Positions 1-64,000 of a DNA stretch of 64,000 nt are shown in pieces. Location of the stretch: contig NW_003526945.1 of the NCBI RefSeq assembly GCF_000181795.1, positions 2,859,493-2,923,492 of the forward strand, in the 5' to 3' direction. Source of the DNA: Trichinella spiralis. Its lineage: Eukaryota. Every line of letters begins with the position of its first letter. The first letter of the stretch is position 1. The translations under genes were made by a program, and so were the position numbers. Under the pieces are notes generated by a model. It was not told the origin of the DNA. It was given only the letters and a program-made list of their open reading frames with translations, and did not search any database.

Positions 1-2020
1 ATAACTGCACATTCCCATTACGGTTTTCATTTTCTAAAAGCACCAGTTGATTAGCGAATAGAAGAAGAATACAACTTTGATGAAATTCGATTATTAATAT
101 TAATTAGGCTTTAGATTTAGTGATCGGTATTTGTAAATGAATAAAGTAGAAATTTGAAAGTGATCATTAGCAGTGAAAGGATGAGTTGAAAAATGAAAAA
201 ATGGAAAATTATTCTCCTTACCTTCTTCTAGCTGGCACAGTTCTTGTCGCTAAAAGGGTCTCACAATAAACTTGAATATTTTTTCTCTTCATGTCTTTGC
301 TTTGTTTTAAAGTTAATATTTTAAAGTGTTCATTTCACGTTTAAATTTAAACTAAAACGTGTTCTCTTTAAAGGTTTTTGGCAAATCCGTTTACAATGCT
401 CATTATGTTAATATTTATAATTTATTTTAAAAGAGTTTTTCAATTTTTGAATACTACTTTTGCAAATTCATTTCTAATTGTTATAACATGCTGATTTCCA
501 TAATATTTAAATATTTTATAATATGTGATCTCAACCCAATGATTCCAGTTGCTGAACGTTTGCTTAATGAATTTCTTCTTTAAGCATGGTTTATTGATGT
601 GCTTCAAATACAATTGTTTCTAGCAATTCATCATTGATTTAAAAAGCGACCAATTTAAAGTAATTTGAAATAATGATGTGGGCAGGTGGTTTACCTGTAA
701 TTAATCTATTCATTGATATTTTAATTAATATTCGTAAATAAGAAAAAGAATTTATTTAAACATTGGAAGACAATTTTGTGACTTCCATGTCAATGCAAAC
801 TTATTCTCTATTTATAGTTAAGTTACCGTATTGATGTTAAATTGAAAGAATATGAAACGCATTCAACACGAACTTTGGCACTCAATTTTAAATAGAATTG
901 CATGAAATCAATCGCATTTCTATTTTACGATTCAGAATGCCAGAAGATATTTACTCATCCTCAGGGAAATCACAACCGCTGCATACCACCCGCTGTCGAT
1001 TTGCAGTTTTAACAAATTCACAACACACTTGACACTGGTGTTCATTATTATATGATTTCCTGAATTCTTGAAATTTACATGCTAATTTGTATGCCTTAGA
1101 TAAATTTTTTCGAAGTCACTTAACGCTTATTATGCTATTGCTATAGAAAATGAAAATGGCCATTCCGCATAATGACGACTGATAATAAGCAGCATAATGA
1201 ATATTTATAACGTAGCGCAATATCTTTGCTTATCAGCTTCATTCTCAATTCTTTTAAGAGATATGTATGCAGTGGCTGTACCAAGACCTTTCCAGTGGAA
1301 AACCAGATGAACATCCATAAAACATGTATGTGATTCCGTATACGTTAGTACCAGTATTTGATCATAAGTCACTGTCAATTCGAAACGCACCAAGGAAAGT
1401 GGAAAACAGCATGCATCGCTCAAAAAATATACGAGTAAGCTATACATCTTTTAATTAAATCTTAATACAATAAGTATTATTGTTGGAATTGAGATATTGA
1501 TGTCTCAGTATACTGACATACACAAATTTTAATGGAATATATTGTTATGTGAAAAATATAATCCCATTACATCAGCTTTTATGTATTTTATTCAATTTCA
1601 TCTTATTTTATTAATTTTTGAATAAAACTGAGAGATTAAATCATTTACACGTTCAATTGTACTGTAACAAATAAAGAAAAGCTAGGAGCAATTCATAAGA
1701 GACTGAAAACGTTTCTTCCTTATGAAATGTAAAATTTCATTCAAAACACTATTAGAATAATTTTTTATCAATATTTATTATAATTTATGCTTTTATTCTG
1801 TGACAACTTTTTCATTTTAAAATTTTGTTTCGATGACGTTCTAATCGACAATATACGACAATAAATATACGATACGATATATACAATATACGGCAATATA
1901 CGACAACAAGTACGTTTTTGTACAACGTCCGAACAGGTTTGTAGTGATTATCTCATTTTTTCTCCATCGAATGAATCATTTTCGCAAACTTAAAATTCGA
2001 CTTGGAAAAANNNNNNNNNN

Positions 2021-2613
2021 GTGTATGATGGAAAATGTGTTTTGTTTATTCTAGATTAAATGTTAAATAAAATTCATTTTGAAGGGTATGTGCCGGAACT
2101 TCGCAAGACCGTATGGAAATATTTATTGGGAATGTACCAGTGGTCGTGGACAAAAGAGCAGTGTGAACAAAAGCAGTTGGATTTTGAACAGCGATACCTT
2201 CGCCTACGAGAACAGTGGCAACTGGTCGATGAGGATCAAGCTAGTCGTTGGACTGATTTTCGCAAATACAAAGATTTGATTGGTTGGTGATTTGTTTTTT
2301 ATCCTGTGAACTATTATTGCCTCTTTATCGTAGTTTTTTATTTGAAGAAAAGGATGTTGCACGTACCGATCGTACGCATTCTTATTACGAAGGAGCGGAG
2401 AATGCGAATTTAACATTGCTGTCATGTTTATTGATGACATACATGATGTATCACTTTGATTTGGGTACGAAGTTGAACAATTGACTTGAGAATTCGATGA
2501 TAAATTTTATGGACTGTATAAGTTTAATTTTTGTGCTTTAGAAATAATTTACATATTAAGAATTGATACTGTGCTCATTTGTTAAAAAATGCATTTTATG
2601 AAATGCGTTAAGT

Positions 2614-2654
<41 letters not shown>

Positions 2655-3190
2655 ATATAAACAGGTTATCTGTTTTGCATAGGATACGTACAAGGTATGT
2701 CTGATTTGTTGTCGCCGTTGTTGATGATTTTTGAAGACGAAGTGGATGCATTTTGGGCGTTTGTTCATTTTATGGAAAAGTCAGGCACCAATTTTGAGCT
2801 GAATCAGAGCAGCATCAAATCGCAATTTTGTCAGCTGCGATGTCTTCTTGATGTGGTCAATCCAAGGCTCAGCGAATATTTGAGTAGCTCAAATATTAAT
2901 TTTCAAACGGATTTGTCCATTTTGATTTGTACATTTTCAGAAAGCAAAGATTCTGGTGAGATGTTTTTTTGCTTTCGTTGGCTTTTGGTGTTGTTCAAGC
3001 GAGAATTTACCTTTGACGACATCTTTCGCCTTTGGGAAGTGAGTATTTTTGTACTTTCACAACAAGCGGTGGTGTAGTTGTTTAAAAAAACTCTACATCG
3101 CTTTGCATTCATATGTTTTGTACTGAGGTTCTGTATTCTTTTCTTTTCTTACAGTAAATAATTGATTGTCATGTTTTATAAGATGCTGTA
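2021..3190 (+). other. Partial near-identical duplicate of the TBC1D15/17-like gene (central exons), bounded by N gaps
   Basis: Matches ~29493-30668 almost base for base (same ORFs ...PELRKTVWKYLLG..., MSDLLSPLL...FCFRWLLVLFKREF). Flanked by 10-N gaps at 2011-2020 and 3191-3200. Differences are small indels and substitutions near the ends plus TA-repeat length. Confidence 0.85.
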
Positions 3191-6100
3191 NNNNNNNNNN
3201 AAATGTTTAGCAATGGATGCAGCATGCTTGAGATGCAGGACTGAGTCGGTCGGCATGCCTAGGGAAATAGGGGATAAATCAGAGCCAATGAACCAATCGC
3301 AACCGACCAGATCTTAGCTATGCACTTGTGAAACAAAACAGGTCAAAGAGTTGTGACATATTCCGGGCTTCTCGTTGTCTTTGTCTTTTCTTCTTGTCTC
3401 TCTTTTTCTCTCAGAGGAGGAGGAGGAGGAGGACGTGGTCGTCGTCGAATCAGCTTGCTGTGCAAACAGCTTTTCACCTCTGCTGGACACAAGATTTGCA
3501 TCCCGTAGAGAAAATTGCACAAATCACGTTGACAGGTGCTCAGCCAATGGTGGCGCCGTGGTCAACGTGACGACTACAAAAGACAAAAAGAAAAATATTC
3601 AATATATTTCCACTGCACAATAGCATTCAATTGAGCACAGAATTTGGTATAAAAGAAAAGTTATTATTATTTTTGAATTTTTCAATTTCATGTCATGTGA
3701 TGCGTGTGTGTGTGTGTGTGTGTAATGAAATACTTTACTGATAAGAAAGAAAGCACTGCGGTATAGTTGAAAGGGCAGATTAATCCGCTTAACATTAATG
3801 CTTGACGGCATTCTTTACGCGTTCGGCCAACCGTATTCAATCAAAATTGCATGAATGAAAAGGCGCATTGTCCAACCGGCGCCGTCGGTCCGTTTTGAAC
3901 GGTCTTGCTCTTATTATCTTGCCACGCGTGAAGTGAAGCTTTAATTTCGACCGAGAAAATGAAGCTGCCTATTGTTCACTGCTATTTATAGAATATTCGT
4001 CGATAAAAGTTCGAAGTGGAAATTTCTTACATCAAATTTATAATACAAATACAGCACGCTTCACAAATGCAAATCCACACTGACACACACACACACACAC
4101 ACACGAATGGAAGGTTAAACAATTGTTCATTCTGAAAGTGATTCAATTTTCCTTTTGTACTGCTTTATAGAACAATAATTTTGCATATAAACAAACTTTA
4201 ATTGTAAACTAAACACTCTGTTTTCCCCAAGTCATGATATTAGTGAAAATTTTAATTATTAAATAATTAATTATACAATCATTTCAAATTATTGCTTGAA
4301 CTCGAAGTATGAAAATTCATTTTTCACTTGTCACCGATATGTCAAAATAAAGCAATTGCAATTTATTCTCTTTTCACATGCCGAACATTGAAAATGAAAG
4401 ATTATTATTAATATAACTTTAACGTTTTATAATTATCTGATTAATGCTACAAAAGTTGTATTTAATATTGTTCATAGCACTGAGAATCTGTTTTTCGCAG
4501 TTTTGCTTTTGTTGAAAATTCATTTTGTTGTACATCGCATCCCATCAGCATTATTCGCTGCATTAGGTGTTTGTTTGGAACAATTGGTTACATCAAATAT
4601 GCACATCTTCTAATGCTATCTGAATTGGGTTGCAATAAATTATGCCAAAACTTTTCATAAAAAATTCTCAACTGTTCGTAAGGAAAACAATAGCTTAATT
4701 ACATTTGTGATAATAGCATTTGGTTTATATATATGGCATTGACAATTTTTCATTTTTGACTGTTTTTGTTCTATAATTTATGCTAATAATAAGCTCGTAT
4801 TATTGGAAATTTTATTCTGCACAGTGGCAATGGAGTGTTCATTTCATCTTATCTGATATGATTTGTTGTGAACTTTGTTAATGAATGGGTAAGTGATCAA
4901 AAATTAAGTTGAGTTATTTTTGACGACATGGAGAAGATTCATTATTTGAAAACAGCTTGCAAAATTTCGTTGCAATAGCATACAATAGTTGTCATTACTG
5001 TCGTAAACTCAGCCATTTGGCATATTCTTTTCTAAAATTATCATAATTCCATTATACTTGCTTTCATCAGAGCAAAATAATATTCAGCAGATACATTTGT
5101 ATTTATTTGTACACATTTTTATTACTGTTAAAAATGATAATTTCAAGTGTCATATTATAATTTTCCTTCATATTGGCTTTGTTCATATTAGCAATGATCC
5201 AGTTGAGAGAAAATGAATAGTATTGAAAGTATACTATTATGCTAATTGTGCTCTTTTCAAATAATGAAAATTGGGTCCAAAAAGTACTTACCTAGAAGCG
5301 TATAAGAAACAAGCATGGCACGTTTATGTAATTTATCAACTTATATTTAATCAATGTATAATAATTAGCAATGCTGTACAGATGTTGTACTTGAAGTTTT
5401 CATGATAAAGGAACCAAATCAAATGGCAAATGGTAAGCGAATATCAAAAGCGCTTCCGACTGCACTGCAAACGTCAGTTTCTTTTATGAACAGCCGACAG
5501 CTTCTGAAAATCACACCTAGCCAGAATGAGTACACAAGAAGTTGCAACGAACTGATTTGTAGGCGGCGTTACGAACATTAGCTCAGCATTAGACAAATAC
5601 GTGCAAGCTTAGCTAATTGACTGATAGCAATGTCGACAAGCTTTGCCATAATTAAAGCATGACTACTTAATTTTCTTCCAGCAAAAAATTTATACATTTT
5701 ACCAAGGAACGCTGGTTAAGTTTTATCTAATTTGAATATTTCACGGTGAACTTTTGATTAAACCTACCTCTTCAACCATGTTAAAAATGATAATGGCACT
5801 TTTTACTTATTCTTTTGAATTTTAAAATTTTAACCATAAACTATTATTCTTTGATTTTATTATAAAAGATGAAGTGTTCAAAATCAATCATTTTCCAAAA
5901 TATCAAATGAGCTAAAATCATGGACAACTAGGCTGTAAATATTGAAAATAACTATTATTTGTGGAATAAATCAATTATTTATGCAAATTTTGACAATTTA
6001 CTGAAATTGAATTTTTGAATTTTTGAACCGGAAAAGCTTAGAAAATTGAAGCTTGAGCATGCACTTTCAGTGTTCAACTGACAATTATGGTTCATTATAA

Positions 6101-9100
6101 GCATGAATAATACCAATAAATTTGACAGCTGTATGTATTTTGGTGTATGCTTGAAAAATTATTTTGCTTTTGACATTTTGCAATTTCAGTTGTAAATATT
6201 TGAAAAATAAATAAACATGGTTTAGCATTAATTGAAAGATTTCATTACTGATCAAATCGACGTTCTGCTTTTCTTCTACCGCTAGGCAATATCAGTGATG
6301 ACTTTGGGTTAATTTTTCAGCTTTTATTGCTAAATGTACTGTTTTATTTGTTGTAAAACACGAATTAATGCAACAAATATGACAAGGAACACAATTTTTT
6401 GTACTTTAATTTATTAGTAATAAACACTTTCTTTAAATCATCAAACAGTTTAAAATAATGTTTTGTTATAAAAAGCATTGTTTTTAGACACAGGCAATTT
6501 ATTTTTCGAAATATACTGACTTAACTTCATATCTAATATGAATTATCTTGAGACATGCAGTAAAATAATAATTACAATTGTACCGCAGAATGCAGCAGTC
6601 GTGTAATAAATTTGTAAAAGTTAGAAAGCATTTCACGTTATCACGTTTGGAAAAAATATTAATTTGAAACTTTTGTTAAAAGCTAATAGATTTTAAAAGA
6701 TGCAATTACAACGTTTAATTTTTTGCATTGCGGCATGTTTTTTGTTCTGTTGCAACATTTGCAACAATGTGTGACGTTGGAATTATTCACTAATAGTATC
6801 CGCTGAATCTTTGTCATTACATCCAACACATTTGTCAAGCTTGAAAAAAATCTTCTTCTCACTTGTTATGAACTTTTTGAAGTTACCAGACTAGTGTAGC
6901 TTCTACTTAGGAAACTTTGAAGTCTAATGGATCGCTGTTTTATAGCGAGATGTTAAGTGAAGAAGGAAGTGAATTTGGTATTTATGGGCAGCTGCTTGGA
7001 AATTAGGAAAACTGATTCCATCCATTGTTAAATCTATCAAAAGATTACTATTATATAAAAAAATTATTGCATCTTAGTGTGAAAAAAGTTAAATTATTAA
7101 AATTTCAAACTGGTTGTTATGCTAATAAGTGTTTAATAATCAGTGTATTTATAGAAAAAGTGAAGTGAATGCAAGTATTAAAATTAAGCCATTATGAAAA
7201 CATCAAATATTAACGTATAATATCATATAATATATTGTAATTTTTATAAATAGTCTTTTTTAATTGAAAACCAATATCTTTCCATAATTAAAAGCATTTA
7301 TTTCCTCGTTCAGATGTCATGAAGATGCTTTACAGAAAGATAATAAAGCAGTCTGTAATAAATGTAAAAAAATAAGCTGTATTAAGCAAATTACAAAATT
7401 ACTATATCACAAATGGTGAAAAATGCTATTTGAATACTTTGTACACTTTGTGCTTTTTTATTAATACAAATTTGTAACTATTAAATAATTTGGTTCAGCA
7501 GTTATGTATTACTGTATTTTTAACTGAAAACTATTTATTTGCAAATTAAAATTCTATATATTTAAAGTTTCAATGCAACTGAATAAAGCATAATATTAAA
7601 GCACCTGTGAACACTGTTTTACATCCTAAAACAAATTTACAAAATGTTCACGAAATAATAAATAAGGAGGAAATCAGAAGAAGCAACATTGAACAATTTA
7701 TGAATTTTAATATATTATTCAACTGCACGCTTTAATTAAAACAGTCCTATGATTAATGAACTTAATCTGTAAGAGAAAAAAATTTTAACCTGAATTAGCT
7801 TTAATTTTGCGATAAACTTTGGCAAATTATTGTTCATTTTGCTAAATTCTAAACATCTTGGTCTTGTCATATTACTGAACATCTCCTAGCTGTTTTTCTC
7901 ATTTATTTGCATATTATTAAATTAATTTGCACCGACCGATTAGAGATTCGCTACGCATGAATGGGTTGACGTTCTAAGATTTATCACAGAACATTCATAT
8001 TTCATTGCACTGTTTAGATTAAGTTTAATTAAAATTATCTGCAATGAATCACTTGCGTTATAAAGTATGTCTTCGTTGGTTGTTCTGTTTACTGAAATTT
8101 TAATTCGTCCAGTTATGGGTAATGAACCACTTTTGATAACCGTGCTTGAATGTTTGCAAGCATCGTTTATGTCAGTTATTAGTTATTTATAAAATTAAAT
8201 TTTCTTGAAATTTTCATCATGAAAATCTTACGATTTTATAACATCTTTAAATGACTCTTTAATCTTTTGCATATTATTTGAAAATGGAAATTTTTTCCCA
8301 TTAGCATGCTTTGTAAAGTCAAAAATTATTGAAAGGATAAACAATTTTCTTCTTGTGTCATGTGTTCTTGATTAATTGGAGTGCTTAGGCGATAAACTAT
8401 GAGTAAAAGTGGGAAAAGGACAAAGAGCATGTATGTAAGTTTGAATATTGCATTGCATGCATCTTTTGCATTTTTACTAATATGTGCGTCTGCTCTGATC
8501 GACCACTTTTTGTTTTCAGGTACATGATTAGAAAATTCAAATAATTAAATATTGAATTGCAATTTTCAAATCAAACGATTCTTCTTCCTTCTGATAATTT
8601 CAATTTCTGATTATTGGACAATAATCTAAGGTTTCTCTGCTTATCCATTATGCTTGTTTGTTCATCGTTATTTCTCGATCAAATAACTGAAAAGCATTTT
8701 GCCATGCAACAGGAAACGGTCAGATGACAACAAACAGTTAGTTTGATTTGTTAATCCTGATGCATCTTTATAAATGCTCTGCACTTTGATTGATTAACAT
8801 GAGCTGTATGTAAAAAACATTTTATTCAGTATTCATTTTTAGCAGATAATAATGAAATTAGCTTTAATAAGAGCCCAAGGAATGCTATGTATTTGCGACT
8901 ACTTCATTAATGAAAAAACATAGTGTAAGTAGGCAGAAAACTATGCTTCACAGCATCAAGTTGGAAATAGAAAAATTATAAACTGCAATAAGACTGACAA
9001 ATATTATAAGAAGAGCTCAGGGAGAGCTATTTATGCAAAATTTTAATTTCTTTCATAGAATTTATTCAAAATTTAGCACATATTTAAATGTATATAATGA

Positions 9101-9589
9101 CTGAGCAATCACATTTGCAATGCTAATTTTATGCGATTTGGTTTTCATATTCTTCATCATCAGTTTTATAATCATGCTAAAATAATTTTATTAAAACAAA
9201 TAATTTTTCAATCGCCTTCCACTGTTAGTCTGCTGTGTGTATTAGAAATTAATTTTTATTGCATACAGAGTAAAAATTGCAGAGTCATTACAAAATATAC
9301 CTCTTTCATAGACTGCCAGCCATATTGCATGAATAAAGGAAATAATTTTCAACATAATATCATTCAAAACAGTAAAAAAACAAATCAACTTTGCATAAGA
9401 TGATAACAAGCAAATTCAAAATTATTATTACATGATTTTATTTTAATAAAAAAGTCTGATCATAATAGATCCGTAAAAATTGAATTCCATTGTTTTATAT
9501 TGGTGGAGAAATAATTTTCATCATTTATTAATAAAAGCAAATGATTTATACTGCTGCTAGAAAGAGGAAAGACAGACAAGAGAAAGTAG

Positions 9590-9955
9590 TTACTGATTAT
9601 CATTAAATGGTGGATTCGGTGTAAAACTGAATCGAAATGGTCCATCATCGGAGCGCATTCTTTCCAATTGACGAGTTGTTCGTTCCCATTTCATCATATG
9701 ATCCAGTAAGCTGACCGAATGAAGAAGATTGTCACCTAAGTGGCTGCTGCTTTGTCTTTTACCAATGGAATCTTGCTTAATCAACGGCCATGGTCTTTTA
9801 CCGTAACTTTTAATGCGACCAAGTCTGGTTGGGAAATTTTGTAAAATTTTCTCCACATCCATATCAAGCTGTTCATCTTTCATGTAAGAATAGAAAACTG
9901 TTTGCTGCAAGATGATATTCATCAACAGCAGGTAACTAACAACCTGGACGGCCAT
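9590..9955 (-). CDS. Putative secreted neuropeptide/prohormone precursor (121 aa)
   Basis: ATG-initiated ORF with higher GC than its flanks. Hydrophobic N-terminus (MAVQVVSYLLLMNIIL...) and three Gly+basic amidation/cleavage signals: PTRLG-R, KSYG-KR, DSIG-KR. Confidence 0.55.
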   Translation of the reverse strand: MAVQVVSYLLLMNIILQQTVFYSYMKDEQLDMDVEKILQNFPTRLGRIKSYGKRPWPLIKQDSIGKRQSSSHLGDNLLHSVSLLDHMMKWERTTRQLERMRSDDGPFRFSFTPNPPFNDNQ

Positions 9956-11898
9956 AGTGAGGCGTAGTCGTCTCAGCTTGTTAGCGATGTTGAACTTCGA
10001 CTGCCAATAAATAATGCTGCCAATGATTCTCCTTGTAAATGCTTATGACTTGTTATCAATTAGATATTTATATATAAGTACAGTTTTTATTCTTGCCATA
10101 AAATTGCAAAGTAAAACTTATCTTTTTCTGTTTAAAATTTTTCTTTTTACTACTTTCCACTGCACATTATTCGAATTAATTAAAATTTTTGCGCTCCTCT
10201 TTTTGCAAAACGACTTTTCTATTATCTGCTTAATATAATCAGTACTGCTGTGTAATTGCGTAAGTAGCTATCAACTGACTGCTACTATAATTATAAAATT
10301 ATGCTTTGAACTTGGTGAATCTAAGAGAACAGTGGTGTTCTTCTACCGTATCAGCTTGAGAAAAACAATATTTATTTACCGAATTGCAAATGTAATGAAA
10401 CAATGTGCAATTTTAATAATCATCTGAAAATGAAACTGCAAAATTTTTCTTTTCTATGCAATTTTTTTTATAACTGTACTTAAAATATAATACGTAGTTG
10501 CGCATCTAAGTGAAATTTTTACACAGTGATAATTCCCAACACTTAATCATTTACGATCAATAATTTTCAAATGGAACTCAAAATATGTAATAAAACTTTA
10601 TTTTTCAGGTTTGTTAGTTTGAATGTATTTTCGAAGACAAACTGGTAAATTATTTCAAATCGGTAATTCATCTATGATAATACTGGTCATAATTCAAAAA
10701 ATGTTTTTCATGTTCATTTTAAAAATTTATTTTAACACTTTCTGCGTCAAGTAGATTAGTGAAAAAAACACAGTACCGTTGTATGATTTTAAAATGTAAC
10801 TTGTCCGTCTAATTTACACTTATTACGAACATTTTGTAGTAATGTCTCTTTACGGTTTGTTATTTTATTTTGCATCATATAGAACTGAGGAATGTGATCA
10901 TTTATTTAGATTCACTGTGAAAAGAGTTTTTGTTAAAATCACAAAACTCATCTACGCTTCCGTAAATCGTGACGGCTTAAAAGGAAAATGGGACAAAATT
11001 GAAATATCCATTTGACATATTATTTGAATATAAAATTGATAAATCTGTTGAACTGAAATAATATGAAATTAATTTTACATTACTAGCAATATTTTATTAC
11101 TTCTTAACATCATGCAGCATGTTTGTTATTATTCCTTTTGTAATTGGCATTAATTGACAAAGACATTGATAACTTGCAATATTTAAGTTCTCATTACTGG
11201 ATAATAAAAATTAATTATTATATATTAATAATTTTTTCTTCAAAAATGAAACACATTATTCTTAAATTGTCATTTTATAATACTGTCCAATTAAAATGAA
11301 AATGATGCAAGTTCTACTTCAGACGATTGAATCAATGGCAGCTGCTATTAAATACACGTAAGGCTGTTTTGCGATAAAATTATCATCATAAAGTATTAAT
11401 AAGACATATCAAAACGTTTGAAAACAATTCAAACAATTCGCACAACTAAATACAGTAAATTTGAGATAAAAAAACAAAGAAGAAAATTTAGATTTATTTT
11501 TGAATTTCCATCTGAATCTTTTGAATAAATATAACATTTTTAACAAATATTAAAATTAAATTTTTAATAGTACAGCTTCTGTTCTGCTAAAATATGCAAA
11601 AAAAAGAAAACCACAAACGAGTGGACAATTCACTAGAATACTGTCTGTTTTTTGATTGTAAAGATTTTGTCAGCCTTTATTTTAATAAATATTTATATTA
11701 TTTGATAAAACATATTTTGTGTGAAAAAAGAATTAAAATTATTTTTAAATTTAAAATGCGCAATTCCTCAATTTGGTATCGCAATTAGACTTTTTCATTT
11801 TAGCATCGTGATTTTCCGAAAGATACAGTAATTTGTACGAAATCAAGGTTGAAAAAAGTTTTCTTTCAGACTGCGGTTTGAAAGGGTTTTGCATTATC

Positions 11899-13315
11899 AT
11901 GGAAGATAATAATTCTGATTTGCTTCCATACGAATATGAAGAACTTGATAATAACTCAGAAGAAGAGGATATTGGAAAAATAAAACGGAACATTTTGTCC
12001 AAAAAAGGTAGATTTGAATTTTTGCATTTTTCAAATTGTGTGCTGATCTGAGTATTGATCAGGCGACAAGGGTGAGAAAAGCGATGATGCTAATGAAAGC
12101 AAGATATCAAAATTGTTCGACGAATCGCATGCGCTTACAACCAGGCGAAGAACAACTGTACCGCATGTGAAGTTGAATGAAGCTAGGTTTGTTAGTCATC
12201 GATCATCGAGTAGTATAGTGGTTTTGTTCAACACATGTTCAGATTAACTGGACCATCCGGCTTGCCTGCTCTTGCAACACTTTATTCAAACTTCAATCTA
12301 AATGTTGGCAAAGACGAAGTTAGGAAACATCATTGTTCAATTTGTTTTTTTAAAAGTTATTTTCATAATTTTTACAGTTTTCCAATTTGAATGCAGTGAT
12401 GCATAAAATGGAGTTGTGGGCACATCAACTTTATCCGAGCTTAAGATTCGATGATGTGTTGGAACGTTTGGAAAAGTTAGGGCATAAAAAAACCGTACAG
12501 GTTTGGTTGATTTAAAATATTTGTTGTTTTTTAAGTGAATTTTAATTTTAAAACTGTTCTTTTTTTGCAGACATTTCTCGCAAAGTGTCGTGAAGATGCA
12601 TTTCGCCATGGCAGCGACAGTAGCGAAGGAGAAGCGGAAAATGAAGAATTAAGTTTGAAGGATTTATTTTTTATGGATGCCAATAAGAGCAATAATTACA
12701 ACGATCTTTCCAACGCGAAAAACGAAGTGGAAAAAACAGAACAAACGCAAGTAATTCTTTTTTATGTAATTTATTGTTCAATTGATTCAATTCAATTCTT
12801 GATGAAGCAGCTTCATGTTGCTTGCTTCATCGTGCCAGTAAATTTATTCTGCTTTTTGATAAAAGTATTATTTAATGAATTAATTTGCAATTTGCAAATT
12901 TTGATCAATGTTTCAGCTGACGGAAGAACAGCTAGCTCGAATCGAAGCCAATCGACTTCGTGCAAAGCAGTTGCGTGAACAGAAGCAGGTCCAATTTGTG
13001 AAAAGCGGTAAATAATGCTATTTTATAGATAATTTTATATCAATTCATGAACGTTATAAATTGTCTTTGCTCTTATAGTTGATTTTGTTGACAAGAGGGT
13101 GATGTCAGAAGAAAAGACAAATTCTGATAAGTGTAATTTAGCAATTTCTGTTTGTTGAGCTTTTCTGCGTTTGTGATCTTTCGAAATTTCACTCAACAGG
13201 CGAAATTGCTCACGATGCCGCAGGAAATTCCGATCATAATGTTCAACCGGTCAATATTTCTGGAGGAGAAATGCTTACCGAAGCTGAAATTATGGCAGAA
13301 CTGGATTCTGACTAA
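11899..13315 (+). CDS. TIPIN: TIPIN / Swi3 / Csm3 replication-fork protection protein (multi-exon)
   Basis: Manual splicing of GT-AG exons gives KLNEARLTGPSGLPALATLY...DEFSNLNAVMHKMELWAHQLYPSLRFDDVLERLEKLGHKKTVQTFL (Swi3 domain). An acidic N-terminus and a C-terminal LTEEQLARIEANRLRAKQLREQK helix resemble TIPIN, the latter its RPA32-binding motif. Stop TAA at 13313-13315. Confidence 0.85.
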
Positions 13316-13456
13316 AATTATTCATTTCTCTTTGCCCACATTTGATATTATTTTTTGTTATGAAATTTTGCTGCTCTAAGTGCTGTCTGTGTACTTACTT
13401 GGCTGTATAAGTTTTACACTATCGTCATCGCGGGCATGAAGTGGGATGATTTAAAT

Positions 13457-14165
13457 CAGAGGTTCTCGAACTTTAACGTAAATTGACGGAAAATTTTTCG
13501 CCACCCACCGATTTACAATGCATACTTTAAGAGACAAGGGGATTTAACAAAAAATATTAGTTTAATAGTTCAAAATTTTTTAATAAATAAACCTAATTAT
13601 AATGTATAAGTTTATTAGTTAAATGCACAATAAGATGTATGCGAACAGTGGGCTTGTTTTCTGTTTTCACTGATGACTTCTTCGACGTCCACACTAACAC
13701 GTATTAGTTTGAGACGCAAGATGTTGGATAATTGTAACTTACTTCGAAATTTACTTTTAATTTCAATCATTGCTGAGCAACATTTTTAATGTTGCGGTAG
13801 AAACAGTTGGATATGTCTTTTAAACCGATAGCCAAAACTATTATTTAAATTATTGAAATTATTATTTACGATCAAAATTGCTTTTAAATGAAGAATCTTC
13901 AGACAAATCGATTAATTATCCATCTGCATTTGTGCATATGCCAGTACCGACAACATCTGTGTGCTGTGGGAAACCGGACAGAAATAATGATTCTCAGGTC
14001 ATCAACGCTGAATCAAAGTTTAATTTTTCACCCAACAATTTTCGATGTGTAAAACTTTTCTAAAGAACATAAAGACAACTCCCGTACTTTAATACTTTAG
14101 GCGAGCCACACAAAATCTGCTAATGACCCACAAATGGGTCGTGACCCACACTTTGAAAACCACTG
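13457..14165 (-). mobile_element. Internally deleted hAT DNA transposon (Buster/Charlie type)
   Basis: Imperfect TIRs CAGAGGTTCTCGAA ... TTTGAAAACCACTG and an 8-bp TSD ATTTAAAT (13449-13456) / ATTTAGAT (14166-14173) with central TA. The minus strand (~13840-13620) encodes decayed FWLSV*KTYPTVS..LKMLL and AMIEIKSKFRSKL...LRLKL...KQAHCSH, typical of the Buster transposase C-terminal dimerisation domain. Confidence 0.85.
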
Positions 14166-15264
14166 ATTTAGATAATGCAAGATTTGAATAAATACGAACT
14201 AATAAATCAACGTCAGCTATCTGTTGTTTTACCAGAGTTCAGCTAGTCATAGGTGAACTAATTTTATTTCTGTCGAATGTTTTATCATTTCAATTACCGT
14301 ATTTTCAGCGAAAATTATGTTCTCCAACTACAAAATGTAAACAGCTACGAAATGCGGATTTATTAGTTTTTTTTTCATCTTGAAAATGCCCAATCCTTTA
14401 CGTTATAATACCAATGGCATGTTACTGTATTAGTTTAACTTTTATTTTTTTAATGAAACGAGTAAATGCTAATTACTCATTATTTGCGCACATAGACTTT
14501 TTCTATTTGTTGAAAGATAGAGTTAATTACGTCTTCCTGTATTTGAATTATTAATGCCCAATGTAAGTTTCGGAATACAAATATAGTGCATTTGACAATA
14601 TTGTCATTTGCCATGATGATTAACAATGAAAAGTGTTTAGAGAATACAACAAAACACGATTGCTTTGCATTCTGCATGATCAAATTACGATTAGAGAAAA
14701 GTCTGGATTTTACTAAGATTAATTGAGGACAGTTTTAAGTTAAAACAACGTTAATTCGTGGAATTGCACAAAAAAAAGCTATGCTTGAATTTTGACACTT
14801 AAATTTGTGCAAAAAGCCAAAAATATTATCAACGTACAATAACTTTTGTTTCCACTGTACTACTGTATGTGTGAAACTAGTTTAAGAATTATAATGCAAA
14901 ACTGGACGTAAATTAATTGGAATTTCAAAATTATTTCAATTTTTAATCATTTTTAATTAATTATTAAATACTGCTTTACGTTTCTTGGCAAAATTTTATC
15001 GCATGAAGATGAAAAAATAGTCATGTGCTAAAAGCTGTTAAACACTTTAAAGATATCTATTTGTTTAAATATTTTTTATAAAAAATAATGAAATCAGTAT
15101 TTTTATTAAATTTCTATGTAAAATGAACTGTAATGTAGTATTAGTTTAGTAGATCAGTACCAAATATAATATTTAAGTTGCTTGGCTTACTGTATCTGAG
15201 CGATTCTTCACATTCGTCATTGTGTCGCTTTCTGTGGATCACTTGTTCACTGGTAGCTTTCACT

Positions 15265-18200
15265 ATGTTGTTGACGTTTAAGACTATTACAAACGAATCT
15301 TTTGAGCTGGAAATGAACGAAAATCAAACGGTATGCTTAATTTTTTGCCACAGAGTTGTACGCGTAAATGCTTCTTCATTGAGAATTTTAGTTGCCATTT
15401 AAAACGTGGGTAGTTTTTCTGCGCGTGGTTATTCTGTATTTTACATATTTCAAATTCTCTCTGTACTTATAAATCTCATTTTTAATATTTATTGTACGTA
15501 TCTGTTGTATCGTAGCGTTGTTGCACTCGTTAAATGAGCTGCTAAATAGGGCGAGTATAACTGTTTTCTTTATAGAACCTTATTTAACGGAAAATTACAG
15601 CTTTTGATTTTCTCTTTGACTTTGTGGTATTTTATATTTTTGTTGTTGGTGTAGTTTCAGTTTTTATTCTTTGTTATAAATTTTTTTACCATTTATACTA
15701 AAACGTGAAATGTTGAGCTTTTTTCTGCTGTAATATTTCGTGCTGCGCATATATGTGGTAAATATGTCGTATAATATAAGCAGCATTTTTTAGAATTTAT
15801 TGGTGTTTATTAATAGTTGTACTTTCGACAGTATTCATGGAAGTGTGATAGGAAAATTTTTTTAATCATTATTGTTTATATGGTGGTGAAATTTTAAGAT
15901 TTTTTCGAATAAGTTAAATACAAAGTATTTTCTGTTTGATAAATGTCAAATGGTTTGTCAAATGCATCCTATTTCATTTTCAGTTTTATAGCTCGTATTA
16001 AAGTTTGCCATTTTTAATGTTTTTGAAATTATTTCGGAATTGTTGACTTTATTTCATTTTATTTATTTTGAATTAGAAGGTAAATAAATGACGAAATTTA
16101 CTTTAAGGTCAGAGAACTGAAGCAGAAAATAGAGAAAACAAGAGGTGCCCGCTATGCTAGTGATCTTCAAACATTAATACATGCTGGCAGAGTTTTAAGT
16201 GATGAGCAGACAGTGAAAGATGTCAACTTTGACCCGAAGAAATTCATTGTAGTTGTGGTAAAACCTCCATCGGTATGTTTGATTTCATTGGTTATAATTA
16301 AACCCCAAAGCGTTCGTGATACTTTTCAGTATTTGAAGGTTAAACGCAGTTAAATAAATTATTTTAATAATTTTTTTAATTTATTGCTTTAAGTTTTTGG
16401 TATCTTAATTTAGTTTTCTTGTAAACTTTTATTCTTAATTTTTCAAGATTTTTTTAGTTTTAAAAAAGGTTCATTTCTGTTAGGCGATGTTAACGATTTC
16501 GACGTAATTGAAAATTGATTACTAGCTGTGCTTGAATGCACAGTCATATATGTAATATTTTAAGCTGTAATTGATTATATAATCTACATATGACAGAGTA
16601 ACATTCATTTCATTTTTTTAAGCGATTGATATTGAAACTAATGATTATTGATGTATAGTATAGTATAGTATAGTAAAGATTTGTATAGTAAGATAATGAT
16701 TTTTAAGGTTTAATAAAGCACTTATATAGTAAAGTGTTGTTTTCCTTGACGTACTATTTCTACATGTGTAAATTGTGCAATTTTTTATTTAACTGTATTG
16801 AAAATACAGATTTTGTTAATATATTTTATTTTTTAATGTGTATGAATTTTGTTTAGCCCAAGAAAAGCACTCCTGCTGAAACTAAGAAGAATGATGTGAA
16901 GGTAATTTCATTTCTCTGAAAATTTTGTTTAATAATATTTTTTATAACTTTTAAATGTTTTTGTAACTTTTTCACTTGAATGCTAGGCGACATTTTAATC
17001 TGAACAGTGTTTTGGGCACATACAGTGCAGTACAGTACCGCATCTTCAGGAATATAAGCTGCTGCATTCAGCACAGTAATTGTGAAAATTAATTAGTGAT
17101 TGAATGATTTTGAAGTTCTGTAACATCTAGAAAGTACTGCATTTTCGAGCACTGCCGTTAAATTTCATTTGTTCTGTTGAATGTAGCTTGTGTTCATTAA
17201 GTTTTAGTATGTGTATTAGTTTCTTTCTGAAATCAGTTATACAGCTGTACATTGTGGGGAGAAAGAGAAAAATTAAGCATTATTTCTAATCGACCTTGAA
17301 GATACTTGATTGTTGGGCTTTCTTTTACAGGATACTACTAAAAAGGAGAAACGTGAAGAACCACTCGTTCAGAATAAGACCAAACAAGAGAAATGTGTCG
17401 ATCCAGTTGTGAAGAAAGAAACTAAGCAAGCGAAATGTGCTGATTCAGTGGTGAAGAATGAAATTAAGCAAGTGGAACGTGCTTCTGAAGCGAAAATTGA
17501 TTTGAATAAGGATTCTGGAGGCGAAAAACAATCACAGCCCAGTACTGAAGCAAAATCCATACAACGTAAGGCAGTTCAAGCGGCTAACACTGCGGGAGCT
17601 TCTTCAAATACAGTGTGAGTTCCTTGTTGCTTGATCGATCTTGGATGCTGATATTGAACGTTAAGACATTTTAGGACGGCAAATGATCGTCATGAGACCA
17701 TGGAATTGCAGCTTGACGACAATCTGGTAAATGAACTGTGCATGATGGGTTTCAGAAAAAGCAGTGTGGTGGTAGCATTGAAGATGGCATACAACAATCC
17801 GGATGTGGCAATTGATTATTTGACAAGTGGGGTCGATTTGATACGATTGAAAGAGAGAATTGATAATGAAATTGCACAGTCTCGAACTGTAGGGCAAGAC
17901 GGAGGAAACGAACCAGGTACGTTACAGCATTACTTGTATTTAAATGTTTTGTCAAATGTGATGATTATTTTTATTTTTTGATTTTTATACAGAGTATGAT
18001 GGGATTGCACAACTGAGACATAATCCAGCTATTAAGCAACTTCGATTGGTTGTTCAGCGAGACCCAACAATGCTGCACGATGTGATTATGGAAATTGAGC
18101 GCGCGAATCCAAATATTACAAGAGTTTGAATTTTTTTCTCATTTTCCCCATTATTGTAAGTTTACGATTATTGTTTATTGATGTTAAATTTTAGCTGATT

Positions 18201-18476
18201 CAAGAAAATCAAGAAGCTTTTGTGCAGCTGTTGAATGAACGTGTCGATCAAAATGAACCGATGAAGCAGGAAGTTCAGAAACAGCAACAGCAGCCGCAGC
18301 AGCAGCAGCAGCAACAACAACAACAACCACAACAACAACGACGACGACAGCAGCAACAGCAACAACATCAGCAGCAAGAACAGTCAACTTCTTCTGGAAC
18401 AAGGATCTTTCGAATTCATTTGACTGCAGAAGAGCGGGATGCTGTTGATCGCGTAAGTTGAGCGTCAATTTTGAAT

Positions 18477-18537
<61 letters not shown>

Positions 18538-18726
18538 TACAGTGTCAGGCAGTTATGTCGTTGTTTTTATTTTTATTTATTGATTATTTTTCAGTTAGTA
18601 GCGATGGGCTTTTCTGAAAGTCAAGTTATTGAAGCATACTTTGCTTGTGACAAGAACGAAGCTTTGGCAGCAAATTTTTTGCTTCAGTCATTGGAAGAAG
18701 ATGGCGAATTCCCGTCACGTCTATGA
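15265..18726 (+). CDS. rad-23: RAD23 UV excision repair / ubiquitin shuttle protein (UBL-UBA-XPC-binding-UBA, multi-exon)
   Basis: Exons 15265-15330 and 16108-16272 give a UBL ([16 protein letters not shown]...VRELKQKIE...[13 protein letters not shown]). UBA1 is [29 protein letters not shown], the XPC-binding domain is [18 protein letters not shown]...[15 protein letters not shown], and UBA2 is [30 protein letters not shown]. Stop TGA at 18724-18726. Confidence 0.93.
18282..18377 (+). repeat. CAG/CAA coding repeat (polyglutamine tract in RAD23)
   Basis: Encodes [32 protein letters not shown] within a RAD23 exon. Confidence 0.85.
18480..18531. repeat. (TA)n microsatellite, intronic
   Basis: Seen directly. 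Similar tracts lie at ~2616-2651, ~20679-20731 and ~30091-30132. Confidence 0.95.
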
Positions 18727-19878
18727 ACAGCTGATTTAACAAGTGTTTGGCAGTGTGATTGAGAAAAGTCTTTAAAAATTTTTTTTACTTTTATTTTTAA
18801 CGAACTGTGCATCACCGTGCTTTTTTTTAATTTCAACTTTATAGTGCTAAAACTGTTCGGTTAAAATGCGTCGTTTAATTAATATGTAAATGCTTTTTTC
18901 AGCAGGTTTATATAATTTAGAGCTGAAATTTGATTAATATCGACAGGGTTTGGCTTTTTGAACATTATTTCCTCCTGCCCAATTGTAACGGTAATAGAAA
19001 TGGGAGGATGGAAAACCTTTCCACTTGTGGAGCCGGTGAAGGCATGATGAGTCAGCTTTTGTTTGATTTAATTTAATTTAATTGGAAAATAACAAGAATT
19101 TTCAATTTGCACGTATAGATAAAACTATCTGTCAATATTTACATACCTATTATTTATTATTAATATTATGCCGGATACTGAAAAATTTGCTGTTCGACTG
19201 AATGCGAGAATGTTCGCTTTTTCTATTGGAATATTTAAGGCAGCAGTGATGACTGGACACTGATTAAAGATATATATATATATATATATGTATATGTATA
19301 TGTATAATCTCAACTGTTTTGTTGTATGTATATATTTGGTGAAAAGTTTTTTCGGTTGTTGAACGAATAATTCCAACAAACAACCTGATGAGGATTAAAG
19401 AGGAGGAGGATTTTACAAGCAGAATTAAGGTAAGAAATGATATTGAGAGAATTTTTTTTATTTATTTGCAAGTTTTCAAACAGTGACTTATTTATATTTG
19501 GGCTGATTTTTATTTTTTCTTTTTTATTCATCACAGAAGTAAGCAAGCAGTCAGTCGATGGTTCTGTTAAACATATTGATTGTCCTGATGATAATCAACA
19601 ACAGCATCAGTAACAAACGATGGAGTTGAAGAATAATATAAATTTTAGAAAAGAACAAAAGGAAAATAATAATTCAGCTGAAATTTCAAAATAATCACAA
19701 TCCGAAAGGTTTTGCTTGGGTGGTGCAAAGAAAAAGCACTGAGAATTATGCCGGCAGAGAATGTACTTTCACGAACCACCATGATCAATACAGAAGCGCA
19801 ATTACGACTGTGGCAGATGATTATGAGCAAGTAAAGAAAAAAGAAACGAATAATGATACTAATAATATAAGCTGAACA

Positions 19879-20677
19879 TCATGTGAAAAGCGACGATGGC
19901 GCCAGACCTTCTTTGGTTATTGGCGACGGTGAGAGGTCGCTTTGGCAAAGAAATTTCATAGGAAACAACACCAAATTGCCGTTCAATTGTTCAAGCAGGG
20001 TTCTGGCACGGAGCAGGTCGAACTCGCCCAGGCAAAGCCTCTTCTTGTACTGTTTCAGCTCTACGAAATTTTTCACCGAATTGCTCGGAATGCAGCCAAA
20101 TACCTGACAAACGAGACAAATTCGAAATTACCCCTGAATAATGCGTGCGACCCAAAGAGAAGAGCAAAAAAAACCCTCAACGCACCTTTTCAAAAATGTC
20201 GGCATTGCGTGCAGCTATTTGCTTCCAAGTGGTGAAAAATTCAGTCGACACTGGATCTCTGACGTCGAGTTTGGATTTTCGTTTCGCTGACGTATCCGAC
20301 AATCCGAGATGTTCTGCGAATAGGTCCGTCCGCAGTGAAAACGCGAACCGACCCGCCTGGTACAGTTGGCCGTTCATCGAAGACCTGCTGAATTCACAGT
20401 CTTCGACATAGATGGCCACCTGATGAGTTGCGGGATCAAATGGAATTTATTCATTTTCACACGTTTTACATTCTTATTATTACCTCTGAATCGCGTTTTC
20501 CCAACATTGATCTGTCGTTTATGTTCGCTGAGCCGATGATCGTGAACAAGTCATCAACGATCATCAATTTGCTGTGAATGTAGATAATTTCGCTGACCTG
20601 CAGAAAAATTGACCAAGCTTTAAAACGTGTAAAATTTTGTTTGCATCAAGTTGAGAATTGTACGAACTGTGAACATG

Positions 20678-20734
<57 letters not shown>

Positions 20735-22523
20735 ATTACCAATTTTTCCATCAACGTAGCGTGAGTACGCAACGAACAAAAAACGATATACTCGGATGGA
20801 TCTTCAACTGAAAAGACATTGAAAAAGAAAGTAGAAACAAGTTGGCAAAAATTTTTCCACTGAAATTGTCTCACTGTGCTGGGCCAAGTTGAACAGCAGA
20901 CTATTTGGGCCTTTGCATAATGAACAGTAAGTCCAATGCAACACTGCCTGCAAAGCACTGCCGCCGGTTGTCCCCAGCTGACCTTCGAATCCTGGTAACA
21001 GTGGCATCATCACGTACACACGAAATGTTTCTTTGTCGCTGAAAATGATTTGCATTCAGTTTTTATCCATTCACACAACCATCCCAAATTCAAGCGTGAG
21101 AGAAATTAATTGTAATGATAATCCTTTTGAAAACTGAAACTTAAAAATATTTAAATTGTCATTATTACTGCGATTTGATGAAATATTTTTCAATTTTAGA
21201 ACAAAATTTCAAAAATGCATCAGCTCACTTGTACGCTTGAAGTATTCGATCGTAAAGCGCTTTTGCGATACTATTGTGTACGTCATTCGAGTTGAGCAAC
21301 GATACGAAAAACTGATTCTGGAACCAAAAGAAAAGACCAGTGAAAAAGAAAACGCGAATACTGCATTTCAAACAACCTCAATGTAGATGTAATGTTTGGC
21401 ATTTTTGATCAAATGAACATAAGCACGATGAATGCTATCTTCGACCATGTTGCTGCCGAATGACCACTGACTGCAGCTTCGAATTACCTAAACGAAACAA
21501 CAGTCAACCTAGTACAACTGTTGTTCTCTGACAGTGAGTGATACGGCAACCTGAATGTGACATTTGTAGGCAATTTTATGGAAAATATGTGGCATTTCCA
21601 CTTTTTCGTAAGACTTTGGGATCAAATATGGAATACGCTGGTTGTGCTTTGCTTTTTCTGTCTGCAGTTGTTAAACGATTGTTGAATTTTTGAAATTTTA
21701 AACGAACAAGCAAACAACAACCTTGCAAGCGTTCCAACGTTCTATAAAATGCCGGGCTAAATCTCGTGCAACGCTACAATAGACGACAGCAGCAATATCG
21801 TGCCATGGCATACGTGGTGTTTGACGACGGTCGATGAAATCTGAAAAATTCAAAGCCAAAAATCATTTATTGAAAGCACAGTCGAATGTGCAATTAATTC
21901 TCCACACTCACCGTTGTATGGTAAGTTGATTTCAGTAAAGTCTTTGTAGATGAAATTCGCATAATCTTTGCCAATCCACAACTTGCCACAACCGTACAGA
22001 CCCGGATCAGTGTCATCTTCCATTTGCAAACAAGTTAGCCTTGAAAATAAAGAAAAAACAATACGTCATTCTGCTTTCTTCATCATAAGGTAAATTCATT
22101 ATATTATATCACTCTCTCTCTCTCTCTCTCTACCTTCGTTAAATATTAACTGCTGTACATGCATGCAAAAATATGAATATTCACATATATATACTTTTCC
22201 TCGTAACACATTGCCGCATCGTCGACATTTTCACATTTCAAATCGCCTTCTTCAACCGCTCGGCGTAATTTCATCCAAGGTGCGATTCTCTGAAAAACAG
22301 AACATAATCCACCATGGATCAAGCAAGTATGCAAGTAGAAAAAGAATACTGCAAATAAAGATTTTCTTCGTTTAGCTGTATCATCAACTGTTTCACCATC
22401 GTCTGCAGACAAAACCTGTGAACCTCTCTGTTTGCAGTCAGCAGCGCTGTTACGTTGCATTCGAGATTTATGCTTCAAATCAGATTTGTAAGTATCGAGA
22501 ACAAGTAATGATAAGAATAATTG

Positions 22524-22585
<62 letters not shown>

Positions 22586-25450
22586 TGATGATGATGAATT
22601 TACAATTTCTCCTACTTTCATTAACAGATTTGCAAAATTGGGCAATCCAAAACGGGATGATGAACGCAAGAAACGAACAATTCTTCGTTCACGTTCTTCA
22701 CCTGCAACAACTTCCGGTTCGATTTCCAATTCAGCGCAATGTTTAACAACAACAGCAGAGCTTTCTAAAATCAACACTTATGGTATGAATCATTGACAAT
22801 GAATCGATTTAAACAGATAAAAAAGCACTTTATCTGAATTGCAATTTAGGAAAAAATGTAATCTGCAACAGTTAAGCTTACTTGTGTTATATACTTACGT
22901 TCTGGAGGATTTTCCGCGCTCGGCTGCGAAACCAAACCCGCATTGCACATTTGAACAACGGGCAACATTTTGGACATTGATCGCATGGCCGACATCAGGG
23001 ATTTTTCTTCTGTCAAGCTCGCGTGCCGAGCACTGCCAAAACTGACACTGCCGAAATCGGTAAGTCTAACAAGTGAATCAATCAATCACGTTGAATTGGA
23101 AAAAAAAGCAATCTCTTGCAATTCTAGAAGAACATAATAATGAAACCTGTGCTTGGGATCATCCCAACGACCGTAGCACAAATCGATACCTCCAACGAAT
23201 GCTATGTTCTGATCAATGATCACCAGCTTCTCGTGATGAGCCCACAGAAACACACCACTGCCGGGCAAATGGTCAGGATGACGCATTACCTGAAAGCATT
23301 TTTTCCCAAAGATGAAGAGATAAAAAGCTGAACAACAGCAAGGGCAACCTTGATATTAGCATGGAGTTGTTGCAAAATACGCTTGCTGTAAGCGCTGTTT
23401 ATACCCAACGCAAGTTCCACTTCTTTGTAAAGCAGAACATAAACGCGGATGCCTTCTTCTGCTTTTCTTTTCAAAATTTCGTCAAGCCGCCAACGACGTC
23501 CTGCCGCCGCGGGTCGCTTCAAATAAATTTCCGGACTAAGCCACCATCCGGTTATGAAAATTTGCTCTTTCGCCAATTCTAGCATGTTGGCTAAATTTTC
23601 CATGTACGATTTGCCGTCCACAAACCTGCCCAAGGGATAAATGGAAACAAAAAAGTATAAAATGAAGAAAATCGAATCGTACAGACACACAAAACTAGGA
23701 AAAGAGAAAAAACAGTACCAACGACCGTAAACGTTGCGACGCTTAGGAAACGAGGAACCGAAATCGTGATTCTGCAACCACTGTTTGCCAGAAACTTCGA
23801 TTGCATTTTCCAGAGCGTCTTTCCATTCGATTGCATTTTCTTTGGTTTTCGATTTCAATACCAACGTCCTGGAGAGAGAGAGAGAGAAGGAAGATGATAA
23901 AGCAATGCTTGAAAAAGTTGAACAGATTTTGTAAACCGATTCAAATTTTCAATGATCAAACGAGGCTTTTGGTGCATTTCCAATTTGAAATGAAAACCAG
24001 GATCCAGCAGCATCACCGCTCGCAAATCTTCGCCTTCCGGTTTCACATAGGCCAAATAAGAATCTTTCAAAAACACCCACCTGAAAATAGATGGCTTTGT
24101 TTCGAGATGTTGAATTTTATTCATCTCAACAACAACTGTTTCATCACCATTACCTATACTGCCACGAAGCCATCAATTCTGCACAACATCTCACCACACC
24201 ACCGTAAGTCAGTCGACCGCCGGGACGTTTTTTCAAATAACCTTCTTTATTTTTTCCGCCCAAACCGCTGACAAAGGAAAATCGACTAACTTCAATAAAT
24301 TCTCTCTGAATCGAATTGGAAAATAAGAAAAAACAAAAGTTTCAATCAATCAGTGGAATGTATGCGATCATTTATCGTACCGTTTCTTGGAGATTTCTGT
24401 ACGCCGGCACGTGAAGAACAGCGGACAAATATTTCTCCAAACGTTCCTGAAGTCCGACAACAGCATGCAGCATGAATATATAGATAGTAATTAATTTATT
24501 GAAAACGAACACATTCGAATCCCACCTTTCGATTGTCAGCTCGATTGTGGAGCGGCCAAATTGGGAACGACGGTAAACGGCAGTGCTTTTTCTTCCTCTT
24601 CAAGCTTTTCTCAACTGTTCCATCCGATTTATTGTACTTCAAAGATGCCGTATGCATCACTGCTGTGCCGTTGTCTCCAGTCGGCTGGTCAACTGCGGCA
24701 ATCTGCGACCGATTCTCGTATCCGTATTTCAGCAACACCGGCGACAATTGCTTAATTTTAATAATTTTTCCATCCCGGCTGGCGTCGCGTGGCTGTGCAG
24801 ATGGTGTCGCCACTTCGGTATTTCCACCTTCTCCTCCTCCTCCACGCGAATCGTACTCCAACGAGAGTTGCAACTGGCGACTGAACAGACGGTGCCCGAA
24901 ATGGAACAACCGATGCTAATTTGAAGAAGATGAACACTGAGAATTTTGTGAATTACCGTCGTCGAGTTGTTGGAATCAACGACCTCTTGGCGCGGTAGAG
25001 CAAGATGCGGTTGTGCAAAGAGAAAAAGTCCTTGTATCGGCGGAAAATTGTCCACCGGTATTTGCCATGCTGCAGTTCAATTTTGTAACTGAAAAAAAAT
25101 TTTGGGAAAAGGGATTTTTCTTTGCTTAACAACAACAACTGCTTACACGCGACTGTGAAACGCGTTGAAAATACCACTGCCACCATCTTCGGCTACTTCA
25201 GTTATTTTTGCCGTGATCGGCGTATTGGCCAAGTAACAATCTTGGCTTGTCTGCTTGTCGTACAGAGAAGAGAACATCAGCTTTCCTGAAACGAAAGTTT
25301 TGAAGGAAGAAAAAATATTTTTTTGATTTTTTTTCTTTTAATATTCAAACCATCCTCGCTGGGCGACGACGATTCTTCCAATATTGAACAATCGCACTTT
25401 TCATCATCGGAAGTGGACGTGCTGCTGCTGCTGCAGTCCAGCTCAGACAT
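19879..25450 (-). CDS. pld-1: Phospholipase D1/2-type (PX-PH-HKD-HKD), multi-exon
   Basis: PX region [21 protein letters not shown] and PH region [12 protein letters not shown]. Also FVDGKSYM...[20 protein letters not shown]1 [32 protein letters not shown]2 [30 protein letters not shown], and C-terminus [11 protein letters not shown]...[11 protein letters not shown]. The start [10 protein letters not shown] at 25450 is a manual inference. Confidence 0.93.
22526..22583. repeat. (AAT)n microsatellite, intronic in PLD
   Basis: Seen directly. Confidence 0.95.
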
Positions 25451-27131
25451 TGTGGATTGGATTGGATCAGAAGGTTGATTTTTGATAAAGTTGAAATGGA
25501 AAATTTTCCACCTTCTTCACACCGCAATGCAACAAATTAATAATACAGTAAGCCAGATTGAAGTTTCTTCTTTCGATGAATCAGCTGACCATTTGCAAAA
25601 TATCTACAAAAGTCACAATACACGACGGTTGTATTCAAATGTTTCTTGTGGCGAGTAATTTTTCAAACATTCTATCGAACATAGCGAATCAACATTACAC
25701 AACAACAACAACAATCGTTCCATTTTAGCATTTTTGATCGACGACAAACAAATACAAACCATTCAACAACATTGGAAAATAACAAAACTCACTAATGAGA
25801 ATAATAATAGTCCGAGCGTGCAATTGTACAAACAATCAATTGATCACAAAACAAACCCGATACAGCAAGTTCATAATTGCAAATACATTGAACCCAAATT
25901 ACAACACTGCATTTATTGTCAAATGAACAATAGTCATTCTGCGGATACGTCATCAGCGAGTGCATCATTGTTCCGCATATTTCGGCTGTCAAGCTTTCGC
26001 AGGTGAAATTTTTTTTACAAATTTACCATCTCGACTACGACTACAAATTGAACTCATTGTTGGAAAATTCACTTCGAAACATCAGAACGCGATGCAAAAC
26101 TGACAACCAATTTTTTAACAAATTTCCAAAAACCAATCATTTTTGCACGCTACGTTTTCAAAACAGTTTCTTTTTTTCCACATATGAGCGCAAAATAGAA
26201 AACAATGCTCCAGAACATCTGTGCACATATTTAAATTGCCATGCCACTGAATACATTTTACACAAACAATATGAAATATCTGCCGTCTTTTTTCATTGTA
26301 ATAATTGGTAAAATTGCTCTACTTACGTGGATTGTTCAAGCCGGTTGAACAACCTCAATATTGTCCTGACAGTGCAGATGACACAGCTATCCAAGAAAAT
26401 GCATCCAATTTGCAGTATAATTCTTGTCAGTTATGCGATGAAAATGCTGCCAAACTACGAAACTACAGTATGAAAGCAAATAATAAAGTTGTATCATGAT
26501 TATAGTTTTTTATGGATTGGTAAAAAAATTCTACTTTTTATTCCATTGCACACATTTCAGTAAAACACTTTTCGAAGCGAAGCGTGAGCATGTGAAAATT
26601 GTCATCAGATAATTATTGTGCGCAAAACGACACTTACGCTTGGCGTCAAATTTTTACTGACACCTGTTCACACAGTTTTATTTCATGCGCACTGAAAATA
26701 ATTGCTGATGTTGAAATATGTGTGTTTATGTTGTGTGCGCAGATTTTGCTGGAAGAATTTGCTCATTAATATTATTACCACCACTGATAGATTGATAAAG
26801 ATGCGGAAATACTGCAAAACTGTCAAAATTATAAAAAAAAGTTTTCAAAAATCAGCTGATACTGAAAATCAAATTAAAATAAACATCAGTATTATAAATA
26901 ATATTTTTTGTGCATTTATTTTGACTAATTCAAGAATAAAATGATTAGGAGTGTTTAAATTTTGAATACTGTCATATTTAGTAAACATTTTTGTAAATTT
27001 GTACTTGAGTACTTTTGTAGAGTGTAATACTGACGGAAGAGAAAATTTTTCGTTTGAATAATTTCAAAAAATGGATGTGTTTTTAGCTGTACTTTTTTTT
27101 AACTGAAGATGAATTATAACTGTTTTTTTAG

Positions 27132-30088
27132 GATTTTGAGGAATACTTTAAATCCGTTGCCAAAATTGAATTTTCCGACAACGTTATGTGTAGAAAAGCA
27201 ATAATAAAGATTATAAGAAAGGTAAATATTATTGAATAAAATACTATCATTGGTGAAAAAAATGTTTATACGCATACAGTAATGTTGTTTAAGATTGCAA
27301 CTTTATATTATCGTTTTGTTTCTAAGCTAAACTAAAAGTCTATACTAGTTTGTAATTGTACTATAATATAGCGTGCATTTTATGCTTGGTATAGTTGAAA
27401 GTTGTGTGCTTAATGATTTACTTTAATATATATTTTTTATTTTAATGGTAATCAGTTATTTTTAAATTTATTTAATGAATTTATTATTATTATTATGTAG
27501 TTTCTTATTTTATGATTAAAGTACTTTGCAATGCAAATTTATTAGCCACTATTTTGTTTTTCTTGTCAAGCGCTTCAAGTACAGTATTGCATTATAAATA
27601 GAGGGAAAACTGGGTTATTATTTTTTTATGAGAAAGTAGATTTAAGCTTCTATTACAGTTAACAGCTAGCATATTTAATCGATGCATGATCAACTGAAAA
27701 TATATTTTGTCCAAATTTAATTTGATTCAGCAATTAATTCTTTGAAAAGTGTGAATCTTGAAAAATTTTTGCTTCGAAAATATTGATATTTTGTTGTGTT
27801 CATGTGACTGTTCTGTGACTTGTGTTTATGTTATTATTTATTTATTGTATATATAATATTTTATTTTTGAATATTCAGAGTTGCGATTGTAAATACAGTA
27901 AACAGAAAGTTTAGTATGCTAAAACGTTTTGACAAAAGTTGGCAAATAACACCGAAGTAATAGCTTGACACCAGCATTGCAAGCATCGCAGTCACATGAA
28001 TCATTTAGTGTACGGCAGATTTTATTTGTTTAAATAACATGCATACGAAATAGTGTAATTATTACTCATTTGGAAATTTGGTTCGAGAATACGATGCTAT
28101 GATGTGTTGTGGTTATTTTTAGGATGATAATATATGGATTACTGGACAAAGAGTAGAATTAGACAGTGTGGACAGCGATGATCAGTTGACGTTTGATGGA
28201 ATTATGATGCGTTAGTAATATTTCCTTATTTTTCTCCCATGTCAAACTTTTCATATCAATTTATGCATATATTTTGATTTTTTTTGAAAATAAATACTCA
28301 CTAGTGGTTTTATAAATGAGCAGCAACTTTTTCAAAGTCTGTCTTTAAATAATGCATATTTAAAATAATTTAAATAGGATCTTGTATTTATGGAAGAAAA
28401 GTGCAGATGATAAATTCAATTTTAGCATTTCCACAGAAACGACTGGAACTGGCTAAAGGTACGATGAAGTTCGAAATAAACGTCAGTGATTTGTACGAGA
28501 TACGACCGACTATTGTTCCAGATGGCTATACGAAAATTGAACTTTTTGACGAAGGTTACAATTTGAAGAGACCAGTTCTATATTTCATCAGTGAAAACTG
28601 CATTAGATTTGTTGAAGCTCTCAAGCAACACATTAAAATTCAGGAGTATGAGCTTTTTATTGCTTTATTTGCAAATTTCAGTCACATTATATTAATACTG
28701 TTGTTATACAGCGATAATTTTAATTAAAAGGGTATTTAATTTTTAATTATGCATGATTTTTTATTTACATGCTTGACTGATTCAATTTTACATCTATTAC
28801 ATAAATATATTTATTTATTTAGAAAATTACAGCGTGGGCATTTGCATTTTATTATTAATGAGCGATCTGCAAAATTTAACAAAGCCATTGACGACCTGAT
28901 TGAAAGAAAGAACAAAGCAACTTTTATGCAAGTATGTATTTTTACGCTTTTGTTTCTGTCTTGTTGCTCATTTGCTCATCATACATTTTAGAAATGGCGT
29001 TCATCACCAACAACCACTATGATGACTAGATTGGCTGGAGTTATAGATACTTTAATGAATCCAGTCGAAATAGAGCACAGTTTCGAGGATAAAAAAAATA
29101 TGGATAGGCGACATGTTACTGAACCAATAAGCACTCAAGTGGAAGATGAATACCAATATATAAGTCATGTATGTGTAATTAATAATAATTTTTATTTTAC
29201 ATTGTGGAGAAAACGTTATCGACAAGGGTGTTTCTTGTTAAGTAATTTCACTTTATTGTTTTATAACTAATAGAAGTTTTGCGATTTTTTTTCAAAATTA
29301 GATAAATTCGTTAAATTAAAAATAATTTGTAGTAAATTTTTTCGATTTCAATTTTTTTGCAGCCAGTTAGACTACCTGCGCGTGTGAGAATTCCACGTGG
29401 AGAGCCGTTGTCGGTTCAACAATGGTTGGACCATGTAAGTGAATCTGGAGCAATTTGCGATGAAGAATCTGTGAAACGTATCATCTTCAGTGGTGTATGA
29501 TGGAAAATTGTGTTTTGTTTATTCTAGATTAAATGTTAAATAAAATTTCATTTTGAAGGGTATTGTGCCGGAACTTCGCAAGACCGTATGGAAATATTTA
29601 TTGGGAATGTACCAGTGGTCGTGGACAAAAGAGCAGTGTGAACAAAAGCAGTTGGATTTTGAACAGCGATACCTTCGCCTACGAGAACAGTGGCAACTGG
29701 TCGATGAGGATCAAGCTAGTCGTTGGACTGATTTTCGCAAATACAAAGATTTGATTGGTTGGTGATTTGTTTTTTATCCTGTGAACTATTATTGCCTCTT
29801 TATCGTAGTTTTTTATTTGAAGAAAAGGATGTTGCACGTACCGATCGTACGCATTCTTATTACGAAGGAGCGGAGAATGCGAATTTAACATTGCTGTCAT
29901 GTTTATTGATGACATACATGATGTATCACTTTGATTTGGGTACGAAGTTGAACAATTGACTTGAGAATTCGATGATAAATTTTATGGACTGTATAAGTTT
30001 AATTTTTGTGCTTTAGAAATAATTTACATATTAAGAATTGATACTGTGCTCATTTGTTAAAAAATGCATTTTATGAAATGCGTTAAGT

Positions 30089-30135
<47 letters not shown>

Positions 30136-31446
30136 ATATAAACAGGTTATCTGTTTTGCATAGGATACGTACAAGGTATGTCTGATTTGTTGTCGCCGTT
30201 GTTGATGATTTTTGAAGACGAAGTGGATGCATTTTGGGCGTTTGTTCATTTTATGGAAAAGTCAGGCACCAATTTTGAGCTGAATCAGAGCAGCATCAAA
30301 TCGCAATTTTGTCAGCTGCGATGTCTTCTTGATGTGGTCAATCCAAGGCTCAGCGAATATTTGAGTAGCTCAAATATTAATTTTCAAACGGATTTGTCCA
30401 TTTTGATTTGTACATTTTCAGAAAGCAAAGATTCTGGTGAGATGTTTTTTTGCTTTCGTTGGCTTTTGGTGTTGTTCAAGCGAGAATTTACCTTTGACGA
30501 CATCTTTCGCCTTTGGGAAGTGAGTATTTTTGTACTTTACAACAAAGCGGTGGTGTAGTTGTTTAAAAAAATTTTACATCGCTTTGCATTCATTTATTTG
30601 TACGGAGGTTCTGTATTCTTTTTTTTCTTACAGTAATATTGATTGTCATGTTTTATAAGATTCTGTAGTTAAATTCTCGGATTATCTAATTTACAGTTTG
30701 GGTTGAGAAAGAAAATTTCAAACTGTAAATTGGTCGAATGCGTTGACAACATCAAAAGTTTTTGCAATTTGTGCATTTCAATTTAAGGTGCTTTGGACTG
30801 GTTTGCCGTGCTCAAATTTTCATCTGCTGATCTGTCTTGCTATCCTGGAAATGCAGACGGACGAAATAATTCAACGTGGGTGTGGACTGGAAGATATTGT
30901 AAAGGTATATTTATTGTATGGTCATTTGCACTTTTTTTTCTTTTTCCTTTTTTTCAACACTGATTGTATTTCATTTTTTATGCGCTAATTATTGTTTTAA
31001 CAATGGATATATATTAGGGAATTTTAATGATTTATTTCCGATTTTTAATAATTAAAGAAACGCATGTTTCATTATTTTATGCGTTTCAAGATCAGTGTGG
31101 TAAGTAAACACATCCAGTTGAATAGAACTAATTCTTGTGAATGAATGAATGACCTATCGATTCTCTCTTAGTATTTTTTTATTTCTTCGTGCTACGCTTG
31201 ATAGCCTGAAAATCAAGAGATGATTTTCAATTTTGCAGACTTTTAATGTCCATTTTTAATAATTTATTCCAATTTGCGACGACATTCTAGCTCGTAAATA
31301 TGCTTGCATTCAAAATTCCGCTCGATGAAGTTTTGGTAATAGCAAATGGAATTTATCACCAGCTGGAGACTGTGCAGGAAAAAGACAAAGTTGTGGCTAA
31401 CATAAGTATTATTCTCGGATTTGAGGCGGCAGAAAATCCTGTTTGA
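27132..31446 (+). CDS. TBC1D15/TBC1D17-like Rab GTPase-activating protein (multi-exon; 5' end uncertain)
   Basis: TBC domain motifs IFSGGIVPELRKTVWKYLLG, IEKDVARTDRTH (R-finger), FDLGYVQGMSDLLSP (Q-finger), FCFRWLLVLFKREF, LWEVLWTGLPCSNFHLLIC. Last exon 31291-31446 ends ...AENPV*. Exons upstream of ~28400 (27132-27221, 28123-28210) are tentative. Confidence 0.88.
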
Positions 31447-34400
31447 TTTATAAAGCTGGCCAACATTGAACATTTATGCAGTCCGTTTGAACATTTATTT
31501 GCACACGCTTTTATTCACCTTATCTTTGCTTATTCTATTTTTATTATTTACTCATTCCATTTTCGTCCGAAATGAATGCACTGCTGTGTATCACCATTTT
31601 ACACATAGACAAAGCAGCAACGTTTATTATATTTTTGCTTGATTTTTATTTGTTTTTCATGTTTATTTTTCCGAGAAAATCCATGCCAAACTGAAGAATA
31701 GAGGAAAAAATTTTTTTTTCGTTTTACCCATTTATCGAGGTTTTAATGTTATTAAAAATTATTCAGAAGATTATTACTGTTTAATAAGAATAACGTAATG
31801 TAAAATGATCAAAAACAATATGCATATTTACATGCATGCCTAATTCGTGTGTATGCGCGAATCTGCACAGCAAGATGTCATTGCTGATGCATCAGTATCA
31901 GATACGAAATTGCACTACTACACCAGTGTTGCAAAAGTACTACTCATTCCTTGTTTCAGAATGCGTAATACATTTCGATTTTTAACTCTTAAATACTTTC
32001 ATATGGTAAAGTTGTAAAATGCAAATTTTCATGTAGCCATCATGAACCAAGTATGTTCTTGACGGAACGGCGATGTTGCCCTTGGGTCGAGTTGATTTTC
32101 AAAAAAGACGGCGAGACCTGAGGCAGCTGTCGGTACGTAGAATGATTTAGGTTATTAGTGTGTGTAGTTCGTCTGTTGTATTACGACTCTGCCTGCGCCG
32201 ATTACGCATTTGTCTTGTATTAAGTAAGTAAATGGTGCAATCATTCAAATGAGTTTTGCTTGATCCACGTTCATCAGTGAGCACGAAACAGACGCGACCG
32301 TATGTATGCATATGCAGTCCACTTGTGAGAAGGCGATTGGATTTTTATCACTAACAACGTATGCTTGTTTTTTTATTTCAATATTGTTATTTTGAATTTT
32401 TTTCTTTGGTATATGGTACATTAGTCAGATCAAAGTGCTGAGAATAAAACGGAAATACTGTCAAGTTTGGAATGGGGTTTTCTGGTAGCGTTTTCTGGTA
32501 AATGACTAGGTGGGATAATGCTAAGTGTAGACTCCGCGTCTGTCACTCGGCTTTGCCTTTACCATTGCCTTAAAATGAACCTGCTTGTCGACGTGGCTAA
32601 ATTAACTTCTTTCAATTGAAAAATCCTCTACTTTATAAGTGTATCAAATAATATTCTTTCTCTTTTGTTCAGCATAATGGAATATTTTGTATTTTGAATG
32701 CTCGGCTTGATTTGCATCAATCATTCATTGCAATCACCTACCTATTCGAGTTGAAAACTGTTTTTCTTGTTTAGTCATTTCTGTTATTATTTTCAACCTG
32801 AATATGCGCAATAAACCGAGTCAGTTTAGCGTAAAGTAAAGCGAATTTCTTAGATCTGATCAGCAGTTGTATGAATATAATTATACACAAAAATGAAACC
32901 ACAAGAAACATTGTTAATAAACTTATAATTTTGAAATGCTAATCAGCTTTTAAATTTATAATTTAGCTACTACTAATAAAAGTGGCCATTAAAAAGAAAC
33001 CGAAATTTGACAAATAGAATGCATAATAATGACAACCAGTACATTTAGCCGTCGTGTAAACCAATGAAATATAAAATGAATCAGAGTTCGGCGCGAAATT
33101 TACAAGCAATCAAATTTTGAAGCGGCGTGTCTTTGATGTCAACATCGAATGTAGCCCTCAGAAAATTATGCTAAACTGTTTTGGCAGCATAATAACACTG
33201 ATATAATGTTTTTTTATAAAATTTAATTTATTTTGCGAGCAGTCAGTTATTATTGCTGATTCAGGGTTGTTGTGTAGATGAGCTAATAATAATCTGATGC
33301 TGGGGTTTACATTTTCCACACTATCCACTACACTCAGAATGCATGGCATTAAAATGCTGGCAAGTTGAATAATATTTTTATTATATGAATGAATGAATGA
33401 ATGAATTATAGATCATTTAATGGGATATTTTCAAAAATAGTAATTTACAAAAGTAGAATGAATTATAAAATAAAAAGTTCAAACGCATTGCAAATGCATG
33501 TGAAACTAATAAGTATTAAATGTATCAGCAAATATTTTTCTAGTTTTGAAATTTCAATATTCTGTCAATAGAGCATTGATGATAATAAAATTAAATGATG
33601 AGATATCATTGTGGATAATGAGTGATAATGAATGAGATTGATAATCAGGGCGAAACCACTGCTTTATTCCAACTGCAGCTTCGTCCCCTTTTCAGTGATA
33701 CGGTTTTCTTTTTGACCAACTCTTCTTTCAGATTTACCACTTTGGGACAGTAACGATTTGTTTTGCCAAACTTTCTTATAAGCTAAATATTTATATTATT
33801 CTACTAATTCTGTAATTACACAAATTGTGTTCTTACATATTTTGCATATTTCTCCGGCACATTGAAATACAACAAAACAAGTACGTAGAATGGAATGAGG
33901 CCAATTATGAATATGATAATGACTATCCTTACTGAAATGTTAATAAAGCGTTTATTATTATTATACACGAGTAATGGTAATTTGAAACATGGGCATTTTT
34001 CTGTTGAATATTTTTCGCTCTAATAATTAAACAATAGTCATTTATTTATTTAACAGTTGTTTTCCACAAAATTTATGGAAAAGCGAACATAGATTATTTG
34101 AATTCAGAAAATTCGAATATAGCAGTTTAGCATTTTGGTGTTAATATTGAAAGGAAGTTTGAAAAAATGAGAGTAAATTCTTACTTTTTTCGACTTTTAG
34201 CTGTGCTTCGAAGTAGTCATCAATCGTTTTTTCTTGTAATTCTTTCTTGGAACGTTTATAATCTATTAAAAAAAATTTTATATAATGTAACGAAACTGAA
34301 AGTTTGAAAGTATTCAAATTTTTATCTATTAATTAGTGAAATGGAATTTTGATTATGGAAAGTTTGAATTTACATCGTGCAGTTTGCAAACATTAAAACA

Positions 34401-34555
34401 AAACTGGGAGAACAGTAAATAAATGACTTGATGTGATATTAAATTTTTACGATTTTATATAATTCTGAAATGGTGACCAAATGATCAATAAATAAATATG
34501 CCGTTTATACCTTTTTCCAGGTAGAATTCAGAAATTTTTTTGATGNNNNNNNNNN

Positions 34556-34765
34556 CAACCCGCCTAGTCTCCAGCCCAGAAAACCACCCCCGCGGCAACA
34601 CCAGAAGCCGGTTACGAAGTCTACAGCGCATTGATCCGTCCCGAACCAACGGAACCACATTGCCGCATGACTTCGATTTCGCTTTTGCTCTTTTTGTATT
34701 TAATTTTGCTATTAACAATTCAGTTTGTTAACTGTTTTGTATTCATTTGAAGATCCAAATAAAAC
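34556..34765 (+). mobile_element. 3' end of a Utopia-like non-LTR retrotransposon copy (remainder hidden in gap)
   Basis: Follows the N gap at 34546-34555. Closely matches the ORF end and 3' UTR of the long copy (~42646-42855) and ends GATCCAAATAAAA. Confidence 0.85.
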
Positions 34766-34922
34766 TCTGTTCTTATCAGCTTAATTTCTGGTATGAATCC
34801 CAAGCGGATTCGTTACGAAATTTGCATAAGTTTTTGAAAAAATAGGCATTTGGTCGAGTGCTCGCACCACCATTTGTCGCGGGTCGTCCTGATATTGCAC
34901 TACATTCAGGAACGGCCTATTC
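34766..34922 (+). ncRNA. U2: U2 snRNA 3' portion (from about nt 39 to the end), copy 1
   Basis: Begins TCTGTTCTTATCAGCTTAATTTCTGGTA, the U2 sequence immediately after GTGTAGTA. Has stem IIb GAATCC/GGATTC, Sm-like AGTTTTTGA, stem III, and stem-loop IV GGGTCGTCCTGATATTGCACTACATTCAGGAACGGCCT. Confidence 0.85.
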
Positions 34923-35498
34923 CCTTCGGGGAATTGTGTTTTAGGAATTGGAATCGGTTTGGTTACGATCGGTCGAGTGGTTCGTGAGATCGAGTGACAG
35001 CCGGGTGGCAGCGACAATGTGTAGTGCAAAGACACCAGCCTTGAAGTCGGGTCGCCGTCGCGGAAAAGAGGTCAACTATGAAGGCCAAATTGTACGGGTA
35101 GAAAGACGGCGTGGATCTCGCAGTAGTACGAGCGCAACGGACCTTGGTACGAGGATGGTTACGCGTGGGCGAAAGAAGCTGATGGAGGCGTCGGTTCGTG
35201 AAGCGGGTCACCACGGAGGTGAATCGGCGAGCACTGTGGACGTCGCCGTGGTGGAATCGAAGAAAATTACGGGTAAAACGGCGCGTCGTACGAGAAGAGC
35301 GCCTTCGCTGCGAAACCTTCGCGGCATCACCGGGAGCCGGTAACGAAGCAGAAAGCTAAACAGCCCGTCCCGAAGCAAGCGCCTGGCTACGCCTCATGAC
35401 TTCGATTTGATTTTGGCTGTTTTTCGTATTTTAAATTTTGTTTCCTTACAATTCAGTTTGTTAATTGTTTTGTATTGTTTGACGATCCAAATAAAATT
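34923..35498 (+). mobile_element. Short internally deleted derivative of the retroelement (unit A)
   Basis: Element head (MCSAKTPALKSGRRRG...MVTRGRKKLMEASV, matching ~37947-38232) is joined at ~35303 to a diverged element tail and 3' UTR ending GATCCAAATAAAA. Confidence 0.8.
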
Positions 35499-35655
35499 TC
35501 TTTTTTTAACAGCTTAATTTCTGGTATGAATCCCTAGTGGATTCGTTATGAAATTTGCATAACTTTTTGAAAAAGTAGGCATTTGGTCGAGTGCTCACAC
35601 CACCATTTTTCGCGTGTCATCCTGATATTGCACTATATGAAGGAACGGCCTATTC
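35499..35655 (+). pseudogene. U2 snRNA 3' portion, copy 2 (more diverged)
   Basis: CAGCTTAATTTCTGGTATGAATCCCTAGTGGATTC...CCTGATATTGCACTATATGAAGGAACGGCCTATT, with substitutions in the Sm region and stem IV. Confidence 0.75.
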
Positions 35656-37820
35656 CCTCCGAGGAATTGTGTTTTACTATTTGAATGTGCAAGTATTGGA
35701 ATCTGTCAAGTGGTTCGATGGATAGCATGACAGCCGGGTGACTGCGTGGATGTGCAGTACAAAGATGCCAGCTTTGAAGCAAGGTCGCCGTCGTGGAAAG
35801 GAAGTAAGCTGTGTTGTTGTAATGGACAACGCGAATAGAGGGCGTGGATCTCGAACAAGTTAGAGCGCAACGGACCTTGGTACGAGGATGGTTACGCGTG
35901 GGCGAAACAAGCTTATGGATGTGCCGGGAGTAAAAGTTGTTGCTGAAGTAGGTCATAACGATGCAGGGTCGACGAATGCTTTTGTCGTCGTAGTGACGGC
36001 TAATGAGAAATAATGTAATATGTCGCAGAAAACGGATGAGGACGACGGAAATGAGGCGTCTCTTATCTACGTTAAAGTACCTGAGTGTCAGTAGTAATGT
36101 ACTGTAGATACTGTAGTGACGCAATAGCTGTGCTTTGTTGCTGTTTTTCTACCCAGTCGTTGGTTTGTCGTTGTTGGAATATTGCTTTTTGTGTATCTGC
36201 ATTTTCGGTGGAATATTCATTGATTCCTTGCTTTATTATCCATGGTACACTATTATTCATGTTGAGTGAACTGTGTGGACACTCGAACTAGTTTCGATTG
36301 ACGGTTTTCATATCAGAAGTCTGTGCTATACGGTTAAGGTCGGATTGTCGAGCATATTTGACTTTCCCACCTTCAGATACCTACAAAATGATACAGTCCA
36401 CTTAGTTTGCGAGCGAGTGAACCCGTAGCTTGCTCGTTACAACGACTACAAGGACGGGACGTATGATAAGAGCGACGATAGATGATGAAATTGATTATTG
36501 TGGCCAAGCTAGTTCGAGTTATGGTACCACCATTATAGTTTCGGTCATGCTAGTCCGAAAACGTCCCCGTCGTCACCAACTACTACGGCAACTTCGAATA
36601 GACCACGTACACCATCCATCTCCAAGCGCGGTGCGAGATCAGAACTTCCGTACACGCCGGCTTTTATTACACCATCTACTTCCGGCGGTTCGGGTAAGCA
36701 ACGTGTTTTGGTGTCGTTGTTGCTTAGGACGGTGGAATTGCACGACCTCGAAGTTTTCCAAATAACGGAGGAACAAGTCACTGTACGGGCAGTTTTTCCC
36801 ATTGCCCAGGCGGTGGTCTGCCACTGAGATGCGAGAAACTGTTAACGGCCGTGAGAGCGTACGGCCAGTTTGCGCGCCTATCGTTGACTGGACATTTTGT
36901 CCGTGTTCACAAATACCAAAACCAGCAGTGACAATATCGTTGTCGTAAATGTAATACGGAATACTTGCCGACAGGCGACCGATATCCCCTCCGGGTTTTG
37001 AACACTTATGTTCGCAGTTCTGTTAGCCGGTGGAAGATTACCCGGAAAATGGGAGAGAGCGAAGATTTGCATGGAGTTCAGTGCGATGATTGCGATTACG
37101 TTTTCCATGTCGAAAAGAACCGTCGTTATGCATAGCCTCCGGCACGCCAACAAGAACATTATGCAAATTACTGGTAAGGCCGTTCAAATCGAGGCCTTGA
37201 GCAAACAAGTCGGCTATATAAATGTTGTAGCACGCGACTATAGTCAGTTTCAGTTTGGTAAGCGGGTTCGGCAATACGTGGCACCAACAGAAAGGCAGTT
37301 GTTGGTCGATGATGAAATTCGTGAAGCCGAAGAAGAGGAGGAACCAGCTGAACCACGTACCATTCTAGGTGAATCCAGCACCGCAACTGCTATAGAAGCT
37401 GTGGGGATCTCTACATGTGGTCCTGTTCGAGCAGACACAGCTGCTAAGCAGATGATCTGCCGGATCGGGCAATGGTGTGTCTGTCCGCGGGACTACCATT
37501 CGATCCCGGCACTTCAGTGCTGGACAGACACGTTGATGGATTTAATGATTGAACAAATCGTTCTGCACCGCTATCCGGACGGTGCGGGAGTGGGCGTGAT
37601 GAGCTGCGCAGCATTGAGCGCCTCCTTGCACCACCAGATATCTGCAGAGTTTGCTACCCAGGTCATGTCATCTCATGATGCCAGTTTCGTGCCGTTCCTG
37701 CGAGCTTGTGTAATCACTTGCAAATGATTGTTCAGCATTGAAGCAGCGGCGCCGTCCATATAAAGAGGTCATTGCTGCTTCCCAGGCGATATTGCGTAAA
37801 TTCAGGGACACTTCACTAGT
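35656..37820 (+). mobile_element. Older, decayed 5' half of the retroelement (unit B), truncated before the RT
   Basis: Diverged colinear match to ~37860-39280 (head, Ser/Pro/Arg-rich region, zinc-finger region, QIEALSKQVG...FGKRVRQYVAPT) with frameshifts. Carries extra downstream coding sequence (~37440-37727) absent from the long copy. Confidence 0.75.
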
Positions 37821-37852
37821 TGGTATTGCACTGCATTCCGGAACGGCCTATT
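37821..37852 (+). pseudogene. U2 stem-loop IV remnant heading the long retroelement copy
   Basis: TGGTATTGCACTGCATTCCGGAACGGCCTATT aligns to the end of the other U2 copies and is followed by the element head. Confidence 0.6.
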
Positions 37853-38080
37853 CCCTTTTGCGAACTGAGTTTTCGAAATTGGTTATGGAACGGTTTGACG
37901 AGGTCGAGTACTTCGTGAGATCGAATTAAGCCGGCTGTCAGCGACAATGTGTGGTACAAAGACACCTGCCTTGAAGTCGGGTCGCCGTCGCGGTAAAGAG
38001 GTCAACATTGGAAGTCAAATCGAACGAGAAGACGGCGTGGATCTCGCAGTACTACGAGCGCAACGGACCTTGGTACGAGG

Positions 38081-39307
38081 ATGGTTACGCGTGGGCGAAA
38101 GAAGATGATGGAGGCGTCGGTTCGTGAAGGAGGTCACCACGGAGGTGAATCGGCGAGCACTGTGGACGTGGACGTGATGAAACCTACGAAGAAAATTACG
38201 AGTAGAACTGCGCGTCGTAATAGAAGAGCGCCGAGTGGTGATGGAACAAGAGGAGAGAGTTGTGGTGCGGAATGTAGCCAAGCCGATTCAGACAGCGGTA
38301 ACGCTGTTGCGGACCGTAGTGAGGCCACTTCGCCCCGCACTCGCAACACGAAGAAGTCTGGTCAACTTGTTGTTAAATCTGGTCGTGACAACATTAAAGC
38401 CTCCACACCATCACCACCGAAAAGAAGACCGACCACTTCGAGTAGCCCACGCACGCCATGCCTCTCCAAGCGCGGAGCGAGATCCAAAATTCCGTCCACG
38501 CCAGACACACCATCGACTTCTGGCGGTTCAGGTAAGCAACGTGTTTTGGTGTCGCCGTTGCTTAGGACGGAAAAATTGCCCGACCTCGAAGTTCTCCACA
38601 GAACTGAGGAACAGGTGACTGTACGGGCAACTTTCCCAATCGCCCAGGCGGTGGTCTGCCCACTGGGATGCGAGAAACCGTACACGGCCGTGAGACCAGA
38701 CGGTCAATTTGCGCGCCAAACACTGACTCGTCATTTCATGCGAGTCCACAACTGCCACAGCGTCCAGTGGCATTACCGGTGTCGCAACTGTAATACGGAT
38801 TTCTTGCCGGCAGATCACCGGTATCCCCTCCGAGTTGTGAACACCCACGTTCGCAGCTGTGTTAGCCGGTGGGAGATAACCCGGAAGTTGGGAGAGAGCG
38901 AAGATTTGCATGGAGTTCGTTGCGATCTTTGCGATTACGTAGGCGTGTCGAAAAGAGCCGTCCGATTGCATCGCCGCCGGCACGCCAACGAGAACGTTAT
39001 GCAAAATACGAGTACGGCCGCTCAAATCGAGGCCTTGAGCAAACAAGTCGGCGAAATACGTGTAGCAGGCGACTATAGTCAGTTTAAGTTTGGTAAACGG
39101 GTTCGGCAATACGTGGCACCAACGCAGAGGCGATACGGGTTGGACAACGAAGATGTTCGTGAAGCCGAAGAAGAGGAGGTGCCTGCCGAATCACGTACCA
39201 TCCTAGGTGAACCCAGCACCGCAACTGCTATAGAATCTGATGAGATCTCTTCTCGTGGTTCAGTTCGAGCGGACTCGTCTGTACGACATCGGCGTGAACT
39301 TCAGTGA
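38081..39307 (+). pseudogene. N-terminal (zinc-finger) part of the retroelement ORF
   Basis: 408-aa open frame with three Cys/His finger-like motifs. The natural start is probably ATG 37947 (MCGTKTPALKSG), now separated by a small deletion relative to the copies at ~35017 and ~43107. Confidence 0.8.
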
Positions 39308-40482
39308 TCGGGAGTCGGCGGCTTTGTGCACCGACTTCAAGTTTATGACCGATGCAGTAGCATCTCCCGTCGTACCGGCGACGGATAAACTAAAGAAAAT
39401 TCCTGACGGCTCAGCGACTCTGTTGACCCAGTTCCAGCAGAAGTTCCTGAGCGCTTCTGTCAACTGGCTGTCTTATGATGTTGACGTGCAAGCGGTGTAT
39501 GACGAAATGGTGGAGAGCATGGTGTCCGGACACAATGTACCGAGCTCGTAACACCAGCCGTTTGCAATAGAAAAGTCCGGGTAAAGGAGGTAAAGGACAG
39601 GTTCGCCTACGCAGTGCGGTAACGCGTGACCCGGCATGGCTGAAATCTGCGTCAGCGGTTCAAAAGGCGTTCAATTCGGCACCGGCCCATACTGTGAATG
39701 CAATCCTCCGGCGTCCGAATGCCTGTCCTTCCTTTACAGCCACGCAAGTGGCTGACCACTACTTTAATCTCAGACCGGCGGTTACCTCGCTTGCACCCGA
39801 GGTTATTGACATCTTACCTCCGCCCGCCACTGACCACTCGATGCTTGTTGCGGAGTTGAGTGAGTCGGAGGTCTGGGAAAAGATGCAGAAAGCACCCAAC
39901 TCTGCTCCTGGTGCGGACAGGATCACCATTCGTATGGTGCGAGTGGCTGATCCAGGTGCTTTTCTCACCAGGTTCTACCGTGCTTGTTTATCGAAAAAAT
40001 GGGCGCCCCTGCAATGGAAGCAATCCGTGTGCAAGCTCCTTTACAAGGACGAGGATAAGGAACGCCTCGCCAACTGTCGGCCTATCCCCCTGCAACCCGC
40101 CGTAATGTTTGGTAAATGGGTTCGGCAGTACGTGGCACCAACACTAGGGCAGAAGACGTTGTAAGACCAATTTATGCCCGAAGAAGAGGATGCGCCAACC
40201 GTACCACGTGGCATTCTACGTGAGACCAGCAGTGCAACTGTTATAGAACCTGAGGAGGTCTCTGCTCCTGTTCCAGCTAGAGCTGTTCCAGCTGCTCAGC
40301 AGTTGATCCACCAGATCAGGCAATCGTCTCTTGCTGCACGTACGACCCGCTGAATTATGACGTAGACAGCTCGTGTTACCTCCGAGCACAACTTCGTCAT
40401 GGAAGTTGCTATACAATAGGCAGGACGCACTAACGCACAGCTTGCCATCAGTTGGTTAGACATCTCCAACGCCTTTGGCACA

Positions 40483-42723
40483 GTGTCGCACCAAGTTTTG
40501 TTTTCGTTGTTGGATCGTTATGGGCTGGACCCGACGTTTACCAGTTTTATCAAGAATTTGTACAAAGACGCGACAATTGTTGTCAAAGGCGCCAATGGAA
40601 CCCACGTTACCGCGCGCTGGTCAGTCGGAGTACGCCAAGGTGACCCTTGCAGTGGTATCTTGTTTTGTCTGTTTGTTGAGCCACTCTTGCGGTCAGTCTT
40701 ACCTGCTTTACCGCGTGAGGCGGAAACGACTGCGGTTAACGTGTTAGGACAGCCGATCACAGCGCTGGCTTACGCTGATGACATCGCGCTGTTCGCCCCA
40801 TCCATCGGGGTTATGCAGCAACAGCTGTGCAAAATCCAGGGCATGGCCAGCGCCATGGGCTTTCGGTTCAACCCGAAAAAGTGCGCGTCCCTGTACTTGA
40901 ATCGTGCAGTAGTGAATGCCGCAACATTCACGATAAGCGGGGAGGAAATACCTGCTCTCGTACACGGGGACACTTTTCGCTATCTTGGAGTAGCCGCTGG
41001 GCTGGGTAAACCCCAGACTCCTTTCTCATTACTGCGTGAGAACCTCGGAGAAGCGGAACTTATATTCCGGTCAAAGCTGGCTCCGTGGCAGAAGATGGAT
41101 GCGTACCGGACTTACGTACTGCCACGTTTGACATTCCAGCTCATGATTGCCAAATTTAACAACATCAAGCAATCAGCCGGGCAGTATGACCGCGCAATAC
41201 TGAGGCTCGTGAAGCGTTGCTTCCAGCTTCCGGTGGAGACGTCCACCGACTTCATAAGAGCCCCCAGACAGTGTGGTGGTCTGGGCGTGCCATCATTGCG
41301 TGAGTTGTACGCAACCGCAAAGGTTTCGCGGGCACTCAAGATGCTCTGGTCTCCCTGTCGGGTAGTCTCGAGCCTGGCAGCCAGTCAGCTTCAGCGAGTT
41401 GCGTCCGCGTACTTTGCGAAGAGGTTGAGAGATGTTGAGGCGGCTGACCTCTCTACCTTCATGAACGCCGCGCGATCTACGCCGCTAGATCGGTCAGGGT
41501 ATCCGACTTGCTTGTGGATGGACGCACGCAAGCAGATGTCGTACCTGACAAAGGTAGCCGGCGTTGACTGTTACTTCCTCGTTGGCGAGGCTGGGACCTC
41601 TTTCTTCATCCGGAATGGCCTCGGTCAGACGGTCTCAGTTCTAAGCCCCTTGAGGAAGAACAAAGTTATGAGCGTTTTAGGGGGGGCGATCCAAACTCGC
41701 CATCTGGACGCCTGGCTCCAATGCAAGCGTCAGGGTAAGACTGCGAGCTGTGTTGTACTCGACCGGTCTTCTTCCCGTTTTATTACGACTGGAAGATACA
41801 CCAGCTTTGCTGCTATGCGCTTTGCGTTGCCCGCTCGCCTGGATTTGTTACCTTGCCGGGCGAGATCCTCTATGCGTTCGTACCAGAACTGTCGGCGATG
41901 TGGTTACGACCGAGAGACCCTGCCGCACATCCTTCAGCACTGTCGGCAGTTCAGCGCCCCCGCTTACCAAGTCCGGCATGACGCAGTTCAGGGACGCCTG
42001 GAAACGGTCATGCGTAGGCGGTTCCCCAACCTCCGCGTAAACCGGGCTCTACCGGAGATTGGGTCGAACAAGCGGCCTGATCTTGTGGTCGTCGACGAGG
42101 AAAAGCGGTTAGTGATTCTGCTAGATGTCGCAATCGTGTTTGAAAACACTGCCGCTGCCTTCGTCGATGCCCGGACCAGGAAGTGGGCGCACTATGAAAA
42201 GGAGATCCTCGCCTACCGGCTACGAGGATACTCCGTGACGTACGACGCCATCGTCGTCGGTGCTCTGGGGACGTGGGACCCGAAGAACGATGCCATCCTG
42301 AAAAGGATCGGTGTCGTCTCCCAAAGGTACCTACGGCTCATGAAGGTTCTCGTGGTGTCCGAGATGTTGGAACATTCTTCACGGATCTACAGAAAACACC
42401 TCGGCCTGCGAGACCTTCTCCCGGACACCGGCACGAAACGGCGACCGGTTGGCACGACGGAGACAGACCCACCCGGTGGTGATCTCCGTCAGAAGAAGCG
42501 CAACTCCATCAGCGCTACGGCATCAGGTGGGAAATGCCTGGAACGGCGGTTCACGTCACCCGTCGGGACGCCCTCGCAGCGTGGTGAGCTGCAGTGCCAA
42601 CCGTGCCCTGGCCCTAGAAGACCCGCCCTCGCTGGAAAAGCGCCTATCCCGCCCAGACTCCAGCCCAGAAAGCCACCCACGCGGCAACACCAGAAGCCGG
42701 TGACGAAGTCTACAGCGCCTTGA
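40483..42723 (+). CDS. Reverse transcriptase (C-terminal part) plus CCHC and restriction-like endonuclease of the retroelement (fragment)
   Basis: 746-aa open frame with QGDP, YADD, YLG, a CCHC knuckle and a PD-D-K-type nuclease. The frame extends upstream only as far as the TAG at 40417. Confidence 0.9.
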   Translation: MSHQVLFSLLDRYGLDPTFTSFIKNLYKDATIVVKGANGTHVTARWSVGVRQGDPCSGILFCLFVEPLLRSVLPALPREAETTAVNVLGQPITALAYADDIALFAPSIGVMQQQLCKIQGMASAMGFRFNPKKCASLYLNRAVVNAATFTISGEEIPALVHGDTFRYLGVAAGLGKPQTPFSLLRENLGEAELIFRSKLAPWQKMDAYRTYVLPRLTFQLMIAKFNNIKQSAGQYDRAILRLVKRCFQLPVETSTDFIRAPRQCGGLGVPSLRELYATAKVSRALKMLWSPCRVVSSLAASQLQRVASAYFAKRLRDVEAADLSTFMNAARSTPLDRSGYPTCLWMDARKQMSYLTKVAGVDCYFLVGEAGTSFFIRNGLGQTVSVLSPLRKNKVMSVLGGAIQTRHLDAWLQCKRQGKTASCVVLDRSSSRFITTGRYTSFAAMRFALPARLDLLPCRARSSMRSYQNCRRCGYDRETLPHILQHCRQFSAPAYQVRHDAVQGRLETVMRRRFPNLRVNRALPEIGSNKRPDLVVVDEEKRLVILLDVAIVFENTAAAFVDARTRKWAHYEKEILAYRLRGYSVTYDAIVVGALGTWDPKNDAILKRIGVVSQRYLRLMKVLVVSEMLEHSSRIYRKHLGLRDLLPDTGTKRRPVGTTETDPPGGDLRQKKRNSISATASGGKCLERRFTSPVGTPSQRGELQCQPCPGPRRPALAGKAPIPPRLQPRKPPTRQHQKPVTKSTAP

Positions 42724-42855
42724 TCCGTCCCGAACCAACGGAACCACATTGCTGAGTGACTTCGATTTTGCTTTTGCTCTTTCTGTATTTAATTTTAATT
42801 ACTAACAATTCAGTTCTGAAACTGTTTTGTATTCATTTGAAGATCCAAATAAAAA

Positions 42856-43012
42856 TCTGTTCTTATCAGCTTAATTTCTGGTATGAATCCCAAGTGGATT
42901 CGTTACGAAATTTGCATAAGTTTTTGAAAAATTAGGCATTTGGTCGAGTGCTCGCACCACCATTTGTCGCGGGTCGTCCTGATATTGCACTACATTCAGG
43001 AACGGCCTATTC
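42856..43012 (+). ncRNA. U2: U2 snRNA 3' portion (from about nt 39 to the end), copy 3
   Basis: Nearly identical to 34766-34922. Stem IIa TATCAG/CTGGTA (42864-42883), stem IIb GAATCC/GGATTC (42885-42901), Sm-like AAGTTTTTGA (42918-42927), and stem-loop IV with loop TATTGCACTACAT. Confidence 0.87.
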
Positions 43013-43578
43013 CCTTCGGGGAATTGTATTTTAGGAATTGGAAGTGGAACGGTTGCGATCGGTCGAGTGGTTCGTGAGATCGAGTGACAGCCGGGTGGCA
43101 GCGGCAATGTGTAGTGCGAAGACACCAGCCTTGAAGTCGGGTCGCCGTCGCGGAAAGGAGGTCAACTGTGAAGGCCAAATCGAACGGGTAGAAAGACGGC
43201 GTGGATCTCGCAATAGTACGAGCGCAACGGACCTTGGTACGAGGATGGTTACGCGTGGGCGAAAGAAGTTGATGGAGGCGTCGGTTCGTGAAGCGGGTCA
43301 CCACGATGGAGTAACGACGAGTGCCTAGGTCGTCGACGTGGTGAATAATGGAAAGAAGCGTATTGCTCCACAGAATACGTTTAAAGATGTGTGGCGCAGG
43401 AGAAGAGCTCCGGAACCGAAAGCCGGAACCGAAGTCCAAACCCGAGCCACCCGTCCCGAATCAACGGTCTGGTTGTGCTGGAAGATATTGTTATGACTTG
43501 TGATCTTTTTGTATTTAAATTTGGCTCTTTTTAGGAAATCAGTTTCTACTATTTTGTACTTTAAAGTTCCAATAAAAA
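43013..43578 (+). mobile_element. Short internally deleted derivative of the retroelement (unit D)
   Basis: Head nearly identical to unit A up to ~43304, then a diverged stretch through GAGAAGAGCTCC into a tail with CCCGTCCCGAA and a T-rich 3' UTR ending CCAATAAAAA. Confidence 0.75.
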
Positions 43579-43733
43579 TCTGTTTTTATCAGCTTACTTT
43601 CTGGTATGAATATGTTATCGGCTTCGTTAGAAACTTGCATAAGTTTCTACGAAAATACACATTTTGTAGCGTGCTTGCACCGTCATTTTCGCGAGTCGTC
43701 CTGATATAGCACTACATTCAGGAACGGCCTATT
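43579..43733 (+). pseudogene. U2 snRNA 3' portion, copy 4 (diverged)
   Basis: TCTGTTTTTATCAGCTTACTTTCTGGTATG...GTCGTCCTGATATAGCACTACATTCAGGAACGGCCT. Stem IIb and the Sm region are degraded. Followed by a decayed element head (~43734-43900). Confidence 0.75.
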
Positions 43734-43984
43734 TCCTTCGGGGAACTAGTGATCGAAGTATTTGGAATAGCACTTGGACGATTACAAGTTGTTCTTGAGA
43801 TCGATTGCCAGGCGGGTGGCAGCTGCGATTTTCATTGCAGAGACAGCAGCATTGAAGCAGCGCTTCCGTCCAGTTAAAAAGGTAACTGCCGCTGCCCTAG
43901 TGGCTCCATCGAATGGTATTTCGATGGAGAAAAAAGGACAGCGTTAATGTCACTCAATTCGTTTGAGTACATGCGCATCAGACC

Positions 43985-44365
43985 TGCGGACTCTTCGACA
44001 CGGCAACGTAATCGCAAAGATCGCACCGAACTCCATGCAAATTTTCGCTCTCTCCCAATTTCCGGGTTATCTCCCACCGGCTAAGACAACTGCGAACGTG
44101 AGTGTTCACAACGCGGAGGGGATATTGGTGGTCTGTCGGCAAGAATTCCGTATTACAATTACGACATCTGTATTGCCACTGGAAGCTGTGGCAACTGTGG
44201 CCTCTGACAAAGTGTCGAGTCAATGTTTGGTGCGCAAATTGGTCATCTGGTCTTACGGCCGAATACGGTTTCTCGCATCCCAGTGGGCAGACCACCGCCT
44301 GGGCAACTGGGAAAGTTGCCCGTACAGTCACCGGTTCTTTGGAGAACTTCGAGGTCGTGCAGTTC
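43985..44365 (-). mobile_element. Inverted fragment of the retroelement zinc-finger region
   Basis: Minus strand encodes VTVRATFPVAQAVVCPLGCEKPYSAVRPD...CRNC...CDLCDYVAVSK, matching ~38580-38955. Confidence 0.85.
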
Positions 44366-44388
44366 TTCATTAGACCTGCATCAGAATA

Positions 44389-45070
44389 TTCGTCGAAAAT
44401 TTGCCCGCGTAGTCTCTTTTTGCTCACGTCAAACGTGATTGGTAGATACGGAATTTACCAATTGCTGGGTGGAGTCTCTTTTAGCTCACGCTGGCCAATG
44501 TTTATTCTGTACTGTAACACTGCTGACTGTGATTCTAACATTTTTCATATTTGAATTGTTTTCCATTTTCCACTTTCTATTTCAATTAAATTTTTCATAT
44601 CTGATTTGTTTTACATTTTCTAATTTCCAAATTGAACAGTGTTAGAATATATCATAAAATTTGATGAGGTAGTAGAGTTGATAATATTGGAATTATTGAA
44701 AATGCAATTAAAATTATTTAAAATTGGAATGTGATTATTTTGAAAACTGATACGGATAATATTGCAGCCAATTGACAATTAGAAGTAATTAACGAATGAA
44801 ATATTACAATATATCAAAAAATGGATCTTCGACTAATGTAACCGAATGAAAAGCATTTGAATAACATCGAATGATCGTTAGACAAGTCTCGTTTGCAAAT
44901 AACGGCCGGCGTGAGCTAAAAGAGACTCCGTCGAGCAATTGGAAAATTCCGTGCCTAGCAATCATGTTCGGCGTGAGCGAAAAGAGACCATCGAACAATT
45001 GAAAATTTCGTATCTACCAATCACGTTTGGCGTGAGCGAAAAGAGACTACGCGGGCACATTTTCGACGAA
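44389..45070. mobile_element. Foldback/MITE-like element with long inverted arms built of ~60-bp subrepeats
   Basis: 44389-44496 is the reverse complement of 44904-45070, except that the right arm has one extra ~60-bp unit (core GCGTGAGC(T/G)AAAAGAGAC three times versus twice). The spacer is AT-rich and ~400 bp. No clear TSD was seen. Confidence 0.55.
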
Positions 45071-48000
45071 ATGCGAAGCGACACACCACCACGCTAGTAT
45101 AAACGTAGTCGTGGCAGGCGAGCGACCGCAGTTCTCGTTTGACGTTGTGTTCAGTGCGATGATTGTGTTGCGCCGTTCATGTGTGTGTGTGCGGGCGTGT
45201 TTATGAGAAGCTTTTGATCTTTGTCAACTAATGATCATTTACATCCTGCGTATTACATTATTTATATGCACGGGTGGATGGGTTCCAGCGAAAATGGAAA
45301 GTAGTGATATGTTGCTGGTTAATCCATTTGTGTATTCGATTGGTGGAGAAGTGCAGTAAAGTAGTTTTGTCAGTGGAACAAAAGTCAGTTGCTATAAATA
45401 TGAAAAAAATGCAGTCGACAACGATCAAATGAAGAAGGGATGACGTCACTATCTTGGATTGTCGCTATCTTGGATAATTCATCATCACTTTTCACGGGCA
45501 ATTCCGTTCGACAAAACGGCAACCAGTAATCACGAACGAGCAGAACAGCCACTTCAACGCAATCCACCTGTGTCTAAGCTCAGAGCGAGAACCGAACTTA
45601 TATTTCAAAGTTGTTAGATCTTTGTCGTTATATGATTACTTGTAAATACGTTTATTTGTCTTTGGGCATTTGTTTTATTGCATAACTATCGGTAATGGCC
45701 TATTCTGTGCTGTGCTGTTTGGAAGTGGTGCAAGTTGATGAAAATTTGTTTTTGATCAATAAATTTCACTGAGAATTACACTTGCCTGAGTTTATTTTTA
45801 TCTTTGTCTGTTGCTGCACATGTAGAAGCTGGAAATTTCTGATTGTGTGCAACGAATGAAGCTATCGTTGTTGTTATCATGTCTACTTAACCACCGGGTG
45901 AGTGCAGAGGAACGACGCCCGCAAGATGTACATGCAGTTGAGAACAACCGGCAGGCACTTTGTCAGATTATCACAATTCATTACAGTTGATGCGGAAAAT
46001 GTAAAATGAATTTTTAATGCATAATATTCAAAATATTAAAAGCAAAACAAAGCTGACATCCAAACAAGTTACTTTCGAAATAATTTACAAACGTCAGTGT
46101 TGTTCGTTGAATTTCAGTACAAGGAAAGTACAAATATTGGGTTCATTTTATGAAATCTACAGCCTTTTTAGAGGAAAAATGATTTTCAAATCTGTAAAAA
46201 AATTTGTAAGATGTAGTATATTAGATTTTCACCGAAATGATCCACTTTTCATCATTTTTTGAGACTGTAATTTGTAAAAGTAAAGATTGTTATTGATTGA
46301 GATGACCGTGGGAAAGTTTTTCTTTTTTTTTCTTTTGTTTTTTTAATTTTAATTTTTCCTTTTTTTTAAAACTAATCTACAGTCTGTATAATGTTGTCTA
46401 ATAATTTCAAAAGAGTGTACAGTTAGTTCATTTCCATCAGCTGAGGATACTGTAGGAGAAGTTCGTTCTTCATTTTATTTTTTTGTCCTGAAATTGCGTC
46501 ATGGTTTTTGCCGCATTTTATTACCAAGAATCCTTTACATCAGTTCTACGGCTCTGTGAGAATTCTTTTTCTTGTTTTATTTTTTTTAAGTTTTCTTTTT
46601 TTTCTTCAAATTAACGCGCTTGAAATTTTCAATTCTCTCTGATGTTTATAATTATTATAATGTTGTTGTTGTTTGTTTTTGCATATCATCGTCAGTGAGC
46701 CTTTGGCAGCAATTTTGATAACATTCCATTGTTTATCGTTTGAAAATTTGCCGTTTTGTGTATTTGCCGCATTTTATCGTCAACAAGCTATAATTATTAT
46801 TGTTATAATTATTGGTATGGGCATGTTAAGTGAACTAGACATTTTGATGCTTTTCAATTTTTTTCATTTATTTTTCCTCGACATTAACGTCCCAATTTGC
46901 GTCTTTGTTACGAAGCTTACATCTGCTTTCACGTTTCAGTTTTCCTTTGAATCAAAAGAATCCAACTATTTGCAATTTTGCGCTACTTTTCCCCCCTCCA
47001 ATCGCATCCATTTTCTAGGAACCCGTTCAGATTGTCGGACAATTGTAAAATGAAATTTCAGAATTCGTTTTTGTTCATTTACATTTTGTAACAGTATGCA
47101 CGCATTTTATTTCTGAAAAAAGCCAGCCGTTGGTAAAGGATTGAAAATAATTGCTCTTTCATTTCACAAAACAACGCTGAAAGATGCACCTTTTACTGTG
47201 ATTCTTTGCATTTCATCGCAGATATCTTATCTGTGGGCGTTCAAAAATCCCTCAAGAAACATTCGTTCTTAAAAGTTCATTTTCATTTACTTCTATGGAA
47301 AATAGACAGTCGAGCTTGAATTTAAATTCTTTTGATTCTCGTAAGCGCATTTTTTCACATTTTCACTAGCAATGCTAACTTCACTTACTGTCGAATTATA
47401 AATGAATCACGCTGATAGAGTCATTTTAAGATGTTGTCATTTATTCAATTCAACATAAAATGTATCAAGGAAAAATAATTAAAAAACTAAATCCAACTGA
47501 TAAAAAATTCTTACCTCGATCGGGAACACGTTGCCTAAAATCACGGGTCTGTCAGTGGAAAATTGTCTTGTTAGGCGTCGCCATTGACGAGCTGAATTTT
47601 AGATCAAGCTTAAAAATGAATTTTTCCCTTCAACATTTTATCACTTGAAAAGTATCGTAAAGTGTTTTTTCCTTGAACGATTTTGAAAAATAGTAAACAA
47701 AATTGGGAAACTTGATTTTCACTTGTGACACTACAGTCACTGGTGAAAATTTCAAACTGGGCATTATGTACGGCGTGAAAATTTTTACGTTTTTTACGTG
47801 AAGAAATTATGATATGATTTTTATTTTAAAAGAGAAAAAGTAGCTTGTGTAATGAATTATTAGTAATATTGTCCGGGTAATGTGGAGTAAGTATATCGCG
47901 TTTGATGTGCTGTGTGAAACGACTTGCACATTCAACTCTCTGATTTGTCAAAGTTGACCATGCAAGTAGTGTAATATGAACTGTTTTGATGATCGGGTTG

Positions 48001-51000
48001 AGATTAAGTGCGTTGATCCGTGAAAACGTGACAATGTCCTGGTGGAACGTTGATGATCCCCGATGATGCAGGTCAAGTATGTATGTCTGCAGTGGATTGA
48101 TTGCGACGCTCTGACTGACGTGCAGTGCATTTGGCGATCAGGATGAGCGACAAGCAGTTGGCATTGAATTGAACAATGAGAAACAGCGATATTTATACCG
48201 TTGAAAACATTCTTTTTCGAATAAAACTTACCAAATTCCATGCAGCAGCTCTGTGAGATGAATTTTCGATAACTCAGAGCGATAAGTAATAAAAAAATAT
48301 AATTCGGAAAAAGCTTGTCTCAGTTAAAAAGAGAACAATTATTAATACAATATTATTATTTTAAAAATGATGTTTGTATTATATGAAATGGAATGGGTAA
48401 ATTTGACAATTTCTGCATAACCTTTGCAGTTGTTTTCTTGACAAACGTATGAGGAAATTTTGTAGAATGTTTTGTTCTCCATTTTACATCTGATGCTTTA
48501 AATGGTGTTTTTTTTATTTTTGTTTTTGATGATGATGAAGTTATTTGAAAAAGTTAAATGCCGAAGCGAATAGCTTACAAACACAGTTGAAATATGATCC
48601 CATTGTGATGCAATTGCAATATACAATGGAGCAGGATGTGGTGTGTTGATGAGAACGGTTGTTTTGTTGTATTTTGAAATTTATTTAAATTAATTCGAAC
48701 GAATCTGTTTGTGAAATTGCGTGTTGGAATAATATTTGTGTGAATAGATTGATTGAAGATCAGAAGTGAAGATAATGATGATGATGTTCCACTTTTCTGA
48801 AAAATGTCGAAAGCAGCTTGTCAAAAATGGCAGGAGACAAACGCGCGCGGTGGCGAAAATAGTTTGGAAAAGTTCTCGTTGGCGCCATCGAACCGAAAGC
48901 ATTATTGGGGGAGGGGGGGGGAAATATGCGCGCAAAGCTTAGCGTAGAAAAATTCCGAAACTGCTCTGACGTAGTTCGTTTTTCAAATTCAACTGCAACA
49001 TGTTGAAATTGCTCGGCTGGCATTTTCCACTTCCACTTCGCTCGTCAACCAGGACCCGCATATAGATGGAAATAGACGATTCATCTTCTTCTACTAGCCA
49101 GCTTTCAATTCAAATCCACTCGACCAATTTTTCCAATGGAACAGCATCCAAGCCGACTTTTCACTCTTGGAGAGTTTCTTCTCGAAGCTGCTAATCCCAT
49201 CTGAAGGCGGAATTTATTCCGTATTGGTAAGCATCCGTTTTTTACTTTCTCTTTTATTCTTCTCGTTTGCAATTCAACTATTTTTTTTGAGGGGGGAGGA
49301 GTAAGAACAATTTTCACGCATCAACGGAAATTTTCCATTTTTACTCTTCTAAATTATCATATTATTTATGATGTTGTCGAATTAATTAAAAAAAAAAAAC
49401 AACAACAACAACAACATAATTATTTTCTATTTTTGCTCATTCTCGATCAATTGACTGAAGCAAAATCATATTTCATTCATACCTGCCGAAAGGTATTCGT
49501 TTTGCAGGATTTTACTTTTTCAAAAATATTCATTCAATCAAATTGCGTAAAGTAGTAGTTTTTTTTATTTGTTTTGTTTATTTGTTTGCAAATTTCAACT
49601 AAAACATATCATTCATTTTCTGAACAATTAATTATTCAAATTAGAAATGAATTAGCTTTTGTTTTGTTTTTGTCATTTGAGCTGTTTTGAATATTTTTAT
49701 ATTTTTAATGTTAACATTATTCAAGACTGTATTGATGTGAATTTATAAAAACAATATCTGCATTCAAACTTTGATCATTCGTCGGTTGAAAGAGAAAGCC
49801 GGAAATGAGTCGTCATCAGGAAAGTTCAGTCAATTGACAGCAGTACGTGAAATAGGCTATCCTAAAATTAAAATGTCGAACAGTTCCGCCTCTCAGAACT
49901 GGAAAAGCGAACATAAAATTTACAATTCACAAATTTATTTCATAATAAATAACACTTATTTGTGTACATTTCAAGCCGAATAGCAGACGGTTACGTAGAA
50001 TAGGCAAAAAAAAATTATTATTTCAAACTATCATCAATTTATCATTTTTATTTGTAAATTTTCCGTCCTCCTCCTCCTCGTCATCATCATTATCATTATT
50101 ACTTTGTCGTATATTAAACAAACACGTTACTTGCTATTAGAAAAATAATCTGTCAGATGAGAGCTTCTGAATAAGCAGGAAAATATATATATATATATAT
50201 ATATACATGCTAGTTTTTTTTTCTCTGGTAAATTAGTATTTCACACAATTTTAATCTGAGCTTGTGAATGAAGTTGTGGAAAAACTACTACTTGCTTCTT
50301 ATGCTTTCTTTTTCAATGAAAAGCACGCGAGTCGTGTTTCAAGAACAAAAAGATGAAATTTTATAAAAAGCAAACAGCCCATTCATTCACAAGGTGCTAT
50401 ATTTCGCATTGGCAAATTCTTCCAGCCTGGCAGAATTGGATCAATAAAGCTTTGCGAAAATTCGACGCAACAATTTCAAATATTGATGAAAAGAAAGAAA
50501 TTCCACGCTGGTATCATTTTTCAAATTTTAACGTTCAAAAAAGCTGTCACACGTGCTAATTGTTAAGTCATACAGTGACAGAAAATTCTTCTTTGACAAA
50601 TTGCATTGCTGTTCGAAAGTGAAAAAAGTACCACCACATAATGAAGTGATTAAAACTGTTCGTTGTACAATTTTGTAAACTGATATCTTTTTTCTTTTCC
50701 AATCAATTCACCTCTCCATCCGATAATGATTATTATTATTATTACTTGGCTAAAAATTGCTTCATGTTACAGTGGATTTGCAGAAGTAAAAAAAGCAAAA
50801 TACACTTCAACTGGTTCAACAATTATTTTGAACAAATTTCACGTAAGTTTAAAATGTCGCTGTATAAAAATGCCATTTTAAAATATTTTACTGATGACTA
50901 CGCAATAATGATTAAATGTATAATGTGCATGTGTGTATTAATTTTAATATCATCACCGTGATGTACAATTATTTAATACATGAGTGTGCATATTATTATA

Positions 51001-51460
51001 CATTCCGTAGTGGGGATTTTTATTTGTTGAAAACAACGCAGAATGAATCAAAATTTATCAGATTAAAATCTATTAATCTTTTATTATTAGCGCATGTTCT
51101 ACGGGCTCGGCTGATAAGATCACCGAAACCTGTTTGAGATTGATTTGTGTTTGTACTTTAGAATCGAAAACCATACTACAGTACACCAATTGCACACAGT
51201 AAGATCGACTGGTAGCTGTTGTTTCATTGTAAAAATCAATCGGCATAGCTGTCCAGTGAAAAAGCGTGTTTCAAAAGCGAGCTGGCCGACTCGCCGGAGC
51301 GTTTTCGCGGCCGCTGCTAGCCCGCGAATTAGCTTCGCCAACGATGACTGACACTTTATTTGGAATCTGGCGCCTTTGCCGATCCGAGAAGCGTCGTGAA
51401 ATTGCACTACAACGTCGCTGGATGCGTCGCATTTAAAAAAATTTCCCCTTTTTCCCACTG

Positions 51461-54400
51461 ATGGCATCTAGGTTATTTTGTACACTGCCAAATTTGTTGT
51501 TTTTGTTATGTTTTGGCGTCCAATATGCGCCGTTTGTTGCAAGTAGGTTTGCAGATGTTTTCTGATTTCAATTGGACACTGGTTGGTCACTATTTCAGGC
51601 GTTTTAGAAGAGGAAATGTGCGAAAAAACCGATGACTGTGTCGTGGACGGTCAGTGCTTGCTGCCCCATGATAATGCGGATGCAAACGGCACTCGATTTT
51701 GCTTTTGTTCAAAATCGTGCATTTCGTGTGAGTGACTTCATTATTTTTAAGGTTCTCCTTTTGACATTTATATCAACGATCAGTCAGTCAGAGTTTGGTA
51801 TGTCTCTGCAAAAAATGATGATATCTCACATCAGCGGTGGGTGTGTTCAACGTTTGCTGTACAGAGATTAATCACTGTTGACACATTGACATTGCTTGCT
51901 ATTTTGTCGAACTGCAAATGACGTGTAAATAGACTCTGTTATTTTGGGCCATGTAAAGTGGTATTATTTTTCATTTAAAAAAAAGAATATAAAAACACAC
52001 ATATATGCGTGTGTATGTATTATATTTTTTTTTAAATGCTGATTATGTAGACGAAATGTTTTATTGATAATGTTCGGTTGTTCGTTAAAAAGGGGACCGT
52101 CGTCAAGGAGATGAATTAGGTCGTCTTAATTTTGACGTCACTTTTCTTCGATTTCTTTGTACAGCTTTTGTGCGAAAATTTCTGCGGCTGACACACTTCC
52201 AAAGCTGTGTGTGCGAAAATGTGCGCGTTTGAAATAGTTGTGCAAAAATTGTAACACTGGCATTTCGCGTCTTTATTTGTACAAAATGACTGGAATGAAA
52301 GTTATTTTTGTAGACAGCCGAATTTTAATTGGTCATCGATTATTTGATTACCAACGATTCAGTGCAAAGCGTGAAAATACTTTTCAATATTTAAAATAAT
52401 TTAAAAAAAGAAAAAATTCTTTCCAACCGACGGTCTCCACTGGACGAGCGGATTATAAAGTTGCACGCGTTGCAGGATTAAGTGGGATTGCGCATTCGCT
52501 TTTCAGTTCAGCTCAGTTGGACGTCATTTTTATTTTTAGTATTTGATATAATTACGCGGCAATGCGAGAACAGATTTCACGAGCAGTATTATTCATTTTC
52601 AGATATTTTTTTCTTCACTTCTTCCCTTGAAAATCGTATTCGAAGAGTGGATTTGAAATTTCCATCAATAATCTGTTTGCTTTTTGAAATGTGAATACAA
52701 AAATCATTGCACACACACACACACACACAATTATTGAACGCACCGTTATTTTTTCTTGCTCGAATGAACCAACGGCATGTTAATTGAGCAAGTGTCGTTG
52801 TTGTTTAAACAGGTGAAAGTATTCACTCGTAACAGCATAATTGAGAAAATTGAGTACAAGTGGAAAAAAATAATAATTATTTGAAATTTTTAATTAAAAA
52901 AAATTGCAAGTAATTTCTTTATGATTCGAATCCAAAAGCGTTTTATCGATCGTTTTTTTCTCGTTCCTATGAAACTAGTGTACGCTGGATGAATTGAATT
53001 GCTTTTTGATATAGATGGATCAATAATAATAATGATAATAATGGCAGTTTTTCTGTTTGATCAATTTGGAAAATTCATTTTTTATATTTTCCTTTAGCCG
53101 TTCCTGTTGAATGTAGTCGTCATAAGCAGTGTGTTGTCGATTCGGTGGAAAGTACACATCAGAATTTTTGTGACAAAGAAAAGCGCCTTTGCTTGTGTCG
53201 AGCACGCAAAGATAACGAACATGCTTGTCTGAAAAGTAAAACAATCGTTGTTGAATTTTGTGTATAATAAACGAATATATATATATATCAATAATTTGCA
53301 GAGAATTTGAAGATAATTTATTTGAACACAACGCGCAGTTCGGTTTATTTGGGCGAGTCGTTCAAGATCACCTGCTGCGTGAATATTGAACCACGGTCGG
53401 TGCGGTTTCGATGGTTCCACAACGACACCGAAATCCCCTCCACCCTGTATCCGGACTTGTTCCAGCTGTGCTGGACGTTGAACGTGACGAACGCGAGGTT
53501 CGCCGACGCCGGCTCTTACACTTGCAGCGTTAAAACCGACGCCCACGGCAACGCTTGGCTCAACGCCAGCGTCGACGTCCAAGTGCGAGGTAGTCGTTTT
53601 TTCGCCTTTGTCAGGGAAATGGACGGTCAACACTTGGCAGTGACCAAGTCCACGGTTGACCGGCCAAATGTGACCGAATCGCGCTCCGACAATAGCAGTA
53701 AGCTGGTGGATTTGGCAGTAGTTTTTTTTTTATTTTTTTGTTCCTTGTTTATTTGTTTATTTATTTGAATGAAAGAAGAAAAACAACTGCACGTAATAAT
53801 CTTATTTCTGACTGATTTGCGTGCTTTTTTCATTTGCATGCCTTTTTTTTGCACGGAAGAAACTTCATAATTATGCAATTGAATGGAACGTGATACGCGG
53901 AATACAGTAAGAAAAATAATTAAGACACTTAATTGTATTGTAATGGGAATGATTGATTTGATGTGCAGTTTTTACGTGCATATTTTAGTATTGTACGTGA
54001 TGAACTCAGTTGAATTGTCACTTAAAATTTCAGTACAATACTCATTTCATAATCGTCTTAATTTATTTGATGTTCAAGTTTATATTTCATTTTGAGCAAG
54101 ATTTGGTTTTATAGTGGCGTTATTGTCGTTGTTGTTTTTGCTAAGTTATTTGTGAATTTTTTTCGATTTAAATAACTATATTTAACTATCAATAATCATT
54201 TGTATGAAATTGTGTAGACATCTTATATTTTACCGTTTTCAAAAATAGTACTTTATTTATACGAAGTTAATTTTTGTAATTGTAAATTAAGTTCATGAAT
54301 TGTACTTTATTTTTTTTAATGTTTTCTTATTATTATCTAGATTTTTGCACATGTTAAGTAGGAAAAAAATAAATGAAACACTTTAATGATGGTTAGAATT

Positions 54401-57400
54401 GTATTTGTCAAGTGGTGGTGTCGTATGTTAGACGAACAAACGGAGAAAATAGAATTCCAAAATATTTAAAACGTTTCAAAATGAAGGAAATTATGAAGAA
54501 TAATTGTGGAATGTTGTTGATCGTTGACAATAGTATATTATTGTTCATTCAGTGGAAATGTGAGTGTATGTGTGTGCGTGTGTGGTCTGTATGTATGTAT
54601 GTATGTATCTGTGTGTGCGTATGCGCGTTTGCATGGTCATGCTTAAAACTGCTTTTTTACTTTCCATAATGAACGGTTATGTTGTTATTACTTATTTCAG
54701 CCAACTTCTTTTTGATGCTCAACGCAACTGGTTTAAACGAAGCTACAATTATGCTCGATTGGGTGGCAAATCCAGCTTCTTCTGCAATTAAATTTCGGTA
54801 AAATCTGTTTATTATAATTATATATTTTTTGATTTATTAAAAAATATTCATGTTTATTTCCTTTTTGATGTTGCATTGAATAATTTGGAGAAATTCAATT
54901 CAGAGTTGAATCATTGGACGAAGAAGAATTTGCCATAGAAGATGTGATCTCAGCGGATTCGAAACCGCACATCATTTCCGGTTTGAAACCGGCATCACAT
55001 TATTCCGTGTCGGCAGAAACTGTTCCCGGCAGAGGCAGACGACCTGTATACGATAAAGTTGTTGTGCAAACTTTGGATAAAGGCATTCAAGCTTGTATGT
55101 TTTTTTGTAATAGGCTCTATTTATCATTCTTTGATCAATAATCTCTTGTTTTAGTTGTACTTTATTTTATAATCATTAATAATAATAATAATCAGTTCTG
55201 TTTCAATGTGACTGTTTAGTTCCAAGTCCACCGCAGCAAGTCAACATGCGGATGAAAGATGAAATTATTCGGACGAAATGCGAACTTTCATGGATGGCAC
55301 CACTAGTTTCGAACGGACCAATTTTGTACTATATGGTTAGTGATGGTTAATTTTTTTTTGTTGTCTGATAAGTTTTCATTTTTCTAAAAATAATATTCAG
55401 GTCGATGTGTATGGTGTGATTCGCAGAAAGTCGATCAGCCAAGTCAACAAGATGCAAAAGCATCGCCCCAAATCGGTCAATTGTCAAAATCTGAATCGTG
55501 TACCACCGAAAGATTCGTGAGTTACATTTTGATTTTATATAAATAAATTTAAAGTAAATAAATAAATCTATATGTTATTTGTTTGTTGATTGAAAACCAA
55601 AAAAACAGATTTATGCAATGTGAATTCGAAGGATTGCTTCCGAATCACAATTACTCAGCTCGAGTGGTTGCGGTGAACGCGTTGGGCGAAAGTCCACCTT
55701 CGATGGTGAATAGCAAATGTTTAACCAGCTATGGTCCACCTCCTCACATTGAGACGCCGATTGCCGAGAAACGATTCGACGACAAAACTATTCGCATTCT
55801 CTTCTCATCTATACCAGATGATATATATGGCCCAATCACGTATGTTCAGTTTCGTTCAGTTAAGCCGCATTTGATATGCGTATAATAAATATATTGTGGA
55901 TTATTTTGTTTTTAGCTGCTATTTTCTTGCCATTGTACCGTGCACGCGAAATTACAATATGTCGCAACTGCCTCATCCGGTTTATATGAATTTCGACGTT
56001 TACGAACGAACAATGCAAAGCAACTTGCACATCATGTTTCAGCCAATCTTCGCTTATATCTCTGAAGCATTTTACAGGTGTTGTTATTTTTTTTATTCAT
56101 TCACTTTTTATTATCTGCTGCGTGATTTGTTTTATTGCTGTTTTTTTTCTTTCAGCTTGCCTCGAGAGACAATAATCGGCGACGGTAGACAAACCGTCGG
56201 TGATGTGAGTAGTACGTTGGAATTTTTGGGACGTTTTCCGGCCCAGGATGGAGAACTGCAGCGTGGCTACAAGTACACTGGTTTTTTGATTGTGCGCGTT
56301 GATCCGGACAATTTGGTTTACAATTTGACTAGCAATGGCAAACGTGAGCTTTTGCAAAATTGGCTGCAACCAACATACGGGTTCAGTAATTACTTCAAGC
56401 CGGTCTTTCTTGGAGAATCTGGTAATTTTGTGCACGGTTGTTTGTTTCTAGTTGTTCAATTAATTGTCTGTGCTTTTTGTGTCTAGACGTGCTAATTACG
56501 GAAGATCAAAGCAGAGGCTACCAGGAGACGATATATCTGTTGGCCGTGGGATTTTCAGTCGTTTCAGTGCTGGTTGTTTTTGGCACTGTACTTTGCTTTT
56601 ATTATTCGCACATGTACATACATATATGCATTTTCACGGGATTTATCTTTTATTGCACCGTATATTCTATGAGTGTTTGTTTGTTTGTTTAGCAGAGGAT
56701 GGTTGAAAACGTTGCTTTGTGTTGAGACGAATTTTGTGCCGGATCGAAATTCTTTTGCCGATTTGCAGCGTGTAGCGAAGCGTCGAGGTACAGCGACACT
56801 GACAAATTTGTATTGGCATTGTTGTGTATGTAAATTTTCAGATTTTCAACCAACTGCCGTGGAAGATTTGCCGAACGAATATTTACTGCGACACCGGGAT
56901 TCGAATTTTCTATTTACTGTTGAATTTGAGGTGCGTGTACTATTTTCACTTATTCTATATTTTATTCATGTTTTGAGAAGATTTGATTTAATTTCTTTCT
57001 AATGTGTCTTCAGAGTCTTCCAAATTATAATTTCGACACTACAGCTAGTGACAAGTTGGAAAACGCGCCGAAAAATCGTTACAACGACATCAAAGCGTTC
57101 GACATCACGCGTGTCAAATTGGAACGTGTAGATGATGATTCATCTTCTGATTACATCAATGCCAATTACGTTCAAGTGAGTATATTATTGAATTGAATTG
57201 AATATTAGGTTCCGCTTGAATCAAGCCCATGAAATTGACGAATCATGTTCAGGGGTACAAGGGTAGAAAATTGTTCATCGCTGCCCAGGGACCAACTTTG
57301 GATACGGTCAACGATTTTTGGCGTCTCGTCTGGGAGCAGAACGTCAACGTGATTGTGATGGTTACGAATTTGCAAGAACGATATCGGGTAGATGTCGAAA

Positions 57401-58884
57401 AGCAAAAGTATCCACTCGTTGACATGTTGGTGTTGACGCGTTTGTTTATTTTAACAGACCATGTGCATAAAGTACTGGCCAGAGCATTCGCCGTCGGTTT
57501 ACGGCCGGATAGAAGTGAAGCCGCTTGATTGCACCTTTTACGCCGATTATGTGATTCGAAATTTTACCATACGCCGTTGCAGAACAACAGCTGATGTTAG
57601 TAATATGAGCAATAGTGCTGCTGTTGGAAATGTGTTTTTGTCAGTTGCCAGTTTAGTCGGTGAACTTTAGCCGGGATGGTTTTCTAGGAATCCGAATCGA
57701 ACAACCTTTTGAACGGCGACTGTCGTTCAATTGTTCAATACCATTTCACCGGCTGGCAAGATTACAGAGCTCCGGAGGGCAGTTACGGCTTTTTGAGGTT
57801 CATGAAGCAATTCAAGCGAATCGACTGCACCAGCGATTGTCCAGTGTTGGTCCACTGCAGCGCCGGGGTCGGCCGGACGGGCACGTTCGTCGCCGTCGAC
57901 AGCATGATGGATCAGATGGCCGAAGAGGGTCGAGTTGACGTTTTCGGGTTCGTCTCCAATCTTCGGCGCCAGCGGAATTTCATGGTCCAGTCTTTGGTAG
58001 GGCGTTGTTGTTGATTTTGTCGACTGTTCGTTCCAATCGCACGAACAGGGAGGGACTTTTCCACTGCTTTTCAATTTCGACTTCCAGGACCAGTACGTGT
58101 TCATTTATAAAGCTCTGGCCGAGTGGTACATGTTCGGCGATACGGATGTGGACGCGGAACGTGCCGAAGAATACGTCGTCGAACTTCGTCAAACATTGAA
58201 CAACGACTCCACGGGACTGGAGAAGCAGTACAATGTAAAAATTGCTCACTGGTTGTTTCATGTTTCAAAATTATTACTTGTGTTGTTGTTAGTTGTTGTT
58301 TCGCTCGCTTGAAGATGCATTGACGTGCAGTTACGCGAAAAAGTCGTTCAATGAGCAGAAAAATCGCTTCAAAACTGTCGTAGCTTACGATCGAAATCGA
58401 GTCATACTGGCTCCACTGCTTGGGCACGAAGACGCTACATACATCAATGCCTCTCTTGTACGGGTAAGCGGTCGGTCTGTGATTGTTGGTGGAAATGGGA
58501 ATTAATTGTTTGACGCTTTTTAAAAAACTTTTCCACATTTAAGGGATATTTCTATTCGTACATTTTAACCCAAGATCCGCTTAGCAACACCAGGTGGGAC
58601 TTTTGGCGTATGGTACTGGAGCACGGTGTCGCGTCGATTGTGATGCTCACGGGAGAGGAATTTTTAGACCAAGATGAAATGGTTGGCTGGTTTTATTAGT
58701 TGATTTATTAAATTAATTTCCAAGTTTGTTCTCTTTTTCAGTATTGGCCTTCTGAGTTGAACAGCAGCATTTGTTTCGGCGACAAGCCTGCCGTAACGGT
58801 TCAACTTTTATGCGAAGAACAGTCGGCGCATTATTCTCAGAGAAAATTCAAAATTACCAATACAAAAGTAGAGATGAATATCAA

Positions 58885-58954
<70 letters not shown>

Positions 58955-59643
58955 TATAATTAATCTCAGCGGGTGTTTATTATATTATAAATTTGAATCA
59001 TTTTAGGAAAAAGAGCTTCATGAAGTAGTGCAATTTTGCTTCCACGACTGGGCAAACGGTTCGAGTAGAATTGGCCAGTTCGGGGAGCGAAAATCCTCCA
59101 TGCATCCTCCGAGCATTCCAACATCTACTGCATCGTTGTTCGATCTGGTTGGCAAAGTTTCTCAGAGGCAGAATTTGTTGCAAGATGCAGGACCAATTGT
59201 GGTGCACTGTCGGTATGAAATGATTTTGTTTTTTGTTCTCAACATTCCATTAAATAGTGATATACCATCATGTTCACTGGTGACAACAACTGTTTCAGAG
59301 ATGGCGCTGAACGTAGTGGATTATACTGTGCCGTATCTTTGCTGTTGGAACGACTTCGCGGTGAAGGAAAAGTGGATGTTTTTCAAACTGTAAAATCACT
59401 GCAAGCTCAACGTCCGCATATAATTCCAAATGTGGTAAGTTGAATTATAATTGAAATCATTTTAACTGAACAGTAAATTATTAATTGTCTCCAAAATAAA
59501 AATTGCATAAATTGAACGAATTTTTGTTCTTAGTTTATTCGGTCGACGTCCCATTTTATTGCTGTATTATTTTTTGCTTCTTATAGGCTCAGTACGATTT
59601 TTGCTACCAGTGCGTTTTGGATTATTTGCGTTCATTTAGTTGA
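51461..59643 (+). CDS. clr-1: Receptor-type protein tyrosine phosphatase, CLR-1/PTP69D-like (signal, Cys-rich, Ig, FN3, TM, PTP D1 and D2)
   Basis: Signal-like [19 protein letters not shown], Cys-rich exons, Ig domain (ITC..FRWFHN..DAGSYTC), FN3 repeats ([26 protein letters not shown]), and [26 protein letters not shown]. Intracellular [35 protein letters not shown]1 [11 protein letters not shown] and D2 [11 protein letters not shown]. Ends ...DYLRSFS*. The first exons are less certain. Confidence 0.88.
58885..58954. repeat. (ATT)n microsatellite, intronic
   Basis: Seen directly. Confidence 0.95.
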
Positions 59644-60610
59644 AAATTATTTCACACTGATCATAGATGATAAATTGCTGCTTTGATTTGTTGTTTTTCA
59701 TACGTTTATACTGTGTATTGTTTGTTTGAAGATTCACCAATCTGTTGTTAAGAACTGGCTGAAAGGATAAAGATTTATTTGCTTTTATGATTTTTCCAAA
59801 TTGCCAGATGCAAGAATTATTCTTTTTTCTTTTAGTTCATCTGAGTCAACTGAAAAGCTATCACGCTGCCCGAAGTGTTGTTGTTATATTATTCATATTT
59901 TTTCTTTTCGTTTTTGTTCATGGGTTCTTGATAATTTTATTCTGTCATGTCTTTTTTCTATTCATGACAAAATTGGCCAATCGGCATTTCCAGTGGAATT
60001 CTCTTCGCTCTACCCGCACTTTGTTGCCACTGCTGAGAGCTACATGATGATGATGATGATGAGGATAATCCACGTCCAGCTCAGTTGATGTTGTTTCTTG
60101 CCATTTTTTTTCAAATCTTTTAGCAGGGATGATGAAAAGGTAATATCTTCTTCTTCTTCTTCTTCTTCTTTTTTTCTCTTCTTCTTGATTACCGTTAGCC
60201 GTGACGCACTATTTCCAATAGATGTCCGGCTAAATTGTGTTCTAAGGTGCGCAAGTAAGACGATCTGAGACAGGTTTAGCATAATTTGTTGTTATTGATG
60301 CAGTTTTTCGTTATTTTTCTACAATTTCTTTTCACTTTCTCTTAAATCATCGATATTTGAAAAATGAAAATAAACAAAATTGCTGACAATAGGTCATTGG
60401 TTAATTTAAAATTAATAATTCGACTTTTAAAGTTCACAGTATGATACATTTAATGTACAATAAAATAATGAATGCAGATAAAGTCGGAGAGCAAAATGCC
60501 CAGCTGCTTTAAACAAATGAATAATTTAAAATGTATCAACTTTAAAACTTTGGTCCTGATAACTTTTAACGAGTGAACGGTTGGAAAAAGTGAGTTCAGT
60601 TCATAGCACG

Positions 60611-61749
60611 ATGTTGCGACTGTTGGTCCGGTTTTTTTCTGCACTAGCCTCAATGATGGGCTTCGGTAAAGTAGAAACTTCGAAAAGTGATTCCGATCCA
60701 AGCGATGAATTAGAAGAGGTATTGAAGAGTGAAAAATGGTCAGTACGGAGTCCATTGGGAAAAGGCGTCTCCGGTGGTGTTTTCTTAGTAGAAAAGGGAC
60801 ATCTGTTTTATAAAAAGGCCTATGCATTGAAGGTGAGCAGTGGAACATTGCCCCCCACTTAAATGAGATGCAGTTGTTAGTGCATCTTATCATACTTATA
60901 AACAATAAATGTTGAATAATTAATTCATTGTATAGTAAAATTTGTCATGTTTAGATTATGAAAGACAAATTTATGTACGAAAACGAACGAAACATAATGG
61001 AGAAATTGCAGAATAGTTCTTATTTTCCTCAGTTGATTCAATGCAGACGGGGATTGAGATATCATTTTATTCTGATGTCTCAGCAGTTGTGTGATGTTAG
61101 CAAAATGTTGAATTTGATGAAAGAAAAGAAATTTAGTATCATGACGGCTGCAAAAGTGTTCAAAGAGTGTGTTGAAGCGTTGAAGGTGATGCACGAGAAA
61201 GGCCTGTTGCATCGAGATTTGAAGCCTTTCAATATCTTGATCAGCATGGACGGCAGGCGAGTTCTGCTCGCCGACTTTGGTCATAGTGGCAAGTATGTGG
61301 CTGAGAACAAAGAAAAGTATGCATCGTGTTTTATCGGAACGCCCGCTTATGCGTCCTTGAATGTCCAAGCATATTTTGAACCAACGCCGAGGGACGATCT
61401 CTTGTCCCTTTTTTACACTGCGGTTTGCATGCTTGGTTGTTTGCCGTGGGTTGACTGCACTGACGCAGTTGAAATTATGTTTCAGAAGACATTTGCAATG
61501 CAGCTTATACCAACTCTGCCAGATGAATTCTGGAACATATATTCATATTTGTCCGGTGTCAGTCAGTTCGAGACCCCCGACTATGCTTGGGTGATGCAAC
61601 AACTGGACGCGTTGATGGACAAGCAGTGCGAAAATAGAGAAAGGAAATACGATTGGGAATTGATAAAATCTGGAGAATGTGAAGAAGAAATTATTCGAAA
61701 AATGAACAAACATCGAAATCCTCGATGGTCATTTTTTTCTTACTTCTGA
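60611..61749 (+). CDS. CK1-group (TTBK-like) Ser/Thr protein kinase, two exons (60611-60832, 60955-61749)
   Basis: LGKGVSGGVF..YALK, HRDLKPFNIL, LADFG, FIGTPAYAS..RDDLLS (no APE motif, as in the CK1 group), ETPDY. The intron is phase-0 GT-AG. The start could instead be ATG ~60654. Confidence 0.85.
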
Positions 61750-63525
61750 TGCTTTTTTTTGCCATAACTTCATTTTCTTTTAATGCTAACATTTTTCAAC
61801 GATCACTTATTTCCATTAATGAGAATACTGTTGATATATCGTCAGTTTGATTTTTACCATTCAAATAATTAATTGTCCATTATTTCAATCTTTCACTGCA
61901 ATAAAAGTATGACATTGTTTTTTGCCTATATTTGTCTTTTAACAAAATTAACTGAACTGAATAAGTTTTGCGGCAGATTTCGATTGCTGTGGAACAAACA
62001 GTGATAGATAACAACAGCATACGACGAAATTAGTCGAGTGTGAAAGAAACGTGTCAAACAAACCTTGCTGTGCGCATGCGTCTTTCAGCCTGCTTATTTG
62101 TCGCTATTTTTCAACGTTATTTCGTGTGTTTCTCTGATTTCCCTATTGCAGTATGCATGTCCGCTGTAGTATGCAAATAAATGGATAAAATATTCTCGAT
62201 TGCTGTTCAATCAGTCGAAGACTATCAACTGAATACTGACTGTTGACCACGAAGGGGCAAATTTTACATTCAAATAGCACTCTGTACGAAACCGAACGAA
62301 AATTCAGTTGCAATGTTCCTCTTCCCTTCGAGAATCTTTTCTTCCAGCTTACGCTTTCCATAAGCGTAGCAGCACTTGTGAAAAAGCTGTTTCGGGGCAA
62401 TGTCTATCTAGCTCGTGCGATTTCATGAACGCTAGCTAATTGCTGCCATTTGATGTTCTGCATTTCAATTCCGCAATCCTCAACATTCGCGTTTGCCATG
62501 TTAGTGGCTACGTACTGCTACTACTATTGAACCTGCGATGCAAATACAACCAAGGTTGCTGTCAACTTTGTAATCGGTCGATCCAACCCTGAACGTAACT
62601 TGATCACCAACTGCCAAATGAATTGTTGAAACATGCTCAAAACGAACGCATCACCGACAGACGCGACGTCGAATCTCGCTTCATACAATGACCAAACTGT
62701 GGAGGCAGATTGGTTTGTCGGACAGTCGTATTCGACGTTCTGTGCCTCGGATTATGGCAAAGGCAATCAAGTAAGCTTGCTCAGAAAAGCCGGAAATGAT
62801 GCTGGTAATTTAAGTAAGCATGACGCATCGTGAAAACACGCAAGCACGCACGCACGCACGCATAGCACACGCTACATCCGGTTGACATTTTCTTCTCTTC
62901 TTCTTGTTCTTCTTCTTCTTAATACTTCAATACAGCCTCTAATTTATTATTCATTTCAAACTTAACCGATTGGTCAATGCGAATGTAACTTGATTTGAGT
63001 GGAAACTTTTCAAAGGAATTTAATCAAATTGCCGTTCTTCTATTTAAACTTAGTTTTCTTTAATTTTACTGTACTAATTTATTTATAGTTAATATTTCTT
63101 TTTATTAGTTCGAAAGTGAGTGACCACGCGGCGTACGAATAATGGCAGAACCAAGCGTCTCTGAAGCTGTTGACAGTGCTGAAAGTGATATTTTGTTCTT
63201 TTATTCTTGTACTGTTGTAGTTACTGAACAGTTTTAGCACACTAGTGGGATGTATATTGTTGTTGTTTATGAATAAATTCAAAAATCAAAATTAGCACAT
63301 TTTCGGTGTTGTTGCTGTGAAAAGTTTCGTACTTTGAACGCACGCAATTATAATTTTATTTTTCTGTTTTCTTTTTTTTTTCCAAAAGTGAACATTTCAT
63401 TTTGCTTTTCGTCACTTGGTAAGAACAGGAAAATGTTGCATTTTATCTGTGAAGAAATTATGTGAAATTGATTTAAATTAATTTATCTTATTTATATTTA
63501 TATTTATTTATTTATTTTCTTTTAG

Positions 63526-63872
63526 TCTCTTCTGTCGATTATGAACGAGCTTTGCATGGTAATTGCGAAGGTCCAGATTCATTCTTTATTAAATTAATAT
63601 CGTCAGATTGCCATGAATTTATTATTCCCCGTCACATGGCTTTAGTTTCTGGAACAATTAAAGCCATGTTATCAGGCCCGGGGCAGTTTGCCGAAAATGA
63701 AACAAATGTTATACATTTCAAAGAAATACCATCGCATATATTGCAAAAAGTGGTCCATTATTTTCAGTATAAAACAGTTTACACTAATAGCAGTACAGAA
63801 ATTCCCGACTTTCCCATTCAGCCGGAATTAGCACTTGAACTGCTAATGGCCGCCAACTTTTTGGACTGCTGA
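63526..63872 (+). CDS. elc-1: Elongin C (main/last exon; first exon upstream, candidate 62633-62804)
   Basis: [21 protein letters not shown]...[20 protein letters not shown]...[25 protein letters not shown]. Acceptor TTTTAG at 63520-63525. Confidence 0.95.
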
Positions 63873-64000
63873 ATCGAATGCTGATTCTGTGGAGAGGCAT
63901 TGATTTGTTTTTTCTCCACAGCAAAACTTTAAATGTTCTTGTAGTTTTTTGGGCACTTTATTCAATTTATAGAATGAATTTCGATCCATTGGACAAGGTT

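What the first reader, a model, noticed from the sequence alone, without database searches (positions are those of the whole stretch)
34556..43900. U2-targeting retrotransposon array in which every unit is headed by the 3' part of U2 snRNA: a possible target-regenerating element
Seen: all four element 3' ends (34765, 35498, 42855, 43578) end in AATAAAA(A) followed by U2 sequence starting at about TCTGTTCTT, just after the branch-point-recognition motif GTGTAGTA. All five U2 3' pieces (34766, 35499, 37821, 42856, 43579) run straight into the element head, never into unique host DNA. No U2 5' end (ATCGCTTC...AAGATCAA.GTGTAGTA) lies between units. Established: Utopia elements are RLE non-LTR retrotransposons that insert in U2 genes near this position and would normally split the gene. 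Inference: the 3' ~155 nt of U2 is the element's own 5' leader. Insertion would then rebuild a complete U2 gene from host nt ~1-38 plus the element-borne remainder, keep the element under the U2 promoter, and recreate the target so that further copies stack head-to-tail. This is analogous to phages that restore the tRNA gene they integrate into. I cannot confirm whether this has been described before.
Basis: partly seen in the sequence, partly recalled or inferred. Interest (0 to 1): 0.92.

Follow-up and report, generated by a model that had tools for sequence, protein, structure and literature searches.

The report
Retrotransposon likely rebuilds its U2 target
In a Trichinella worm genome, decayed copies of a known jumping gene (Utopia) are stacked head to tail, each behind the back part of a U2 splicing-RNA gene, a layout that likely arises because each insertion rebuilds a whole U2 gene in front of itself instead of destroying it.

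Summary
The stretch is a decayed array of Utopia-1_TSP, the published U2-targeting non-LTR retrotransposon of Trichinella; its 3' junctions are already in print. The observation mostly holds. Four tails run into U2 at nt 39 (human numbering) and no U2 5' end lies in the window. However, the fifth piece (37821) is only ~36 nt with no tail before it, and only one unit keeps an RT.

New here: (1) the element start lies 107-108 nt behind a U2 anchor in 5 of 5 heads, whose 5' UTRs are only 59-90% identical to copy a, and copy bodies diverged under purifying selection. (2) A published complete T. spiralis U2 has a 3' part identical to 34766-34925, and public contigs carrying that part run unbranched into the element head. 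An intact U2 gene therefore probably leads the array, and insertion probably regenerates it.

No single record shows that lead junction. Whether the duplicated U2 comes from element RNA (read-through, favoured) or from a ~168-bp target-site duplication, as in R9, is open. The same layout is published for Phytophthora Utopia, read there as target deletion. Verdict: new variant of a known kind, moderate interest.

The parts
34546..34555 (.). Assembly gap; hides the upstream (lead) end of the array
   Evidence: N run; DNA upstream is AT-rich with no element or U2 similarity
34559..34765 (+). Element tail (ORF end and 3' UTR with AATAAA); last 70 nt as published for Utopia-1_TSP
   Evidence: S1 Fig of PMC4640811
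34766..34925 (+). U2 snRNA 3' part, copy a (from nt 39, human numbering); reads the same as the 3' part of a published complete T. spiralis U2
   Evidence: Rfam 81 bits; compared by eye, block by block, with supplement 3 of PMC2396436; stems III and IV fold, z -3.5
34920..34933 (+). Short hairpin at the U2 3' end, kept in all five copies; a similar one follows a second U2 type elsewhere in the genome, so likely a host 3'-end signal
   Evidence: 12-15 of 15 identical to copy a; fold; loose ends at 34911
34934..35303 (+). Element head a: 83-nt 5' UTR, ATG at 35017, first ~96 codons; then an internal deletion
   Evidence: 98% identical over 97 aa to the N-terminus of P0098
35315..35498 (+). Older element tail; closes the 733-bp deleted unit
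   Evidence: 72% to the full tail; joint seen in runs X1 and X13
35499..35658 (+). U2 3' part, copy b, decayed
   Evidence: Rfam 39.6 bits; 138 of 153 identical to copy a
35667..37727 (+). Decayed element b: head (ATG 35750), zinc-finger region and start of the Ulp1-like protease; RT and tail missing
   Evidence: tblastn to P0081/P0098/P0102; protease row of S5 Fig against ORF 37002-37727
37733..37783 (+). Stray fragment of an e-type element head
   Evidence: 41 of 51 identical to 43847-43897
37821..37864 (+). U2 stem IV remnant (~36 nt) plus hairpin, copy c; not preceded by a tail
   Evidence: junction also in runs X1 and X2
37865..42855 (+). Longest element copy c: ATG 37947, zinc fingers, most of protease deleted, inserted repeat 40108-40323, RT (YADD at 40771), CCHC knuckle (41890), RLE (RHD 41974, RPD..D 42073), stop 42723, 132-nt 3' UTR; broken ORF
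42856..43015 (+). U2 3' part, copy d
   Evidence: Rfam 87 bits; 151 of 153 identical to copy a
43024..43578 (+). 723-bp deleted unit after U2 d: head (ATG 43107) to ~43411, then an old tail 43415-43578
43579..43745 (+). U2 3' part, copy e, most diverged (stems IIa and IV kept; IIb, Sm site and III changed) plus hairpin
   Evidence: Rfam 48 bits; 120 of 153 identical to copy a
43746..43980 (+). Old e-type element head, ATT in place of the start codon (43828)
   Evidence: 52% over 46 aa to the N-terminus of P0081
43991..44368 (-). Inverted fragment of the element's zinc-finger region; ends the array
   Evidence: 86% to 38570-38955

Best explanation
This is a decayed head-to-tail array of the Trichinella retrotransposon Utopia-1_TSP in which the 3' part of U2 sits at a fixed distance in front of every element head, likely because the element is transcribed by read-through from an intact U2 gene that leads the array and would rebuild that gene at each insertion. 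Steps: (1) shown: tails join U2 at nt 39, and U2 3' part + hairpin + 82-83 nt UTR + ORF form one fixed block. (2) Inferred, well supported: an intact U2 gene with this 3' part stands directly before an element head. (3) Inferred: RNA polymerase II sometimes reads through the U2 3' end to the AATAAA in the element tail, giving a U2-element RNA. (4) Established for the RLE class: the endonuclease nicks the target and primes reverse transcription from the RNA 3' end. (5) Inferred by analogy with R2: the cDNA end, complementary to U2, anneals to the U2 5' piece left upstream, giving promoter-U2(whole)-new element-U2(39-end)-older element. The U2 gene count stays the same, the newest copy gets the promoter and a fresh target, and older copies are pushed downstream and decay.
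For: Fixed register: start codon column 107-108 nt behind the stem IV anchor in 5 of 5 heads, while their 5' UTRs are 59-90% identical to copy a. Purifying selection between bodies that both carry the U2-head junction: b vs c dN/dS 0.51, Fisher p 0.001, so the junction was passed on through replicating lineages. U2 pieces are better conserved than the tail and head beside them (a vs b 90% against 77% and 65%; a vs d 99% against 87% and 90-94%; a vs e 78% against 65% and 55-59%). A published complete T. spiralis U2 has the same 3' 160 nt. In run X1 one 391-nt contig starts exactly at 34766 and runs without a difference to 35156 at depth 538, against 41-59 for contigs of single decayed copies; X13 and X16 also cross the U2 end into the head. 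A published full unit begins 19 nt behind the previous tail, with no spacer. Precedents: uniform R2 5' junctions arise when the RNA carries target sequence, and earwig R2 carries 22 bp of downstream 28S at its 5' end (PMC3774820 passages); SLACS is reported to be transcribed from +1 of the SL RNA gene it interrupts (PMC3447711 passage).
Against: No record seen holds U2 5' end, 3' part and head together; the link rests on joining with contig topology, contigs drop rare variants, and 6 of 23 loose ends were not shown. The order of copies is not a simple young-to-old gradient (U2 identity to copy a along the array: 100, 90, fragment, 99, 78%), so DNA-level deletion and recombination also shaped the array. 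A long target-site duplication gives the same DNA, and 126 bp is reported for R9. Head dN/dS values (0.50-0.66) rest on few codons, and the repeat at 40108 shows none (1.18). For the like Phytophthora layout the authors prefer deletion of the target's 5' part.
Confidence: 0.5

Rival explanations
1. Long target-site duplication. The RNA starts at the element head; the second nick falls ~168 bp downstream of the first, just past the hairpin, so host U2(39-end) is duplicated on both sides of each insertion. The target is still regenerated, but from DNA.
For: The U2 piece equals host U2 and is more conserved than the element. R9 makes a 126-bp duplication, reptile Utopia a 20-bp one, and nicking-deficient R2 protein gives large duplications in cells.
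Against: The U2-head junction would be remade at each insertion, yet it holds to within 1 nt in 5 of 5 diverged heads; R2 junctions made without homology vary.
Confidence: 0.25
2. DNA-level origin. One ancestral deletion or recombination put a head behind a U2 3' part, and unequal crossing-over or gene conversion spread the unit; or each insertion deletes the target's 5' part back to a previous U2 gene (the published reading for Phytophthora).
For: 34559-35215 and 42648-43305 are 94.5% identical and the match then drops abruptly; young heads are joined to old tails; copy order is not monotonic.
Against: Purifying selection between lineages that keep the junction; heads related to those of other Trichinella species keep it too; there is no spacer or promoter DNA between U2 and head in any of 5 copies.
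Confidence: 0.12
3. One reading: the element RNA begins exactly at U2 nt 39, so the U2 3' part is a true element leader joined bluntly to the host 5' piece.
For: Same layout evidence as the best explanation; all four long pieces start at nt 39.
Against: nt 39 is simply the nick site; snRNA genes have upstream promoters and no reported internal one; no ribozyme was found that could cut there.
Confidence: 0.1
4. The array is a mis-assembly.
For: An N gap adjoins it, and the window holds a duplicated 1.17-kb piece elsewhere.
Against: Copies differ by 1-45%, and the b, c and e junctions recur in independent runs.
Confidence: 0.03

Closest known systems
Utopia-1_TSP of Trichinella spiralis (Kojima and Jurka 2015, PMC4640811)
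   Same: Same family: identical 3' junction, Ulp1-like protease, RT 97% identical to a T. spiralis protein. Three published junctions on one contig have the sequences of 34765, 35498 and 42855 and spacings of 731 and 8089 nt (window: 733 and 8090), so this locus or its counterpart was among those listed.
   Different: The text read does not discuss the Trichinella 5' junction. The published element starts 19 nt into U2, so it includes most of the U2 piece without comment. Fig. 1C and the Repbase entry could not be seen.
Phytophthora Utopia arrays (same paper, S2 and S3 Figs)
   Same: Elements separated by U2(39-end) only, with intact U2 genes found upstream of copies.
   Different: Read there as deletion of the target's 5' part, with diverged intergenic DNA. 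Here there is no spacer and the register is fixed, which that reading does not predict.
R9 of Adineta vaga (126-bp target-site duplication; seen only through citing passages)
   Same: An RLE element with a long copy of downstream target in front of it.
   Different: The duplication is a small part of 28S rDNA and cannot complete the gene; here it covers all of U2 downstream of the nick plus the 3' hairpin.
R2 elements that carry 28S sequence in their RNA (PMC3774820)
   Same: Co-transcription with the target gene and homology-guided 5' joining; earwig R2 propagates 22 bp of downstream target.
   Different: R2 frees itself with an HDV-like ribozyme and inactivates the unit; none was found here, and the gene would be restored.
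SLACS/CRE of trypanosomatids
   Same: RLE elements in a small-RNA gene, reported to be transcribed from the gene's +1.
   Different: Described as interrupting the SL RNA gene; a different clade and target.
SINEU of crocodilians (PMC4494074)
   Same: U2-derived sequence at the 5' end of a retroposon.
   Different: Non-autonomous, 5' U1/U2 heads, not inserted in U2 genes.

Membership tests
Utopia (NeSL clade) | Reverse transcriptase | tested here: met
   RVT_1 E 4e-19, YADD at 40771
Utopia (NeSL clade) | C-terminal CCHC knuckle and PD..D restriction-like endonuclease | tested here: met
   CRRC..H....C at 41890, RHD 41974, RPD..D 42073; invariant in 26 aligned proteins
Utopia (NeSL clade) | 3' junction at U2 nt 39 | tested here: met
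   4 of 4 tails
Utopia (NeSL clade) | N-terminal zinc fingers | tested here: met
   Cys/His motifs in ORF 37997-39307; Pfam zf-H2C2_5 only weak, E 0.011; 88% to P0098
Utopia (NeSL clade) | RT groups with Utopia/NeSL rather than R2 | tested here: met
   Quick tree of 26 rows: with three Trichinella proteins (100), inside a 23-row group (96) apart from two 28S-flanked elements; long branches, deep forks open, rows labelled by host only
Utopia-1_TSP | Published 3' end and Ulp1-like protease | tested here: met
   3' 70 nt match; protease start in copy b, mostly deleted in copy c
Utopia of arthropods and reptiles | 5' junction: U2 5' piece joined to the element with no or a 20-bp duplication | tested here: not met
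   0 of 5 heads; all follow the U2 3' end. The lead copy was not seen.
Target-regenerating insertion (proposed) | Complete U2 gene directly ahead of the lead element | tested here: inconclusive
   Indirect support; no single record
R2-type co-transcribed elements | HDV-like ribozyme at the 5' end | tested here: not met
   No Rfam hit other than U2 at E <= 1 in 30000-48000; 34915-35020 folds no better than shuffles, z 0.71. A divergent ribozyme could be missed.
R9-type long target-site duplication | Second-strand nick far downstream; duplicated DNA absent from the RNA | not testable with these tools
   Needs RNA ends or a nicking assay

The most novel reading that the evidence does not exclude
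One of the few working U2 genes of Trichinella is permanently the lead unit of a retrotransposon array: Utopia is made as a read-through of U2, rebuilds the gene at each insertion, and so lives in an essential low-copy gene at no cost in gene number. The same strategy would explain the Phytophthora arrays and how Utopia persists with so few targets.
Probability: 0.45. Interest if true: 0.7.

Novelty: new variant of a known kind. Interest (0 to 1): 0.5.

Why it matters
The paper that defined Utopia calls its survival in a gene with about ten copies a surprise and appeals to population genetics. If insertion regenerates the target, the puzzle largely disappears: the element never uses up U2 genes and always hands its newest copy a promoter. 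It would be a non-LTR counterpart of phages that restore the tRNA gene they enter (analogy from general knowledge), and a natural model for non-disruptive site-specific insertion. The claim can be tested with one long-read data set and a 5' RACE.

Tried and rejected
No whole genome is held for this window, so other arrays and the lead unit could not be read. Sequencing runs: 20 of 24 listed rows hold the stretch; no RNA holder listed. Run X2 has no cover at 34681-34880, which is no finding. Summed depths around 34766 could not be resolved into tail and U2-5' contributions. Metagenome relatives: 80 loci fetched; 20 of 80 scanned with Rfam gave 0 U2 hits and two 28S flanks; three U2 motifs over all 80 gave two isolated loop matches only, so generality was not tested. 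Idea dropped: that the array's U2 is an element-specific variant with a broken Sm site; the published complete U2 has the same AGUUUUUG, and one of two published T. spiralis U1 genes has a like site. No ribozyme found. The NeSL-1 paper was not held. Supplement 1 of PMC2396436 was cut before the U2 records, so the flanks and the other T. spiralis U2 genes were not seen. Literature searches found no paper stating that Utopia regenerates U2; subscription papers, Repbase and figures are outside the library. Earlier scan notes: none for this genome or sequence.
Full report
What is there. Between an assembly gap (34546-34555) and an inverted fragment (43991-44368) lie pieces of at least five copies of one non-LTR retrotransposon, all on the + strand. 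Rfam finds four U2 matches. In each, similarity to U2 begins at nt 39 in human numbering, and the bases before it are an element tail ending in AATAAAA. A fifth piece at 37821 is only ~36 nt of stem IV and follows a broken body, not a tail. The motif GTGTAGTA does not occur on the + strand of the window. Only the copy at 37865-42855 keeps RT and endonuclease, and its ORF is broken.

Identity. The tail and junction at 34765 are those published for Utopia-1_TSP (PMC4640811, S1 Fig). The RT-endonuclease piece is 92% identical to a T. zimbabwensis protein and 97% to a T. spiralis one. CCHC and RPD..D motifs are present, and copy b holds the start of the Ulp1-like protease. A quick tree puts it with Trichinella proteins inside the Utopia/NeSL-like group, with weak deep forks. 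The element and its 3' target are therefore known. All 14 junctions listed for it run into U2 at nt 39.

Is the U2-head junction part of the replicating unit? Three results say yes. First, the start-codon column lies 108, 108, 107, 108 and 107 nt behind a stem IV anchor in the five heads, although their 5' UTRs are 59-90% identical to copy a. Second, bodies b and c, both with this junction, differ with dN/dS 0.51 over 252 codons (Fisher p 0.001), and the inverted fragment differs from c with 0.16. Selection on an element's protein implies retrotransposition between these copies (inference). Against this, the head comparisons are short (0.50-0.66), and the repeat at 40108 shows no constraint (1.18). 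Third, the published full-length unit starts 19 nt behind the previous tail on its contig (5978 and 5958), so full units abut with only the U2 piece between them.

Is a whole U2 gene rebuilt? The U2 pieces are more conserved than the tail and head beside them in all three full comparisons, so they track a constrained gene. A published complete T. spiralis U2 has a normal 5' end of about 42 nt and a 3' part that reads the same as 34766-34925 (PMC2396436 supplement 3, compared by eye). In run X1 a contig starts exactly at 34766 and runs unchanged to 35156 at depth 538, about ten times that of single decayed copies (41-59; a rough ratio, not a copy number). In X13 a contig spans 34858-35027, and in X16, a second organism label, one spans 34728-35058. 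Had the intact gene another 3' flank, or a head another upstream neighbour, these contigs should break near 34930 (inference from how such assemblies work, recalled). None of the 17 loose ends shown, of 23, marks such a break for the main type. This stays indirect: no record shows the whole junction, and contigs drop rare forms. A second U2 type with other flanks also exists in these runs, so the worm likely has free U2 genes too.

How it most likely works. I favour read-through. The lead U2 gene sometimes transcribes on into the element, the RLE nicks another intact U2 at nt 38/39, and the U2-complementary cDNA end anneals to the 5' piece left upstream. R2 elements whose RNA holds target sequence give uniform junctions in this way, and earwig R2 passes on 22 bp of downstream target. 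The product is whole U2, new element, U2(39-end), older element. No 5' piece appears between units because only intact genes would be cut. The duplicated block ends just past a hairpin shared with the second U2 type, which may keep 3'-end formation intact (inference). The main rival is a ~168-bp target-site duplication: 126 bp is reported for R9. It predicts the same DNA but must remake the junction to within 1 nt each time. Copy ages are not in strict order, and young heads are fused to old tails, so deletion and recombination have reworked the array whichever route built it.

Comparison with print. For Phytophthora the Utopia paper reports arrays separated by U2(39-end) and intact U2 genes upstream of copies, and explains this by deletion of the target's 5' part. 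In Nasonia, tails are often joined straight to another copy, unlike here. I found no statement that Utopia restores U2. Fig. 1C and Repbase were not visible and may bear on this. Seen: PMC4640811 text parts 1-4 of 5, S1 Fig part 5 of 8, S2 Fig, S3 Fig part 1 of 2, S1 Table and two rows of S5 Fig; passages only of PMC3774820, PMC8869645, PMC13188248, PMC3447711, PMC4494074, PMC12278014, PMC3706591, PMC6895275 and PMC13486585; supplement rows of PMC2396436; the R9 paper itself not at all. Two earlier scan notes describe like layouts at U1 and U4 genes in other genomes; they are unchecked leads, not support.

Verdict. Known element, known locus type, and a layout with published precedent, but with good evidence here for a different and testable meaning: insertion that regenerates an essential low-copy gene. 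Odds: regeneration by any route about 0.85, by read-through RNA about 0.5. New variant of a known kind; interest 0.5.

Noticed in passing
public runs X1 and X13 laid on window 34860-34911: Contigs of a second U2 type with a different stem III, changed stem IV ends and a similar 3' hairpin followed by other DNA. Not in the window. Probably free U2 genes; T. spiralis also has two very different U1 genes.
   Followed up: partly
window 34766-35498 and 42856-43578: Two internally deleted units (733 and 723 bp) break at the same head codon and resume at nearly the same tail position, at an AGAAG/AGCC-like microhomology. They are 86-100% alike per 50-nt bin over the first 450 nt and 44-66% after. Possibly an old non-autonomous lineage with refreshed 5' ends, or a deletion hot spot.
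   Followed up: partly
window 34750-34765: The element tail ends with AAGATC about 10 nt before the junction, as the U2 5' piece does before the same site; could be chance or partial target mimicry.
   Followed up: no
window 44389-45070: About 680 bp bounded by ~100-bp inverted repeats (88% alike) with internal ~60-bp repeats: probably a MITE or DNA transposon next to the array.
   Followed up: no
window 2021-3190 and 29493-30667: A 1.17-kb piece between two N gaps is a 98% copy of DNA at 29.5 kb that holds part of a RabGAP-TBC gene; likely an assembly duplication.
   Followed up: no
run X1 at window 34652: A further tail type absent from the window appears as a loose end; several tail types share one U2-head sequence.
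   Followed up: no
L007 and L011: R2-like elements with 28S rDNA at their 5' side in metagenome contigs; used as outgroup.
   Followed up: partly
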